64,000 nt of DNA from an uncultured virus (IMG/VR IMGVR_UViG_3300011991_000001) (taxonomy: Duplodnaviria > Heunggongvirae > Uroviricota > Caudoviricetes), in the IMG/VR virus record IMGVR_UViG_3300011991_000001; one strand, 5' to 3'. Positions 1 through 64,000 of the stretch are shown here, one piece after another. A program made the translations under genes and the position numbers. Position 1 is the first letter of the stretch; every line of letters begins with the position of its first letter. The notes under the pieces are model-generated. The model saw only the letters and a list, made by a program, of their open reading frames with translations. It had not been told where the DNA came from and ran no database searches.

Positions 1-110
1 GGATATGTGGTATATGGACGTTTTTGACGAGACATTAATTGTCTGATTTTAGTAATATATAATATTATGAGGTAGTTTAACTACTGCCTCTTTCAAAAGG
101 AGGAAAAGTA

Positions 111-353
111 GTGGCTAAGGATGTAGAAATAAAGTCATTCAATGTTGGGATTGTTGACGCATATGATGATTCTATTATAATAAAGGTTAATGAATGGAGA
201 ATGGCTGTTTCTCTTGATTTGTCCGTTGATGAATTGAGATATTATCAAGATAATAAAGCATCATATAAGGGAAGAAATATTAATGTAGAATATGTTGGGG
301 ATTTAGAAGATGTAAATACATTAAGTTATCTACCGATAAAGACTCTAGATTAA
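111..353 (+). CDS. hypothetical protein
   Basis: 80 aa ORF, AGGAGG SD upstream of GTG, followed by terminator. Confidence 0.65.
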   Translation: MAKDVEIKSFNVGIVDAYDDSIIIKVNEWRMAVSLDLSVDELRYYQDNKASYKGRNINVEYVGDLEDVNTLSYLPIKTLD

Positions 354-366
354 TATAAATCCTATT

Positions 367-408
367 AAGAGAAGGAGAGGAATTAAAACTCCTTCCTTCT
401 CTTTTTTT
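367..408 (+). terminator. intrinsic terminator
   Basis: AAGAGAAGGA...TCCTTCTCTT stem followed by T run. Confidence 0.7.
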
Positions 409-509
409 ATCCCTTTTAGAAAACTTAATATTTACAGAAGAAAAAATCCTATTTTGAGTAAGTAGGATTTTTTGTTGTATAAATATATAAATGAAAGAAG
501 TGAAATGAA

Positions 510-974
510 ATCGCTAAGAAAAAGTATAGTAAATTCCACGTTGACCTTAGTGATGAGGGTAAATTAAAGCGTACATATAAAGGAGTCCAGTACGATAGTT
601 TATTAGAAATGCGATATTTTAAAGAAGTTATAGAAATAGGATTAGAAGATGGAACAATTATAGACTGCCAACGACAAGTTAAGTATGAACTACAGGAAAA
701 ATATAAATACAATAATAAAACTATTCTTGCCGTGAATTATGTTGCCGATTACGTTTTAACTTATATAAATAAATCAGTCATAGTTTTCGATGTCAAGGGA
801 GGTATGGTCGATCCAATAGCCAAGCTCAAAAAAAAGCTGTTTCACCATAAATATCCTGAAGTTGATTATCGTTGGATTGGGCATTGCACGTTAGATGGTG
901 GATGGCAAGAATATGATGTCATTGAAAAAGGACAAAGGGATAGAAAGAAAGCAAAGAAATTAGCTAAAGGTTAA
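510..974 (+). CDS. DUF1064-family phage PD-(D/E)XK-like nuclease
   Basis: Frame is open upstream of ATG609 to ATC510 and adds SKF...GVQYDSLLE; YVADY and DVKG motifs are typical of DUF1064. Confidence 0.7.
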   Translation: MAKKKYSKFHVDLSDEGKLKRTYKGVQYDSLLEMRYFKEVIEIGLEDGTIIDCQRQVKYELQEKYKYNNKTILAVNYVADYVLTYINKSVIVFDVKGGMVDPIAKLKKKLFHHKYPEVDYRWIGHCTLDGGWQEYDVIEKGQRDRKKAKKLAKG

Positions 975-999
975 ATAAGAATAAAAGGATGGCGTATAA

Positions 1000-2022
1000 A
1001 TGGCAGAGATATCTATAGCGGAAAAGCTCCCGACAGTCACAGACGAACAATGGAATAAACTAAATAAATTCAATCGTAATATTACAGAAGAGTTTTTATT
1101 AGAATCGACAAACCTTAGTCCCAAGACACTAAGACAATATTTATCGGCATTGCACATTTTCTTTTTTTGGGTTTATGAACATTGCGATGATAAATCATTA
1201 TTAGAAATAAAAAGTAGAGACTTTTTAAAATATCAAAACTTCCTCGTGAGAAGAGGCATGTCTAGTTCAGGAGTAAGATTGAAACGTGCTGCAATAAGTT
1301 CCTTAAATGGGTATATTATTACATTTTATGAAGAGGAGTACCCTACTTTTAAGAACTTCATAACTAAGAAGATTTCTGCTCCACCTATTAATGATTTGCA
1401 TATAAAGCAACCAATGAATGCAGAAGAATGGGAACTACTCTTAAAAGATCTTGAAACTCGCAAACAATGGCAAAAATTAGCTTACTTAAAATTTACATAT
1501 TCAACAGCTTGTAGGAGAGCAGAGTCCAGACAACTCCTTAAAGAAGTTGTAGATTATCCTCCTATTATTAAGGAAAAGAAAATCAAGAATGATGATGGGA
1601 TAGAGGAAATTAAAACAATTACATTCTATGCTACTCAGGATACTCGTTGCAAAGGTAAAGGGGTTATTGGTGAGGTAAGAAAACTTAAATTTGATCAGTC
1701 TGCTATGGATGCTATTAGCAAATGGTTAGAAGTTCGAGGAGAAGATGATTGCCCTTATGTATTTGTTACAAAATCTCAAGGTGAATATCGTCAAGCAGGA
1801 GAAGGTTTATTTAATGATTGGTGTAAGGATGACTTTAGTAAAGTGATTAATAGAAGAGTCCATCCTCACCAACTTCGGGAGCAACGGGCGACTTGGCTAG
1901 TGGTTAATGAGGGTAAAGATATAAAATCGGCACAAGCTCTATTGGGACACAAATCATCCACAACTACTGAAATATATATTATTAGAGATGGGTCAGAGGA
2001 TGTAGAAGAAGCTTTTATTTAA
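1000..2022 (+). CDS. tyrosine recombinase/integrase (XerC/D-like, upstream of tail genes as in SPbeta-like phages)
   Basis: Catalytic motifs CRRAES, K, HPHQLR, LGH, TTEIY; N-terminal SAM-like core-binding domain. Confidence 0.92.
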   Translation: MAEISIAEKLPTVTDEQWNKLNKFNRNITEEFLLESTNLSPKTLRQYLSALHIFFFWVYEHCDDKSLLEIKSRDFLKYQNFLVRRGMSSSGVRLKRAAISSLNGYIITFYEEEYPTFKNFITKKISAPPINDLHIKQPMNAEEWELLLKDLETRKQWQKLAYLKFTYSTACRRAESRQLLKEVVDYPPIIKEKKIKNDDGIEEIKTITFYATQDTRCKGKGVIGEVRKLKFDQSAMDAISKWLEVRGEDDCPYVFVTKSQGEYRQAGEGLFNDWCKDDFSKVINRRVHPHQLREQRATWLVVNEGKDIKSAQALLGHKSSTTTEIYIIRDGSEDVEEAFI

Positions 2023-2055
2023 TATTGTAAGGTATATATAATATTACATCAACCC

Positions 2056-2084
2056 TTGACTTAATCACCTCAATATTATATAAT
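2056..2084 (+). promoter_or_regulatory. sigmaA promoter of TA operon
   Basis: TTGACT-N17-TATAAT. Confidence 0.8.
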
Positions 2085-2104
2085 GTAATTAAGGGGTGAT
2101 TACT

Positions 2105-2344
2105 ATGCCAAGAATTAGAAAAACAACCGTCAGAAATCAAAACGCAAAACTCAATAAAAGAGTCAGAGTCAAACTTATTAAAGCAAAAATTAATACAGGA
2201 GGTGTCAAAGTGATTAATACTCTTGAGAAGAAAGATGTAGTAACATATTCCACCCCTCACATATTAGATAGAGAAGCAAATGATAAAATTATTCAAAATC
2301 TTTTAAAAAGACATTCAAAATTACTAAAAAGGTTGGCTGAATAA
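2105..2344 (+). CDS. putative antitoxin of Doc toxin
   Basis: Directly upstream of and abutting doc; C-terminal helix KRHSKLLKRLAE resembles Doc-neutralising antitoxin tails; SD GGGGTG before ATG2105. Confidence 0.6.
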   Translation: MPRIRKTTVRNQNAKLNKRVRVKLIKAKINTGGVKVINTLEKKDVVTYSTPHILDREANDKIIQNLLKRHSKLLKRLAE

Positions 2345-2755
2345 ATGGATATTAAATATGTGTTTGCTGAAGATATTAAATCAATTCACAAATTTAATAT
2401 TGAACATAATGGTGGAGATCCAGATTATAATCTTGATACAGAGAATAAAGTAGAAGGCGTATTAGCACAGCAATATGGATATTTTGGACATGATGAATAT
2501 CCATCTGTGTATGATAAATCAGCAATGCTATTATATTTCTTTACAAAAGGACATTGTTTTCTTGATGGGAATAAAAGGGTTGGAGCAAGTACCATGTTTT
2601 ATATGTTTGAAATAAATGGTTATTTAGAAACTGATGTAGAATATGATTGGTATGATTTTACTTTAGATGTTGCTAAATCTGAATATAGACAGGATGATAT
2701 TAGGGATTATATTAGAAGGATTGCAGAGTTATTGAGAGTTAAATTTATTAAGTAA
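2345..2755 (+). CDS. doc: Fic/Doc family death-on-curing toxin
   Basis: HCFLDGNKRVG Fic/Doc motif, YPSVYDKSA motif, 136 aa. Confidence 0.9.
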   Translation: MDIKYVFAEDIKSIHKFNIEHNGGDPDYNLDTENKVEGVLAQQYGYFGHDEYPSVYDKSAMLLYFFTKGHCFLDGNKRVGASTMFYMFEINGYLETDVEYDWYDFTLDVAKSEYRQDDIRDYIRRIAELLRVKFIK

Positions 2756-2880
2756 GCTAGTTTTTATATTAAGTATAATAAATATATAATTTATTGCATA
2801 TTATAACTCCATTTGTGATATACTATATAAAGACAATCAATATCAATGTCTGGTATAATAGATATGAATGGAGTGATAGT

Positions 2881-3075
2881 ATGGTTAAGAATAGATTAGG
2901 AGAGATCCTAGATGAGCGTGGAATAAAGCAAATTTGGCTTGCTGAACAAGTTGGGATTACAAGACAAACTATGTCTAACTTGGTTAAAAATAGATATAAC
3001 ACAAGTGCTGAAGTCGGGCTGAAGATTGCATTTGTACTTAATTTAAGTTTTGATGATATTTTCTATCTAGATTAA
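2881..3075 (+). CDS. XRE/Cro-like HTH transcriptional regulator
   Basis: NRLGEILDERGIKQIWLAEQVGITRQTMS; SD GGAGTG before ATG2881. Confidence 0.88.
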   Translation: MVKNRLGEILDERGIKQIWLAEQVGITRQTMSNLVKNRYNTSAEVGLKIAFVLNLSFDDIFYLD

Positions 3076-3104
3076 TTATTTGAATATATATTTACCATTT
3101 TGTA

Positions 3105-3133
3105 TTGACACATCATACATTTCAACATATACT
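3105..3133 (+). promoter_or_regulatory. sigmaA promoter
   Basis: TTGACA-N17-TATACT. Confidence 0.8.
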
Positions 3134-3187
3134 ATGAAGTAAGGTAAGCGATTGAAAACCTTACATAATAGAATATGAGGGGGATTT

Positions 3188-3478
3188 ATGGTGGAAAGAA
3201 TGGTTTGGGTTGTTAAGGATCAAGATGGCAATTTCGTAAATGAAAATTGTTTCAAGCGATTTGATGGTGATGATTTGTATATTTCTTATAGGAATTTTAG
3301 TGAGGAATGTAGAGCATATTTAAGCCATGAAAGGGTTATAAAGGCTTTGGATAAGATAAGAAGTAAAAGTGTTAAGGAAGTTATTTTTAAGGCTTTAGAA
3401 GTTAATCTGAGCAACGTGATAAGGAATAATAGATTGTTTCATGGTGAGAATATGATCGTGAAAAGTATTATGCATTGA
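3188..3478 (+). CDS. hypothetical protein (probable target of adjacent HTH regulator)
   Basis: 96 aa ORF with GAGGGGG SD and own promoter. Confidence 0.65.
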   Translation: MVERMVWVVKDQDGNFVNENCFKRFDGDDLYISYRNFSEECRAYLSHERVIKALDKIRSKSVKEVIFKALEVNLSNVIRNNRLFHGENMIVKSIMH

Positions 3479-3506
3479 GAGATTAGTAGTTTAATTTTGT
3501 TGGTTT

Positions 3507-3570
3507 TACAAGGGAAGAGATTAGGATTAATTACCCTGATTGAACTACCTCCATAGTTCTTTCCCTTGTA
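3507..3570 (+). ncRNA. putative structured cis-regulatory RNA (three-way junction) upstream of endonuclease gene
   Basis: Outer stem 3507-3517/3560-3570, inner hairpins 3519-3541 and 3542-3559 with CCTCCA loop. Confidence 0.5.
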
Positions 3571-3619
3571 TTTAATATAGTTCGGAGATGGAGGTTGTAA
3601 AAATAATTGGAGGTTGAAA

Positions 3620-4993
3620 GTGATGGCAAAGAGATTACCCAATATTAAAGAACTTAGCGAGTTTGTTAATAGCATAGGATTTGAACTAATTACTAAAGAA
3701 TATAATAATAGTAATCAAAAATTAATAATAAAAGATAAAGAAGGGTATCGTTTTCAAACATTATATAGAGGATTAAAGAAAAACCCATCATCAAAGATAT
3801 TTGATAAAGTTAACCCCTTTACAATAGAGAATATAAAATTATGGATAATATTAAATAACAAATCATTTGAGTTGATCAGTGATATATATGAAGGGTCTTC
3901 ACAGAAATTAATATTCAAGGATCAAGAAGGGTATTATTATAATGGAAAGTTAAGATATATGGTAACTGGAACTTTATCTAGATTTGAAAAAAGAAATCCT
4001 TATACGATAAAGAACATAGATACATGGTGTAAGTTAAATAACAGACCATTTGAATTAGTATCAGATATATATGAATCTAGAGATGATAAACTTAGATTTA
4101 AATGTCATGCTGATGGTTGTGGAGAGATATTTAAGTCTAGTTGGGGTGAGATTTATAATGGTAGAGGTTGCGGATATTGCCATGGTTTACAAGTAGGTAT
4201 ATCTAATTGTCTAGATACACTTAATCCTAGATTATCTTTAGAATGGCATATAGCTAAGAATGGTGATTTGACTCCATATGATGTAACCTGTGGTAACGGT
4301 AGTAAAGCGTGGTGGAAATGTGTTAACGGTCATGAATGGGACGCTACTATAGCAAGTAGAAATAAGGATAGTAAATGTCCTTACTGCTCTCACAAATTAC
4401 CTTCTAAAGAATACAATCTACTGGTTGTAAACCCTATTATTTGTGAAGAATGGGATTATGATAAGAACGATAAATCACCTGAAGAATATTGTCCTGGGAG
4501 CAACCTTCATGTTCACTGGATTTGCAAGGTATGTAACTATGAATGGTTCTCTGGTATTTTTCATAGAAATGCAGGTGATAAAACTGGTTGCCCAGCTTGT
4601 AGTGCGTCAAAAGGGGAAAAGAAATGTAAAGAGTATTTTGACTTAAATAATATTCATAATGTTCCTCAAAAAGAATTTAATGGATTAATAGGTTTAGGTT
4701 CTTGTAATTTATCATATGATTTCTATTTACCACAATATAATCTCCTTATAGAGTATCAAGGAGAATACCATGACGGAACGGCTAGAAATCAGACCAAAGA
4801 ACAATTCATAACCCAACAAGAACATGACAGAAGAAAAAAAGAATATGCTATAAATAATAATATATTTTTATTACAAATTTGGTATTGGGACTTTGAAAAT
4901 ATTGATAAAGTATTAGAGGGTTATTTAATGAGTTGTATATCAATTAATGAAGTTATAATGGGTGAACCTGTTTTGGGACCACAATCATTATAA
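3620..4993 (+). CDS. zinc-ribbon repeat protein with C-terminal Vsr/DUF559-like endonuclease (putative homing endonuclease)
   Basis: Repeated WWKC..GH.W...I..R....CPYC units; YDFYLPQYNLLIEYQGEYH...HD..K motif. Confidence 0.8.
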   Translation: MMAKRLPNIKELSEFVNSIGFELITKEYNNSNQKLIIKDKEGYRFQTLYRGLKKNPSSKIFDKVNPFTIENIKLWIILNNKSFELISDIYEGSSQKLIFKDQEGYYYNGKLRYMVTGTLSRFEKRNPYTIKNIDTWCKLNNRPFELVSDIYESRDDKLRFKCHADGCGEIFKSSWGEIYNGRGCGYCHGLQVGISNCLDTLNPRLSLEWHIAKNGDLTPYDVTCGNGSKAWWKCVNGHEWDATIASRNKDSKCPYCSHKLPSKEYNLLVVNPIICEEWDYDKNDKSPEEYCPGSNLHVHWICKVCNYEWFSGIFHRNAGDKTGCPACSASKGEKKCKEYFDLNNIHNVPQKEFNGLIGLGSCNLSYDFYLPQYNLLIEYQGEYHDGTARNQTKEQFITQQEHDRRKKEYAINNNIFLLQIWYWDFENIDKVLEGYLMSCISINEVIMGEPVLGPQSL

Positions 4994-5018
4994 ATCTTAA
5001 CATAATTTCAATTATTTG

Positions 5019-5048
5019 TTGCATACCTCCTATGTTTTAGAATATAAT
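5019..5048 (+). promoter_or_regulatory. sigmaA-like promoter inside an inverted repeat
   Basis: TTGCAT-N18-TATAAT. Confidence 0.6.
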
Positions 5049-5083
5049 ATAGTAAACAAATAAAATTATAGGAGGTATGCAAC

Positions 5084-5458
5084 ATGAAAAGAAATAAAAT
5101 ACTAGCTATTATCATATCCTTGATTATAATATCATCTGGTGGATATTTATACTATAATCATTCTCAAAAAGTTGCAGTTGAACAATCTAATTCAAATAAA
5201 TCACATGCGTTAAATTCTGCAAAGAATTGGAAAAATTCTTTAAAGAGCAACTTTGATTTATCTATAGATTTGGTTATTATACGTTCTCAAATGGTGTTAT
5301 ATAAGGATACTGATATAGACACCTATAATAAATTAAAAGTATCTTATGGAGAAATTGCGGAATATCTAAATACTACAGAAAAGCATTTAGATGAGATTTG
5401 CTCAATGAATCAAGATGATAGCGAAAAAGAAATTGGCAGATTGCTTAACGCTAGATAA
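5084..5458 (+). CDS. membrane-anchored moron protein
   Basis: Basic N-terminus plus hydrophobic helix; own promoter, SD and terminator. Confidence 0.7.
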   Translation: MKRNKILAIIISLIIISSGGYLYYNHSQKVAVEQSNSNKSHALNSAKNWKNSLKSNFDLSIDLVIIRSQMVLYKDTDIDTYNKLKVSYGEIAEYLNTTEKHLDEICSMNQDDSEKEIGRLLNAR

Positions 5459-5473
5459 TCAAAGTAACCACCC

Positions 5474-5500
5474 TCCCCTATTTTCAAATAGGGGAATTTT
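5474..5500 (+). terminator. intrinsic terminator
   Basis: TCCCCTATTT-TC-AAATAGGGGA then T run. Confidence 0.7.
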
Positions 5501-5538
5501 TACGCGTAAAAATATAGAATTTAAAGGAGACTAATAAT

Positions 5539-6084
5539 ATGAAATTCAATGAATTAAAAGAACAAATCGAATTAGGCAATACCAACTTACCAACACTCAT
5601 TAAATTTAACTACGTCCCTCTCGTCTCTCAACAAAATATGATTGACAATATAATCTTAATATCTTTAAACAAAGATGAATCTGGTTTTATGAAAGTAGAT
5701 TATACTCTAAAAAAACTATTTACAACCCTATATATATTAGCTAACTTTGCAGATATTGAATTTGAAGGATTGACAGATGTAGAGAGCAATATTGATTCTG
5801 TACTAGCATTAGAATTCTATGATTTTTGCAAAGAACATAAAATAATTGAACACGTACAGCTTAATTCTGATTGTTCTGAGTTTGTTCAAATACTAGAACA
5901 AGAAATGGAACAAGAAATGGAGCTAAGTAATAGTGTTGCGTCTATTTTTAGTCAAGTATTAAATAATATAGTATCTAAACTTCCTTCCCCAGAAAAATTA
6001 GGGGATTTAATGAAAGAACTCCCAAATATTGTTGCGAGTTTTAATAAACCCAAATCAACAACTACTCGGAAGAAAAAGGTGTAA
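5539..6084 (+). CDS. hypothetical protein, possible tail assembly chaperone
   Basis: Acidic 181 aa ORF two genes before tape measure. Confidence 0.55.
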   Translation: MKFNELKEQIELGNTNLPTLIKFNYVPLVSQQNMIDNIILISLNKDESGFMKVDYTLKKLFTTLYILANFADIEFEGLTDVESNIDSVLALEFYDFCKEHKIIEHVQLNSDCSEFVQILEQEMEQEMELSNSVASIFSQVLNNIVSKLPSPEKLGDLMKELPNIVASFNKPKSTTTRKKKV

Positions 6085-6098
6085 GGGAGGTAATCTTA

Positions 6099-6578
6099 AT
6101 GCCTTCATTTAATAGTATGCAAGATTTAGAAGCATTTATTTTAAAGAAAATACAAATTGCTATGGTAGATACTGTAGCAATAGAAGTTAAACAATTAGAA
6201 TCTCAGAATGTAAAAGAAACGGTATATAATGTCTATTCTCCTAAGGAGTATATAAGAAGAGAAGACAACGGTGGGTTGTCTGATGTTGGGAACATGGAAC
6301 ATGAGACATTTAAGGCTGGCAATATGGTTATTCTAAATGTTGAGAATAAAACAATGAGTAATCCAAATTATAACCCTAATGGGAAATCGCCATTTGAAAT
6401 AACAGGATTGGTTGAATATGGAGATAATAATGGATTTGGAGAATACGATTACAAATCTTCTTCAGATTATTTAGATCCAAGACCATTCATTGAAAAAACT
6501 AAACAAGAATTAAATAATGGGTTGGCAAGAACAATGTTAATTAAAGGATTAATAAAACAAGGAATAAGTACAACATAA
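6099..6578 (+). CDS. putative tail completion protein (HK97 gp10-like)
   Basis: VY..Y.P..Y.RR...GGL and PRPFIE motifs; precedes tape measure. Confidence 0.55.
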   Translation: MPSFNSMQDLEAFILKKIQIAMVDTVAIEVKQLESQNVKETVYNVYSPKEYIRREDNGGLSDVGNMEHETFKAGNMVILNVENKTMSNPNYNPNGKSPFEITGLVEYGDNNGFGEYDYKSSSDYLDPRPFIEKTKQELNNGLARTMLIKGLIKQGISTT

Positions 6579-6632
6579 TGAGGGTAATCACCCTCTATTT
6601 TTAATGTCTAAGTAGAGGAGTTGATTAAATTA

Positions 6633-9600
6633 ATGTCAAGTATGATTCAAATTAATGTTCAAGCAATTCTAGATAAAAGTTCAGAAGCAATGATATTAAG
6701 TAGCATAAATGCTATTAGAAGCAAAATAAATGGTGATCCAATTATTCTAAAAGTTACTACAGATAGTTCTGCTTTAAATTCTTTAACTTCTAAAATACGA
6801 ACTCTTACCAATTCAGTTGAAAAACCAATAAAGTTAAATATTGATTCTAGCGCAATGAATAAAACTACCGATTCTTTTAAAATATTTGATATAGCAGGAC
6901 AAAAGGTAGAAAAACTTATTGGTACAACTAGACAGTATACAGATGCACTTGGTCAGACAGTAACAGTAGCAGAAAAATTTAAAACTGTAATGAACGGAAC
7001 TGGAACTGGATTTGAGAAGATAACATCTACACCTATTATTACATATGGCAATAATTTAGAAGCTACTAGAATAAAAGCTGAGAAATTAATACTCACTCAA
7101 GATAAATTAAGAGCATCAATGGCTAATTTGGGTAGTATGCCAATATCTGCGAAACCATTAGCACAGAATGCAGAAAGTTTAGTGACTGGATTAAATGTAG
7201 GGTCATCACCAGCAGAACTAGAAAAAGCAAAGTTGGCAGTTCTTTCACTAGTTAATGCTCATAAAGAATTATTGGCAGTACAAAGACTAGAAGGAGACCA
7301 GACTCAAGCTATTTCACAAGCCACTGCCAAATATAATCAATTATTTGCAGAAATTAGAGCAGGGGCAACTTCGGTAAAATTAACCGAAGAGCAAATGACT
7401 TTACTTCAACAAAAGTTAAATGCTATTTCTGTTAACCCAAGAGCACTCACGCAATTAACAGAAATAGATTCTCTAATGGCTAGTATGAGGTCTGAATCGA
7501 ACATACAATTTGTGACAGACAGAAATTTAGAAAATACCAGGTTAGAAAATGCCGAATTGCAAAAGCAAATTGCGCTTTTTGTTGAACGCAATGCACTCGC
7601 TGTAAGAAATCTTCAGGCGCAATTTGGATCTACTGCTCAAACTCCTTCCGTACAACAATCATTAGGTGCGATTAATGCTTCTACCAGTGGATTAAGCACA
7701 TCTGCTACAACTATGGCAGAACTTAGGACGCAAACGACTGCAATTAATACCCAACTTAGCACAGTAAGAACTGGTTTATCTGAAACTGTATCTGCTTCTA
7801 ATACTCTAGGTAACTCAATATTGGGAAATCTTGGAAAAATGCTTATGTGGGGAATGGCAGCTACGGCTATATACGCTCCTCTTAGGATGATGCAGTCAGC
7901 TGTGACATATGTAAATGATTTAGATAATGCATTAAATCAGATCCGCATTGTAACAGGGCAGTCTCAACCAGAAGTACAAAAACTTGCAGAGTCTTATAAT
8001 GCATTAGGGAAAGCAATGTCTGTTTCAACTGTAGATGTAGCAAATACTTCTGTTGATTTATATAGACAAGGTTTACAGGGACCAGAAGTTGAAGAACGAA
8101 TGCAAGCTATTGTAAAATACTCAAAGATTTCTGCGATTTCAATGGCAGATAGTAATAAGATTATTACAGCCACCATGAATGCCACAGGAGAATCTGCCCA
8201 GAAAGTCATAGACACTTTTTCATATTTAGGTGACGCAACTGCTTCTGGCGCCGACGAAATCGGTGTCGCAATGCAGAAAGTTGCAAGTATGAATGATGGA
8301 ATTGGGGTTTCTATGCAGAAGGCAGCTAGCTGGGTGGCAGAAATTTCCAGTAAAACCAGAGAGGGCGCAAGCCAGATCGGAACGTCCTTAAAATCAATCG
8401 AGAGTCGCTACAGTTCTATAAAAGAAAAGGGATTTAATTCTGAAGATGCCACAAATATGAACCAAGTTGTTCAAGCATTGACTAAAGCAGGAGTCGTAGC
8501 TACAACAGCAGACGGGCAATTAAGAAATTTTGGAGAAGTTGTAGATGACTTAGGCGGTAAATTTGGTGGTTTAGATGCTAAAACTCAGAACTATGTAATG
8601 ACTACCCTTGGTGGGACATATCAAATGAACAGACTTAGGGCATTAATGAATGGTTATGCTGACAGTGTTGATTTATACAATAAGTCATTAGATCAAACTG
8701 GAATAGCAAATCAAAAATTCGATATTTGGACAGAATCAACTGGTGCAAAAGTAGAAAGATTAACGTCAACAGTCCAAGGATTTTTTAGTGCTATTGCCAG
8801 TTCTAATGTGATAAAAGGAATGATAGACTCCTTAACATACTTAATCTCATCATTTGGTAATTTACAAACGATTTTATCTGTAGTGGGTACTGTGCTATTA
8901 GCGTGGAAGGGTACTGCAATATTAAGCTTTTTCCAAACATTACCTTTAAAAATTCAGACTGCTATTATGAATTTACAATTATTTAAAGATATTTCCATAG
9001 CAAATACAATGGTTGCATCTGGGGAAATCACCGCATTGCAAGGTTTATCTTTGTCATTTAACTCATTAGGGATAGCAATTAAATCAGCGTTTCTTTCAAA
9101 TCCTTTGGGATGGATTGCAATAGGTGTTACGTCTGCTGTGATGGCAATGGATATGTATAACCAAAAGCAAGAAGAGGCAGCACAAAAATCTAAGGAATCA
9201 GCAGACGCGTTTAAGCAACAACAAACAGAAATAACTTCTTTAATTGCAACCTATAAACAGAACGCAGAATTAGCAAAAACGGATGATAATGCAAAGATAC
9301 AATTAATTGAGACTGAGAAAAAATTAAAAGATATTTTTGGAGAAAGTGCAAACGCTTTAAATTTACAAAGTGGTAGTATTGACGACAATATCAAAAAGAT
9401 TAGAGAACTTGGGGATGAAAAACAAAAAGACTTTATTAGAGAAAATTCTTTAAAAGCACAACAGGGTCAAGATGGATTAAATAAAAAGCAATTTTTAATG
9501 GGCAGTGATGTTTCAGGGGTAATTTCTGATTATGCAGATAAAAGCGTAGTTCAAGCAAAAGGTGAATATAATGTTCAAGAAGAAATTAATGCTATTCGCT

Positions 9601-12600
9601 CTGCAATGGACAATATCGGTAAAACAGGCCAGGGTAAGGAATTTCTTCAAACCCTAACTGATGAATTAGAGAGACTTAAAACTTTAAAAACAAATGCAGA
9701 TAACCTATCAGCAATGGTTAACACTTCAAATAAAGAAATAGTACAAAATTCGATAGAGGGACTTGATAAGCTATCTGAACAGCAGAGGACTACATTTACT
9801 GATATACAAGGTAAAATGACATTTACAAATGCAGACCAATATAAAAACAATTTGAATGCAGTCAAAGATATTCTATTAAAATGGGACGGCAAAAATATTG
9901 ATGACTTAAATGCTAGTCTAAATAAGGTAGATTCTTCTTTGCCACCAATTGTAAATAAAATCGGAATTGCAAAAAATGCTACAGATGGATTTGCTTTGTC
10001 TGTTTCAAATCTTCAAAAAACAATGGCAACATCTGCAACAAAAATAGCTGATGCTAAAGGTGCTTTAGATGAATTTGATAAAACAGGGTCTTTTAATGTT
10101 GATACTCTTATAAAACTTGGCGAGAAACATCAAGAATTAATTCCTATTTTGGGCAATGAAAAAGCTACTCATCAAGCATTAATTGATATTATTGCAACAG
10201 AAGAAGAAGCGTCTAGGCAGGCATACGCTCAAATGCTTATGGGTAGCGAAGATTTTTATACCGCAAAGGTTCTCGGAAATGCTCAAACTATGGATGCTTT
10301 ATCTAAATTATACAATGGTGATTTAACTCAATATAAATCATTAGCTGAAGCAAAGTCTAAAGTAGACCAAGAATTAATAATGCATCTAGCATCATTATGG
10401 GGTAATTACTACAGGGCTGGAAAATTGGTAGCAAAACCTCTTGATGGAGGTAGAACCGTTGTTGGTGCAGATGGGAAAGAGCAATTTATTACTCCTGAGA
10501 TGAAGGCTCAATATGCAGGTCTAAAAGAATATTCAGATCAAATGACTGCATTAGAAACTGCTATGAACGGAATTGCTTTAAAAGGTACATCTGGGATTGA
10601 TTTTTCCAAAATAGGGATGACTGCTAGTAATACAGCTCAAGCAACAGCAGATGCTAAAAAGTCCAAAGCAGATAAAGCTCTCGCTGATAAAGAAGCAAAG
10701 GCTAAAGCATCAGCAGACAAAAAAGCACTAGCCGATGCACAAAAACAAGCTGATGCAGTAGCAAAAGCACAAGAAAAAGTAGCAATAGCAACAAAAAGAT
10801 TAAATGATGCTAAAACAATTTCTCAAAAAGAATCTGCTCTAGATGCTCTTAATGTAGCTAATGCAAATCTTGAAGCAGTTAATAAAGCAGGAGCAACAGC
10901 AGAATCAATTGCACAAGCTAGAACGGCAGCAATAAATGCAGACGCATCAAAAGCATCAACTAATGCCATAGCAGAAATAGCTAGAGTACAAAAAGCAACT
11001 TCAGATGCAATCATTGCAGGTTATCAAAAACAAATTGATGCTATTAATACTAAAGTAGCAACTGAAACCAGAGCGACACAACAATTGCAATATCAAAACG
11101 ACCTCATCAAACAGCAAAATGATTTAACAAATGCTCAAAATCAAAAGAATGTTCGTATATTTCAAGATGGCAAATGGCAATGGCAAGCAGACCAAACAGC
11201 AGTTCAATCTGCAAGAGATACCATGAGCACAACTCAAAAGGAATCTACTAAATTCAATGCTGATAATGCAATAGCTGATCTTGTAACTGCTCTAAATCTT
11301 TCTATTAAAACAGAACAAGATGCACAAGCTCTGAGAGAAAAATCAGCTTCAGCATCAATGAGTGGTTATGCTTCAGGAACTAGCTATGCCAGATCAGGGG
11401 TTAAGAAAATCAATGAAGAAGGCATAGAAATAATCGTCGGTAACAAAGCAGAGTTCCAAGGTGGAGAACAAGTTATAAATGCTAGTGATACTAGTAAAAT
11501 ATTAAATGGAAGTGCAAATCCAGTAATTGCTCCATTAAATAATATGGCACAATCAGTTTCATCTAATGCAAATTTAGTAACTGCACCATTAAATGCTTTA
11601 TTATTTGAGGTTAATGCCAGTGTACAAAAATTTGTTGATGCTACCCCTAAATATGCTCGCGATAGCGATAACAATATAGGTAAATCAATAACAGATAATG
11701 ACATATTAATTAAAAGACCACTTGATATGTTAATAGCTGATATAACAAATTCTATACAACATTTTGTAGATATATCACCTCAATTTGGGAAAGATATTGA
11801 TAAAAATATTGGTGATTCTGTAACAGCAAATAATGCATTATTAATAACTCCAATTACTATTTTAGTTGATGCTGTCAGAACTGGTATTAATAAATTTGTA
11901 GCAGAATCTTATAATAGTGGTACTGGAATAGTTGATGAGTTAGGCAAAGGTGTAACTGATTCTACTGCTAATATTGTAGACATTGTGAAAACTCTTACTG
12001 ATAAAGTAGTAGAACAATTTCAAACATCATTCGGAATCCATTCACCTTCAGTAGTAATGTATAAAATTGGTGAATTTTTAATGCAAGGACTTACAAATGG
12101 TATCTCATCTAGTGACGTTAATTCATTTATTCAAAGTAAATTCACAGAAATGGCAACATCAGGTAAAAGTGCTATTGGTGGAGCAGTAAGTGGAAATGTG
12201 CAGGATTGGATTGCAGAGGCAATAAAGGCAACTGGAATTGACCCTAGTAATGCAGGAGCACTTGAACAAATGGCTATGCATGAAAGTAGTGGAGATCCAG
12301 GTGCTATTAATAATTGGGATAGTAATGCAATGACAGGTCATCCATCTCAAGGGTTGATGCAGACAATACCAAGTACATTCAATGCTTATAAAATGGAAGG
12401 TCATGGAGACATATTGAATCCAATTGACAATGCAATTGCAGCTATCAATTACATGATTGCAAGGTATGGGAGTGTAAATAATGTCCCTGGAGTTAAAGCA
12501 TTAACAAGAGGTAAAAATTATGTAGGTTATGCTAGTGGTACTGAATACGTTCCTAAAGATGGGGTTTACAGAATCAATGAAGACAACAAAAGTGAAATTG

Positions 12601-12860
12601 TAACACTACCACAAGGAGCAGGGGTAATAAAAAATAGTCTTACTAAAAATCTTATGGATTGGGGAAAGTTTAATCCAAACAATTTTTTGAAGAGTATTTT
12701 ACCTACTTTTAAAATGCCTGAATTGAAATTTAATAATCAAAATCAAACAGCTCAAAAATCAGATACATATATAACTGTACAAAATGTTGAATTGCCAAAT
12801 GTATCAGATTCAGAAGGATTCATTAATTCTATTATGCAGTTGGGACATGTAACAGCATAG
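6633..12860 (+). CDS. tail tape measure protein with C-terminal lytic transglycosylase (SLT) domain
   Basis: ~2075 aa helical protein, TP901-type TMP core, FGIHSPS motif, HESSG...GLMQ...AINY SLT motifs, GYASGT repeats; ORF open from 6621. Confidence 0.92.
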   Translation: MSSMIQINVQAILDKSSEAMILSSINAIRSKINGDPIILKVTTDSSALNSLTSKIRTLTNSVEKPIKLNIDSSAMNKTTDSFKIFDIAGQKVEKLIGTTRQYTDALGQTVTVAEKFKTVMNGTGTGFEKITSTPIITYGNNLEATRIKAEKLILTQDKLRASMANLGSMPISAKPLAQNAESLVTGLNVGSSPAELEKAKLAVLSLVNAHKELLAVQRLEGDQTQAISQATAKYNQLFAEIRAGATSVKLTEEQMTLLQQKLNAISVNPRALTQLTEIDSLMASMRSESNIQFVTDRNLENTRLENAELQKQIALFVERNALAVRNLQAQFGSTAQTPSVQQSLGAINASTSGLSTSATTMAELRTQTTAINTQLSTVRTGLSETVSASNTLGNSILGNLGKMLMWGMAATAIYAPLRMMQSAVTYVNDLDNALNQIRIVTGQSQPEVQKLAESYNALGKAMSVSTVDVANTSVDLYRQGLQGPEVEERMQAIVKYSKISAISMADSNKIITATMNATGESAQKVIDTFSYLGDATASGADEIGVAMQKVASMNDGIGVSMQKAASWVAEISSKTREGASQIGTSLKSIESRYSSIKEKGFNSEDATNMNQVVQALTKAGVVATTADGQLRNFGEVVDDLGGKFGGLDAKTQNYVMTTLGGTYQMNRLRALMNGYADSVDLYNKSLDQTGIANQKFDIWTESTGAKVERLTSTVQGFFSAIASSNVIKGMIDSLTYLISSFGNLQTILSVVGTVLLAWKGTAILSFFQTLPLKIQTAIMNLQLFKDISIANTMVASGEITALQGLSLSFNSLGIAIKSAFLSNPLGWIAIGVTSAVMAMDMYNQKQEEAAQKSKESADAFKQQQTEITSLIATYKQNAELAKTDDNAKIQLIETEKKLKDIFGESANALNLQSGSIDDNIKKIRELGDEKQKDFIRENSLKAQQGQDGLNKKQFLMGSDVSGVISDYADKSVVQAKGEYNVQEEINAIRSAMDNIGKTGQGKEFLQTLTDELERLKTLKTNADNLSAMVNTSNKEIVQNSIEGLDKLSEQQRTTFTDIQGKMTFTNADQYKNNLNAVKDILLKWDGKNIDDLNASLNKVDSSLPPIVNKIGIAKNATDGFALSVSNLQKTMATSATKIADAKGALDEFDKTGSFNVDTLIKLGEKHQELIPILGNEKATHQALIDIIATEEEASRQAYAQMLMGSEDFYTAKVLGNAQTMDALSKLYNGDLTQYKSLAEAKSKVDQELIMHLASLWGNYYRAGKLVAKPLDGGRTVVGADGKEQFITPEMKAQYAGLKEYSDQMTALETAMNGIALKGTSGIDFSKIGMTASNTAQATADAKKSKADKALADKEAKAKASADKKALADAQKQADAVAKAQEKVAIATKRLNDAKTISQKESALDALNVANANLEAVNKAGATAESIAQARTAAINADASKASTNAIAEIARVQKATSDAIIAGYQKQIDAINTKVATETRATQQLQYQNDLIKQQNDLTNAQNQKNVRIFQDGKWQWQADQTAVQSARDTMSTTQKESTKFNADNAIADLVTALNLSIKTEQDAQALREKSASASMSGYASGTSYARSGVKKINEEGIEIIVGNKAEFQGGEQVINASDTSKILNGSANPVIAPLNNMAQSVSSNANLVTAPLNALLFEVNASVQKFVDATPKYARDSDNNIGKSITDNDILIKRPLDMLIADITNSIQHFVDISPQFGKDIDKNIGDSVTANNALLITPITILVDAVRTGINKFVAESYNSGTGIVDELGKGVTDSTANIVDIVKTLTDKVVEQFQTSFGIHSPSVVMYKIGEFLMQGLTNGISSSDVNSFIQSKFTEMATSGKSAIGGAVSGNVQDWIAEAIKATGIDPSNAGALEQMAMHESSGDPGAINNWDSNAMTGHPSQGLMQTIPSTFNAYKMEGHGDILNPIDNAIAAINYMIARYGSVNNVPGVKALTRGKNYVGYASGTEYVPKDGVYRINEDNKSEIVTLPQGAGVIKNSLTKNLMDWGKFNPNNFLKSILPTFKMPELKFNNQNQTAQKSDTYITVQNVELPNVSDSEGFINSIMQLGHVTA

Positions 12861-12924
12861 ATAATAGATGGGTAATTTATCTTTAAGATAGTATGCCCAT
12901 CTATAATATAAGGTGGTGAAATAA

Positions 12925-14259
12925 TTGCAAACTATATATCAACCTAGCGGAATGAGTCCTTATAACGTCTGCCAAGATTTATCCCTTCCCTGCTTGTTTT
13001 CAGCACAAATAAATGGAATTAGCGTGGATGCATATAATTTAGTGATAAAAGACCTTGATAATTTAGTCCTTTATAATTCAGGCTCTTCTATATCTATTCC
13101 AAATTCAGACATAGGTATCACATATTCTGGCACATGGACAACCGCAACAAATAAAATCATAGATGATACAAATCAACTCATTCAATACTACGGTAACGGA
13201 TGGGCTACATTAACGTCTACTACTATTGGTTATTATAATGGTTCTATACATAACTCATCTACTGCAAATGATTATTCACAACTTACATTCACAGGCACTG
13301 GCATAGAATGTTTTTTCACTGAAGGAATAGATAAAGGAATATTTCAGGTATATATAGATGGAGTAGATAAAGGTACTGTTGATACATATACATCAATTGG
13401 TGTTGATGCAACCGGAAATATTTTTAAAGTTAAAGCATATTCTGTTTCTAATTTAAGTTATGGAAGCCATACAATAAAAATTTTAGTGCTTGGTACTAAA
13501 AATAGCTCTTCAGCAAATACCAGAATTGAAATTGATTATGTAAATATATTAAATACTAATGGCTCTAAAAATTGTAGTAGTGCAGGATCGTATGTTCAAT
13601 ATACATTTACAAGTAATGGAATAGATGTTTATATGGATATGACACCAGATTCTGGCACAGTGCAAATTCTAATTGATGGTATAGATCAAGGAACAATTGA
13701 TTTATATTCTCCTACTTATAATATGAGTTACTTAGCATATTCAAATACTAATTTAACATATGCTAGCCATATTATTAAAATTATGGTTACTGGGAACAAA
13801 AATGCTCAATCTAGTAACTCATTTGTTTATTTTGAAAGTTTAAAAACAACAAATAAAACAAACTTAACAACGATGCTTTATGACAAGCAATTGTTCAGTT
13901 TTACGTTGCCTGCGAATACTATTGTACAAAAAGGAGCAATGAAGTGGCAGTTGACCATTTGGAACTCAGTAAGTAATGGAGAGAACGTGTCATCAGGTGA
14001 AATGATCTTCACCAATGAGAGCACACCTACTGCTACCTTAAATGCACCAGCTACAATTACAGGTAAATCATTTACATTTGCTTCTGCTTATGCACAGGCA
14101 GAAAATATACCAATAAAGAAATATAATTATAGTTTATATGCTATAAATTACACTGTAGACGAGGGATATTTTGGGCAACCTGTTACTGGTACTGTTGTTG
14201 ATGAGGGTAACTTTGGTGCAGTTAATAATGGATTAGCAATAGATGAAGGAATATATTAA
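12925..14259 (+). CDS. tail/baseplate protein with carbohydrate-binding jelly-roll domains
   Basis: Follows TMP; two FTG.GI...G...V.IDG...GT.D.Y...HTIKI.V.G.KN repeats; C-terminal DEG repeats. Confidence 0.75.
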   Translation: MQTIYQPSGMSPYNVCQDLSLPCLFSAQINGISVDAYNLVIKDLDNLVLYNSGSSISIPNSDIGITYSGTWTTATNKIIDDTNQLIQYYGNGWATLTSTTIGYYNGSIHNSSTANDYSQLTFTGTGIECFFTEGIDKGIFQVYIDGVDKGTVDTYTSIGVDATGNIFKVKAYSVSNLSYGSHTIKILVLGTKNSSSANTRIEIDYVNILNTNGSKNCSSAGSYVQYTFTSNGIDVYMDMTPDSGTVQILIDGIDQGTIDLYSPTYNMSYLAYSNTNLTYASHIIKIMVTGNKNAQSSNSFVYFESLKTTNKTNLTTMLYDKQLFSFTLPANTIVQKGAMKWQLTIWNSVSNGENVSSGEMIFTNESTPTATLNAPATITGKSFTFASAYAQAENIPIKKYNYSLYAINYTVDEGYFGQPVTGTVVDEGNFGAVNNGLAIDEGIY

Positions 14260-14280
14260 TTACAAAGGAGGTTAAATATA

Positions 14281-14925
14281 TTGGCTATTCAAGTGGATCT
14301 TATGAAGCACTATCGTGGTATTAGAAGTTCAATTCCTGTCCTTTCAGATGGACAGATAGCTATTGTGGAAGACGAAGGTAGGCTTGTCATTGGGACAGTA
14401 AATTCAAATGTCGATGTACCTAATCAACTCGATTTAGCAATTATAACTACTTCTGTAAATGGTGCAATAAATACAGCCAATACAGCAACAACTAATATTG
14501 CACAAGCACTCACAACTGCTAATCTAGCTAAATCTACAGCAGATGGCGCTATGGTTCAAGTGGCAAATATTATAACAAGTAATGGAACTGGCAAAGACAC
14601 AGAACTTGTTGATGTTAGAACAGATTCATCTAGTGTTGTATGGACTAGTGCAGGAGATCATGTAAGAAATTTAGATAAAATTGGTGTTATTTTAAAAACT
14701 ATTCAGGTTTTTACTGCAACTGTAAATAACACATCGATAATTCCAATTGATCCATCAATTCTTAGTCAAGTAGATATTACAAAAATTGCAATAGATGTTT
14801 ATGATTTAGGACAATTAATAAATAATCCAGAGCATTATACAATTAATAATACTGATAAGACAATTGTCCTGAATGGTTGGACTTTAGCTACAGGAGAAGT
14901 CCTTAAATACAGAGTTTATAAGTAG
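14281..14925 (+). CDS. tail fiber-like protein with Mtd/hyaluronidase-type N-terminus
   Basis: RG....PVLSDGQIAIVED..RL.IG N-terminal motif; ELVDVR...SAGDHVR motif. Confidence 0.65.
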   Translation: MAIQVDLMKHYRGIRSSIPVLSDGQIAIVEDEGRLVIGTVNSNVDVPNQLDLAIITTSVNGAINTANTATTNIAQALTTANLAKSTADGAMVQVANIITSNGTGKDTELVDVRTDSSSVVWTSAGDHVRNLDKIGVILKTIQVFTATVNNTSIIPIDPSILSQVDITKIAIDVYDLGQLINNPEHYTINNTDKTIVLNGWTLATGEVLKYRVYK

Positions 14926-14939
14926 GGTGGTGATATAAA

Positions 14940-15638
14940 ATGCAAACTACTCAAACATTAATTTCAAGTTCTGGAGACATATATTCTTCTTACTTAAGCT
15001 ATCTTGTAGATGGATTAAATAATACAAATGGTTATTTAATTGATTTATCAATTGAAACGCAAAATCCTAATGGTGGATTAGGGATGATCTTAGACAAGCA
15101 AGTGACATTCAATGTATCCTACCCATCTTTAAAAGTATTAAATAAACCACTAATTACTGAAATATTGGATAAATCAGCAGTTCAAATAAATTGGGCTAAT
15201 ATATGTACGAATCCAGGAACATTATCTGGTGTGTCTAGTTATATAAACAATTTTATTAATTATAGTAATACAGCATTATCATTAAACATCGGAACAACTT
15301 TAAATTATTCCACATCAGTTATTCCATCGAAATCAACATGTTCATTTATGATTAAAATTCCTAAAACGTTTGACGGAATCATTCGAACAACAAATGATGG
15401 TAAATATCAAATTGGTTATAATCTTAGTCAAAATAAATTCTATACAATAATTAATAGTATTACAAATTATAGTGAATTAATTGTAATTACAGAAAATCCA
15501 TTCTATATAACTTGTCTTCCAAGTAAAGCAATAATCAGACAATATAATATATATAATCAAGTAAAAAATGTAGCTGATTTAAATGTCTCTGATATATATA
15601 ATATGCCTGTTGCTTTTATGATACAAATTAATAACTAA
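14940..15638 (+). CDS. tail/baseplate protein (middle part of probable ancestral large tail protein)
   Basis: Beta-rich, FN3-like DGL.N...Y.I.L.IETQ segment; tail module. Confidence 0.6.
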   Translation: MQTTQTLISSSGDIYSSYLSYLVDGLNNTNGYLIDLSIETQNPNGGLGMILDKQVTFNVSYPSLKVLNKPLITEILDKSAVQINWANICTNPGTLSGVSSYINNFINYSNTALSLNIGTTLNYSTSVIPSKSTCSFMIKIPKTFDGIIRTTNDGKYQIGYNLSQNKFYTIINSITNYSELIVITENPFYITCLPSKAIIRQYNIYNQVKNVADLNVSDIYNMPVAFMIQINN

Positions 15639-15667
15639 ATAACTTATAAAGGAGGTCACACCATTTT

Positions 15668-16108
15668 ATGAGAACTACGGATAATGGAATACAAATACCA
15701 GACATAGCAAATCCTGCAAGTACAGATAGTTTTGCTTCAATAGTAGGAGCAGTAATAGCTAATGCAAATGCTTCTGATTCTATGTTTACAACAAAAGGCA
15801 TTTTAGATAAAATTCAAAGTGATTTTACACAAGGATGGTGGAAATCTACTGATGGATTTACAATAGCATGGGGATATCCAACAGGGGTAGCTGTAGTTAC
15901 AGCAGGAGTACCTGTAACTGGACATATTGATTTCCCAACAAGTTTCCCCCATGTTTGTTTAAAAGTAATTGGAAGTGATGCAGGTGGTGCAGGAATGTCT
16001 TTTGGTTTTTATAATATTACAAATTCTGGATGCACATGGTGTACGGCTGAAGGTCTTGGGCAAGCTGGAAAATGGTATGCGCCTAGTTATATAGCATTTG
16101 GATGGTGA
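15668..16108 (+). CDS. tail fiber protein with gp53-like C-terminal domain
   Basis: GWWK..DGFTIAWG...FPTSFP...YIAFGW pattern. Confidence 0.7.
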   Translation: MRTTDNGIQIPDIANPASTDSFASIVGAVIANANASDSMFTTKGILDKIQSDFTQGWWKSTDGFTIAWGYPTGVAVVTAGVPVTGHIDFPTSFPHVCLKVIGSDAGGAGMSFGFYNITNSGCTWCTAEGLGQAGKWYAPSYIAFGW

Positions 16109-16114
16109 TGAATT

Positions 16115-17041
16115 GTGTCCAACAATAATGGATTTTTAATTGGTAGCAGTACGATCATTTCTGAAAATTCTGTTGTGAGCCTACATAATATGACTTATAC
16201 TGGTTTTACTTTTAATGGTAATTGCACATTAGATTCAATAGCAGTTCAAAACTATGAAAAGACAGATCAACAAGTTTTAGATACGAGTGTAAGCACATTA
16301 CCTTCTTGGACTCCAGATATGAAATTCTTAGCAAGTTTTAATAATACTTTAGATGGCAGTAATGTATTTGGAATGGTAGATAGCCCTGTGAGTTGGTCAT
16401 TATATAGACGAATTTATCAAGGCGATGTGCTTACTTTAGTTGCTACTGTAGATACTGGTGTGACGAGTTGGATTGATTATAAATGTGAAGGTAATCAGAC
16501 ATATGAATATTTATTGTTTGCCAATTCTGCTACTCAAATAAGTGAACCAATAGTGACTAATAAAATAAAAACAACGTTTTATGGGTATTTCCTTATAGGG
16601 TCGGATGCTGATTCTACGGATGTTGATATCAACTCTAATGTAGAAACATATAAATTTGACATTGATGCAACAAGTGAAAAAGTAACAATTAATAATAGTT
16701 TAACTCAACTTCAGAATTATACTAAATTTGATTCTTATGTCATAGGAGATAGAAACTTTAGGTCTGGTAGCATTGCCTCAAAAATTATTCCTACAATAGA
16801 AGGGACATATGACTTCGAGGGAATTCAGAGGTGGAATAATTTTTTAGAAAGTTTAGGTGCATTCTTGCACGATAAAAAATATAAATACCTCAAGCTAAAA
16901 AATGGACAATTAATTCGCGTGATTACAGAGGGTTCAGGCAGCACATTTGATTATAAACTTAATGATGAAATTTCAGTAGGTAAAGATAGTCAATCCCTAA
17001 TAGATGTTACTATCCCTTGGAACGAGGTTAAAGAAGTATAG
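16115..17041 (+). CDS. tail/baseplate protein (distal-tail-like)
   Basis: SLYRR...WIDY...YEY, K.K.LK..NG, C-terminal W.EV motif; tail module. Confidence 0.6.
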   Translation: MSNNNGFLIGSSTIISENSVVSLHNMTYTGFTFNGNCTLDSIAVQNYEKTDQQVLDTSVSTLPSWTPDMKFLASFNNTLDGSNVFGMVDSPVSWSLYRRIYQGDVLTLVATVDTGVTSWIDYKCEGNQTYEYLLFANSATQISEPIVTNKIKTTFYGYFLIGSDADSTDVDINSNVETYKFDIDATSEKVTINNSLTQLQNYTKFDSYVIGDRNFRSGSIASKIIPTIEGTYDFEGIQRWNNFLESLGAFLHDKKYKYLKLKNGQLIRVITEGSGSTFDYKLNDEISVGKDSQSLIDVTIPWNEVKEV

Positions 17042-17071
17042 AAATACATAATAGCAAGAAGGTGATATTAT

Positions 17072-18235
17072 TTGGCAACTCAAATGAATTTTCAACAATA
17101 CCTTGATCTTATTTCCTCAGGTATAATTCTACCACTATGTCGCCTTGAGTTCCTAAGAAATGAAGATGAGTCTGTACAATCATCAATCATTAAACTTCCT
17201 TTAGATTCCTCATCATTAACATGTGATATTACAAATGGAACTAGGAGGAGTTTATCTTTAGTATTAGACAACAGCAATAAAGATTTTCTTCCTTCAATAG
17301 AATCCTTATGGATAGGGTTTAAATTCCAATTGTACTTAGGATATAAAGATGGTCAAAATAGAGAAATCTGGTTCCCCCAAGGTGTTTTTTGCGTTTTTAA
17401 TTCAGATCCTTCAATATCCAGCAATTTTAGTGATAAACAAGTCACTTTAGCTTGCCAAGATAAATGGAGTCTACTTAATATACCTATTGGGCATATTTAT
17501 GTAATCCCCTCTGGTTCTTCTATAGTTTCAGCTATAAGAAGCATCTTAGAACTAGTAGGAGATAAAAAAGCTCCTATACTACAGGACTTATCTGATATGC
17601 CTCCATTTGATCTTAGATGGGGAGAAAGTTCAACCTATGGAGATGTTTTAAAAAGTCTTGCAAATCTTTATAGTAGAGAATGCTATTATGATGTAACAGG
17701 ACATTTTGTATTTAAAGAGTTTGACGATGCTAGTTCAGTGGAAACTATATACGCATTTTCTACAGACCAAGTAGCATATATGGGTTCTAATAGGATTCTA
17801 AAATACTCACAAGTCTTCAACAGGGTCTACGTTACGGGTGCGAATATGGCGAGTGGAATAACTTATACAGGTGAATATGTTAACGATGATTTAACTTCAA
17901 ACACACGAGTTCAATTAATTGGTAATAAACCTATGCCTGTGATTAACGACTCTAAAATAACTTCAAATGAATTATGCAATCAGAGAGCAAAAATGGAGGG
18001 TATTAAAGCAAAACGGGTACAAGAAAATATATCAATCAACTGTATAACATTACTTCATTTAGAAGTAAATAAAGCTATTACTATATCAGATGATAGTATT
18101 GGATGCTATGTAAAAAAATATGTGATTCAACAATTTCAGCTAAGTTTAAATGCTAAGTCTCCAATGACAATAACTGGATTCTTATTCTCTGACTCATCTG
18201 ACTTTGCAGACAGAATGAGTATGTCTACAATGTAA
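17072..18235 (+). CDS. baseplate hub/tail protein (DUF5048-like)
   Basis: RRSLSL, WFPQGVF, DKWSLL, YYDVTG.F motifs. Confidence 0.7.
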   Translation: MATQMNFQQYLDLISSGIILPLCRLEFLRNEDESVQSSIIKLPLDSSSLTCDITNGTRRSLSLVLDNSNKDFLPSIESLWIGFKFQLYLGYKDGQNREIWFPQGVFCVFNSDPSISSNFSDKQVTLACQDKWSLLNIPIGHIYVIPSGSSIVSAIRSILELVGDKKAPILQDLSDMPPFDLRWGESSTYGDVLKSLANLYSRECYYDVTGHFVFKEFDDASSVETIYAFSTDQVAYMGSNRILKYSQVFNRVYVTGANMASGITYTGEYVNDDLTSNTRVQLIGNKPMPVINDSKITSNELCNQRAKMEGIKAKRVQENISINCITLLHLEVNKAITISDDSIGCYVKKYVIQQFQLSLNAKSPMTITGFLFSDSSDFADRMSMSTM

Positions 18236-18253
18236 AGAAGGTGAAAAAAGAAA

Positions 18254-19507
18254 ATGGCAACTAAAATTACAATGGCACAATCAAAACAAATTTTAAATTT
18301 TAAACAACAAAATCAATTCATGGAAGAAATAAAAAAGTGGATTAAACAGGCAATTGATAACCAAGATACGGCAAAGCATTATTACGGTACAATTACTAAA
18401 GTCTATAATGATGCTTACGCTGATGTATTAATAAACTACGGGAAAAGTACTTCAGTATTAACTCATTTATCAAATAAATCTGGGGTAGTTCTACAAATTA
18501 ATGATGTGGTATTACTAACTGCACCATTTGGTGATATTTCAGATATTTATATAGATAAAAACTCTAATAAAAATGTTCTAGTAAACATGGAACATGCAGT
18601 AGGTATATTAACACTTGGTGGTAATGCAAATACATCAGGTTTACTTCGTATTATGGATAACTCTGAAGATAGAGTAGCTATGGAAATTGGAGGATATTCA
18701 ATTGATTTCTATGACTTCCTGCAAACTGGGCTACAAATAGGAACTGTAGCCACTGATAGAAATATTGATATAAATGGCAATAAAACAGGAAGTCCTACTT
18801 TATCTATGATCGCAGAACAAGGCTGTTCAGCTATTTTAGGGTTAAGGGATATCGGAAGTTCAACTTTTATTCAGGGATTAGAAATAAATAATAATGCTCA
18901 CGGATCAGTTCAAAATTGCAATATAAATTTACCTCTTAATATATATCCTACTGGAATATCAAGTGTCGGTTTAGAGGTTACACCAACTGGTACAAATATA
19001 TATGGTAATAGTAATTTTGAAAATGGAAATGTAACTGCAATTGGTACATTAGATTGCACTAATTTAAGCGTTACTGGAACTAAAAACTGTATACAGTCTA
19101 CTAAAAATTTTGGAGATAGATTATTTTATTCCTATGAATTAGGAGATAGCCTATTAGGGGATATAGGTTATGGGAAAATTAATAACGGAGAATGCGTAAT
19201 TGCAATTAATCCAATTATTAAAGAAAGTTTAAATGTTGATAATTCATATATTGTTAAATTTTATCCAGATGAAAATTGTGATTATAAGATTACAAAAGAA
19301 TCTAATTATTTTGTAATAACGGCTTCAAAAAATATTGAGTTTGGATGGGAATTAACGGGCAGAAGAAGAGGATATGAAAATGATAGGCTAGAATATGCAA
19401 ATGGAATTAAAAATTCTTTATTGCAACCTAATGAACGAAATATATTATTAGATAATTTGGGTAATGAGAACACAGACTTATTAAACAAGTCATTATTTCA
19501 ATTGTAA
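18254..19507 (+). CDS. tail spike/central fiber protein with C-terminal chaperone-like domain
   Basis: N-terminal OB-like segment; L.VTGTKNC...T.NFG.R...YE...DIG.G...F.WEL.GRR.GYE..RLE motif. Confidence 0.7.
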   Translation: MATKITMAQSKQILNFKQQNQFMEEIKKWIKQAIDNQDTAKHYYGTITKVYNDAYADVLINYGKSTSVLTHLSNKSGVVLQINDVVLLTAPFGDISDIYIDKNSNKNVLVNMEHAVGILTLGGNANTSGLLRIMDNSEDRVAMEIGGYSIDFYDFLQTGLQIGTVATDRNIDINGNKTGSPTLSMIAEQGCSAILGLRDIGSSTFIQGLEINNNAHGSVQNCNINLPLNIYPTGISSVGLEVTPTGTNIYGNSNFENGNVTAIGTLDCTNLSVTGTKNCIQSTKNFGDRLFYSYELGDSLLGDIGYGKINNGECVIAINPIIKESLNVDNSYIVKFYPDENCDYKITKESNYFVITASKNIEFGWELTGRRRGYENDRLEYANGIKNSLLQPNERNILLDNLGNENTDLLNKSLFQL

Positions 19508-19524
19508 AAAGGAGGAATTAATTA

Positions 19525-19947
19525 ATGAATCAAGTTATAGGATATAACTCAATAATTAGAAATAATAGTGCTACTATTACATATGCATATAATTCCATTG
19601 ATACAACAGGAGTAATTACAAAAGCAAACATTCAAGAAAGTTTTATATTGTTGCCTAGTGATGAGGCGTTAATTTCTGCTAACAACATAATTCTAACTGC
19701 CATTTCTCTGCGACTTAACCCTATTGTTCCTATTTTAACTGGGACAATAACTATTAAATATTTAGACCAAGATAATATTGCTCTTGAATCTGAATTGCCA
19801 CTTACAAATTTACCATTGGGAAATTATTATTATAACGCTAAATCCTTTAGTGGTTATTCTCTTGTAGGAAATGCAATTCAAAATGTTTTGCTGAGTGCTG
19901 ATAATCTAGACCAAGTAATTACATTTTCCTACATGAATATGGTATAA
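19525..19947 (+). CDS. structural protein with MucBP-like domain
   Basis: GTITIKYLD...G.Y...AK...GY.L.G...ITF.Y. Confidence 0.6.
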   Translation: MNQVIGYNSIIRNNSATITYAYNSIDTTGVITKANIQESFILLPSDEALISANNIILTAISLRLNPIVPILTGTITIKYLDQDNIALESELPLTNLPLGNYYYNAKSFSGYSLVGNAIQNVLLSADNLDQVITFSYMNMV

Positions 19948-19962
19948 ATAATTTATAAGGAA

Positions 19963-20265
19963 GTGAATATAATGGGAAGTAGAGTAGGAAGTTCATTCTT
20001 TGGTAGTCCAGACCCACAAGTTTCTACGAGCGATATAGAGATTATACAACCTAATAAACCAATAGCATATCCTGCTCCTAAATTAAAAGCATACCGTTTT
20101 AACTTTATGAATAACCAAACATGCCACATTAAGCTAAACGGTTCAGATAATCAAATATATTTGTCAGCAAATCAAGGTTTTGAAACTGATATGTATGATG
20201 CAGAGTTGTGGTCTTTCATTATTATTGAAGCAGGAATTTCTTACTATTATGTAGGAGGATATTAA
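19963..20265 (+). CDS. hypothetical virion-associated protein
   Basis: 100 aa ORF in tail operon. Confidence 0.55.
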   Translation: MNIMGSRVGSSFFGSPDPQVSTSDIEIIQPNKPIAYPAPKLKAYRFNFMNNQTCHIKLNGSDNQIYLSANQGFETDMYDAELWSFIIIEAGISYYYVGGY

Positions 20266-20267
20266 AT

Positions 20268-20534
20268 ATGGGGTTTTTCCATGAATCACTACCAAATAAA
20301 ATAAAAATAATTACATATACTGCAATTTCAAATGGGATATCAAACGTGGTTTATAATTTAAATTATAATCCTGTTACAGATGATTTGAATGTAACAGATT
20401 TAACTTATGGTCAACAATTATCAGTGGGGGATAGCTACACAGAAAATGCTAATTTAATCTCCATTGATTTAATTGGATGGACTTTAAATATCGGTGAGAA
20501 GATTAGTTTCCGTCTTACGAAAAATGTTAAATAA
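20268..20534 (+). CDS. small tail protein paralogous to the C-terminus of 14281..14925
   Basis: Shared YT.N.....I.L.GWTL..GE....R..K pattern. Confidence 0.6.
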   Translation: MGFFHESLPNKIKIITYTAISNGISNVVYNLNYNPVTDDLNVTDLTYGQQLSVGDSYTENANLISIDLIGWTLNIGEKISFRLTKNVK

Positions 20535-20560
20535 TTTTATAATATAAGGAGGTTTTAATT

Positions 20561-22021
20561 ATGAGTATACCACAAATAAGACAGAATAAAATTGATATAG
20601 CCACAAAAGCCAACCAAATTGATTTAACAGCAGAAACCAACGCCCGTCTGTCGGATAAGGCAGATAATGCGTCACAATCAGAAAAGGCGGGATTGAGTGG
20701 ATGGCTTAGAGATTTACAATTTAATCGCAATAAAAAGATATGTTGCGTTGGAGATAGCACTACTGATAATACAACTGCTGCAATGTACCTCTGGAATACT
20801 ATCATCAATAGCTTTACAGGTAGTGGTGATAGTTTAGAAGGTGTAGCATTAGTAAATCATGGTCATAATGGCAATAGTCTTGCCAATTACCTAGCAAGTG
20901 GAACAGCAGAAGTCATTAACGAGCAAGCTGACATGTATATATTTAGTTATGGCATTAATGACGTAAGACTTGGAACAAGTACACAACAACAATTAATAGA
21001 TATGCTTGACACAGCAATTCAGCAGTTATTAAAACAGACTAAAGGTTACATCTTGTTAAGAATGCCTAATAGTTTTCTGACTGATGACGTTGGAGCATTT
21101 GGATTTGTTAGTCCTTTAGCATCTGCTCAAGCATATACAGATATTTTGTATAATGCTTACATGTATTTTAAAAATAAATACCCAAGAGTAGATGTGTTAG
21201 ATACTCAAACACTCTTGTTTGGGAGAGTATGCACTACCCTTGCTCTGAATCCATTAATGGATAATCAAATACATCCTAGTGCAACAATAGGCTACCCAAG
21301 ACTCGGAAGATTAATCGCCAATGAAATCGGTGTACGAATACCAACAAGAGATGATTTAATAACAGATGCACAGAGTAAAAACTTGACAAAACCTTATTTA
21401 GTTTATCCGAGAGCGTTAGAGAGTGGTTCATATGATGAAATTGCTAATGGCTATCTAATCGGCATAGGCACTAATTACCTTGATTTAGCTTGGGATGGAA
21501 CAAGGGCAGATGAAATAATTGGTGGGGATATTTTAAGAATTGGTGATGGGATAGCGTATGAACTATCTCAATATGTTTCAAGTAATGCAATTGCATTAAA
21601 TACTAGACTCGGTAATATGACTTTTACAGGGTATGCTAGTGTAGTAAAAGGTATGGTGAGGATTTACCGTAAAAAAGTTAAACCAAATCTTGCCTTTATC
21701 GGTCAAGGTACTAATATTAACGGTCAAACTATTGGTATGCTAGTAGCACCATATCGTAAAAAAATAAGCACTCTTGCTGTCAATGCCGCCGTAGGGAATT
21801 ACCCATATGCTTTTACCTTACGGTTATTTAAGGATACAACCCAAACCCTAGAGATCGCTACTATAAACTTTAGTGCAAATAATGGTGTAGGTACAGTTGT
21901 TTGGAATACCACTAATTTTCCATTATCGAATGTTGTTCTTAACCAACAGGATATATTGTCTTTAGTTTGCATTGCAACAACAAGCACATTGACACATATC
22001 TTTACAGTATCGTTGTCGTAA
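20561..22021 (+). CDS. SGNH/GDSL hydrolase domain tail protein
   Basis: GDST, G, GINDV, DNQIHP blocks. Confidence 0.85.
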   Translation: MSIPQIRQNKIDIATKANQIDLTAETNARLSDKADNASQSEKAGLSGWLRDLQFNRNKKICCVGDSTTDNTTAAMYLWNTIINSFTGSGDSLEGVALVNHGHNGNSLANYLASGTAEVINEQADMYIFSYGINDVRLGTSTQQQLIDMLDTAIQQLLKQTKGYILLRMPNSFLTDDVGAFGFVSPLASAQAYTDILYNAYMYFKNKYPRVDVLDTQTLLFGRVCTTLALNPLMDNQIHPSATIGYPRLGRLIANEIGVRIPTRDDLITDAQSKNLTKPYLVYPRALESGSYDEIANGYLIGIGTNYLDLAWDGTRADEIIGGDILRIGDGIAYELSQYVSSNAIALNTRLGNMTFTGYASVVKGMVRIYRKKVKPNLAFIGQGTNINGQTIGMLVAPYRKKISTLAVNAAVGNYPYAFTLRLFKDTTQTLEIATINFSANNGVGTVVWNTTNFPLSNVVLNQQDILSLVCIATTSTLTHIFTVSLS

Positions 22022-22069
22022 CTTCGGTAAAGACGCAAGTAGTTAATTATTTTTAAAGGAGGAATTATA

Positions 22070-24142
22070 TTGTTAGCTAGTGATGTTTCTATTCAAGATA
22101 TTAAAAATATAATTGTAGCTACTAACGTAGAGGACGCTTTACAAGAGATTGATACGCAGTTGGCTGAAAGTGCGACAAAAACCGAACTTGCCTTGAAGCA
22201 AGACAAGACTTATAAATTGATTCAATCTGATCTATCCGAAACGCTACAAGCACAAATGATAACTAATTCATTGGCTTTAAATACTGTACCTGCGGATGGA
22301 AGCGTAACTATTCAAAAGGTAAGTGGGGTAGTCTCAGTTCCAAATAAAAACCTTTTTGATAAAGTTGGCATGGTTCAAGCGACAAGCATTGATAGCAATG
22401 GCGTAATAGGTACTAATGCAGGTTGGATAGGGGCAAAGATACCTGTAAGTCCTAGCGAGGTTTATTCTTTTCGTCACTTGGATGATGCTTATCTGACTAC
22501 ACTAGTGGGTAAACTTGCTTACTTAGATAGTAATTCTGCTATATTATCGACTATAGACATGAGCACGTTAGCAAGTGCTACAGTTGGGACAGGAAAGCAA
22601 CTAACAACACCAAGTAATACGGCTTATATTTTTATGAACTCTAAGGTTTTAACACATGATTATGTGGATACCTTACAGCTAGAATTGGGAAGTAGTGTTA
22701 CTGCCTATGAAGCATATAATCTAGCTTTAACTAAAATAGTGGGGGCTTATATAGCTGACGGAACAGCAAGGGCAAGTGTAGCTAGTTTAACAGTGGCTCA
22801 GCAAACAATTAGCACAGACCTATATACAGCGTTGAATGATAATAAAAACTATGCTCTAAATACAATTGATACCCTTGACTGGTACCAAACAGCGTCACCG
22901 CTATTTGCCGAAGTATGTACTAATGCTTATTTGTTAGGATTAGGTATAGCAAAATGGATTCATTTCGACGTAGGAGAAGCTTTAAGTACTGATAGAAGAG
23001 ATGTCTTTTACAAACAGAAATATTCTACAGTAATTAAAGGGAAATACTTTCAGACTGTTTTCTATATAAATACGGTGGCAGGTGTTCTACCTAGTGAATT
23101 TGTTTTAAATACAGTATTTGCTTCCGTTAATGGTAGTGATTTCACATCTATTACACCAACAGAGACAACGGTTACCCCTGTAGATGGTCAAACAAAGCTA
23201 TGGAAAGTTAGAAAATCAGGACTTATTCCAACAACCGCAGAGTTCACACAAATCTGGATAGGATCAAGCTTAAACACGGTTACAGGATCAACGCCAGATT
23301 TAAACGTTGCAGGGTTCTATGCAAAGGTAGATACAGTTAATATGCTAGGAATTGACGCATTTCCAACACTTGTTCCACAGATGCCACGGGTGATACAAAA
23401 TACGGGTGATATTGTCAGTTTATCAGCACGATTAACAGCCATCGAGAAAACATATATTCCTAAAAATATAGTATTTATGGGTGATTCCATAACCGCAGAT
23501 CCTACATGGTGGACAGTAAATCTATTGGCACGAATGTCCTTTGCTAATTTCTTGAACGTAGCAAGAAGCGGAGCAACTTGGTCACACCTTGCCGGAACAG
23601 TCTATGATATTACTTCAACCGGAGGAAGCACAACAAGTGATAACGTGATCTGGAATCAGGTAAATAAATTAATTGATAAAGTAACAAACCTATTAACCCC
23701 TATTCCTCATGTTGTGATTATTCTAGCAGGGACTAATGACTTTAGCAGACCTATAGGAGTAGCGACAACAGCCTTTGCAGGAGCTTCACCAATTACCGGT
23801 CTTGCGCCTGGCTCGTTCTTAGATGTGGCAACAGCCATAAGATATTCCTGTGAATTATTATTGAATACCTATCCAGATGTACAAATTATTCTAACTACCC
23901 CAATACAAAGAGGTCTAGATGATAACTCAGTAATCTTTAGCCTAGGACAAGTGATAAAAGATTGTGGCGGTAATCTATCAACACAAGTTATTGACCAAGG
24001 TAAAGAATGTGGAATCTATGGCAAATATGATGTAGGCGCAACAGTTAAATATCTAACAGATGACTTGCACCCTAACGCGGCAGGAAGAGAAAAGATTGGC
24101 GCTTACATGGCTAGTAAGTTAAAGAATGTTATAACGCAGTAG
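22070..24142 (+). CDS. tail fiber/spike with C-terminal SGNH hydrolase
   Basis: ATNVEDALQEI fiber repeat, KNLFDK motif, GDSIT, GTND, DDLHPN blocks. Confidence 0.85.
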   Translation: MLASDVSIQDIKNIIVATNVEDALQEIDTQLAESATKTELALKQDKTYKLIQSDLSETLQAQMITNSLALNTVPADGSVTIQKVSGVVSVPNKNLFDKVGMVQATSIDSNGVIGTNAGWIGAKIPVSPSEVYSFRHLDDAYLTTLVGKLAYLDSNSAILSTIDMSTLASATVGTGKQLTTPSNTAYIFMNSKVLTHDYVDTLQLELGSSVTAYEAYNLALTKIVGAYIADGTARASVASLTVAQQTISTDLYTALNDNKNYALNTIDTLDWYQTASPLFAEVCTNAYLLGLGIAKWIHFDVGEALSTDRRDVFYKQKYSTVIKGKYFQTVFYINTVAGVLPSEFVLNTVFASVNGSDFTSITPTETTVTPVDGQTKLWKVRKSGLIPTTAEFTQIWIGSSLNTVTGSTPDLNVAGFYAKVDTVNMLGIDAFPTLVPQMPRVIQNTGDIVSLSARLTAIEKTYIPKNIVFMGDSITADPTWWTVNLLARMSFANFLNVARSGATWSHLAGTVYDITSTGGSTTSDNVIWNQVNKLIDKVTNLLTPIPHVVIILAGTNDFSRPIGVATTAFAGASPITGLAPGSFLDVATAIRYSCELLLNTYPDVQIILTTPIQRGLDDNSVIFSLGQVIKDCGGNLSTQVIDQGKECGIYGKYDVGATVKYLTDDLHPNAAGREKIGAYMASKLKNVITQ

Positions 24143-24345
24143 ACACATGATGCGACATAGATTTATATTTCACAATTTAGGATTGTATACTAATCTACAG
24201 TCCTAAAGTAAATTCTAATTCTCAATTAGACGGAAATAAAATAACTCTTTTATGGGATTTATAGTCTAGGAATATCGAGCATATGGAAGCATGCCGGAGT
24301 AAATGGAAGTTACAATATCTTACAATTTCATATATTGCTGTTTTA

Positions 24346-24373
24346 TAGAGGTAGTGTAGTGCTATCTCTTTTT
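24346..24373 (+). terminator. putative intrinsic terminator
   Basis: GAGGTAG...CTATCTC stem followed by T run. Confidence 0.45.
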
Positions 24374-24417
24374 GTGTTGTTTTAATAACAACAAATAAAT
24401 TAATGGAGGAAAAAGGA

Positions 24418-25392
24418 ATGTTACAAATACAAAAGCTACTAATTAATTATAATTCATCTGCAAGAAGTGAAAGTGCTAAATATATTATCGTTCATGATGT
24501 GGGTGGAATTTCAACTGCAAAAAATAACAGAGATTATTTTGCAGGCGGTAATAGAAATGCAAGCGCAGACTTCTTTGTGGATTCAAACAATATAATTCAA
24601 GCAATAGATTATCATACAAGATATTCGTGGGCAGTGGGCGATGGTAGAGGAGAACGTGGAAAGACAAACGGAAACACCGTGAATATAGAAATGTGTTTAG
24701 AGAATGATCATATGCCATCTGATCAGACTGTACAAAATACATTAGATTTAGTTAAGTATTTGATGATTGAATTAGGAATATCTATAGATTATTGCCAGAG
24801 ACATTTCGACTGCTCAGGCAAAAATTGCCCTGGATCATTTTCGTCAAATAATTGGGAAAAATGGTATGAATTTAAAGCTAGACTAGCAGGAAGTCCTATT
24901 ACTATTGTCGCAGGGAAAACTCCTAATGTTGCTCCTGTTGTATCTAGGTCTGATGAAACTCCTACCCAAGCACCATTGAATTTTTCATATCCTAATAATG
25001 CAAAAGTTGTTGGCACTGATCTCTACATAAGGGATGCAAATGGAATTAAGCAAGCAGGACATTATGTTTCAAATAACGACGTAGTGACAGTGCTTGACGT
25101 TGGGTATACCTCTGGTCTAGTGAAGCTTGAGTACCCTACGTCTAAAGGTGTAGCGTCAGGATTCGTGCGAAATACAAATATAGTTTATCTGTCACAAGGC
25201 ACTTGGCATAATGGTTCAACTGGTGAGAATATTTATCAAGAAGCAAATAAGAATTTAAAAATTGGCTCACTTTCTCCACGTGAATCTGCTACCCCTTTAT
25301 ATAAGAAAAATGGATTTGTTCATTTAGTTTACAACACGGATAAAGGATTAAATTCTAAAAGTGGATACTCAGCATATATGGGTGGTCTTTAA
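24418..25392 (+). CDS. endolysin, N-acetylmuramoyl-L-alanine amidase (Amidase_2) with SH3-like binding domains
   Basis: YIIVHD, SADFFVD, NIEMC, RHFD..GKNCP motifs; GGAGG SD before ATG24418. Confidence 0.92.
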   Translation: MLQIQKLLINYNSSARSESAKYIIVHDVGGISTAKNNRDYFAGGNRNASADFFVDSNNIIQAIDYHTRYSWAVGDGRGERGKTNGNTVNIEMCLENDHMPSDQTVQNTLDLVKYLMIELGISIDYCQRHFDCSGKNCPGSFSSNNWEKWYEFKARLAGSPITIVAGKTPNVAPVVSRSDETPTQAPLNFSYPNNAKVVGTDLYIRDANGIKQAGHYVSNNDVVTVLDVGYTSGLVKLEYPTSKGVASGFVRNTNIVYLSQGTWHNGSTGENIYQEANKNLKIGSLSPRESATPLYKKNGFVHLVYNTDKGLNSKSGYSAYMGGL

Positions 25393-25397
25393 TTCAA

Positions 25398-25474
25398 TAA
25401 AAACAAGAGTAGAAAGAATTTGCCCTCTTTCTACTCTTGAATGTTCAAGCACTATAAATTGGATATAGTGCTTG
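25398..25474 (-). ncRNA. putative small RNA convergent with endolysin
   Basis: Minus-strand TTTACT-N17-TAGTAT promoter (25507-25479), two hairpins, terminal T run. Confidence 0.45.
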
Positions 25475-25565
25475 TCTAATACTATCATAAAAATAGAGGA
25501 AAGTAAAGTGGAAAACCTCTAAATTGCAGAAATAATTATACCACTTATATTAGGGGGATATTTTC

Positions 25566-25640
25566 ATGGGCAAAAATAAATTAAAAATGGTTATAAATAA
25601 AGGTGGCGTTTTGATTGAGAAATATATACCAGACTGGTAG
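25566..25640 (+). CDS. putative 24 aa small protein
   Basis: GGGGGA SD then MGKNKLKMVINKGGVLIEKYIPDW. Confidence 0.3.
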   Translation: MGKNKLKMVINKGGVLIEKYIPDW

Positions 25641-25915
25641 CTATAATTATGTAAACATCAATTACTTTAATACATTAATAATTCAATGCTATCCTCTCTG
25701 CTTAACTCTCTCACATTAAAATTAAATCAGATAACCATTTTTGGCATTGAGAAATCAGTGTCTTAAAATACACCTAAATAAGAAAAGGGGGTATTTGTAT
25801 GTTTTGGTTCTATTGGTTTTATTCAATGGTAATACTTTAATTATCAAAAGAGGCTATGAGGGTGAGAACTCATAGCCTCTAAATAATAAATTAAATAATA
25901 GGAGGGCAGAGAATT

Positions 25916-26308
25916 ATGGCAGAGGATTGTAAGTGTATAATGAAGTCAGATATAGATCGTCTAAAATCAGATGTTTTGGACATTAAGGAAACTGCAAAGG
26001 AACATGCTAAAGAACAGAATAAAGATATGTTAAGCATGAGGGATTCTCATACTGAGACAAGAATATATATTAGACAGATTCAAGATAGTCAAACCTTAAT
26101 GGCAAAAGAAACCAAGGAGAGTCAGTTGGCTTTAGCGAAGGAAACAAAGGAAAATCAAATTGCTGTAATGCAAGCTATAACTGAGATAAAAGAAGAACCT
26201 GCTAAGAATGCCAAATTATATAAGGTAGCAGGAATAACGTTTTTGATAACATATATTCTCGGCTCAGTATTGGGTCTTGTTAAGATGTTTGCCCCAAATT
26301 TAATGTAG
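25916..26308 (+). CDS. holin-associated coiled-coil membrane protein (XhlA-like)
   Basis: Coiled coil plus C-terminal TM helix, in lysis region. Confidence 0.65.
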   Translation: MAEDCKCIMKSDIDRLKSDVLDIKETAKEHAKEQNKDMLSMRDSHTETRIYIRQIQDSQTLMAKETKESQLALAKETKENQIAVMQAITEIKEEPAKNAKLYKVAGITFLITYILGSVLGLVKMFAPNLM

Positions 26309-26363
26309 TAATAAATCTCAATGAGATTAGGATAAATTATAAATAAATAGGAGATGGATTAAA

Positions 26364-27035
26364 ATGGATTTTCAAACAATGATCTATAATATTTTATTAA
26401 CTGTAGTCACAACAGCTACCCCAATTTTGGTAGGATATGTGGTACTTTTTATTCGTAATCATGCTAATGCAAAACAATTGCATACAGCAAAAGTTATTTC
26501 ATTAAATGCTGTAACATTTGCTAATCAAGTTAGTTCGGAATTAGACCTAAATAATGAAGCAAAATTTAATTCTGCCCTTGCGTCTGCCAAGGAATTAGCA
26601 TCGAAATATGGTATCAAACTTTCTAACGATCAATGGAAAAATTTAATTGAGCCTAGCGTAAATGAAATTAAAAAAGGATTAATAACGCTCACAGAAGCCC
26701 CTGTAATCGTTCAGAATATAGCACCCTTAACAAGTTTACCCTTAGAAGAATCTGACTCAACCGAAGGTCAAATTCAAGAAGATGCTACTATTCCTGAATT
26801 ATTAGTAAACCCTGAAACCGTTGCTGTACCTAGTGTTGAGGCTACTCCTGAAATTGTTCCAATTGTTGCTCTAACGGAAGAAATTTTACCTGTAGTCCCA
26901 GTTTTAAATATCGTTGCAATTCAGCAAGCAGTTTCAACACAAATGCAAGAATTAGCTACTAAAATTGCCACTGAGTCTGTACAGAAAATCATGGATGATG
27001 CGGTTGCCTTAGCAATTTCTAATCAAGTTAAATAA
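26364..27035 (+). CDS. phage holin (LL-H-like) with long acidic tail
   Basis: N-terminal TM, AV.FA.Q...K...A....L...GI.L......LIE..V pattern. Confidence 0.75.
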   Translation: MDFQTMIYNILLTVVTTATPILVGYVVLFIRNHANAKQLHTAKVISLNAVTFANQVSSELDLNNEAKFNSALASAKELASKYGIKLSNDQWKNLIEPSVNEIKKGLITLTEAPVIVQNIAPLTSLPLEESDSTEGQIQEDATIPELLVNPETVAVPSVEATPEIVPIVALTEEILPVVPVLNIVAIQQAVSTQMQELATKIATESVQKIMDDAVALAISNQVK

Positions 27036-27054
27036 ATACAAAGGAGAAATAATT

Positions 27055-27138
27055 ATGTTTACTAATATTTGTATAAATTTATATTTTTGGATGATTAATT
27101 TGCTTGGATTAGATGTTACTAGATTAATAATTAAATAG
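27055..27138 (+). CDS. 27 aa hydrophobic peptide
   Basis: AAGGAG SD; MFTNICINLYFWMINLLGLDVTRLIIK. Confidence 0.45.
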   Translation: MFTNICINLYFWMINLLGLDVTRLIIK

Positions 27139-27160
27139 CTTAAAACAATATTTCAAACTT

Positions 27161-27192
27161 AAAGGAGTATCTTAATTGATACTCCTTTTTTA
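27161..27192. terminator. bidirectional intrinsic terminator
   Basis: AAAGGAGTATC-TTAATT-GATACTCCTTTTT between convergent genes. Confidence 0.85.
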
Positions 27193-27198
27193 TCCGTT

Positions 27199-28461
27199 TT
27201 ATTTTGTTATAAAGTCAATTAAGATTTGTGAGAAATATTTTTGCGTACTGCTAGTATTTATCACTCTCCCACCTTCACGTAAAATTTGTTTGAAATGATC
27301 TTTATCTCTTAAAAGGAAATCACTATCTTTAAGTTTAGATAGTTTTTTCTTCCAGTTTGTATCCCCTCTTAATTCAGAACTTAAAGCAACCCAAGCTCCA
27401 AACGCCATCGGTTCTATTGTAAAATACTGTTTCTTTAATTCATTACGTTTTTCTAAATCTGGATTAGCTAGGAATTCTGGAAAGATATTTACTAATTCGT
27501 CGATGAATTCAACAAGATAATTTGAAATATCTTCTTGTTCACGTTTGGTTTGAGGGGCATAAAATTTTTTGATCGCATTTGTTAATACTCCAAAAGTTAC
27601 AACATTAGGAGATGAATGTCGTATACTTGTACTAACAGTTTCTATCTTTCCTTTTAAATCTGATTCCTTCATAATTTTTCTTACAATTTGATTTGAACTA
27701 TTCTCGACATCCAAAAAGCTAATTCTGGTTTTGTTAACTTTTAATGCAAAATTATTATATTCTGCAAAAAGTTGTTTAGCATCATTATCTGAAATATTTT
27801 CTACACAACAAGCCAATTGATATTGCCTAGGGTCTTCATATTGATCAGGATTACGCTCCCATAGTTTCTTCCATTTGAGAGCTGATCTTGCCCTGTGACT
27901 ACCATCCAGAATTTGTAAGTTTTCACTACCTGATATTTTACCTTCATTTTCGCTATACTCAAGATTAGTTTCATTATCTAAAGAATAATTGAACACGATT
28001 GTATTTCCGTGGATACGGTTTTCAAGGAATGCATGAAGTATTTCATTTACGTGCTTTGTTGAAAAACTATCTTGCTCTTTCCCTGAAGGTAAAATTTTTG
28101 TCCCTCTTTGGATCGAAGGAATATATTTAGCCACTCCTGATTGAAAAATGGAAGCCAAATCATAGGCTGAAATTGTTGTATTATATTTTCTAATCTCTCC
28201 TTGTCTGTAAATTGGAATTACAGGAGAGAACTCCCACTCAAATTCTTTATTTTTAATATGGTTTTTAATTTCTTTATTATTTAACCTTATTTCTTTTTTG
28301 AGTATTTTAGCATCTTTTTGGGTTTGTACTTCTTCATCTTCTGCAATTAAACTTTCACTTTTTGATGTCTCCCAGATTTCATCACTCTTATTTTCTCGTT
28401 GAATCATATCTGAGTCTTCATCTCCCCAATTTGGCTCTCTAATATTTTTTACGTCACCCAT
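27199..28461 (-). CDS. DndB/DGQHR-like (ParB/Srx fold) protein
   Basis: IQRG, LQILDGSHR, A..LF...N motifs. Confidence 0.75.
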   Translation of the reverse strand: MGDVKNIREPNWGDEDSDMIQRENKSDEIWETSKSESLIAEDEEVQTQKDAKILKKEIRLNNKEIKNHIKNKEFEWEFSPVIPIYRQGEIRKYNTTISAYDLASIFQSGVAKYIPSIQRGTKILPSGKEQDSFSTKHVNEILHAFLENRIHGNTIVFNYSLDNETNLEYSENEGKISGSENLQILDGSHRARSALKWKKLWERNPDQYEDPRQYQLACCVENISDNDAKQLFAEYNNFALKVNKTRISFLDVENSSNQIVRKIMKESDLKGKIETVSTSIRHSSPNVVTFGVLTNAIKKFYAPQTKREQEDISNYLVEFIDELVNIFPEFLANPDLEKRNELKKQYFTIEPMAFGAWVALSSELRGDTNWKKKLSKLKDSDFLLRDKDHFKQILREGGRVINTSSTQKYFSQILIDFITK

Positions 28462-28550
28462 ATTAAAATCCTCCTTATTTCGTTTAAAACGTTCTTTTCA
28501 TTACATTACCATAATTCTATACAATAGACAAATGATTTATACATAAAAAA

Positions 28551-29084
28551 TCAAGAAACAATGAATAAAATGGTTAATATCGCAAAGATTCCGAACCCAT
28601 AAGCAAACACCTTTTTAAATTTATATATTATTACAAGCATCAAGATCAGTAGTACAGGTATTACAAAAGGGCTTCCCTGATTACTTGATTGTATTCCATT
28701 TAATACATAAGGGGTAGGATCAACTAAAGTTCCAGAACTATTATAGATAGATAAATGCAAATGTGGGCCAGTGGAGTGACCTGCACCTTGCATCCCAGGC
28801 AGACCACCAGATTTGGCAATAATTTGACCTTGATGAATCTGATCACCGACTTTAGCATCAAACTCAGCTAAGTGTCCATATACAATTACTTTGCCATCAG
28901 GAGTCTTATAGCGTATGTTGTTGCCTAGCATATCATTAGTTGATACTCCAGTTATAACTCCATCTGAAATCGCTTCTAGAGGTGTATAGAGGGGCAATGC
29001 ATAATCTGTTCCTGAATGAGGTTGTGGGTGGAATGAATCTATTTCATGAAAAGTTGTGGTGGTGGGGTAATCCTTGATTGCCAT
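28551..29084 (-). CDS. M23 family metallopeptidase with C-terminal TM segments
   Basis: HSGTD, YGHL, STGPHLH motifs; two hydrophobic helices. Confidence 0.9.
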   Translation of the reverse strand: MAIKDYPTTTTFHEIDSFHPQPHSGTDYALPLYTPLEAISDGVITGVSTNDMLGNNIRYKTPDGKVIVYGHLAEFDAKVGDQIHQGQIIAKSGGLPGMQGAGHSTGPHLHLSIYNSSGTLVDPTPYVLNGIQSSNQGSPFVIPVLLILMLVIIYKFKKVFAYGFGIFAILTILFIVS

Positions 29085-29095
29085 ATCATTTCCTC

Positions 29096-31492
29096 CTACC
29101 CTTCAAATGGAATTCCATATTTCTTTGAATGTTCTAAGTCTAAATAGCTTCTATCTGTTTTATGGAGCCAACCACATTTCTTCCATTCAGGGTATGACTT
29201 ACTTGTGTATACTGCGTATTGCCTATTATAGTTAATGATATTTAGAGAGTGAAATGGTTTAGTAGTCATTGCTTCTTCTACACTAACATCCCCTTGCATT
29301 AGCTCAGTTTCTAAAAGTTTATAATTTTCCCTACTAGTTCCACCCAACATAATAAAATTTGCACCTGCTGATTTTAGATTTGGTAAAAGGCGTTTCATAT
29401 CTGGTAAAAAATGGGATGTGATTAAATAATTGAGTCCGAACTTCGCGCTTTCCTTGGCTTTAGAAGATAAGAATGTCGCTATCTCTGGATACAAATGTAT
29501 TTCGTCGATCACAAGATAGCACATTTTAGGTTTGTCAATTTTTGCTCTTGCTGTCGCAACTGCCAGCCAAACCTTAAAATAAAGGAACGTAATTAATGGT
29601 CTTAATGCTTCTCTATCAAATGTGTTTTCACTCATACGAATCAGAACACATTTGCCCTCATTGGCGAATTTAGTAAAATTTATCTCTGGATTACTTGGTG
29701 TAGATAGTAATACCTCCGAACAATAATCGTTCATAATTGCACTTGCTCTGTCTAGAATTCCAGACACCATTGCATAATTAGTTCCACCTTTGCCATCGTC
29801 TAATAATCGCAATTGCTGTATCATGCTGTTAGACTCTGGAAGTCCTGAAGATTGAATGAATTGTTCTCTAATATCGCATTCTCCTAGTACATCAAAAACA
29901 TTTTTTATTGTTGAATTTTTTTGAGACAAAACAATCTTCCCTGCAACTGATAAATTCCTTTTCATTTTTGGCGTAAGTTCGTCATCAAACCCTGAGACTG
30001 CATTTACAAAACCTATTAAACTTCCTGTCAAATGAGACGCTGCCATCATTTCATCAATATGATCTTTGAACTTAACATCTACCATCTCATTAAAAGCTAA
30101 TGGAAGTCTAAGTCTTATATTGCTATAGTCTAATATTATCAACTTATCTGCAAATTCTTCTGGCATATAATCCCTAACGTCTTCAACTACCTCACAATTT
30201 TTAATGGTATCAATACAAATTACACTACTACCAGATTTTATTGCTTCGATTATGAAATGCTTTATTTTCTCAGTCTTGCCAGCTCTCATTGGGCCACAAA
30301 GCACTGTAGGCATTGCGCTCATGGCATAATCAGTTGGGAAATATGTTGGTATTTTTACTCCCTTGTAACTAGCATCTCCTATTTTAATGTTGCCTTTTTT
30401 TAATTCTTCTGGAATAATATTTTCAGTATTTTCTATAGTACCTTTCATAGCAGATTTGAAGTCAACTTGCATTCGACGATTAGGAAGTCTGATGAAGGGT
30501 AGTAGCTCTTTTGTAGAAAATATATTTTTACTAGCCAAGTGTCCAACAAATTCCCTTTTACTTGTTTTATGTTTCGCAATTTTATTAAATTCTAGTTCTT
30601 GTTCTGCGTCTAATATTTTAAATACTCCTGAGAATATTTTTTGATAATACCTTGTTCTCTCTTCACTAGTACAATACATTCTAATCTGAGTTTCAAACCC
30701 ACGACCATTTATTTTTTGGGTTGACATGTGTGAATTTCTATACATATTGCCTCCCCACTTTTCTACTTGTTTGCCTTTCTTCTCATATGCTTCTATTTCT
30801 TTTTTGTCTACTCCAACAACTATATCCAATATATTTAAAAGGCTTTCTACACCACCAATGATTCCCTCAATACCTGCAATAACAGCACTTGGATGAACTT
30901 TTAATTCCTCACCATTCTTATGCTTAATGTTAGCTTTTGCCCAGTCCTCTTTCCACGTATCATTTAATGGAGAAATTGCTACCTGCATTAAAATTTTATC
31001 GTCTGGTTGCACTGAGTTAATAACCGATAATAAATTTTCCAATAATCCCTCATCAGCATTAGTATTTAATGAAAACATAAAATGCTTTTTTTGTGTAAAA
31101 GTACAATAATATTTATTTACAAAATTATGGAAATAATCTTCCTCAAGTTCCTTCACCGCAGCGACTTTAAATACACGGTCAATTTTATTAACTAATACCC
31201 CTGTATATTTGTCTGGTATAATATAATTAAAGCTAATATTTTTACCTTCATATAATATCTCATAATAAACAGGACTTGATTGGTTAACTACAAGTGCTTT
31301 ATTCAGGTAGTCATATTTAATTTTTCCCTCATGAATTGAATGGATTGTATCTAAAATAGAACCTAGTGATTTTTCACTTTCTATATAACGGGATGGAATT
31401 ACAGAGTAAACTTTGTATCCAAATGTTTCTCTTTTAAGTTTTGTCGCCAATATTTCTCTGTGTCTAAAATTAATCAATGGTTGCTGTTGCAT
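29096..31492 (-). CDS. VirB4/TraG/HerA-like P-loop ATPase
   Basis: Walker A GPMRAGKT, IDT, Walker B LVIDEIH, ESAKFGL..L..H motif; 798 aa. Confidence 0.8.
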   Translation of the reverse strand: MQQQPLINFRHREILATKLKRETFGYKVYSVIPSRYIESEKSLGSILDTIHSIHEGKIKYDYLNKALVVNQSSPVYYEILYEGKNISFNYIIPDKYTGVLVNKIDRVFKVAAVKELEEDYFHNFVNKYYCTFTQKKHFMFSLNTNADEGLLENLLSVINSVQPDDKILMQVAISPLNDTWKEDWAKANIKHKNGEELKVHPSAVIAGIEGIIGGVESLLNILDIVVGVDKKEIEAYEKKGKQVEKWGGNMYRNSHMSTQKINGRGFETQIRMYCTSEERTRYYQKIFSGVFKILDAEQELEFNKIAKHKTSKREFVGHLASKNIFSTKELLPFIRLPNRRMQVDFKSAMKGTIENTENIIPEELKKGNIKIGDASYKGVKIPTYFPTDYAMSAMPTVLCGPMRAGKTEKIKHFIIEAIKSGSSVICIDTIKNCEVVEDVRDYMPEEFADKLIILDYSNIRLRLPLAFNEMVDVKFKDHIDEMMAASHLTGSLIGFVNAVSGFDDELTPKMKRNLSVAGKIVLSQKNSTIKNVFDVLGECDIREQFIQSSGLPESNSMIQQLRLLDDGKGGTNYAMVSGILDRASAIMNDYCSEVLLSTPSNPEINFTKFANEGKCVLIRMSENTFDREALRPLITFLYFKVWLAVATARAKIDKPKMCYLVIDEIHLYPEIATFLSSKAKESAKFGLNYLITSHFLPDMKRLLPNLKSAGANFIMLGGTSRENYKLLETELMQGDVSVEEAMTTKPFHSLNIINYNRQYAVYTSKSYPEWKKCGWLHKTDRSYLDLEHSKKYGIPFEG

Positions 31493-31511
31493 AATAATAT
31501 CCTCCTAAATT

Positions 31512-31871
31512 CTATATTTTCAATACTACCTTCCAAAACAATTTGAATATGATGAATGCCATGAACGCAGTATATATTTTTGCAAAGTCGGCATCTAAAC
31601 TACCTCTTTTAATAAATGATTTGTAACCTATATATATGAGGTAGCTAATTAATGCAACTGTAACTATTTCAGGTATATTTTTAGCAAAACTTTCTGCTTT
31701 AACTTGAGAGGCTTGAATAAATCTATCCCCTAAGCTCCCAAGTCCATTCTCAATGCCTTTTGATATGCCTTTTTCTATAAAATTCGCTTGTTCGGGTTGA
31801 CTTAACGCAGGATTTGGCACAAAAGGGTTTACCAAACCTGATAAAACATTTCCTCCTATCGTTACTATCAT
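31512..31871 (-). CDS. membrane protein
   Basis: Two C-terminal TM helices; in ATPase operon. Confidence 0.7.
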   Translation of the reverse strand: MIVTIGGNVLSGLVNPFVPNPALSQPEQANFIEKGISKGIENGLGSLGDRFIQASQVKAESFAKNIPEIVTVALISYLIYIGYKSFIKRGSLDADFAKIYTAFMAFIIFKLFWKVVLKI

Positions 31872-31883
31872 AATGTCACCTCA

Positions 31884-32111
31884 TTAAATTTTAATACTGT
31901 CGATGAGATTGCTGATAAACATTACTGCCAAATATGACCCTTTAACTAATATAAACCCAAACAGTAATCCTCTTAAAGTTTCAACCATTTTTTGTACATC
32001 TGGTCTTCTAATTTGTGAGTAGCCAAGAATAGTGACGTTGTAGATCACCATTACCATTCCGATCTGAACTAATATTGGTAATATATGAAGTCTAAATGGT
32101 TCAACTAACAT
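31884..32111 (-). CDS. small two-TM protein (TrbC/VirB2 pilin-like)
   Basis: 75 aa, two hydrophobic helices separated by a basic loop. Confidence 0.55.
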   Translation of the reverse strand: MLVEPFRLHILPILVQIGMVMVIYNVTILGYSQIRRPDVQKMVETLRGLLFGFILVKGSYLAVMFISNLIDSIKI

Positions 32112-32140
32112 TTGGATTCCCCCTTATAATTAATCTGTTA

Positions 32141-32245
32141 TTATTTTGCTCCGAAGAACTTAATTCCGATTCTGACAACAATGACGCTCATCCATGCTAA
32201 TAATCCGTAACTAGCAATGTTGAGTAGCGTTTCTAAAGTTTTCAT
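32141..32245 (-). CDS. 34 aa hydrophobic peptide
   Basis: AAAGGAG SD; MKTLETLLNIASYGLLAWMSVIVVRIGIKFFGAK. Confidence 0.65.
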   Translation of the reverse strand: MKTLETLLNIASYGLLAWMSVIVVRIGIKFFGAK

Positions 32246-32358
32246 AAAAAATTTCTCCTTTCATGTATGAAATATATTTAGTGGGACATAATACTTATAT
32301 GGTCGTGAGCAAGAAAACAACTTAGTAAATAAAATATAAAATGAAAGAAGGAAATAAT

Positions 32359-32451
32359 ATGTTTTTAGGATTAGGATTAATTTTAACTGGAGTTGCTGGA
32401 TTTGGATTCTCAGTTTATCAAATGGTAACTATTGCCAGTAGCTTGTTTTAG
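32359..32451 (+). CDS. 30 aa hydrophobic peptide
   Basis: GAAGGA SD; MFLGLGLILTGVAGFGFSVYQMVTIASSLF. Confidence 0.55.
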   Translation: MFLGLGLILTGVAGFGFSVYQMVTIASSLF

Positions 32452-32545
32452 TAGTGTACTTGCATAATGTTTAAATAGGTGGCATATTCATTTGCATGAA
32501 GCATTTCATGTGAAGGAAATTTAAGCTAAGTTTACCCTTTGCCAT

Positions 32546-32572
32546 ATCCCCTCATTTGAGGGGAATTTTTTA
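32546..32572 (+). terminator. intrinsic terminator
   Basis: TCCCCTCA-TT-TGAGGGGA then T run. Confidence 0.7.
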
Positions 32573-32585
32573 TCTTTTTTAGTAA

Positions 32586-32837
32586 TCACCCAATTTTCTC
32601 AATGGTTTCAACCCCTTTCTTCGTGATAAAAAACGTACCACTTCTCATTTCCTTAAATCCATTCCCGACCATGCCTCTCATCACCAAAGTCGTCAAATTG
32701 TTGCGTGTACGGAAATAATTAAGATCAATTGATTTACTTACATTTTTAATTGTTCTGCTATTCATTTCATCAATAAGTCCTTCGGATTTTAAATGAACTA
32801 AAATATCAATTTCTACTTTGCTTAACATTTTTATCAA
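32586..32837 (-). CDS. winged helix DNA-binding protein
   Basis: HTH followed by wing ending FFIT.KG. Confidence 0.7.
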   Translation of the reverse strand: MIKMLSKVEIDILVHLKSEGLIDEMNSRTIKNVSKSIDLNYFRTRNNLTTLVMRGMVGNGFKEMRSGTFFITKKGVETIEKIG

Positions 32838-32940
32838 TTCACCTCACTTCACCTTAATCCCTATACCCATATATAGTCTGTGCTGTTTGTACAGTATTCC
32901 TAGTAGAAAATGGCAAAAGATTAGTCCTGAGAAATCAGGA

Positions 32941-33162
32941 CTAATCTTCAAACATATCAAATTTGATCTCATTCACTGACTCAATCTTAACCTCTACTTC
33001 CTTAATTGCCTCTATATAAACATTCTCATCCTCTACCATTGCTATATCTTTCCCTTTGAAAAAGTAATCATACAAAGCTCTTCTAATAACTTTACTTCTT
33101 TTAGGCAAAGCATCTAATAATGGTGCTAGGATTTCATCGTCTCTGAATGTTCTAATCCCCAT
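32941..33162 (-). CDS. ParR-like ribbon-helix-helix adaptor
   Basis: IRTFR...RSKVIRRALYDYF; overlaps the end of parM-like gene. Confidence 0.65.
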   Translation of the reverse strand: MGIRTFRDDEILAPLLDALPKRSKVIRRALYDYFFKGKDIAMVEDENVYIEAIKEVEVKIESVNEIKFDMFED

Positions 33163-34019
33163 GATAAATTTTTCACCACCTTACTTGCACCTCTAACATT
33201 AGAAAATTGTCCTTTATGAAGAACTTTATTTGTCCAAGGCAAAAAATGATAAATGGCAGTTCCTCCTCCACCAACAATTACTACTTGATCTATTTTCTTT
33301 ATCTCATAATAAGTTGATATATCTGACCTAATTAATGTTGCTAAATCAGGATATAAATGAGCTACTGAATTGAATCCTTGATATAAATCTACTTCATATA
33401 TTTTTCTGCCTTGAAGTCCTCTCTTATAAATTTGATGCATTCCATTTGCAGTTGTATGGGACATTTCTCTAATTATTTCTCCCCTCAGTAAATAAATATA
33501 GTTCACTGTACCCATTCCTATATCAATTATTAGTGCAGTATTTGGGATTTCTTCTTTTGCTTTTCCATCGTCATCTAAGAAGTAATCCATACCAGCACAG
33601 TATCCTTGGGGGAGACTTTTGATTAGAGATGATTTAAAACTATGAGTATAAGTTGTATACCCTACTTTATATGGAATGTCTATATTTCTTGAAAACATTT
33701 CTATTATTTGCTTTTTCTCTGTAAAATATGATTCAAATGGGAATAAGAAAACTATTTCAGTCTCATTTTTGTAATTACATAATACATATTTTGTTAGAGT
33801 TTTGAAAGTAGATTGTTTTGTTTTTATCTCATCCAATGAATAATCTTGTGCATAACCGTGAAGTATTGCGTCTTCGCCAATATAATTACCATCAATCTCC
33901 CATAGTTGTTTTTCTGTAAATGTTGGTTGTGATTTTCCTATTACACTTAGTAGCTTTAATTCTCTTCCTTTTGAGTTAAGTGCCTTTCCATATGAGTTTC
34001 CACAATCCCAGAATAACAT
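33126..34019 (-). CDS. parM: ParM/StbA family actin-like ATPase
   Basis: Phosphate-1 DCGNSYGK, PQG, phosphate-2 IIDIGMGT, adenosine VGGG motifs. Confidence 0.88.
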   Translation of the reverse strand: MLFWDCGNSYGKALNSKGRELKLLSVIGKSQPTFTEKQLWEIDGNYIGEDAILHGYAQDYSLDEIKTKQSTFKTLTKYVLCNYKNETEIVFLFPFESYFTEKKQIIEMFSRNIDIPYKVGYTTYTHSFKSSLIKSLPQGYCAGMDYFLDDDGKAKEEIPNTALIIDIGMGTVNYIYLLRGEIIREMSHTTANGMHQIYKRGLQGRKIYEVDLYQGFNSVAHLYPDLATLIRSDISTYYEIKKIDQVVIVGGGGTAIYHFLPWTNKVLHKGQFSNVRGASKVVKNLSWGLEHSETMKS

Positions 34020-34037
34020 ATCTACCCCTCCTTAGAT

Positions 34038-34059
34038 TTGTATTACAATTGTATTACAA
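34038..34059. repeat. tandem palindrome, candidate ParR operator
   Basis: TTGTATTACAA twice in tandem between promoter and SD of parM. Confidence 0.6.
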
Positions 34060-34109
34060 ATTATATTGAGTAGGACACGTAAATATACCAAAATTCTTTT
34101 CTGTCGAAT

Positions 34110-34139
34110 AAAGGAGTTTCTAACATCTATGTAGAATGT
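34110..34139 (+). promoter_or_regulatory. sigmaH-like promoter of parA operon
   Basis: AAAGGAGTT-N12-GTAGAATGT; followed by palindrome AATGTTAACATT. Confidence 0.5.
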
Positions 34140-34169
34140 TAACATTAACATTAATATTAGGAGGAGATT

Positions 34170-34361
34170 ATGAGCGTCATTATGAGTAAGAAAAACTTGG
34201 ACATGCCATCAAAAGGATCTACTATCTTAAAAAAGCTGAAGGGTCTGTATATAAGCTTAGATAATCTTCATAAATTAGCAAACTTCAAAGACAAATACGC
34301 CATTTCAGAAAGTCGGTTAGTCAATAAAGCACTAGAAGAGTTTTTTGATAAATATGAATAA
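34170..34361 (+). CDS. ribbon-helix-helix protein
   Basis: GLYISLD...L.......ISESRLVNKALEEFFDKY. Confidence 0.75.
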   Translation: MSVIMSKKNLDMPSKGSTILKKLKGLYISLDNLHKLANFKDKYAISESRLVNKALEEFFDKYE

Positions 34362-34375
34362 TAGGAGATGATTAT

Positions 34376-35245
34376 ATGGGATTATTAAATGCTATAAAGA
34401 AAATACCGGAACAGAAAGAATCTCTTTTTCATGATGCAGAACCTCGCATAATCTCTGTGGTAGCACATAAAGGAGGGGTCGGAAAAACAACTATAGCTTT
34501 AAATCTTTCTGCATCTCTTGCAAAAAGAGGGAAAAAGGTTTTAGTAATGGATCTTGACTCTCAAAATAACACAGGTTTATTTTTTGGTGTGCAAGATTAT
34601 ATAGGAAAAATGCCCACAATGGTAGATGTATTAAATCAAACTGCAACTCCTGATAAGGCAATAATTCGTGTACGTGATAATTTTGACCTAATACAATCTA
34701 GTAGGATGTTGGGTAAACTTGTTATGGAAAAAGGAATGGAACCTGGAGTTGGATTAATGCTAAAGAATATTATGGATGAACACTCAGTATTCTTTAGTCA
34801 ATATGATTATATATTTTTTGATTGCTCTCCCTCTCATTCTATCCTGCATTTAAACGCATTGCTTGCCTCTAATACCTCATTTATTCCACTTTTATGTGAC
34901 TTCTTTTCTGTTAATGGAGTAACACAAATCCAACAAACAATTGATGAAGTAAATCAGAACATTGACTTATTGAAAGAATATGATCCAGATGGTATTTATC
35001 ATCACATGAAAATTGGGTTAATCATTTTGAACATGCTTGATCGCAGGATGAGAAGTAGGACAGATAAGGCTATGGATATTATTAAGGAGACTTACCCTCA
35101 GAAATTATCTACAATTCCAATTCGCGTCTGTAGTCAATTGAGTGATTGCCCAGAAAAACATTTGCTTATTGGAGAACTAGCACCACATTCCAGTGGATCG
35201 GAGGATTTTGATCTTTTAGCAGAGGAGGTTCTAAATCTTGTCTAA
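34376..35245 (+). CDS. parA: ParA/Soj family Walker-type partition ATPase
   Basis: KGGVGKTT, DLDSQ.N, YDYIFFDCSP, ALLAS motifs; no N-terminal HTH (type Ib). Confidence 0.93.
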   Translation: MGLLNAIKKIPEQKESLFHDAEPRIISVVAHKGGVGKTTIALNLSASLAKRGKKVLVMDLDSQNNTGLFFGVQDYIGKMPTMVDVLNQTATPDKAIIRVRDNFDLIQSSRMLGKLVMEKGMEPGVGLMLKNIMDEHSVFFSQYDYIFFDCSPSHSILHLNALLASNTSFIPLLCDFFSVNGVTQIQQTIDEVNQNIDLLKEYDPDGIYHHMKIGLIILNMLDRRMRSRTDKAMDIIKETYPQKLSTIPIRVCSQLSDCPEKHLLIGELAPHSSGSEDFDLLAEEVLNLV

Positions 35246-35741
35246 CCAATTGTTTGAGCCTTCTTTGGTGCTAGGAATTCCTAAAAGACCAAGTAAGTTA
35301 CAAAGTGGCAATATGCGTGAGGCTGTAAAAACAGAAACCAACGAGAGACCAAAAGGAATACTTGGCGAAGAGACTATTAAAATTTTAGAAGAAACAATAA
35401 CACCACTCCCACTTGTGGAAGCAGTTATAACATCTGTTGTAGAAAATACTCCAGATATTAAGAAGCAAATTCTAACTAAAGAAAAAGGCAAGACAAGAAC
35501 AAGTTATATTATTGATAAAAAGATTGTAAATTATATTGATAGTATCTCAAGAGAATTAAAATATTCAGAGATTCAGAACTATCATCAAGGTATTATTGCT
35601 GAAGAATTTCTAAGAATTGGTCAATATCTTTATGAAAAATACAAACGCGAACTCTCAGAGACTATAACCAGTGGAGATCAAGTATCAGAATTTGTTTTCC
35701 GTGAATTTCGTAAAGAATTCGATATTATAGATGATGACTAA
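35238..35741 (+). CDS. putative centromere-binding adaptor (non-canonical ParB)
   Basis: Overlaps parA stop; disordered N-terminus then RTSYII beta-strand/helix RHH-like segment. Confidence 0.55.
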   Translation: MSNQLFEPSLVLGIPKRPSKLQSGNMREAVKTETNERPKGILGEETIKILEETITPLPLVEAVITSVVENTPDIKKQILTKEKGKTRTSYIIDKKIVNYIDSISRELKYSEIQNYHQGIIAEEFLRIGQYLYEKYKRELSETITSGDQVSEFVFREFRKEFDIIDDD

Positions 35742-35745
35742 AAAC

Positions 35746-35792
35746 AAATGCTCTCAGATAGAAATTAAACGCTATCTAAGGGCATTTATTTT
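35746..35792 (+). terminator. putative terminator after par operon
   Basis: AAATGCTCT.AGATAG...CTATCT.AGGGCATTT stem. Confidence 0.55.
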
Positions 35793-35872
35793 AATTAGTG
35801 TCTCTTTATGCTTAAAATATCTAAAGTGTCTTATCTGACGTTGTATGACCTCTAATAAATTTACGCCACACA

Positions 35873-36352
35873 TATACTCATAGATGTTTATGTATTTATG
35901 TACTTGAACATCTATATTTTTATGATCATATGTTTTTATACACATATGTTTCTATGTACTTATACATTCANNNNNNNNNNNNNNNNNNNNNNNNNNNNNN
36001 NNNNNNNNNNNNNNNNNNNNNNNNNNNNNNAACTCATATGATTATATACAGATAAACTCATAGACACATGTATTCATAAACTCATATGAGTGTATAATCA
36101 TAAGTACATATATGTTTATCTGTATATGTGTTTAAATGTTTATACTCACATGTACTTATGTATTTAGAATCATATATGTTTATGGGTATATGATTCTAAA
36201 CGCATAAGTATCTATACTCTTATGGGTTCAAGCACATATATGTCTATACTCATAGAATTATAAACGTATATAATCATATGTACATAAACATATAGACTCA
36301 TATCCATTTATGTACATATACTCTTGTACACATATGAGGATATGAGTCTATA
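35873..36352. repeat. 8-bp periodic degenerate repeat array (centromere-like)
   Basis: 12 in-phase units left of the N gap and 39 right of it, of type TAWACTCA/TATGAGTN. Confidence 0.85.
35971..36030. other. assembly gap (60 N)
   Basis: Run of N inside the repeat array. Confidence 1.
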
Positions 36353-36402
36353 TTATTTTGATTGCAAATATTGGGGGATATAGTACACTAATGGTAAGTA
36401 TT

Positions 36403-36450
36403 TTGTCCACATATGTAAAACATTGTAGAAACTTATTAACATGTGGATAG
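36403..36450. promoter_or_regulatory. DnaA-box-like sites near putative origin
   Basis: TTGTCCACA (36403), TTATTAACA (36433), TGTGGATAG (36442) versus TTATCCACA consensus. Confidence 0.5.
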
Positions 36451-36487
36451 ATAACATGTTTAATAGAGAAAATCATTTTAGACGTAG

Positions 36488-36584
36488 TAAAACCCATAAT
36501 TGTGAATCAGTTTGGCTTCCGATCACAAATCATGGGCTGGAACAGGGAAAATATTAGTTTTGCTAAAGCAAGGTATTTGTATGT
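36488..36584 (-). ncRNA. putative antisense (ctRNA) in rep leader
   Basis: Minus-strand TAGACA-N16-(TG)TATACT promoter at 36618-36591 and hairpin 36493-36536 ending in a T run. Confidence 0.5.
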
Positions 36585-36656
36585 CCTTTTAGTATAACAC
36601 GTATTTTTCTAATGTCTAGTTTTCTATGCTCAAAATGCTAGAAATGAGGAAATAAC

Positions 36657-37394
36657 GTGGCAAATTTAGATCAATATGAAGGCAACTTTACTATTTTCAA
36701 TAATGAGATTTGGGATATTGCAGAGGAATTCGATTTGTCTAATGGGGCCGTAGTTCTTTATATGAAGATTAAATCAATGACCTACGGTATGAAAAAATCG
36801 ATTTTTCCAAGTCAATTGTATTTATCTCGTGCTCTACGATGCTCTGTAAGGACTGTTCAAAGGTATCTAGGTGAGTTAGTTAAGGCAAGATGTTTAAACA
36901 GCTTACAACGTCATATCACAAGCAATTTATACTCTCTCCTTCCTATTAAGAGGGTAGGGGATGGGGGAGAGGTTATTTCTTTATCAACAGGGACGACACA
37001 GAAGGCATACAAAGAAGAATTCCCTTTAATATTAAATCCTGTATGTAAAAATGAAAATATTAGAGATGATGATGAAACTTTAGCAATTATTAAGGTTCTT
37101 GGAGACAATAGAATTGATATTGATAGTCCTAGGGGTCAAGAATATATGAAAATTATAAAACAAGAATGTTCCAGCCCTAGTCAATTAAACTTTTCCCTAA
37201 AGATAGTAAATGAAAAAATCAAACAAGGAAAGATTAAAGTAAGTGAATTTGGGTTTGTTGTTAGTAGCATTAGACAGCAGAAATCTGGTTTAGTTGTATT
37301 ATATCCAACTAAAAAGACAAGCATCTCTCAAGTTCACAAGAGACCTGAGAGATGCCAAAATAGGAGAGACTACTATGACAAATTCTATGGTTAA
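36657..37394 (+). CDS. putative plasmid-type replication initiator (HTH_36-like winged helix)
   Basis: F.IF.N...LS.GA..LY...FPSQ..L...L.CS.RTVQRYL.EL...SNLY; GAGG SD before GTG; next to par locus. Confidence 0.75.
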   Translation: MANLDQYEGNFTIFNNEIWDIAEEFDLSNGAVVLYMKIKSMTYGMKKSIFPSQLYLSRALRCSVRTVQRYLGELVKARCLNSLQRHITSNLYSLLPIKRVGDGGEVISLSTGTTQKAYKEEFPLILNPVCKNENIRDDDETLAIIKVLGDNRIDIDSPRGQEYMKIIKQECSSPSQLNFSLKIVNEKIKQGKIKVSEFGFVVSSIRQQKSGLVVLYPTKKTSISQVHKRPERCQNRRDYYDKFYG

Positions 37395-37397
37395 TGG

Positions 37398-37949
37398 TTA
37401 AAGACTCTCAACAAACTTCCCTATTTCATCATCAGAAAATCCAAACATTTTACCAAGTACCCAATGATCATAAACGGTTACATGGTCTTTAGGTGAATTT
37501 TTAATAACTTCAAGTAAATAATCATGCTTATAAATATATATTGTAGCCCAACCCTCACAAAGATATTCTGAATAAAATTTAAGGTTATCTATTTCTTTAA
37601 CTATTTCTTTTGCTTTATCTATATATCTATTTTGTAAGGACATCATTGCTACTGGTTTACAACCTTTTTCTACCATGTAACAAAAAGCGTTTAATTGACC
37701 AAATATGACACCAGTTAGGTAATCTGCATTTTCTTCCATACTATTCTCCTTTATATTTTTAACATCCATGTTTGCAAGCCCAATACCTCTCAAAGCTTTT
37801 CCTCTATATTTACTAAGAGAAAATTCAATATCTCTATTCTTTTTAGCTAAATCTTGCTCTAGTTTTTGATCTAAATATTCTGGGCAAGCCATGCTACATG
37901 AGTCTTCTTTTTCACATTGCTCACAGACTGACGTTATATCTCCAAACAT
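37398..37949 (-). CDS. hypothetical protein (C-terminus DUF2023-like)
   Basis: N-terminal Cys cluster; DHWVLGKMFGFS motif; AAGGAG SD before ATG37949. Confidence 0.55.
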   Translation of the reverse strand: MFGDITSVCEQCEKEDSCSMACPEYLDQKLEQDLAKKNRDIEFSLSKYRGKALRGIGLANMDVKNIKENSMEENADYLTGVIFGQLNAFCYMVEKGCKPVAMMSLQNRYIDKAKEIVKEIDNLKFYSEYLCEGWATIYIYKHDYLLEVIKNSPKDHVTVYDHWVLGKMFGFSDDEIGKFVESL

Positions 37950-37986
37950 AATATAATCTCCTTTTATATGTAATTTATTATTTATT

Positions 37987-38748
37987 CTAATCATTGATTT
38001 CTACAATATACTTATACATCGAGTCGTATAGTTTTTGAGGAATTTTATCTTTATATTGGTCTGCTATTTGTTTTATGAGGTTTTCTTTATATATTTTATA
38101 TGTATTAAATGCTAATTCTGGAGTAACAAAACACCCTAAATATATTTCCTTACTATTTTTATTACATTGTGCTATATATTTTTTATTCTGCTTATGAAAA
38201 TGTACACCTATTGGATAATTTCCTCTAAATCTTCTTTTTTGGGTAAATAGCATATTTATATTTTTAGGAACAAAAATACATGTTTTAGAAGAATATATTT
38301 TATTTCCTTTTACTAATATATCTTTATCTAATGTCATTTCTTCATTATCCACTTCATAATAATTTTCATCATACCATTTTCCGAAGTTTTGGAAATTATG
38401 CCATTCTTCTGCCACAGAACACCCCAAGTATGATGGATTTTCTTTTTCTGAATTGTCGTATGATCTCCTCAACATTCCTTTCCATGCGTTAAACATTTTC
38501 GTAGTTTTTTTATTATTAGATGATTTGTATTTACCTATGCCAATGTAGCCTTTTCCAAATACGAAATTAGCATATCTGTCTTTAATGCTTCCATCTAAGA
38601 AATGGCTATATCTACTACTAACAGTTCTTCCTGAACTTAAAAATTTCACAATAATATTTCTTTCATTTGTATATTCAATAATACACATTTCAAGTCCATT
38701 TTTATTAAATCTTGTTTCATTTATTCTTTCAGACGATAAATTTTTCAT
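37987..38748 (-). CDS. HNH/AP2 homing endonuclease
   Basis: W.GML.R, EEWHNFQNF, LDKDIL..GNKIYS..TC.FVP..IN, AP2 GV.F.K...KY.A...YLG.F. Confidence 0.85.
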   Translation of the reverse strand: MKNLSSERINETRFNKNGLEMCIIEYTNERNIIVKFLSSGRTVSSRYSHFLDGSIKDRYANFVFGKGYIGIGKYKSSNNKKTTKMFNAWKGMLRRSYDNSEKENPSYLGCSVAEEWHNFQNFGKWYDENYYEVDNEEMTLDKDILVKGNKIYSSKTCIFVPKNINMLFTQKRRFRGNYPIGVHFHKQNKKYIAQCNKNSKEIYLGCFVTPELAFNTYKIYKENLIKQIADQYKDKIPQKLYDSMYKYIVEIND

Positions 38749-38768
38749 TGTTCCCCTTTATATATTAT

Positions 38769-39191
38769 TTATTGTATAAACATGTTGCAGAGCAATTCTT
38801 TAACGTCCTCAATATCACCATCGCAGTAATGACTAATGCATGAATTAATATGTGGACTCCAATGCCTTCCTTGAGAGCCAAAAGCTATTACTGGTTTCCC
38901 TAATTCTTTAAATCTAACTAATTCAAAAATAGTTCCTGGACTATAGTCTATATCATCCAAATTAACAATCATCATATTACATTTATTAATATAGTAATTG
39001 TTTTGATCAACTACAATTTTACTATCATATGTATGATTCTTTTCTTTAAGAAATGTGATTGCAGGATTGAATGTCTTTACATCCTTTAAGTCATGTGCCC
39101 AATGATCTAATCTTTGTCTCCATTGAGTTCCTTTAATCATTTCATCATTTCGATGATAATAAGTTAATGCACCTCCAAGATAAATGTACAT
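38769..39191 (-). CDS. nucleoside 2-deoxyribosyltransferase-like protein
   Basis: IYLGG...WR...FNP...SPGTIFEL...KPVI motifs. Confidence 0.75.
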   Translation of the reverse strand: MYIYLGGALTYYHRNDEMIKGTQWRQRLDHWAHDLKDVKTFNPAITFLKEKNHTYDSKIVVDQNNYYINKCNMMIVNLDDIDYSPGTIFELVRFKELGKPVIAFGSQGRHWSPHINSCISHYCDGDIEDVKELLCNMFIQ

Positions 39192-39730
39192 TAAATACCT
39201 CCTTCAATAATCTCTACTAATTGAGCAACTTCATTCCATAAACTATATAAACCAGATTCAGACTTAACATAGTGATCAAACTTAAAATCATCTAGTCCTA
39301 TTTCACTTATATGATTTTGCTGTTCATATGTAAGTGGACTTTTAAAATCTTTTCTGCTAACTCTAATTGTTGTTACAGCGTCAGGAAACATTGCTTGGGT
39401 AAAATAGATTTCATTCTTCCTTCTCGCATCTGGTATAAAGAAATAATCATACTCTTTTTCTGCAATTTTAATGTCTTCACAAACCCTATTAACATGAAAA
39501 TTTTCCATGCCTAATTCTTCTCTTATTAAATCAGTTCCTACAAATTGTAATATTGACCTTCCCTTTTCATCCTTTTTACCATCCCAACCAAAAAACTTTT
39601 TTGCTATTAATTTTAAGTAGTCTGCATAGGACAGTTTAATAGATGTTCCTTTTAACTGTTGCATAAGAATATCAGCAGTTGAGTCTTTGCCATTCTGTGC
39701 CTTACCTGATACTATGATAATTTTTTTCAA
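39191..39730 (-). CDS. deoxynucleoside monophosphate kinase-like protein
   Basis: SGKAQNGKD, YAD.LK, R..LQ..GT, IPD.R..NE, H.SE..LD motifs. Confidence 0.8.
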   Translation of the reverse strand: MKKIIIVSGKAQNGKDSTADILMQQLKGTSIKLSYADYLKLIAKKFFGWDGKKDEKGRSILQFVGTDLIREELGMENFHVNRVCEDIKIAEKEYDYFFIPDARRKNEIYFTQAMFPDAVTTIRVSRKDFKSPLTYEQQNHISEIGLDDFKFDHYVKSESGLYSLWNEVAQLVEIIEGGI

Positions 39731-40372
39731 TTATTTTCTCCCTTCATATGTAACTAATTGACTATAAGGTAATTTCTCAATAACATCACAAAAATACAAC
39801 CACTCACTGAGTTTATGGAATCTCCTTGAAGAATAAATATTACTCAATACAGCATAATTTAAAGTCACAGTTCTAGTCTGATTAAATGAAGAAGGTAACA
39901 TTTGTATCAATTGCATCCAAATATCTTTGTCATTTGTTTCCAAATACATTTGTCTTAACTGTTCCATCCAATAACAATGATCGTCAAAGTGTATATCGTT
40001 TTTATTATCTAATTTTTCTGCTGAAAATAATTCAGGAGTTATTTTTGTTTTGTGAAGTGTATGCATTGTACTTGTAGAATTAGCCACAGTACCAATTTTA
40101 TATGTATCAAATTCTTTCCACCAATATAAAGGAGCTTTAATATCCATAGAAACAAATATTTGTCTCATGAATTTTGAGTGATCTGAACCTGCATTAATTA
40201 ATTTTAAAGCAAGTGCTAAATCGTTTTCCCCTACAATAAATTCATCATTGAACCCTAATTCAAGTGCATACTCCCAACGACTATCCGATTGACCCCAACT
40301 TTCAAGAGGGTTTCTCATTCCACGTAGAGCGTTTTCTATATTCATTACTGAAACATATTCAATATTAATCAA
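39731..40372 (-). CDS. divergent ThyX-like protein
   Basis: H.KFMRQ, APLYWWKEFDTY, STSTMH, LPSS..Q.R...NY, R..HKL.EW..FC; overall ThyX layout. Confidence 0.6.
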   Translation of the reverse strand: MINIEYVSVMNIENALRGMRNPLESWGQSDSRWEYALELGFNDEFIVGENDLALALKLINAGSDHSKFMRQIFVSMDIKAPLYWWKEFDTYKIGTVANSTSTMHTLHKTKITPELFSAEKLDNKNDIHFDDHCYWMEQLRQMYLETNDKDIWMQLIQMLPSSFNQTRTVTLNYAVLSNIYSSRRFHKLSEWLYFCDVIEKLPYSQLVTYEGRK

Positions 40373-40387
40373 TTATGTATCTCCTTT

Positions 40388-40846
40388 CTAATGTAGATCA
40401 TATTTTTTATATTCATGTTTACCAATGAAAACACACCTGTCTAAAAAATGGCAATGGTCACAGTCATATCTAGCAAATGCAGTTTGGTTTAAGCAACTTC
40501 TAGGATTATGATAACTCTCCTTCCCATCCTCAGTAAAAGGAATATCAACTTCAACATTTTCATCAATAACTTCCACTTCTTCTATTTCACCCACAGCTCT
40601 TAGAATTTCAAGTGTCGTTTTTAACTGTTCACCATCAGCAAATTCCACTGTATAAGATTCAGCATTGTAAGTACGACTACGATTAATAACCTTACATTCC
40701 TGCCCTGAGTATCCTTCGATCACATTACCCATGTAAATAACTACTTGACCAGATTCATAGGAATATTCAGTTGTTTTACTCCTTCTTTTAGTAATTGGTT
40801 TTTTCTTAGCAGAAGTTTTTGTCAACAGACTTTTACTCTTTGCCAT
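40388..40846 (-). CDS. hypothetical protein (basic N-terminus, SH3-like core, Cys-rich C-terminus)
   Basis: 152 aa ORF with own promoter and SD. Confidence 0.6.
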   Translation of the reverse strand: MAKSKSLLTKTSAKKKPITKRRSKTTEYSYESGQVVIYMGNVIEGYSGQECKVINRSRTYNAESYTVEFADGEQLKTTLEILRAVGEIEEVEVIDENVEVDIPFTEDGKESYHNPRSCLNQTAFARYDCDHCHFLDRCVFIGKHEYKKYDLH

Positions 40847-40884
40847 TTAAATTCCAACCTCCTTCCCCTATTACTATATGTTTA

Positions 40885-40913
40885 ATTATATATCATTAGT
40901 ACAATAAACTCAA
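40885..40913 (-). promoter_or_regulatory. sigmaA promoter
   Basis: TTGAGT-N17-TATAAT. Confidence 0.7.
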
Positions 40914-41280
40914 GAACTATTTAATACTGTAAAAATCCTGTGGTATCTGCTTCATATTCAATAAATTCAGCATCTTCTAAAGCTACTACTATTGTTTCGT
41001 CCATTACTCCAACCTCCTCATTATCAATTATATATAATTTACTATATGTAATCACTAAAGGATCGGTTACTGTCTCCATAATTTATCCTCCTATATTAAA
41101 TTAGAATTCATCGTATGCATCCCAAATCATACTTATAATATCTTGTTTTATTTCTTCTGTATCATAACCACAACCAAGTATACCTTCTTTTTCAATTTTT
41201 TTAACTAAGAATTCAACAAAACCTCTATCTCCTAAAGTCATTTTATTACTCCTTTCCGATAAAATTTATCTTTTGATGTA

Positions 41281-41595
41281 TTATTTATAAAACACATATT
41301 CAAATTCTGGACGGTTACAATCTTCCATATGCTTTCTAATATGTACTAAAACTAAGTCTCTAATTACTTCTCGTTTTACTCCTGCGTCATTGTGGTCATA
41401 ATCAATTAGATTGAAATTAATTTGGATATCACAGGTGAAACCTCTTTTAAACTGGTCAATAACTTCAGCACATGTCAAGATAAATTTATCTTCGGTTTCA
41501 TCAAAACCTTGGAATAGCTCAACTGTAAATCCTGTATCTCCAGTAGTGATACTAATACTTGAGACTTCTTTTATAAATATTTTATTTTTATACAT
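41281..41595 (-). CDS. hypothetical protein
   Basis: 104 aa ORF bounded by palindromic junction sites. Confidence 0.6.
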   Translation of the reverse strand: MYKNKIFIKEVSSISITTGDTGFTVELFQGFDETEDKFILTCAEVIDQFKRGFTCDIQINFNLIDYDHNDAGVKREVIRDLVLVHIRKHMEDCNRPEFEYVFYK

Positions 41596-41631
41596 TATCT
41601 TTTCCTTCTTTCTTAGCTTAAAATAGGTTTT

Positions 41632-41976
41632 TTATTTAATATTGTATTTTTTCTTAATGCTTATCAATTCTTTTTGATATTTCATATTGTTAACTGTCTC
41701 ATTATCGTCCAAGTCTTCTAATTTGATAATTTGCTGTTCTAAATTAAATCTCCTATTATTCACATTAGCTAATTCCTCTTTTAAAACTTGTTCATGTTGG
41801 GCATCTTCGCAATCACAATAATAAGTTAATTCTTCGTATCTACTATCACTGTCATAAGAACTCTCAAGAATTGCCTTATTACCACAGTATGAACAATATC
41901 GTATCTCTTCTATGGAATCCCAAATATTTTTGGGGAGCGCCATTTCCTTAAATGTAAATGTTCTCGTTTCAAACAT
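41632..41976 (-). CDS. hypothetical protein with CxxC/CxC zinc motif
   Basis: CSYCG...CDC followed by coiled coil. Confidence 0.6.
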   Translation of the reverse strand: MFETRTFTFKEMALPKNIWDSIEEIRYCSYCGNKAILESSYDSDSRYEELTYYCDCEDAQHEQVLKEELANVNNRRFNLEQQIIKLEDLDDNETVNNMKYQKELISIKKKYNIK

Positions 41977-42011
41977 TATAAAACATCCTTTCATAGCTTA
42001 AAATCATTATT

Positions 42012-42212
42012 TTAAATAGTTTCAATATTATCAAGAATATAATCAGCTAATTCATAGATAAAATTGGAATCAATCTCCTCAAAATCATCAGTTGTCATAG
42101 TTCCAAAGCCAAACGCTTCTTTAACTCGCGTTAAATTATAAACATATGTTCCATCTTTGGAATCCATATCAAAAAATTCATTTAATTTCTGTGCTATTTG
42201 TTCTCTATTCAT
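42012..42212 (-). CDS. hypothetical protein
   Basis: 66 aa ORF with GGAGG SD. Confidence 0.6.
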   Translation of the reverse strand: MNREQIAQKLNEFFDMDSKDGTYVYNLTRVKEAFGFGTMTTDDFEEIDSNFIYELADYILDNIETI

Positions 42213-42310
42213 AATTGTCCTCCTTCCCTTGAAATAAAGTTTTCATTGGTTTTATGTAGTTGAAAAACGTAGCATGAGCGAGTAAATGGAAGCATACAGG
42301 AGGTACTATT

Positions 42311-42640
42311 TTATACAACCTTAATAAATTCCATAATATCTAACATTGCATAAGTTCTTAAATCATTTTTACCTACGTCCCAAACATCCATTAACCATTG
42401 ATCTGTTTTGTGATATTCTGTATGTCCATACCACACACTTGCAGGGATAATTGTTCTGACTCCAACTTCACCTTTCCAATTCTTATATTTTACTTTGAGT
42501 GGGTTATCTGATGATTTAGTTTCTAGTTTATCTACTCTCACAATACTTTTCATGGATTCTCCGATTAAATTACCTGTACTTCTTGTGTACTTGCTTGCAT
42601 TAATGAGCATTTCTTTAAACATATCTTGACCACTTTTCAT
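42311..42640 (-). CDS. stand-alone WYL-like domain protein
   Basis: Y.NWKGE...R.I.P..V.YG......QWL...WD......RTY....I. Confidence 0.65.
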   Translation of the reverse strand: MKSGQDMFKEMLINASKYTRSTGNLIGESMKSIVRVDKLETKSSDNPLKVKYKNWKGEVGVRTIIPASVWYGHTEYHKTDQWLMDVWDVGKNDLRTYAMLDIMEFIKVV

Positions 42641-42676
42641 TATTTAACATCCTTCCTTTCCCTTAAAATTTTCGTT

Positions 42677-43165
42677 TTATTTGTTGGTGCTACCAAGACA
42701 ATTCATTCCTCTTTCTGATGTAATTAGCTTCAATTCCTCATAACTTTTTTCAATAACTTCTGTTTTAGGAACTGGAAGTAATACTACCTGAGCAATTGCT
42801 TTAGCATATGGATAAAGGATTATATTATCATTTTTGAAAAAATGAAATGTTTCCTTATAAATAAATAATCTTTTATTTGTTGTATTTGTTAAAGGAACAA
42901 ACCATTCATTGCGATAACCAGAGTCAATTACTCCACATCTTTGAGCGATTCCTTTTGTCCCTGTACTACCTCTCTCTTGTAATTGAAAGTAAAAATCAGG
43001 AGAACATGCACTTGCAATCCCAGTAGGAATCATCATTGTTGAATGTGGTTGAATTTCAATATAATCTTCCTCAAAGTTAGCATATACATCATACCCTGCA
43101 TTCTCAACATTCTTTGATGGAATAATTACACTAGGATTTACTTTAGCAAAATAGATAGTTTCCAT
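42677..43165 (-). CDS. dut: dUTPase (trimeric)
   Basis: AGYD, RGS, GVIDSGYR, IAQ, RG...GST motifs. Confidence 0.92.
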   Translation of the reverse strand: METIYFAKVNPSVIIPSKNVENAGYDVYANFEEDYIEIQPHSTMMIPTGIASACSPDFYFQLQERGSTGTKGIAQRCGVIDSGYRNEWFVPLTNTTNKRLFIYKETFHFFKNDNIILYPYAKAIAQVVLLPVPKTEVIEKSYEELKLITSERGMNCLGSTNK

Positions 43166-43194
43166 TTATACATTACCTCACATCATTTTATTTA

Positions 43195-46100
43195 TTAGTT
43201 ACACTTAGAATATCCGCATGATTTGCATTGAATGCAACCACCTTCATTAATTAAAGACTCTTTGCATTCGGGACATAATCTTGAATTATCAGCAACTTCT
43301 TCTACCACAACTGTTTTAGTTTGCAAAATCTTATCAACATTCTCAAATTTAACACCAACATCTTTAATTGCTTGTTTAAGAATATTAGCAATAGCATGAG
43401 GGCAACTAACTCCTTTGCTAACTGGTTTTCCTTTAGCTCTAGCACTTATGTATGATGGACAAATATCTACACTTTCTAATTGATCAATAATCTTCTCAAT
43501 TGGAATACCGCCACGCAATGCTAATGATACTAATCTTGATACAGCCTCTTGATTACTTCTACAGGTACCACTACTTCCTTTGTTAGTAAATGTTTGATTA
43601 ATCTTACCTGTTTCATCCCATGTCACTCCAACATATGCATTACCACAACCACTAACAAATTTATATGTCTTACCTTCTGCTTCTGATGGTGCTTTAGTCA
43701 CAAACCCACGATCTAATACTGTTTCAATAGCTTTCTTTTCTACTGTTGGTTTAGTCAATATACCAAGTCTTGCACAATTATCCCTAAAAATAGTTACTCC
43801 CTTTAATCCTTTCTCCCAAGCATATAAATACAATTGTTCAACTTCTTCAAGTGTCGCACTCTCTGGAAGATTTACTGTAGAAGAAATTGCTGTATCTACA
43901 TGATTTTGTGCAATAGCTTGAATATCAATTCTGTCTTTCCAAGGAATTTCATTTGATGTTACAAAGTAATCTGGTAGTATTTCTGTGTTGTATAATTCCA
44001 TATACTCTTTTGCACTACTCATAAAAACGGTATAAGATACTTCTTTATCTTTATGTAATGATTCTGTTTTTCTCTGATATGAGAGTGAAAAACAAGGTTC
44101 AATTCCAGTTGTAATATCCAACATTGTCCCAATAGAACCAGAAGGTGCAATACTTAGAAGTGAACAGTTTCTTAGACCCATTTTTCTAAGTGTATCAATT
44201 TCTTCTTCGTCAAAATGATCTTTAATAATAGTAGAGTCAAATACTTTTTCTGAGTATTTAGGAAAACATCCTTTTTCTATTGCTAATTCTGCACTCTTCC
44301 AAACTGCACTTCTAAACATTTCAAACATAATAACATCAAGAATTCGTTTTGATTCTTCGCTACCATATTTCATACCTAGTTTAATAAACATATCCCCAAG
44401 ACCCATAATGCCTAATCCAACATTCCTATAATCATTTGCCATTTGTCTTTGACTTTCTAATGCATGAAGAAGTTTTCCTTCGTCTAGGACATTATCTAAT
44501 GATTCAATAGCTACTCTAACATCTTCTGAAAATGCATCATCATCAAAGTATGATTCTTTAGTATATGGGTTCACAACATAGGCAGAAAAATTCATTGAAC
44601 CTAAATTACATGCACCATCCTTTGGAAGAGGTTGTTCCCCACAATTATGTACGACTACTCCTTCTACTACTCCCCAATGGGTTAATGGCTCAGAGAAATC
44701 ATATACTTTTTCTTTTGGAAGTTTTTTAATAGATGTCACTTTTGGACTCTTAATTTTAATTAAATCAACTAAATCATGGATTTTGTATTGTTGCATAAAC
44801 CCTATGGATTGATAAAATGTAATTATATCAGTTAATCTACTAATGTTAACATCATAACTTTCTTTGCATAGGTAGTCTCCATTTGAAAACTTAACCATTG
44901 TTGGTTTATTAGTAGTAATATATGCCGTGATCCCAAATTCTTCTAATGCTTTCTTTAACTGCAATGAGAATACTTTTGAAGTAGTTTTGTATGATACTCT
45001 GTGAGTTTTAATCACACAACCATTTGCCGAATAACATCCTTTTAAGAAATTTGCTCTTTGAAACTTCATCCAAGATGTATAGGTAATAGGGAATACTCGT
45101 TCTGGTAATACGCTACCATCAAACCCATACTGTACCAATAGATCATTATAGCCATTTATGTAATAAGCACGTTTCCCTTCAACCTTAGATACTTCAAACA
45201 AGTCTAAAATCTCATCATCCTTATCTCCAATATTGACTTCTAATCCTAGATGATGTTCTGAGTTAATTCTGCCAACACATCCATCTCCTTGGATGAACCC
45301 TAATTGTACAAAAATATCTTCTGATAAATTAGTTTCTCCGTAATAAGAGGTTAATCTTTGTTTTAGAGTATCTTTAGCCTGTGACTCATTATTATTATTT
45401 AACATGAATACATGGTCTGGAGTGCATTTTATCCTCTTCTTGTTACTTAAAGTAAGTTGAATAATATCTTTCTCTCCACTACACCAAACTTTTCCTTCTG
45501 ATGTGTTGCCATCAGGATTAATAATTTGTACTTCTTTATCTTCTAATTCTGAGAGTGTTTTATAACCTTCCTTTGTTAGCAATTCCATATCTCCTGTGAA
45601 GCAAGGGTTGCCTGTTACAATCTCATATTCGACAATAAACTCCATTAGATTATAATTTCTGAATCTATTAGTCATGATTGCCCCAGGTTCAGCCCAGTTA
45701 TATGAACTATTTGCAAAGTTCTTATATATGTCAATTGGAGTTATTTTATATGTAATAGATTTACCTTCATATTTTTTTGTGATATCAAGGACTGTTTTTT
45801 CACCTGTTTCATAGAATTTCTTTACAGCTAACATGAACTCATCATCAAATTCTACTGAAAGATTTGCTTTATTGATTGAGTTATCTTTAGTCTTGATACT
45901 AATAAACTCATTAATTTCTTTATGGTCACAAGCAAGAGACATTAATAATGCACCTTTTCTACTACCACCTTGACTAACACTCTCTGTAGTAATATTAAAT
46001 ATCCTCATGAAAGGCAAGATCCCATCAGATTCAAATTGTCCATTAATATCTGTGCCTTTTGGTCTGATCTTAGATAATGATAATCCTTGACCACCTTGAG

Positions 46101-46389
46101 ATTTATATGTCATAGCAAGATTAGTATTAAGTTCCATAATTCCTAGTAGAGAATCTGGAGCATACCCACTTGAATAACAGTTACTATAACTTGCATTTTT
46201 ACCTGTTTTTCTATTAGATAATGTCCTCCCACCAAAGAGAAACTTCTTTTCATAGATTAATCGTTTTGTTTCTTCATTTCCTGCTGATACTCTATCTACC
46301 CATTCATCAAATGATTCTGTTTTGAATCGGTATTTATTATCCCAAATATCTTTTCCTAATTGTTCTGTAAGCCATTGTTCTATTTTCAA
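43195..46389 (-). CDS. nrdJ: class II (B12-dependent) ribonucleotide reductase with intein
   Basis: GGR, SNC, NP|CGEQPL, CNLGS, IAPSGS, GIEP, TSCPD domain and C-terminal CPEC...CKSCG. Confidence 0.93.
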   Translation of the reverse strand: MKIEQWLTEQLGKDIWDNKYRFKTESFDEWVDRVSAGNEETKRLIYEKKFLFGGRTLSNRKTGKNASYSNCYSSGYAPDSLLGIMELNTNLAMTYKSQGGQGLSLSKIRPKGTDINGQFESDGILPFMRIFNITTESVSQGGSRKGALLMSLACDHKEINEFISIKTKDNSINKANLSVEFDDEFMLAVKKFYETGEKTVLDITKKYEGKSITYKITPIDIYKNFANSSYNWAEPGAIMTNRFRNYNLMEFIVEYEIVTGNPCFTGDMELLTKEGYKTLSELEDKEVQIINPDGNTSEGKVWCSGEKDIIQLTLSNKKRIKCTPDHVFMLNNNNESQAKDTLKQRLTSYYGETNLSEDIFVQLGFIQGDGCVGRINSEHHLGLEVNIGDKDDEILDLFEVSKVEGKRAYYINGYNDLLVQYGFDGSVLPERVFPITYTSWMKFQRANFLKGCYSANGCVIKTHRVSYKTTSKVFSLQLKKALEEFGITAYITTNKPTMVKFSNGDYLCKESYDVNISRLTDIITFYQSIGFMQQYKIHDLVDLIKIKSPKVTSIKKLPKEKVYDFSEPLTHWGVVEGVVVHNCGEQPLPKDGACNLGSMNFSAYVVNPYTKESYFDDDAFSEDVRVAIESLDNVLDEGKLLHALESQRQMANDYRNVGLGIMGLGDMFIKLGMKYGSEESKRILDVIMFEMFRSAVWKSAELAIEKGCFPKYSEKVFDSTIIKDHFDEEEIDTLRKMGLRNCSLLSIAPSGSIGTMLDITTGIEPCFSLSYQRKTESLHKDKEVSYTVFMSSAKEYMELYNTEILPDYFVTSNEIPWKDRIDIQAIAQNHVDTAISSTVNLPESATLEEVEQLYLYAWEKGLKGVTIFRDNCARLGILTKPTVEKKAIETVLDRGFVTKAPSEAEGKTYKFVSGCGNAYVGVTWDETGKINQTFTNKGSSGTCRSNQEAVSRLVSLALRGGIPIEKIIDQLESVDICPSYISARAKGKPVSKGVSCPHAIANILKQAIKDVGVKFENVDKILQTKTVVVEEVADNSRLCPECKESLINEGGCIQCKSCGYSKCN
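44644..45603 (-). mobile_element. intein with LAGLIDADG endonuclease (320 aa) in nrdJ
   Basis: Starts CFTGD, block B CTPDH, LGFIQGDG and FLKGCYSANG, ends VVHN before the catalytic Cys. Confidence 0.93.
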
Positions 46390-46411
46390 ATTTATGTATC
46401 CTCCAATATTA

Positions 46412-46606
46412 TTATTTATTATCCTTAATAACTTCTTCCTTAATAAACTCTTTTCTAGCCTGCCAAAAATACTTATAATCGTTTAACTCTGTGCATACTT
46501 GTTCAAATAAAGCATAAGTTTGTGGATCACTAGGAGTTGCTAATACTCTATAGCATTGGTTTCTTTTAATACATTTTATTGATTGGCATTGAGTTAAATC
46601 AGACAA
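46412..46606 (-). CDS. small Cys-rich phage protein
   Basis: DLTQC....C.KR..CYR......Q.Y..F...C pattern. Confidence 0.65.
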   Translation of the reverse strand: MSDLTQCQSIKCIKRNQCYRVLATPSDPQTYALFEQVCTELNDYKYFWQARKEFIKEEVIKDNK

Positions 46607-46621
46607 TTTATTTATATCCTC

Positions 46622-47068
46622 CTAATCCCAGAAATTTTCAATATTTAACTTTAACAAATCAAACATCCTATTTTTATCATCTTCCCTATTCTTATCAGCT
46701 AATTTACAACATTCCCAATGTGCTGAAACAGTTTCTTCATCGACATTATATTCTAATTCATTATCAATAATTTTAAATAACTCTACATCTCCATATTTTT
46801 CTTCATATGGTTTCAATGCTTCTTCTAAATAATCATCTTTCATTAGTTTTTCACATAGCAATTTAACTTCATGAATTTGTCCAGCAATACCTTCTGATTT
46901 AGCTGTCCACGCTTTATCACTATTAAAGAATTTCTCCATATTGTCAAATTTTTTATACCATATTGAGTAAATATAGTAATGATCCCAATTTCTATCATTC
47001 CAGATTGCAGGAAACCATTTGATTAGATTTATAATACCTCTCTTTGTATTACGAAAAAATTGAAACAT
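46622..47068 (-). CDS. hypothetical phage protein
   Basis: GI.NLIKWFP.IW.DRNWD...L...I..FWD pattern. Confidence 0.65.
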   Translation of the reverse strand: MFQFFRNTKRGIINLIKWFPAIWNDRNWDHYYIYSIWYKKFDNMEKFFNSDKAWTAKSEGIAGQIHEVKLLCEKLMKDDYLEEALKPYEEKYGDVELFKIIDNELEYNVDEETVSAHWECCKLADKNREDDKNRMFDLLKLNIENFWD

Positions 47069-47082
47069 CTTTAGTCACCTCC

Positions 47083-47238
47083 TTATTTTCCACTTTGAAT
47101 CCATGTATCTTCTTCACCATTTTCATGAATAGTCACTTCTGATTCACACATGATGCAAGAATATAAACTTATTTCATTAGTGCTCATACCTTCTGTAGAT
47201 TCTAATTCCATTTCTTCAAGGCAGTATTTACATTGCAT
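47083..47238 (-). CDS. small zinc-finger protein
   Basis: MQCKYC...YSCIMCES; GGAGGTG SD. Confidence 0.55.
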   Translation of the reverse strand: MQCKYCLEEMELESTEGMSTNEISLYSCIMCESEVTIHENGEEDTWIQSGK

Positions 47239-47407
47239 ATTGATCACCTCCTATAAAATTTGTTTTTTATGGGGTTTTGTGTTTTTGAAACCCTTGCTAT
47301 AAGCCACTTACAGAGGTGGGATATTTTGGAATTATATAAATTCACATGATTTTCGCCTTCTTTTCACTCAGAATTTTGTTTTGGTGCTGAATTACTTCCT
47401 GTATATT

Positions 47408-47436
47408 ATTGTACCATGTTGGGTATTATAAGTCAA
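47408..47436 (-). promoter_or_regulatory. sigmaA promoter
   Basis: TTGACT-N17-TACAAT with extended TG. Confidence 0.7.
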
Positions 47437-47455
47437 CTAAATTATATATTATTTG

Positions 47456-50400
47456 TTAATCAAAGGTTACTATCGTCCATTGGGTTAATATCCATTCCTG
47501 TTCTTCCAGATTTTCATAGATCCCCTTACCATTATCATCCTTACCCATATACTTCTTTTTATTTCTAGGTTCTTTGGTAATAGTTTTGATCATATCGAAT
47601 TGTTGAAAAGGATTTTTATTATGTTTTCTCTTATCAGTTTTTATAACTTCAATACTTCCATCATGAACTCGATAAATTGTAGCTATTGGGGAATATTTAG
47701 TATTTAAATCAATTACTACTCCATAGTCTGTAGGTATCTTTGAGTTTGTAGTTTTTACATATCCTAATAATTCAACCTCATTTTGTACTTGATCTCTGAT
47801 ATTTAATGATTCATCAGGTGTCGCGTCCCATAATCCCAATAGAATATTATCAACGTCTAATTCAACATATGTCTTATCTGTTGACCTTGAATATTTCTCA
47901 ATCAACTCTAATGGCAACTTGGTATCAATAGCCTTTTCCTTCGAGATTTGTTTTGACCCCCCCAATAAATCAAAGTAATCATTAAATACTTGTATCTTCT
48001 TGATATTAGCGTAATCTCTGAAATAATCCAATTTGATTAGAATAGCTAATTGTCTTGAATTTACCTTAGTAGACTTGATATCTCGTAATAATTCATAAAA
48101 GGTATTATATTTTTTCTTTGATAGTTTAAGTAGAGTATGGGCCATTTCCTTATTTAAAAACTTAATGGATAGCATCTCTGGATAAATAGTCTGATTCTCT
48201 TTATCAGCTAAGAATTTAGTATTATCAAGACCAAATTTATATTCTCCTTCCTTAATTCCAAATCCTTCTACCATTTCTTTTTTGAACAATGCCACCTTAT
48301 CTTTATTCCCTTTATCTGAATAAGATTGTAGCATTACTTCATAGAACTCATAAGGATAATGAGATTTCAAATATGCACAATATGCTGAGTCAATTGCATA
48401 AGAAAGTGCATGTGAAGCATTAAAACTATAGTTAACAGAATCAGCAATAATCGTCCAAATGTTTTCACTTTTTTCTAATGCTAAGTCTTTTGAAATACTT
48501 TCTTCTAACACTAGTTTACTACTAAACCCATCTAAGAATCTCTCTTTTAAAGGCATAATGATCTCTGCTTTTTTCTTACTGATAGCTTTCAAGATACCAT
48601 AGCTCTCATCCATTGGAAATCCTGCATATCCTAGTGCTGCCATAGTCTGTTCTTGATATAACACAAATGAGAATGGCATTTCCTCAGTTTGAATTAGTTT
48701 ATCAAAACTTGGTGTATCATAATTAAATGGTTTTCTTGTCTCAAACGTATGATACATAGATTTAAATCCTGGTCTAATGGCTGCAATGAATGCGGTAAGT
48801 TCTGAAATATTTTTAGGTTTATATTTCATTGCTTTTTGTGTGGTGGATGATTTTTCTACTTGATTAATACCAATAGTTAACCCTTTAGCATACATATCCC
48901 ATGTTTTAGTATCATGTTTAATTATTGATAATAACTCATTTACTGTGTGGGGAGTAATACCAATTCTTTTATAAATTTTATCAATTAAAAGAACAACATC
49001 AACTTTAAGCAAGTCATTCTTTAAGAACTTATATTTCTCTGCTACACCCCCATCAATTACTGTTGTGACTACTTCTTTCTTCGTAGACTCACTCTTACAC
49101 TTAATTAGACCTATATCTTCCTTTATATTGCCTTGATATAACAAATATCCGCATGGATGTGCAGATTTAGAAGCGATAATGCCCATGTATTTTTCTGATC
49201 CTTTAAGGATTGCATGATGTTTTTCATCCACATAATCATAAACATTAATTAAATCTCTGTCATCATCATCTGCATATTTTAAATCTTTCTCATACTTCTC
49301 AATTTGACCAGTTATTTCATTAGCTACATCAAAAGGCATACTCTGTGATTTTGCATATAACTTAAAAGCCGATTTAATTTTGAACTTTCCATAAGCAATC
49401 ATAGGATAAGCATGACCTTCTCCAAGGATCTTATCTTGGGCCTGAACAAATATCTCTGGAGTGCCACAGTTTAAGTCTAAATCTGGTAAACTTTTAGTTT
49501 GTAATATTCTTGTTTCACTCATAAATCTCTCAGGGTATAGTTTTACAGGAGATGAAACCCTATCAACTTTACTAAAACCTAGTAATGTATTAGTAATGAA
49601 GGACACACCTGACCCACGACCACTATTTGTAATAATCCCTCCGTCTGCAATCGCTTGTTTCACAATTTCATAATCCATTAAAAAGTAATCTGCCATGCCT
49701 GTATTCCTAACAATATTAATCTCCTTTTGAATTTCTTGAAGATATGATTTATGCTTGCTCTTATCTATATCTTTACTAAATTCTTTCCATTGTTTAGTTA
49801 ATAATGTTGTATAAATTTTATTCCTTTCATCTTGAGATAGATTAGGATATAAAGATGGTAGCTTAATATCCTTATCAAATTCTATATCTTCAAAATCACA
49901 AAAAATCTTTGTATTGTTCATTGCTCTCATTATTTGTTCATCATTTAAAACACCTTGATCTACAAATCTTTGATATGCTGTATCTCCATCTGGATAGTCT
50001 AAAAACCATCCTTCCTCTCCTTCATATCTTATCCCTCTTGCCTCTAGAACGTCATCTCTGCCCTGTGCTTGCTCTGGGTATATGTAATGGCTGTCACAAC
50101 CCATAATGGTGCTTAGACCTAAATTAATTATTCTTTTATTGATATCACGTTGAATGTCTGTATCATGATATTGTAATTCTAGCATAAAATTTTTTCCAAA
50201 ATGATTATGTAATTTAAGTACAATATCCTCAATATCTTCATATTTCCAAAAAGCTAGACAAGCAGATGTCAAAAATACTTCCTTTGGTGGTAATGACAAT
50301 AATAATTCAATATCTACTCTTGGTTTATAGTAGTATCCATCAATGTTTGCTTCTGATAAAATACGATTTATAGCTTTTCTTCCAATCTCTGAACGAGCAT

Positions 50401-50668
50401 AAATACAAATATGACTATTGGTTCTATCCTTCTCAAATCTATCTTTAACCCAATATGCTTCAGCCCCAAAGATGAATTTAAGGTTATATTTTTTTGCCAT
50501 CTCATAAACCTCATAATACCTACCTTGAAACCCATGTTCACATGAAGATAAAATAGTATGACCTAATTCAACTGCTCTTTTAGCATAATCCTCAATTACC
50601 ATAGCACTATCCGCAGTGAAAATATTACTATCAGATGTGTGCTTATGGTAATTTTCAAATAATCTCAT
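47456..50668 (-). CDS. dnaE: DNA polymerase III alpha subunit (C family)
   Basis: PHP HKHT..S, DSHY, GRGS, PDLDL, HPCG, LYQEQ, FNASHA..Y. Confidence 0.95.
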   Translation of the reverse strand: MRLFENYHKHTSDSNIFTADSAMVIEDYAKRAVELGHTILSSCEHGFQGRYYEVYEMAKKYNLKFIFGAEAYWVKDRFEKDRTNSHICIYARSEIGRKAINRILSEANIDGYYYKPRVDIELLLSLPPKEVFLTSACLAFWKYEDIEDIVLKLHNHFGKNFMLELQYHDTDIQRDINKRIINLGLSTIMGCDSHYIYPEQAQGRDDVLEARGIRYEGEEGWFLDYPDGDTAYQRFVDQGVLNDEQIMRAMNNTKIFCDFEDIEFDKDIKLPSLYPNLSQDERNKIYTTLLTKQWKEFSKDIDKSKHKSYLQEIQKEINIVRNTGMADYFLMDYEIVKQAIADGGIITNSGRGSGVSFITNTLLGFSKVDRVSSPVKLYPERFMSETRILQTKSLPDLDLNCGTPEIFVQAQDKILGEGHAYPMIAYGKFKIKSAFKLYAKSQSMPFDVANEITGQIEKYEKDLKYADDDDRDLINVYDYVDEKHHAILKGSEKYMGIIASKSAHPCGYLLYQGNIKEDIGLIKCKSESTKKEVVTTVIDGGVAEKYKFLKNDLLKVDVVLLIDKIYKRIGITPHTVNELLSIIKHDTKTWDMYAKGLTIGINQVEKSSTTQKAMKYKPKNISELTAFIAAIRPGFKSMYHTFETRKPFNYDTPSFDKLIQTEEMPFSFVLYQEQTMAALGYAGFPMDESYGILKAISKKKAEIIMPLKERFLDGFSSKLVLEESISKDLALEKSENIWTIIADSVNYSFNASHALSYAIDSAYCAYLKSHYPYEFYEVMLQSYSDKGNKDKVALFKKEMVEGFGIKEGEYKFGLDNTKFLADKENQTIYPEMLSIKFLNKEMAHTLLKLSKKKYNTFYELLRDIKSTKVNSRQLAILIKLDYFRDYANIKKIQVFNDYFDLLGGSKQISKEKAIDTKLPLELIEKYSRSTDKTYVELDVDNILLGLWDATPDESLNIRDQVQNEVELLGYVKTTNSKIPTDYGVVIDLNTKYSPIATIYRVHDGSIEVIKTDKRKHNKNPFQQFDMIKTITKEPRNKKKYMGKDDNGKGIYENLEEQEWILTQWTIVTFD

Positions 50669-50682
50669 TTATTATCCTCCCC

Positions 50683-51789
50683 TTAACTAAATAAGTCTTC
50701 CCATTCATCATCTTTTTTTGTTGTGCCTAATTTTAACTTCTCATAGTATTCATGCAAATACTTACAGGTTTTCCGATGTCCGCACAAGTAAGAGCAGAAA
50801 AAGCTATCACCATCAATATTCATAGGTTTCCAGTCTGCTTCATTTGTAGAATCTTTACTAAGAATTTTCTCATGTGTATCCTTTACAAAATCCATAAACT
50901 CTTTTTTTGTCTCTTCACTAAATTCATACTCTAAAATACAATCTTCCAACCAATACTTATCTTGAATCTCCTTTGGTAAGTTTAATAAATTATTTTTCTT
51001 TACTGACTCTGTAAGTAGTAGATCAATTTCAAATTCCTTAATACCTAATCCTTCTAATTCCCTCTTTAGCATACTCTTAGTGGTTTTATATGTATTAGTC
51101 CCTTTTACTTTAGCCTGTTTATCAGTTCCTATTTCTTTAACCCATTTACCCCTATTAACCATCTTTTTATGGATCGTTCCATTCTTCATTTCCCAACAGA
51201 TGTTTAAGTATTTGAGCATATGCCATGCAATCTTATCAACTATATATTTGTCTTGTTTTGCAATTCCATATAGTACCAACTGTCTCCCTGCTCCAACTAA
51301 CTTCTTTTTGTCAAACTTACTACTTGTTTTAAAATCTATGATATCAATATGATTATCTTCATGTTTCTCAACCATATCAATATATCCTTGGATAAAAACT
51401 CCTGGCATTATTTCAAATATAAATCCTTCCTCAGTAACAAATTCCCCCTTCTCTGCTTTAAAATTCTTACTAAAATGTTTCATATCAGCTACCCAAGAAT
51501 TCCTGATTTTATCATTCATGAAGGTAACACCTAGCATATCTAGTTCTGAAAGGGTAGTTTTTAATGATTTAGTTAGGTTGACCTCTTTACCATTATATAT
51601 CATTTCTAGGTCGTTGTGTATATTACTTCCACAAATACTATAAATATTATCTATTCCTCTGTTTTTCAACACATATGTATTATAAAACCCATATTCGCAT
51701 TGCTTAAATGTATTTAATTTACTGAAACTATAAACTATATTACCATCTTCTACTAACTTTTTTACTATTGGTTCTAGTTCTCTAGCCAA
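50683..51789 (-). CDS. PD-(D/E)XK RecB-like exonuclease
   Basis: YSFSKLNTFKQC, GYID, IIDFKTS, QLVLY, C-terminal C...C....C; own SD plus TTG at 51789, in frame with primase. Confidence 0.8.
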   Translation of the reverse strand: MARELEPIVKKLVEDGNIVYSFSKLNTFKQCEYGFYNTYVLKNRGIDNIYSICGSNIHNDLEMIYNGKEVNLTKSLKTTLSELDMLGVTFMNDKIRNSWVADMKHFSKNFKAEKGEFVTEEGFIFEIMPGVFIQGYIDMVEKHEDNHIDIIDFKTSSKFDKKKLVGAGRQLVLYGIAKQDKYIVDKIAWHMLKYLNICWEMKNGTIHKKMVNRGKWVKEIGTDKQAKVKGTNTYKTTKSMLKRELEGLGIKEFEIDLLLTESVKKNNLLNLPKEIQDKYWLEDCILEYEFSEETKKEFMDFVKDTHEKILSKDSTNEADWKPMNIDGDSFFCSYLCGHRKTCKYLHEYYEKLKLGTTKKDDEWEDLFS

Positions 51790-52788
51790 ATTACATTCTC
51801 CTTTACCTAATTGAGATATTTTTTTATTATTTTTCAGGTCAAATAATGACATTTTAGAGTCTTTAGGTAAACATGAAGGATTAAAATATCCAATATCATA
51901 TTTTATGAAACTATTTTTAAACTTTTTACATTCAGTAATTATTTCACATTCCTCAATTCCTTCATCCCATGCAACAATAATTTTTTTTGGCATTAGTGAT
52001 TTGATCAATTGCACTTGTATAGAAGATATACTGTGACTACCTACAGAAACTACATTATTAATATTTAAACTTTTAGCAATCAGGCAACTCTTCTCGGCCT
52101 CGCAAATCCATACTGTTTGATTTACTATGTGTTCATAATTCTGACTGAATCCATATACACTATGTGACTTAGGAAATGGAATTACTGCTAAATATTTTGG
52201 TACTTCATTACTGATATTATCCTCGTTCAGCCTTCCAATAACTCCAATTAGTTTTCCTTCTGCGCTCCTCCAAGGTATTGTAATTCTTGATGTTTCTAAA
52301 TCAAATCCTATATCGAATTGTTTTTGGACATCAAAGGTAATGCCATCATCGAAAAATCTCATGTTAGGTTTATCCGCAAACTCCTTTAGGATATCTTCTG
52401 GATGAGTAACTATTTCTACGTCATTTATTGAATAATTATTAAGAATTTTTTTGTAGAATGCACCGAAAGGAAGATGAACTTTTTTATGAGGTATCAAATC
52501 TAAATTGAAATAATCGCTTATGTAATCAAGTGTGTATCTGAAGCTCAGTCCTCTATAAGATTGCAATAAAGATATGACATTTCCTCTAGTATTGGTACTG
52601 AAACACACATACCCCAGTGTCTCAGTATTAATTTTTATAGAAGTTGGGTTTCTTCCTATCTCTCTAGAACATCTAATCTCCTTTTTTGTTCTAATATAAT
52701 TGATATTTTCAAACCCAGAATCAGTTAATAGATCAATAATGTGCTCTTTATCCTCTTTTAGAAAGTCTTGAAGTGAAATTAAGTCCAT
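50683..52788 (-). CDS. DNA primase (Toprim), read in frame into downstream nuclease
   Basis: RITIPWR..G..IG..GR, KY, CEAEKS, IIVAWD in first ~330 aa. Confidence 0.8.
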   Translation of the reverse strand: MDLISLQDFLKEDKEHIIDLLTDSGFENINYIRTKKEIRCSREIGRNPTSIKINTETLGYVCFSTNTRGNVISLLQSYRGLSFRYTLDYISDYFNLDLIPHKKVHLPFGAFYKKILNNYSINDVEIVTHPEDILKEFADKPNMRFFDDGITFDVQKQFDIGFDLETSRITIPWRSAEGKLIGVIGRLNEDNISNEVPKYLAVIPFPKSHSVYGFSQNYEHIVNQTVWICEAEKSCLIAKSLNINNVVSVGSHSISSIQVQLIKSLMPKKIIVAWDEGIEECEIITECKKFKNSFIKYDIGYFNPSCLPKDSKMSLFDLKNNKKISQLGKGECNLARELEPIVKKLVEDGNIVYSFSKLNTFKQCEYGFYNTYVLKNRGIDNIYSICGSNIHNDLEMIYNGKEVNLTKSLKTTLSELDMLGVTFMNDKIRNSWVADMKHFSKNFKAEKGEFVTEEGFIFEIMPGVFIQGYIDMVEKHEDNHIDIIDFKTSSKFDKKKLVGAGRQLVLYGIAKQDKYIVDKIAWHMLKYLNICWEMKNGTIHKKMVNRGKWVKEIGTDKQAKVKGTNTYKTTKSMLKRELEGLGIKEFEIDLLLTESVKKNNLLNLPKEIQDKYWLEDCILEYEFSEETKKEFMDFVKDTHEKILSKDSTNEADWKPMNIDGDSFFCSYLCGHRKTCKYLHEYYEKLKLGTTKKDDEWEDLFS

Positions 52789-52794
52789 ATGTAA

Positions 52795-54267
52795 TTAACT
52801 CCTATCGTGAAATGGAGAACAGTAACCAATCTCCTTCCACAAATTATAGCGACCATTAAATTCATAAAGTATTGTTTGTGCATCCTCATCATTACGTGTT
52901 TTATCTAGAAACAAGATTAAGTATTTCTTATCTGGACTCATAGTATAAGTTTCTTTTATTTTAGTGTATTTACCTTGTGTATCTTTCTTTAAATTATAAG
53001 GTTTAATATCATATTTCTGCCCTTCCATTTCATCTTCCCATACTTGCCTCATATATACCATTTCAGAAAATACTTCTTTAATTTGTTTAGCATTACTTAA
53101 ACATGTTGCGTCCAAGTATCTTTTATTGAGACTATGTAGTGCTAATTGATATGTAGGTATAATACAAACATTTTCTTTACTTGCTAACTGAAACAATTGC
53201 TTTGAATCTTCAACAATGGTTTTCCATGACTCACCTTCATTTAAATCAGCACTTTTAAATGTATCATAGAGAAAAACTTGATAGCCTTGTTTTGAAAGTT
53301 TCTTAACAATCTTCTTGACCTTAACTACACTATATTCATATAGTTTAACGAACTTGATGCTTGAATATTTTTCTTTGATTACAGCTTTTGCTTCATATAT
53401 TTTCGCAAGTTGTTCAGGAGTGAAGTTACCTATCTTTAATTTTTTACGAGTTAAATCCCAATAATTTAAATCCATTGCTAATACACTTGATAATAAAATA
53501 TTCTTAAAGTCTTTAGATTTTTGTTCATTGGAAATGATACAACATTTAACACCATTCGATGCAACTGGCATTATCATATTTGCAAATACAAAACTACTCT
53601 TTCCTACACCACTATGGCCTCCAAACAGATACATATCGCTTAATGGAAGTCCTAATGTTAAGTAGTTGAGTATGTGACATACCTTTCCGTAATCAATACC
53701 CTTAGACTCTCCTACATTACATTCTTCAATGAATTTATCATCAATTTCAAGAGTTTCTATTTGTATGGTATTTCCTGTATTAATATTGATATTATTCAAT
53801 AAGTAGTCATAATACATGTAAACTTCTTCGCTCGTCATTTTCTTGAACTTATCCATGTTTGATTCAACATTGAATCCTTTATCATGTAACCTTAAAAGCA
53901 TATTATTCTTTATTAGCTCATCATGATAGGTTTCTATGTTCTCAATATTTATGAGACTCTTCATTTCTTCAATTGGTTTATAGCTACCTCTAGACTCAAA
54001 CCCATCTTTTAATACCTGATTGCTATCCAAGAATGTAGATATGCTCAAATTATCAAAGTTTTGGTATCCTAGTTTAGACATTTGTAAACCAACGCTGTAG
54101 TAAAAAATACCATCTGAAGTTCTAATATCCCCATCTTCATTGTCTAATTTAATATCCTTAGAATAGTCTCCATATAAGGATGGGTCTTTATATAATGAAA
54201 AAATAAAAGATGCTTCAATAATTCCTCTGTTCTTGATTAAACCCTCTGGGTACGTTTCTAATTTCAT
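52795..54267 (-). CDS. DnaB-like replicative helicase
   Basis: GGHSGVGKS, ISNEQ, YDTFK, TYQL, DKTR motifs. Confidence 0.88.
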   Translation of the reverse strand: MKLETYPEGLIKNRGIIEASFIFSLYKDPSLYGDYSKDIKLDNEDGDIRTSDGIFYYSVGLQMSKLGYQNFDNLSISTFLDSNQVLKDGFESRGSYKPIEEMKSLINIENIETYHDELIKNNMLLRLHDKGFNVESNMDKFKKMTSEEVYMYYDYLLNNININTGNTIQIETLEIDDKFIEECNVGESKGIDYGKVCHILNYLTLGLPLSDMYLFGGHSGVGKSSFVFANMIMPVASNGVKCCIISNEQKSKDFKNILLSSVLAMDLNYWDLTRKKLKIGNFTPEQLAKIYEAKAVIKEKYSSIKFVKLYEYSVVKVKKIVKKLSKQGYQVFLYDTFKSADLNEGESWKTIVEDSKQLFQLASKENVCIIPTYQLALHSLNKRYLDATCLSNAKQIKEVFSEMVYMRQVWEDEMEGQKYDIKPYNLKKDTQGKYTKIKETYTMSPDKKYLILFLDKTRNDEDAQTILYEFNGRYNLWKEIGYCSPFHDRS

Positions 54268-54764
54268 AGATCCTCACTTTCTAAAAACCTTGTGATATCT
54301 CCATGTTTAATGGGTATATGATTTACTCTGTTTAAATCATTAATATCAATATCAAAATTCTTCATTATTTCTTTTGCAGGTTTGCAATCATTGATTACAC
54401 TTTCAATAATTTTCATAATATAACTGATTTTTTGTTGCTCTTTAGCACTGGATAGCTTATTTTGTAGCGCATAATTAATCTTCTCGGTTTGCATTTTAAA
54501 AGCTGAATAAATTATTTCATATGTAAAATGTTGGTTTAATTCTGTAAGCCTCTTGCTCAAGTATGGCGAATATTCATATCCAAGAATTGATAGAACATAA
54601 GTTAATGTTTTCTGTTTATGTTCCTTATCTAGTTTATCTTTTTCATATATTTCTCGTGATTTATAGTATTTATTTTTACCTTTTTCAGTGACACAATAGA
54701 AAATATCAGTAGTACCTTGTTCTTTAGTGATTGGGCATACACAACTTCTTGCCATTTCCATCAT
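54264..54764 (-). CDS. hypothetical replication protein (helicase-associated)
   Basis: Overlaps helicase start; KISYIMKIIES.IND and DITRFL motifs. Confidence 0.6.
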   Translation of the reverse strand: MMEMARSCVCPITKEQGTTDIFYCVTEKGKNKYYKSREIYEKDKLDKEHKQKTLTYVLSILGYEYSPYLSKRLTELNQHFTYEIIYSAFKMQTEKINYALQNKLSSAKEQQKISYIMKIIESVINDCKPAKEIMKNFDIDINDLNRVNHIPIKHGDITRFLESEDL

Positions 54765-54817
54765 CCTTTATGGAGTAATAAGGGATAGGATATCAACCTA
54801 TCCCCTTTTATATGTAA

Positions 54818-55915
54818 TTAACTAAGTGCTTCTACAATCTTTTTCAATCCTTCAGCCGATAGTTCTTCTGGAGATTTAAAGTTAGCAATGTCATATTTAG
54901 ACATGATCCCTCGGATGATTTCTTTTACTTCATCCTTTGCTTTTGGAAATTTTGCTTGAATAATAGTAATAAAACCTGCAACATCATCTTGTGCTAGTTC
55001 TTGCTGAATTTCTGCTTGTTCTTTCTTCCATGCAACATCTGCTGCACTAGCAATTTCTTTGACTTCAACTTTCTTTTTCTTTTCAATCTCTTTATCAGAA
55101 ACAGGAACTAACATTGAATTCTTAACACCTGTTTCAAATGCCAACATGAAGTTTTCTGCTGATAGTTCAAGTTTCTCAGGTAATCCTACGAACCTTCCTC
55201 CAGCATCAACTACAGATGTATTCCTAAAATACATCATTCTCTTTTCACTAACTTGTTTACCTTCAACAATTTCGCGCTCCATAGTAATATTAACTAACAT
55301 TTGTGATTTATCTGCAATGCTTCCGAAAAAGTCTGCACGTAAATTATTTGTAAGTTGTTCATAATCTTCACCAGTCATTACATCTTTAACAGTTTTTAAT
55401 TTTGTATGACAAAGAATAAAAACAGCATATCCAGCATTTCTAAGTCGTGCAATCTGCCCATTTACACCCTCAAGCAGTCTATCCCTTCCTCTTTGGAAAC
55501 CACCGAATGCGTCATTTAGAGACTTACATACAGTTCCTTTTTCTCGTTTATGTTGTCTAAGGACTTCGTTTGTTCCGATTTCGATCATTTCATCTAAGGT
55601 ATCTAAACAAACTGCCTTAACACCATTACTTTTTTTATTTTCAACAAGATCATCTACAGCTTCAACGAAACCCCTAGCTCCATTTTCATCCTCATCTGAA
55701 CTCCAATTAACAACACGTTCATATTGTAAATCATCTAAACTATGATAGCCTTCTTCATTACCGAAAGAAATTAATACCCCTGCATCAAGCGTCTTATAGT
55801 GAGTTAACAATAGTTTATAAAACAAGCTCGTTTTACCAATTTTTCTTTGACCCATAATGATATATGGAGGGTAAGAACCTAAATCTACTTTTACTGTATT
55901 GCGTTTAAATGCCAT
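54818..55915 (-). CDS. AAA_24-family ATPase (Sak4-like recombination protein)
   Basis: GQRKIGKTS, E.GY, VCLDT.D, LCH motifs. Confidence 0.8.
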   Translation of the reverse strand: MAFKRNTVKVDLGSYPPYIIMGQRKIGKTSLFYKLLLTHYKTLDAGVLISFGNEEGYHSLDDLQYERVVNWSSDEDENGARGFVEAVDDLVENKKSNGVKAVCLDTLDEMIEIGTNEVLRQHKREKGTVCKSLNDAFGGFQRGRDRLLEGVNGQIARLRNAGYAVFILCHTKLKTVKDVMTGEDYEQLTNNLRADFFGSIADKSQMLVNITMEREIVEGKQVSEKRMMYFRNTSVVDAGGRFVGLPEKLELSAENFMLAFETGVKNSMLVPVSDKEIEKKKKVEVKEIASAADVAWKKEQAEIQQELAQDDVAGFITIIQAKFPKAKDEVKEIIRGIMSKYDIANFKSPEELSAEGLKKIVEALS

Positions 55916-55988
55916 TAAATAAAACACTCCTCAAATATTATATATTTTTTGGAGAGGGAAATGATCTCCCTCTCATATCTCCGTTGTG

Positions 55989-57092
55989 TTACGAGAATAG
56001 GTCGTCATCTTCATCTTCTACAATTGAATCAATATCAAATTTCGGTTCAGGTTCAACCTTTTTATCTTCTTTAGGTTCTTTAAATTTCTCAGTTTTTTCA
56101 ACAGGTTTAAAAATGTCTTCCTCAAACTCTTCAATCTTGAGTTCTGTATCCATAACTCCTTCAGAAAAAGCCCCAGTTAAAAGTGGTTTAATTAGACGAT
56201 ATTCAAAGATATTTCCACCAAGAGCATTTGATCTAGGTTTAAAACTTTCTGCTGTTGAAAGCCCAAATGCTACTGCTTCCCTTTGATCTTTAGTGAGCAT
56301 TGATTCATCCCATTCAACTTCATCTGCTCCCCTAAAGATAGACATCTGCCAAGGCATATGTACATAAGTCTTACCTTTTACTGTGATATACTTTTTCAAG
56401 AAATCAAATTTTGCAATATGTTTCTCATTTTCAAAGTCTAATTTCTTAGCACTAAGGATAAATTGTTGTGGCATGAATTTAGTCTTAATATCTTTATCAA
56501 TATATTGTGAAACATACCCTGTAAGGCGAAGAACTTTCTCCTCTTTAAAATCACTACTATCAAGTGAATCCTTAGAATAGAAAATATCCATACTTACTGA
56601 AAGTTTATTCTTCTCATCTTCCTTTGCAAATCGGATTGTTTGGATAATATATTTATCATTATAATTACCTTTGTAATATTCCTTCTTGACACTACCTATG
56701 ACTACTACTCTTTCAGTAATTGTTGGGAGCACTTTGCTAAGATGTTCAATCATGTCATATTCTGCAAGAAATTCTTTTGATTCTCCAAGATCAGCTTTGA
56801 ACTTCTTAAAATCAGCAACCATTTTTAATGTTTCCGTATCTTCACGATCTTTCCAAGGGATTTCAATTTTACTATTATCTAAATCCATTGAGAAGATTCT
56901 ACCTTTACCATCTGCTTGGTATCCACCGAATAGTTCTACGAAAACTCCATTATGATCTGATTCTTTCACCATAAAATTAACTCTTGAAGATACCCATGTT
57001 TCCTTTTTATTCAAGAATGTATTATGAAATTTCTCTTTATCCTTTGCAATTCCTAAAGCCCCAATGAATACAAATTTACTATAAAACGCCAT
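55989..57092 (-). CDS. putative single-stranded DNA-binding protein
   Basis: Beta-rich, acidic C-terminus EDEDDDLFS, first gene of replication operon. Confidence 0.65.
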   Translation of the reverse strand: MAFYSKFVFIGALGIAKDKEKFHNTFLNKKETWVSSRVNFMVKESDHNGVFVELFGGYQADGKGRIFSMDLDNSKIEIPWKDREDTETLKMVADFKKFKADLGESKEFLAEYDMIEHLSKVLPTITERVVVIGSVKKEYYKGNYNDKYIIQTIRFAKEDEKNKLSVSMDIFYSKDSLDSSDFKEEKVLRLTGYVSQYIDKDIKTKFMPQQFILSAKKLDFENEKHIAKFDFLKKYITVKGKTYVHMPWQMSIFRGADEVEWDESMLTKDQREAVAFGLSTAESFKPRSNALGGNIFEYRLIKPLLTGAFSEGVMDTELKIEEFEEDIFKPVEKTEKFKEPKEDKKVEPEPKFDIDSIVEDEDDDLFS

Positions 57093-57253
57093 ATGTATTA
57101 ATTCCTTCTTTCAATATTTTATTTATTATTTAGTGTAGGATAAAAATATTGAGGTGGAGAATTTGAACGTTTAACTGGAACCCAACAGTTACCGCGATTC
57201 TTCATAAGCAACATCCTTTCTATAAGATATTTAACTCTCAACCTCGTATACTA

Positions 57254-57282
57254 AGTATATCACACCTCAACTATAAATGCAA
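57254..57282 (-). promoter_or_regulatory. sigmaA promoter of replication operon
   Basis: TTGCAT-N17-TATACT with extended TG. Confidence 0.65.
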
Positions 57283-57308
57283 ATCTAATTATATATATGT
57301 AGTAAACT

Positions 57309-57533
57309 CTAGTAACTAATCAATACAGCCTTAATTTTACTAGTTTCGCAATCCTCAATATCATTCCAGTCTATATCTTCTCCATCGAACGGTAACTCAC
57401 TATCCTCAAAATCTTCATCTGTAGCATAAACACTAAATGATTGCTCTGGTCTTTGTCCGTGATCAGCCTCTGTATAAATAACTGCTGCATCTGGAATATC
57501 TGATAATATTTGTTTGAGTTCTAAAACATTCAT
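57309..57533 (-). CDS. hypothetical protein
   Basis: MNV.ELK..L...P..A.I motif, SD present. Confidence 0.6.
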   Translation of the reverse strand: MNVLELKQILSDIPDAAVIYTEADHGQRPEQSFSVYATDEDFEDSELPFDGEDIDWNDIEDCETSKIKAVLISY

Positions 57534-57548
57534 TATGTATTCCTCCTA

Positions 57549-57749
57549 TTATTTAATACTAGTATATAACTTATCTTCTAAATCCTGAATCCTTTGGAAC
57601 AGACACAAAACCAAATTATCTCCTGTAAGACTTCTCCATTTTTCACCATATCGTAGAGCATAAAATTCAGTAGAGTAACCAGATTGATCAAAAACAACTT
57701 CATATTTCCCACCATCTAGGAATATTGACTCGCTTTTAATTTCTGTCAT
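57549..57749 (-). CDS. hypothetical phage protein
   Basis: GKY......ALRYGE.WR.L.GDNL motif. Confidence 0.65.
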   Translation of the reverse strand: MTEIKSESIFLDGGKYEVVFDQSGYSTEFYALRYGEKWRSLTGDNLVLCLFQRIQDLEDKLYTSIK

Positions 57750-57781
57750 TTATCTATCTCCTTTCCATTAAAACTTCTTTT

Positions 57782-57997
57782 TTATACTAAACTAACTTCC
57801 AATATTCGTAATAAGTCACTATATAACTCATTACTTTCTGCAACTTTCATAGGGTATTTACAATATTCATTTTTAGCTATCTCAGATATTTTTGCAAAAT
57901 GTATATCGCCAACAGCAACCATTATTGTATTTAATTCACTTTTTGTAAATTCAATAGTATACATTGTTTCAATATTTTCCTCTTTAATAAGTTTCAT
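57782..57997 (-). CDS. hypothetical protein
   Basis: 71 aa, similar to 58837..59013. Confidence 0.6.
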   Translation of the reverse strand: MKLIKEENIETMYTIEFTKSELNTIMVAVGDIHFAKISEIAKNEYCKYPMKVAESNELYSDLLRILEVSLV

Positions 57998-58030
57998 ATT
58001 ATATTCTCCCTCCCGAATAAAATCTTAAAT

Positions 58031-58402
58031 TTATTCCCAAATATATTCTTTAACATGATTTAGCGTTTTAAGATAACTCCTCACAAATAATCTCATTTTA
58101 CAATATTCAATAGGATTTTTCATAATCATTCCGATACCATCAAACTCAATAATATAAGCATGTAATTGTGAATCAGTTTCACTGTCAAACAAACTTGTTT
58201 TAAATATATTATCTTGCTTCCAATTACGTCTACAAAACTCTTCCATAAAAATTTTGTAACTTGCTCTCCCATATTTTTTACGGCTCTTAGTCATGCTAAT
58301 GTGTGACCCATAATCAAAAAGTATGAAAGCGATTCCCATGATAACTCCAGTAATAATTAATGACATGATAGATGACAAAAGCCATATTAAACTTATACTC
58401 AT
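58031..58402 (-). CDS. hypothetical membrane protein
   Basis: N-terminal hydrophobic helix. Confidence 0.6.
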   Translation of the reverse strand: MSISLIWLLSSIMSLIITGVIMGIAFILFDYGSHISMTKSRKKYGRASYKIFMEEFCRRNWKQDNIFKTSLFDSETDSQLHAYIIEFDGIGMIMKNPIEYCKMRLFVRSYLKTLNHVKEYIWE

Positions 58403-58430
58403 ATTTTTAACTTCCTTTCAAATAATTGGT

Positions 58431-58712
58431 TTATTGTATTTCTAATACTAATAACTTTTCTTCAAGCAATACTTTTCTGTCTTCTTTCCCTACAATATAA
58501 TTAACGCAATTAATAATTTTTAAAAGTTCTTCTCCGTTACCATATCCAAGTCTAACAATACCACTTGAATTACTATTATTATATTTAATCTTTCTATCAA
58601 GAAATGTTACATCATTACCAGCAATATTTATCCACCCTATGATATCCTCTCCAATTTTATCTCCTAATGAATACTTTCTGATTCCTAATAATTCAATGCT
58701 TTCTACTTCCAT
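58431..58712 (-). CDS. hypothetical protein
   Basis: 93 aa ORF. Confidence 0.5.
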   Translation of the reverse strand: MEVESIELLGIRKYSLGDKIGEDIIGWINIAGNDVTFLDRKIKYNNSNSSGIVRLGYGNGEELLKIINCVNYIVGKEDRKVLLEEKLLVLEIQ

Positions 58713-58836
58713 TTACATTAAAACCTCTTTTCTTATAATATTCTCCTTTGAAATGAAACTTTCATGGCAATTACCATTGAGCAAAACAGAGCATTTAGAA
58801 GCAAACGTTAGTATGTAAAAGTTGCGACAATTCAAT

Positions 58837-59013
58837 CTACTTAACTTCATAATTAAAGAAGTCATACAAATCAATAATATCTCCAGTTTCTACATCCTCT
58901 ATTTTATCTTCAAACTTATAAGAACCTAAAGCAATTTTAATAATCAATACTTCTTTTTCAGTTAGTCTAATATCGTATTCTGTCGTGGTTACTGTTTTAT
59001 CAATTAATTCCAT
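58837..59013 (-). CDS. hypothetical protein (58 aa, below ORF track cutoff)
   Basis: MELIDKTVTTTEYDIRLTEKEVLIIKIALG...; GGGGAG SD. Confidence 0.55.
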   Translation of the reverse strand: MELIDKTVTTTEYDIRLTEKEVLIIKIALGSYKFEDKIEDVETGDIIDLYDFFNYEVK

Positions 59014-59015
59014 AT

Positions 59016-59654
59016 TTAATATCTCCCCTTATCTTGATTTTCTCGTGCTCTTTCATATGCAACTGTAAATCCAAATTCCTTGCTATATGTATCTAGTGGA
59101 TCACATCTTGATACGCCTTTATAATGTTTGCCTACTGTTTTAATGAGTACGATTGTCTCACTACGATGATAAATTACTTCAATGATTTCTCTGGTTGTAG
59201 TTGTTGGAATACTTAAATGTTTAGTAAGTGTTTCTGATTCTTCTTTAGTTAAATCAACTGACATACTCCTAATATCTAATGCACTTGTTAGACGATTAAT
59301 TTCTAATACCACTTCATCAGTCTTGTCATTCACTAATTTTATACTTGTAACATCACTAATTATGTATTGTTTTGGTTTGGGATTAAATCCATCAAATTCT
59401 ACCATGTTGTGATTGTATTCTTGACTATAACCCAAAGATCCATATTGCATTTCATTACCAAAACAATAATAGCATGTGCCTTCTCTATAAATAGTCCAAT
59501 TATTCTTAGTTAATTCAATACCAGTAATCCAAGTCATTCCTTCTCCATGACAATACGTTAAAAGTTCTCTCGCCAATTCTTCTGTTTTACAGTTTATAAC
59601 TAACTCATCCCTTTTAAATTTAGTCCAATGTTTTTCTAAATTAAACTTTTCCAT
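59016..59654 (-). CDS. hypothetical phage protein
   Basis: INCKTEE.A...L...G.TW..G N-terminus; C-terminal GVSRC.P.D.Y....G...A..RA motif. Confidence 0.7.
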   Translation of the reverse strand: MEKFNLEKHWTKFKRDELVINCKTEELARELLTYCHGEGMTWITGIELTKNNWTIYREGTCYYCFGNEMQYGSLGYSQEYNHNMVEFDGFNPKPKQYIISDVTSIKLVNDKTDEVVLEINRLTSALDIRSMSVDLTKEESETLTKHLSIPTTTTREIIEVIYHRSETIVLIKTVGKHYKGVSRCDPLDTYSKEFGFTVAYERARENQDKGRY

Positions 59655-59713
59655 ATTATATCCTTCTTTCTTTCATTTTTTATACGTTAAAACTAATTTT
59701 TCCAAAGGGTAGT

Positions 59714-60082
59714 TTATTTAAATACTTTCTTCATTTCGCCTCTAACAATCTCAGCAACTAAATCCTTCAATCCACTTTTGATCACACTATCTGCAACCAC
59801 TTCTCCATTGGATTGTAATTCTTTGTATTGTTTAGTCCTTTCAAATTTCTTAACCAAATTATCTGTAACTTTTGTGGCAACTGTATTTTTGAAATCTGTA
59901 TCCATAATTATCTCTAGTTTTGATATGACTCTTTGTTCTAGTTTTTCATAGAGATCAGTTTTACTCCAAGTGTCCCCTAAAACTTGACCAATAAAAAGAA
60001 CAGCTACTTTATTAAGTATTTCGTTTTCTAAATCATAAATATCATCGCTTTCATTTGTGTCTACTGTGAAATTTAATTTCAT
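59714..60082 (-). CDS. hypothetical protein
   Basis: 122 aa ORF with GGAGG SD. Confidence 0.6.
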   Translation of the reverse strand: MKLNFTVDTNESDDIYDLENEILNKVAVLFIGQVLGDTWSKTDLYEKLEQRVISKLEIIMDTDFKNTVATKVTDNLVKKFERTKQYKELQSNGEVVADSVIKSGLKDLVAEIVRGEMKKVFK

Positions 60083-60138
60083 TATGTATTTCCTCCTTCC
60101 CTTCGAAAATAATCTTTCCTCGTCTTATGTATAATAAC

Positions 60139-60167
60139 ATTATATATCATTAGTAATATAGAGTCAA
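60139..60167 (-). promoter_or_regulatory. sigmaA promoter
   Basis: TTGACT-N17-TATAAT. Confidence 0.75.
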
Positions 60168-60170
60168 GGA

Positions 60171-60368
60171 TTATTTATGGTCTTCTTTAGTTTTATTTGG
60201 TTTTGAATAAGTGCTCATTAATAAAAATGTAGCTATACATAAATGTGTTACACCTGAACCAAATGCCGATGGCGTAAAATATCCTAACAATATTACAATA
60301 GAATCTATAACATAAATGATGCCCGTTAGTTTCATACTAATATTAATTATCTTTTCAAACCTACTCAT
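60171..60368 (-). CDS. small two-TM membrane protein
   Basis: 65 aa with two hydrophobic helices. Confidence 0.6.
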   Translation of the reverse strand: MSRFEKIINISMKLTGIIYVIDSIVILLGYFTPSAFGSGVTHLCIATFLLMSTYSKPNKTKEDHK

Positions 60369-60624
60369 GTATTTCTCCTTTCATATTAGCTTCAAAATTA
60401 TGATTTATGGGGCTAATATTACTTCCCTATTAATATCTTTAGAAATTCCATTATACTTGGAACGTGGTATCTCTCATCATTATCTTTTTTTAATTGATTT
60501 GCCACATCAATTACATCTTCAGGAGAGGCTTCTTTAACAATTGAGTGATAACCTATCATGTTTAAATAGTTACTTGCTTCTTTATAATCCATAATCTCTC
60601 CTTCCCTTTAAAACATGAGTTTTC

Positions 60625-60852
60625 TTAGGATATAATCCATATTTTATTTTGTGTCTCTACTCTCATAGCTGTTTTATTAAGATATTCAATACCAATAACC
60701 ATCTCATGACCAAAACATGAACCAACTTCATATCTTATTGATAGTGGTTTTCCTATCTCAATTACAGATTTATTCATATTCAATGGTTTATGTAAATATT
60801 GAGGGCAACAGTTAATATCAGCTTTCTTATTTTTGATTGAAATGAATTCCAT
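60625..60852 (-). CDS. hypothetical protein
   Basis: 75 aa ORF with AAGGAG SD. Confidence 0.55.
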   Translation of the reverse strand: MEFISIKNKKADINCCPQYLHKPLNMNKSVIEIGKPLSIRYEVGSCFGHEMVIGIEYLNKTAMRVETQNKIWIIS

Positions 60853-60879
60853 AATAATTACTCCTTTAAAATTCTCTGT

Positions 60880-61773
60880 TTATTGTACTTTAGACATATA
60901 TTTCTCTACATCATCATCTAGATCACTTCTTTTTCTTTTAGTCACAATTATTTCTACTAAGTTGCGTTTCTCATCAACACTCCATAAATTCCAATAAAAC
61001 TTACCATCAATGTCATTTCGTTTCTTTGCAATTCTATATGGAGGTCTGTCTTGTATATAACTTTTATAACCTTCAGTAGTCCACCAAATTATTTTATTAT
61101 ATCTATCTTCTGTGAAAAACTCTTGTATCTTATACCAATCATCTAAACTACCCATATGCTTGTGACTGTTACAACTTCGACATGACGGAACACAATTTCT
61201 CAAATCATTATAACCATTATCATCGACATGTTCTTTATGAAAATTCATAAACACTGACTTACCTTTTCTGATTATAATATGGTCTTCCATTGGTAATCCA
61301 CAATAAGCACACTTGTAATCAAACGCCTTTAGACATGCTTTCCACTCTGCTTCAGAGATTTCATGATTTCTATGATTTAACCCATATGTAAGTTGTTTAC
61401 CTTTATTTTCTTCTCTTTTATACCATCCTTTAAGATAGTTACTGAGATAGTCTTTATACCTTACCCTACTTCTAGCTATCTTTTTATGTTTCTCATTGTC
61501 CTCTTCTCTATTAGTTTTACGGTATTCATAACTATACTTTATATAGTCTTCTTTATTCTCTTCTCTATGTTCATTAGCATTTATTCGTGTACAGCTTCTA
61601 CATCGAGGGGTGAATCCCATTTCAGGTTTAGACTTATTTTGCATATAAAAGTTATCCGTATTTTCTTCTAGCCAATTTGAACATTGAGTGCATCGTCTTT
61701 CTACGATTTTATTGTCGTTTATTCTATGGTTTATTCTACTTTGTTCACGGGAACCTATGCTTTTAGTAGTCAA
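60880..61773 (-). CDS. HNH endonuclease
   Basis: N-terminal CTQC..CRSC, CAYCG...EHV...N...NCVPSCRSCN..K; likely TTG start after AAGGAG. Confidence 0.85.
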   Translation of the reverse strand: MTTKSIGSREQSRINHRINDNKIVERRCTQCSNWLEENTDNFYMQNKSKPEMGFTPRCRSCTRINANEHREENKEDYIKYSYEYRKTNREEDNEKHKKIARSRVRYKDYLSNYLKGWYKREENKGKQLTYGLNHRNHEISEAEWKACLKAFDYKCAYCGLPMEDHIIIRKGKSVFMNFHKEHVDDNGYNDLRNCVPSCRSCNSHKHMGSLDDWYKIQEFFTEDRYNKIIWWTTEGYKSYIQDRPPYRIAKKRNDIDGKFYWNLWSVDEKRNLVEIIVTKRKRSDLDDDVEKYMSKVQ

Positions 61774-61805
61774 TTTTACTCCTTTCTCCATATGAAATCA
61801 GTTTT

Positions 61806-62039
61806 TTATTTGGTTAAAAAATCTTCTAATTCCTTACTACAAAAAGGACAATATTCAATTTTGGCAACATGTCTTAAACCTGTCCAATCATATTCTGAGT
61901 CAAAATCAATAACAAACATATGCCAACCAGAATTTCTAAGTAAATATCTATCTGGTTTTGAGAAATGTCTTATTGAACATCTATTATCAAGCAACCCTTG
62001 ACAACGATGAGCATCGTCATATGTATCATATAAATTCAT
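61806..62039 (-). CDS. hypothetical protein with CPFC motif
   Basis: I.YCPFC...L. Confidence 0.6.
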   Translation of the reverse strand: MNLYDTYDDAHRCQGLLDNRCSIRHFSKPDRYLLRNSGWHMFVIDFDSEYDWTGLRHVAKIEYCPFCSKELEDFLTK

Positions 62040-62071
62040 TATTATTATTCATCTCCCTTGAAAGGTTAATT

Positions 62072-62302
62072 TTAACGATTATCACAACCACCTTTGCACA
62101 ATGAACAGTATTTTTTCATCGCCCTGAAACTGCATTTACTTGTGGGGTGATTACAAGGAGTTCTTTTTATCATAGCATTTAACAGTAAATGAATTTTATT
62201 ATATGCTCCATAAAATATATTACTTGGACTATAGCATTTTTTAGCATTGCAACCGATATTTTTATCTTTATATTTACACTTATCACAATTAATATAATTC
62301 AC
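62072..62302 (-). CDS. Cys-rich hypothetical protein
   Basis: Multiple CxxC motifs; AGGAG SD before GTG62302. Confidence 0.5.
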   Translation of the reverse strand: MNYINCDKCKYKDKNIGCNAKKCYSPSNIFYGAYNKIHLLLNAMIKRTPCNHPTSKCSFRAMKKYCSLCKGGCDNR

Positions 62303-62344
62303 AAATTCACTCCTTCCTCTTTCTAATACCATCAAAGATCAGTT

Positions 62345-62749
62345 CTATAGGGATTCTATTTTTCTTTTTTCATTTTCTTCTTCTACAATCTTAAAGAATT
62401 CACTACCTTTAATTTCTTCAAATCCTTCTGGATTACTAAAATCATGTTCACCTTCAAATGAACAATAAACCGTATCACCAATATTAAATAACCTGTTTCT
62501 TGTTTTTCCATAACCCCTATCAAAATAGAATTGAATAAATGGTTTATGAGTAGGAGCAATTTGTTTTTCTTCTAATAAATCAACCCATGCTTTATTTATT
62601 TTTGAAGTTTTCTTAAATGCCATTAATCCGTTATCTACAGGTTTACATAGTATTTTGCCAAACTTTTCTAAGTCTTTTTCAGTTGGGACTATGTAAAAAG
62701 CTGAGTTTGAACAATAATATGAATGCGTATCTATTTCATATTTATCCAT
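62345..62749 (-). CDS. hypothetical protein
   Basis: 134 aa ORF ending EEIKGSEFFKIVE. Confidence 0.55.
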   Translation of the reverse strand: MDKYEIDTHSYYCSNSAFYIVPTEKDLEKFGKILCKPVDNGLMAFKKTSKINKAWVDLLEEKQIAPTHKPFIQFYFDRGYGKTRNRLFNIGDTVYCSFEGEHDFSNPEGFEEIKGSEFFKIVEEENEKRKIESL

Positions 62750-63489
62750 AAAATCCTTAGAAATTATGTTTATTTTTCCTCATTGTTCTTATGAGTAAAA
62801 TAGTCTTTATGAAGCTTTGATTGTTCCGTTACAATAAAATACTTTTCCATTTAATATGTCCTTCTTCCTAAATTTATTTATATTAGCATAAAATCTAGTT
62901 TTCGATGTATTACTTATCTATTAAATTAATAGCACTTCCTTGTGGTTTGTCTGAACAAACTCTCAATTTCCCAGGAATTAAACCTTGAAGCATTTCGAAC
63001 ACATCTACTTGCTCTTTAGTCATTGCTACTGGATATAAGGTATCATCTTTTATGTAAAATAAAGCTAAACCATCTTTCACTTTCTTCATCCTTTCTTAAT
63101 AGCATCAAAGCCAGATTTTATATTATCTATTTACATTTTATATAAACAGGGCACTTAATTATGTTATCATTCCCAAAACCATCTCCAAACTCAATTCCAT
63201 AGTGATTTTCTCCACAACCATCACAAGTAGGTATCTCAAAGACGCAAGTATCACATAAATTAATTTTTGTATCAATCATAGTATCATCTCCCTTCAACTA
63301 TTCAATTTATCTTCTTTCCAATGGCAATGTACTTTAATCTAATTTTAATTCTATGAAGAACATTTTTAAGTGATAATTCATCCTTATGGCAATTCATTTT
63401 CTCCTTAAATTCATCTGGCACTTGAGTAGTCATTATTTCTTTTTGGAAATCCATCAAATAACTCTCCTTTCCAACATAAAATGTATCTT

Positions 63490-63663
63490 TTAAAGTAACT
63501 CCATCCTAAACTTAATACCTTCTCCAACATACTTATTATATTGATCCATCAACTCATATCCATCTAGTGCGTCAATAATTACATCAGTCATCGTATCATT
63601 GTTTACCTCTACAGCCATTCCTAATAATGCATATAATAATAATTGTTCATGTATTTTATCCAT
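63490..63663 (-). CDS. hypothetical protein (57 aa)
   Basis: MDKIHEQLLLYALLG...; AAAGGA SD, stop overlaps junction palindrome. Confidence 0.45.
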   Translation of the reverse strand: MDKIHEQLLLYALLGMAVEVNNDTMTDVIIDALDGYELMDQYNKYVGEGIKFRMELL

Positions 63664-63694
63664 TTTTAATTCCTTTCCAAATAAAATGTTCTTT

Positions 63695-63937
63695 TTATCG
63701 TACTAGCATATTCATGAATACTTCTTGATTATTATTTTCATATATTGAAGATACAATTAGTTTGCTTTCTTTATGTAATCCCAATCTCTTTTTGTTAAAC
63801 TCCGGCAAAGGATATTCATCACCAATTTTCCATAGTTCTTTCATTTCTTCTAGACAAGAATTTACAAATTGGAAACACACACATGTATTATCAGAATTCT
63901 CTTTTGCTAAATCTATACCTATTACATAATTATTCAT
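63695..63937 (-). CDS. hypothetical protein
   Basis: GGAGG SD before ATG63937. Confidence 0.55.
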   Translation of the reverse strand: MNNYVIGIDLAKENSDNTCVCFQFVNSCLEEMKELWKIGDEYPLPEFNKKRLGLHKESKLIVSSIYENNNQEVFMNMLVR

Positions 63938-64000
63938 ATCGTTCCCTCCTCCCACGAAACCATAATTTCATAGTATGTATTATTTATATTGAATAACCCA

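Follow-up and report, generated by a model that had tools for sequence, protein, structure and literature searches.

Palindromic sites with junction-specific 6-bp centers between early genes of a low-GC phage as possible seams of module exchange

Results

Inspection of the window, the whole 64,000-nucleotide stretch of DNA that was analyzed, revealed that many small early genes of this large, low-GC phage are separated by a short palindromic site, the 6-base middle of which differs from junction to junction. Comparison with related phages shows exchanged gene modules that are apparently bounded by this motif. Because collinear identical cores separate unrelated genes and identity is lost outside 16 bp, we tentatively read the sites as seams of module exchange between related phages, where crossover would join copies with the same center and an Xer-like recombinase would be the likeliest enzyme. 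The original prediction of integron-like cassette arrays was borne out as to a junction element of fixed geometry that bounds exchanged modules; the integron-like label did not survive.

The junction motif and its enrichment

The 12 sites first reported were re-checked, and the coordinates and letters of all 12 were correct; 6/12 fit the strict motif TRAAA-N6-TTTYA, and the remaining 6/12 deviate at one or two arm positions. Comparison with composition-matched shuffles, a check that the original prediction had proposed, placed the strict motif clearly above background, with 15 matches in the window versus 3.42 ± 1.96 (largest 9) and at least 15 matches in 0/100 dinucleotide shuffles. When the spacing was scanned in the window and in a 7,791-nt stretch that extends it in this phage, N6 gave 17 matches and each other spacing from 0 to 15 gave 1–6. 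Intergenic DNA (60 segments, 4,052 nt) contained 14 strict matches, compared with a mean of 0.20 and a maximum of 3 in 2,000 shuffles that retained the stop codon; here, other spacings yielded 0–1 matches, and the 37,281 nt of coding DNA contained no strict match. In an unbiased search of 70 upstream regions for 4-mer dyads, TAAA-N6-ATTT was the top element (14 observed, 1.29 expected). The loose pattern needed to span all 12 sites showed no N6 peak sequence-wide (35 matches for N6, 38 for N4), and its N6 peak was present only past position 57000 (19 versus 2–9). The junction motif is real and has a fixed geometry.

The 16-mer was found to be the inner part of an approximately 26-bp dyad-symmetric site, YMMNW-TRAAA-N6-TTTYA-WNKKR. 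The symmetry reaches from -4 to +21, as evident from a mean correlation of mirrored columns of 0.655 in register versus at most 0.39 at nine other shifts. The inner arms comprise 5 A/T base pairs each and adjoin weak outer arms, and in MT835469.1 symmetry can be seen no further out than positions 0 and 17. The arms change jointly between lineages, being mainly TAAAA/TTTTA in the window phage, while the sites of MT835469.1 have G at position 2 in 10/17 and C at position 15 in 15/17. The best-scoring copy, CCCCA-TAAAA-aacaaa-TTTTA-TAGGA, is a free-standing site on the minus strand (47254–47269), approximately 130 nt into the leader of a sigma-A-like promoter (47436–47408).

Two other identities were considered and rejected. 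As an RNA hairpin, the forced 5-bp stem averages +1.0 kcal/mol and is unstable, and arm-to-arm covariation is absent, with positions 2 and 15 pairing in 33/67 sites versus 35.0 in shuffles. As a sigma-70-type promoter, the site carries no information at positions -24 to -5, and sigma-70-like matches are not enriched (113 versus 108.8). No Rfam family matches the site. The extended pattern occurs in 8 copies in 71.8 kb of phage DNA versus 12 in a 3.8-Mb Clostridiaceae genome bin, where 2/12 sit on a phage-like contig; the site is phage-specific, approximately 40-fold rarer in the candidate host bin.

Placement relative to genes

In a hand count of same-strand junctions, a 9–10/10 motif match was present in 23/46 junctions with a gap of at least 25 nt and in 0/23 tighter junctions. 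The replisome junctions are among the tight ones, in agreement with the earlier observation that they lack sites. Of the wider junctions in the early and accessory operons, about one in two has one copy, placed after the stop codon and before the ribosome-binding site, and most sites lie within operons in gaps of 25–36 nt. The statement that one arm usually supplies the stop codon of the upstream gene describes 9/12 of the first reported sites and only 20/67 of a wider set, in which the stop codon is at motif position 1 in those 20, lies upstream of the motif in 35 and follows it in only 3, no upstream open reading frame having been found for 9 sites. The distance from the motif to the start codon ranges from 11 to 38 nt in this set. 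The orientation of the sites relative to transcription is constant, with A at position 11 in 38/67.

Comparison with related phages

The same motif is present in a distant relative, whose DNA polymerase has 46% identity, and in a closer one, L006, with 87% nucleotide identity in the replication genes. Outside the homologous blocks, 15 sites of the window phage recur in L006, each with an unchanged 6-bp core and in unchanged order; the null chain has a mean of 3.5 and a maximum of 7, and reversing the order gives 3. At these sites, the identity is at background right outside the 16 bp (29% at -4 to 0 and 32% at +17 to +21), and no gene between common sites has a positional counterpart by blastp at E up to 5. 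Only two credible one-mismatch core pairs were found beside the perfect ones. Position 15 agrees in 3/15 of the landmark pairs; the pairs were chosen by identical cores, so the core conservation is partly a product of this selection. The significance of the collinear cores is limited to this one phage pair, and the other chains did not exceed the largest null value (window–L013, 6; window–L034, 4; L006–L013, 4; L006–L034, 4). The cores ttatgg, ggaaca and gataca recur in L034, again amid unrelated genes. At site 47254, L006 retains the core and has one arm changed from A to G.

The ends of the homology blocks are scattered relative to the motif (+11, +16, +19, about +25 and +33), with no single fixed point. 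A methylase-like gene of L013 and its homolog at 67929–68666 occupy different addresses with different cores.

The array from 57769 to 63970 lies on the minus strand, and its sites are given here in gene-strand letters. The site at 57769–57784 (core aagaag) provides in arm 1 the stop codon of 57782–57997, and the same core occurs with unrelated flanks at L006:9005 and L013:9545. It is followed by TAAAT-ttaaga-TTTTA (58018–58033; 9/10) and TAAAC-caatta-TTTGA (58418–58433; 8/10), the latter with one core mismatch to cgatta at L006:8123. TGAAA-gtttca-TTTCA (58749–58764) stands free in a 124-nt gap, where arm 1 is not a stop codon, and its core is also found at L006:7583 and L013:6608. Next are GGAAA-aattag-TTTTA (59688–59703; 9/10), GGAAA-gattat-TTTCG (60104–60119; 8/10; core also at L006:7332) in the leader 3' of a sigma-A-like promoter (60167–60139), TAAAT-cataat-TTTGA (60392–60407; 8/10; core also at L006:7071 and L013:6276) and GAAAA-ctcatg-TTTTA (60609–60624; 9/10). 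TAAAC-agagaa-TTTTA (60867–60882; core also at L006:6691) supplies the stop codon of an HNH endonuclease gene in arm 1. The cores of TAAAA-aactga-TTTCA (61793–61808) and TAAAA-ttaacc-TTTCA (62059–62074) recur at L006:6446 and L006:5551, respectively. TAGAA-ctgatc-TTTGA (62332–62347; 8/10), CGAAA-actaga-TTTTA (62889–62904; 9/10; core also at L006:3380) and TAAAA-tctggc-TTTGA (63105–63120), with the upstream stop codon 8 nt before it, precede three further sites. TAAAA-gataca-TTTTA (63477–63492) has an identical 16-mer with other flanks at L034:12535; at TAAAA-agaaca-TTTTA (63682–63697), where L006 and L034 have the core ggaaca, the L006 homology stops at the last base; and the core of TGAAA-ttatgg-TTTCG (63955–63970) is found at L034:12080, where the genes to either side are unrelated. 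The sites at 59688, 60104, 60392, 60609 and 62889 had been overlooked in the original prediction.

Indels and candidate enzymes

If the cores are crossover points, indel breakpoints between relatives might be expected to fall in them, as had been suggested. This was observed for one indel: compared with L006, the window phage has an insertion of 582 nt, on either side of which the core and one further base are directly repeated, with hybrid arms. The insertion is a free-standing HNH endonuclease gene, which may alternatively have entered by its own route or through the 7-bp microhomology. Two other array indels lie at Shine-Dalgarno direct repeats of 7–10 bp and not at sites; one involves the gene at 47083–47238 and the other an extra gene at L006:9041–9328, whose downstream junction has no site. 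Another free-standing HNH endonuclease gene (60880–61773, minus strand) lies between the cores aactga and agagaa, and its L006 homolog, 34% identical, is located one address further upstream. The DNA contigs of one study contained neither the circular cassettes envisaged earlier nor recombined joints at sites; one weak joint, with a shorter side of 25 letters, touches an arm of site 60609. Variant contigs branch 3 nt outside site 60867 and 2 nt outside site 63105.

The enzyme proposed earlier is an Xer-like tyrosine recombinase of 340 aa (1000–2022, plus strand). It scores well under the XerC, XerD and IntI family cut-offs (30.1 bits versus a cut-off of 265 for the integron-integrase model), and no site scoring at least 13 adjoins its gene. 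A further Xer-like recombinase gene (L021:6799–7851) encodes a protein with an MrpR-type core-binding domain, and MT835469.1 has three Xer-like recombinase matches above the Pfam cut-off. A candidate for short-homology recombination is the Sak4-like single-strand annealing protein (AAA_24; 54818–55915, minus strand).

Discussion

A proposed mechanism and its relation to known systems

A phage-specific protein probably reads the double-stranded site as two inverted half-sites, and crossover would occur within the site between copies with the same center. The center would therefore act as an address, and gene order would be kept. Xer-like tyrosine recombinases need identical overlap sequences, and a phage enzyme of this type is the likeliest candidate, its identity being the least certain part of the scheme. 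The same address logic applies to heterospecific lox/FRT sites, which have identical arms and different spacers that recombine only with their own kind, which allows the stretch bounded by two unlike sites to be exchanged with order kept. Those sites are an engineered use of Cre/FLP, whereas recombinase action on the phage sites is only proposed. We know of no natural array of heterospecific lox/FRT-like spacer variants. Nor are we aware of a precedent for such a system in phages, and literature searches returned none.

A pdif site is 28 bp long, and its XerC and XerD arms differ from each other; the host Xer system acts on such sites, which border modules in alternating orientation. The window-phage sites differ in that their arms are A/T-rich and nearly equal, all run in the same direction and belong to a phage element, with recombination being putative. 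As described for the plasmid dif modules of Acinetobacter (PMC6449649), dif/pdif sites likewise consist of a variable 6-bp center between two inverted arms, the inner parts of which are conserved and palindromic and the outer parts variable, and both kinds of site border accessory-gene modules that vary from one related replicon to another. By this analogy, the anatomy of the site matches that of the dif/pdif recombinase sites outlined there.

The behavior of the sites, by a similar analogy, resembles shuffling mediated by the promoter-early stem-loops (PeSLs) of T4-type phages. As reported in PMC2839356 and PMC4122927, PeSLs are short conserved motifs between small non-essential genes in hyperplastic regions; they combine a sigma-70-like promoter with a terminator stem-loop, and near-identical copies recombine to give mini-circles. 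Both elements bound insertions, deletions and replacements between related phages, and modular shuffling has been proposed for both. In contrast, the window-phage site is a 16–26-bp dyad with neither promoter nor stable hairpin, and since each copy has its own center, unlike PeSLs, only equivalent junctions match. Rad52-like phage recombinases acting by relaxed homologous recombination have also been proposed as drivers of mosaicism (PMC3945230). That process needs no special site, and the junction motif would be a mere stretch of identity.

Alternative explanations

The fallback offered in the original prediction, an operator for a DNA-binding protein, is retained as a live rival that we regard as somewhat doubtful. 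Here, a dimeric phage protein would bind the early operons, for instance as a roadblock or timing switch, and the site would double as short homology. Crossovers would fall at the site because it is the sole sequence common to otherwise unrelated junctions, and they would be made by general or annealing recombination (the Sak4-like protein or host RecA) without a dedicated recombinase. A 5-6-5 dyad whose half-sites are centered one helical turn apart is suited to helix-turn-helix dimers. The encoded Sak4-like protein, the Shine-Dalgarno-repeat indels, which show microhomology-driven events in the same arrays, the scattered homology-block ends and the uniform orientation relative to transcription also agree with an operator, as does the precedent of PeSLs, regulatory cassettes through which modules are shuffled in hyperplastic regions (PMC2839356, PMC4122927). 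However, the sites are not tied to promoters, as the uninformative upstream positions and sigma-70-like counts indicate, and most lie inside operons, where a repressor has no obvious target. Each crossover would rest on just 12–16 bp of identity, and the better keeping of the cores than of degenerate arm positions such as position 15 would be left unexplained.

An RNA-level signal in the polycistronic mRNA, such as a processing site, a translational operator or enhancer, or a termination-reinitiation spacer, is unlikely. The sites do lie between the stop codon and the Shine-Dalgarno sequence on the transcribed strand in constant orientation, and those at 47254 and 60104 are transcribed because they are 3' of sigma-A-like promoters. 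Nevertheless, the unstable, non-covarying hairpin and the lack of an Rfam match argue against such a signal, the distances to the stop and start codons both vary, and neither mirrored position preferences nor a joint arm shift between lineages is expected of a single-stranded RNA motif.

Interrupted palindromes with unspecified centers are classic dimeric-nuclease sites. A phage endonuclease might cut the 6-bp center, and the breaks or center-specific overhangs would stimulate repair or ligation in which the equivalent junction of a co-infecting relative is the partner; this we consider quite unlikely. The direct repeat of the center at the 582-nt insertion is what a staggered cut would leave, but the model hangs on this single event. 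Several genes of the arrays encode HNH endonucleases and another encodes an ATP-dependent DNA ligase, but their presence says little because large phages commonly have both. The sites have no nuclease candidate linked to them, and self-cutting at about 40 places would require protection.

In integrons, the attC sites are of far greater length, fold as single strands, move together with their cassette and require IntI; none of these properties was found in the window phage. A true integron-like system, with an attC-like site for each open reading frame and capture by an IntI-type integrase, is contradicted on three defining features and highly improbable. Most junctions, at 25–36 nt, are too short to hold an attC, the recombinase at 1000–2022 falls far below the integron-integrase cut-off, and the core cannot be a cassette's own site because it keeps its position while the neighboring genes change, homologous genes such as the methylase-like pair having different cores. 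The likeness lies in small same-direction genes, each followed by a recombination-site-like palindrome, in the idea of cassette capture and reshuffling, and in integron parts reported in phages (PMC9892861). Finally, chance juxtaposition of an AT-rich stop codon context and an AT-rich stretch before the Shine-Dalgarno sequence, which would suit an arm 1 starting with TAA/TGA and the loose pattern's lack of sequence-wide enrichment, is hardly credible given the intergenic excess at N6 alone, the free-standing copies and the same motif in relatives.

Sites outside the main array

A second cluster of five minus-strand sites (41260, 41619, 41999, 42230 and 42664; 41260–42679) was found between small genes adjoining the dUTPase and ribonucleotide reductase genes. 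A free-standing minus-strand site (28485–28500) lies upstream of a DndB-like gene, and a lone intergenic site on the plus strand (24237–24252) is located in the plus-strand structural gene block.

A palindrome of fixed spacing at gene junctions

All 12 sites of the original prediction, which described a 16-bp palindrome, TRAAA-N6-TTTYA, at the junctions of small accessory genes, were present as written. The strict consensus was found 15 times in the window compared with 3.4 ± 2.0 times in dinucleotide shuffles of matched composition, and the expected enrichment was thereby borne out. The spacing control was more telling than this whole-window count: over 71.8 kb, TRAAA and TTTYA were 6 bp apart in 17 cases and at each other distance from 0 to 15 in 1-6 cases. 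Between the minus-strand genes, 60 intergenic segments totalling 4,052 nt contained 14 strict copies, compared with 0.20 (largest 3) in 2,000 shuffles that kept the stop codon, and the spacing scan of these segments gave 14 copies at N6 and 0-1 at the remaining spacings. No strict copy was found in 37,281 coding bases, and a motif-naive dyad scan ranked TAAA-N6-ATTT first. The recurrent junction motif is confirmed, and the probability that it reflects chance or composition is negligible, since the intergenic shuffles and the rise at N6 alone contradict this.

The array, in which the sites lie, consists of small genes without assigned function upstream of the replication module; genes are on the minus strand from 37.4 kb on. 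A hand count revealed a 9-10/10 match at 23 of the 46 junctions with at least 25 nt of room and at none of the 23 tighter ones. The core replisome genes lacked sites, as had been claimed, because they are tightly packed and matches occur only at junctions of at least 25 nt. A very loose pattern covering all of the predicted sites was not enriched over the whole sequence; half of these examples are therefore degenerate copies that can be recognised only by context.

We also found the N6 spacing to be raised in the closer relative L006 (6 strict matches versus 0-3 at other spacings), in the related loci L003 (4 versus 0-3) and L013 (4 versus 0-2), and in the distant relative MT835469.1, a gut phage of 176 kb with a polymerase of only 46% identity (17 versus 1-7). 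The arms of MT835469.1 had shifted jointly to TGAAA and TTTCA. A further related locus, L014, contained no strict N6 match and only degenerate copies, with 7 sites at 9/10. Lactococcus phage phiL47 showed no N6 peak (5 at N6, 5 at N0), and Bacillus phage pW2 showed no clear peak (4 at N6 versus 0-4 at other spacings); three of the four N6 matches in pW2 were followed by a Shine-Dalgarno (SD) sequence and ATG and are thus junction copies.

Architecture of the site

The anatomy was derived from 67 non-redundant sites of five phages, with the first arm base as position 1. On the gene strand, the upstream gene was followed by the site, 0-22 nt, the SD sequence and the start codon. The stop codon of the upstream gene lay upstream of the site in 35 cases and after position 1 in three, while no upstream ORF was found for nine. 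The site is not a by-product of a stop codon and an SD sequence, as its first triplet served as the stop codon in 20 of the 67 sites and the distance from site to start codon varied from 11 to 38 nt.

Beyond the 16-mer arms, the logo showed C/A at -3 and -2, W at 0, A at 11, W at 17, G/T at 19 and 20, and A at 21. The information per position was 0.6-1.6 bits in the inner arms and 0.3-0.8 bits in the outer arms. When the left flank was compared with the complemented right flank, the mirrored columns had a mean correlation of 0.655 in register and at most 0.39 at nine other shifts; the element is therefore a dyad of approximately 26 bp, arranged 10-6-10. In MT835469.1, the symmetry was visible only out to positions 0 and 17. 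The site halves fitted a consensus independently of each other, which is what recognition of double-stranded DNA by two inverted protein subunits predicts. The extended pattern was approximately 40 times denser in the phage than in a 3.8-Mb Clostridiaceae bin, and a phage-specific factor or process is therefore implied.

The cores all differed among the strong sites of the window phage, with the exception of a gctaca pair around an HNH insertion. The sites are close to symmetric; their asymmetric features, namely A at 11 and the neighbouring SD sequence, were all aligned with transcription, which may point to a direct orientation. In dif modules, the flanking sites are in opposite orientation.

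Conserved cores between unrelated genes

The replication genes of L006 and its extension L020 were 87% identical to those of the window phage over 6.9 kb, and the accessory arrays had few genes in common. Outside homologous blocks, we found 21-22 site pairs with identical centres, 15-16 of which formed one collinear chain; chains with random centres had a mean of 3.5 (largest 7), and reversal of the order gave 3. Eight of these landmark sites, all on the minus strand and each with an identical centre in L006, lie in the window itself: 62889 (actaga), 62059 (ttaacc), 61793 (aactga), 60867 (agagaa), 60392 (cataat), 60104 (gattat), 58749 (gtttca) and 57769 (aagaag). The landmark pairs were 89-100% identical at positions 3-14, an estimate biased at the centre because the pairs were chosen by identical centres, and fell to background at -4 to 0 (29%) and at 17 to 21 (32%). 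Only two one-mismatch pairs were credible beside the perfect ones.

The genes between landmarks differed in number and length between the two phages, and no positional counterparts were detected among them even at blastp E values up to 5. A third lineage, L034, shared the cores ttatgg and gataca with the window phage and ggaaca and ttttac with L006, and the genes between these sites were again unrelated. A homologous gene was also found at different addresses, that is, at junctions with different cores. The collinearity is statistically secure only for the pair of the window phage and L006; chains for the other phage pairs did not exceed their nulls.

Breakpoints, indels and contig joints

Homology with L006 broke off exactly with the final base of site 63682, 3 nt past site 57769 and, beyond the window, inside a site after position 11. 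Variant contigs of one run diverged 2-3 nt outside sites 60867 and 63105. The expectation that breakpoints would fall in the 6-bp core held for one indel, which fits exactly, and failed for two others, which used SD direct repeats. In the fitting case, L006 has TAAAA-gctaca-TTTGA, and the window phage has TAAAA-gctaca-ACTTA, 582 nt and ATATA-gctaca-TTTCA; the outer flanks are homologous on either side. A free-standing gene for a 165-aa HNH_3 endonuclease (L021:10724-11311, approximately 69.8-70.3 kb) makes up the insert, which sits exactly in the junction site between copies of the 7-bp direct repeat AGCTACA. L006 lacks this gene, and L034 has it at 97.6% identity. That the sites serve as endonuclease targets is quite unlikely. 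Of the SD-mediated indels, one concerns a 51-aa gene (47083-47238) that L006 lacks, with breakpoints in AGGAGGTGA, and the other is an additional gene behind the aagaag site of L006; no site lies at the downstream junction of this additional gene. Given the scattered block ends and SD-repeat indels, the sites are therefore frequent but not sole seams, and the crossover point is not fixed.

The strict cross-genome search for split sites yielded one event, and the lenient search within the genome yielded only noise. Contigs of four DNA runs of one study, which drop rare forms, contained no circle or go-back joint at any site. One weak joint, 60154>60621 in a contig of run X2, skips 466 nt, ends inside an arm of site 60609 and removes two small genes (60171-60368 and 60419-60592); the evidence is weak, as the shorter side comprises 25 letters aligned at 85% likeness.

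Candidate functions of the site

A symmetric double-stranded DNA site that has a private, conserved centre, lies at module seams and is not tied to promoters best matches the core site of a recombinase. We tentatively favour the reading that a phage Xer-like recombinase acts on the sites, although the enzyme is its weakest link. Tyrosine recombinases require identical overlap sequences; this need for matching overlaps would make each centre an address and would explain both the collinearity and the conservation of the centres. The 340-aa recombinase at 1000-2022, originally put forward as one candidate enzyme, lies approximately 56 kb from the array in the opposite strand block, and no site scoring at least 13 was found beside its gene. 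The Xer-like genes were below the family cut-offs (XerC, 77.6 bits versus 335; XerD, 60.1 versus 330). A second candidate is a 350-aa protein with a MrpR-type recombinase core-binding domain (L021:6799-7851), and MT835469.1 gave three recombinase matches over the Pfam cut-off. The site resembles pdif, for which PMC6449649 gives an 11-6-11 arrangement with palindromic, conserved inner arm parts and variable outer parts and 6-bp centre; the phage sites (10-6-10) share the fit on the arms, the conserved inner and looser outer parts and the variable centre.

Almost as likely as a recombinase core site is a regulator's operator in which general or Sak4-type recombination would simply exploit 12-16 bp of identity, in the manner of the promoter-early stem-loops (PeSLs) of T4-type phages. 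Like PeSLs, which lie between non-essential ORFs of hyperplastic regions, the sites stand at junctions and bound indels and replacements between relatives, and both the SD-mediated indels and the scattered ends of the homology blocks favour this reading; however, there is no promoter at the sites to regulate, and the centres are conserved. As described in PMC2839356 and PMC4122927, a PeSL combines a strong sigma-70-like early promoter with a terminator stem-loop, whereas the phage site has neither promoter information nor a stable hairpin. Nearby PeSL copies recombine with each other and give mini-circles. In behaviour, the phage system is like PeSL-mediated shuffling, and in appearance its sites are like dif/pdif.

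A sigma-70-type promoter was rejected, as the logo contained no -35 or -10 information and sigma-70-like matches numbered 113 versus 108.8 in shuffles. Sites 47254 and 60104 are each preceded by a good sigma-A-like promoter, in whose leader they lie. In the 217-nt gap that follows the polymerase gene, the stretch 47270-47455 contains a sigma-A-like promoter at 47436-47408 and a GGGTTT...AAACCC inverted repeat directly before the best-scoring site, and this region is conserved in L006. PF00940 (phage RNA polymerase) had no match in MT835469.1, but its control likewise matched nowhere; Sigma70_r2 gave only a sub-threshold match. In its spacing or its sequence, the site presumably does not match the CcpA cre (N4 spacing), ComK AT-boxes (A4-N5-T4) or the sequences of CodY, IHF, sigma-54 and T7-type promoters.

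A bolder and less likely reading is an address-coded system of site-specific exchange, in which approximately 40 dif-like sites per genome, one per junction, would share common arms and carry private 6-bp overlaps, so that an Xer-type recombinase would join only equivalent junctions of co-infecting or resident relatives. Such a system would amount to a naturally occurring form of the cassette exchange that recombinases carry out with heterospecific sites: accessory genes could be exchanged at will without disturbing gene order or operon structure.

An RNA signal is unlikely. The hairpin or terminator was rejected, as the 5-bp stem averages +1.0 kcal/mol and terminator-like matches did not exceed shuffles; positions 2 and 15 showed no covariation (33 of 67 pair versus 35.0 in shuffles), and no Rfam family matched the site. 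The sole Rfam-type match, salivarius-1 at 60695-60749, was sub-threshold (E = 0.065) and inside a gene.

A true integron is very improbable. An attC is a long imperfect palindrome at the cassette 3' end, tens of bases up to about 140, whereas 13 of the 23 junctions with a 9-10/10 site measure only 25-36 nt and conservation extends over 16-26 bp. Instead of travelling with a cassette, fifteen cores have stayed in place and in order between unrelated flanking genes, and the distant recombinase gene scored 30.1 bits against the TIGR02249 cut-off of 265, so that no IntI lies beside the array. Integron parts do occur in some phages, according to PMC9892861. The interpretation given in the original prediction is partly supported: the sites mark seams at which modules are exchanged, and the system is not integron-like.

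Searches of open-access papers and preprints for the motif and for dif-like sites in phage genomes yielded no description of such arrays; the motif strings retrieved only an unrelated paper on an archaeal regulator.

Phage genomes are mosaics, and why their seams fall at gene borders is still debated between selection on random joints and exchange guided by special sequences. The 16-bp islands with private centres, which keep their sequence and order in two phages amid unrelated genes, offer a concrete, testable case of DNA-marked seams. If a recombinase reads them, they would embody a new natural logic for exchanging genes in order and provide orthogonal sites that are ready for use. If they are instead regulatory and supply short homology, the PeSL principle would reach beyond T4-type phages and their Gram-negative hosts to large phages that infect low-GC Gram-positive bacteria.

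Genome and gene content of the phage

The window phage is large, with 30% G+C, and a megablast of the window against the phage collection gave no match. Two IMG/VR contigs represent the same phage (99.99% identity) and reach past base 64000, and additional loci lengthen it by approximately 17 kb in all; one 43-kb contig (G001) was rated 29% complete by CheckV, and the genome is therefore probably approximately 150 kb. One Clostridiaceae genome bin contains a related contig, which hints at a host of this family. The window encodes a 2,075-aa tape-measure protein, a PolIII-alpha-type polymerase, a primase, a DnaB-like helicase, a ribonucleotide reductase, a dUTPase, the tyrosine recombinase and two partition systems. 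The latter, an actin-like (ALP/ParM-type) protein and a ParA-type ATPase, are encoded divergently at 33126-34019 and 34376-35245; together with the recombinase they suggest a plasmid-prophage lifestyle.

A 425-aa ATP-dependent DNA ligase is encoded mid-array (L002:6159-7436, approximately 64.4-65.6 kb), with 73-75% identity in L006/L020 and L034. The segment L021:1211-7851, also beyond the window, encodes a MazF/PemK-like domain protein, an AgrB homologue (quorum-sensing peptide processing) and a second DndB-like protein, directly followed by the 350-aa MrpR-type-domain protein; with 22% identity (E = 4e-7), the DndB-like pair are distant paralogues. Genes for an N6/N4 methylase, a Mom-like protein, a nucleoside 2-deoxyribosyltransferase, a dNMP kinase and the dUTPase form a DNA-modification/nucleotide cluster (L021:12402-13139 and 14059-14670; window 38769-39730 and 42677-43165), and bases of the phage DNA may be modified.

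The replication module begins with a conserved 367-aa protein (55989-57092) without a Pfam or PHROG match; its acidic C-terminal tail is a frequent trait of single-strand-binding proteins, and it is a putative member of that class. The window encodes one 701-aa primase-exonuclease ORF (50683-52788), where contigs of four runs lack one base at 51806 and L006, L007 and L011 have two genes (337 and 368 aa); an assembly error probably accounts for the fusion, the alternative being a frameshift site. The polymerase of L006 (17944-20502) is shorter (852 aa) and only 34% identical beside replication genes that are otherwise 87% identical, and a core gene has therefore been replaced too.
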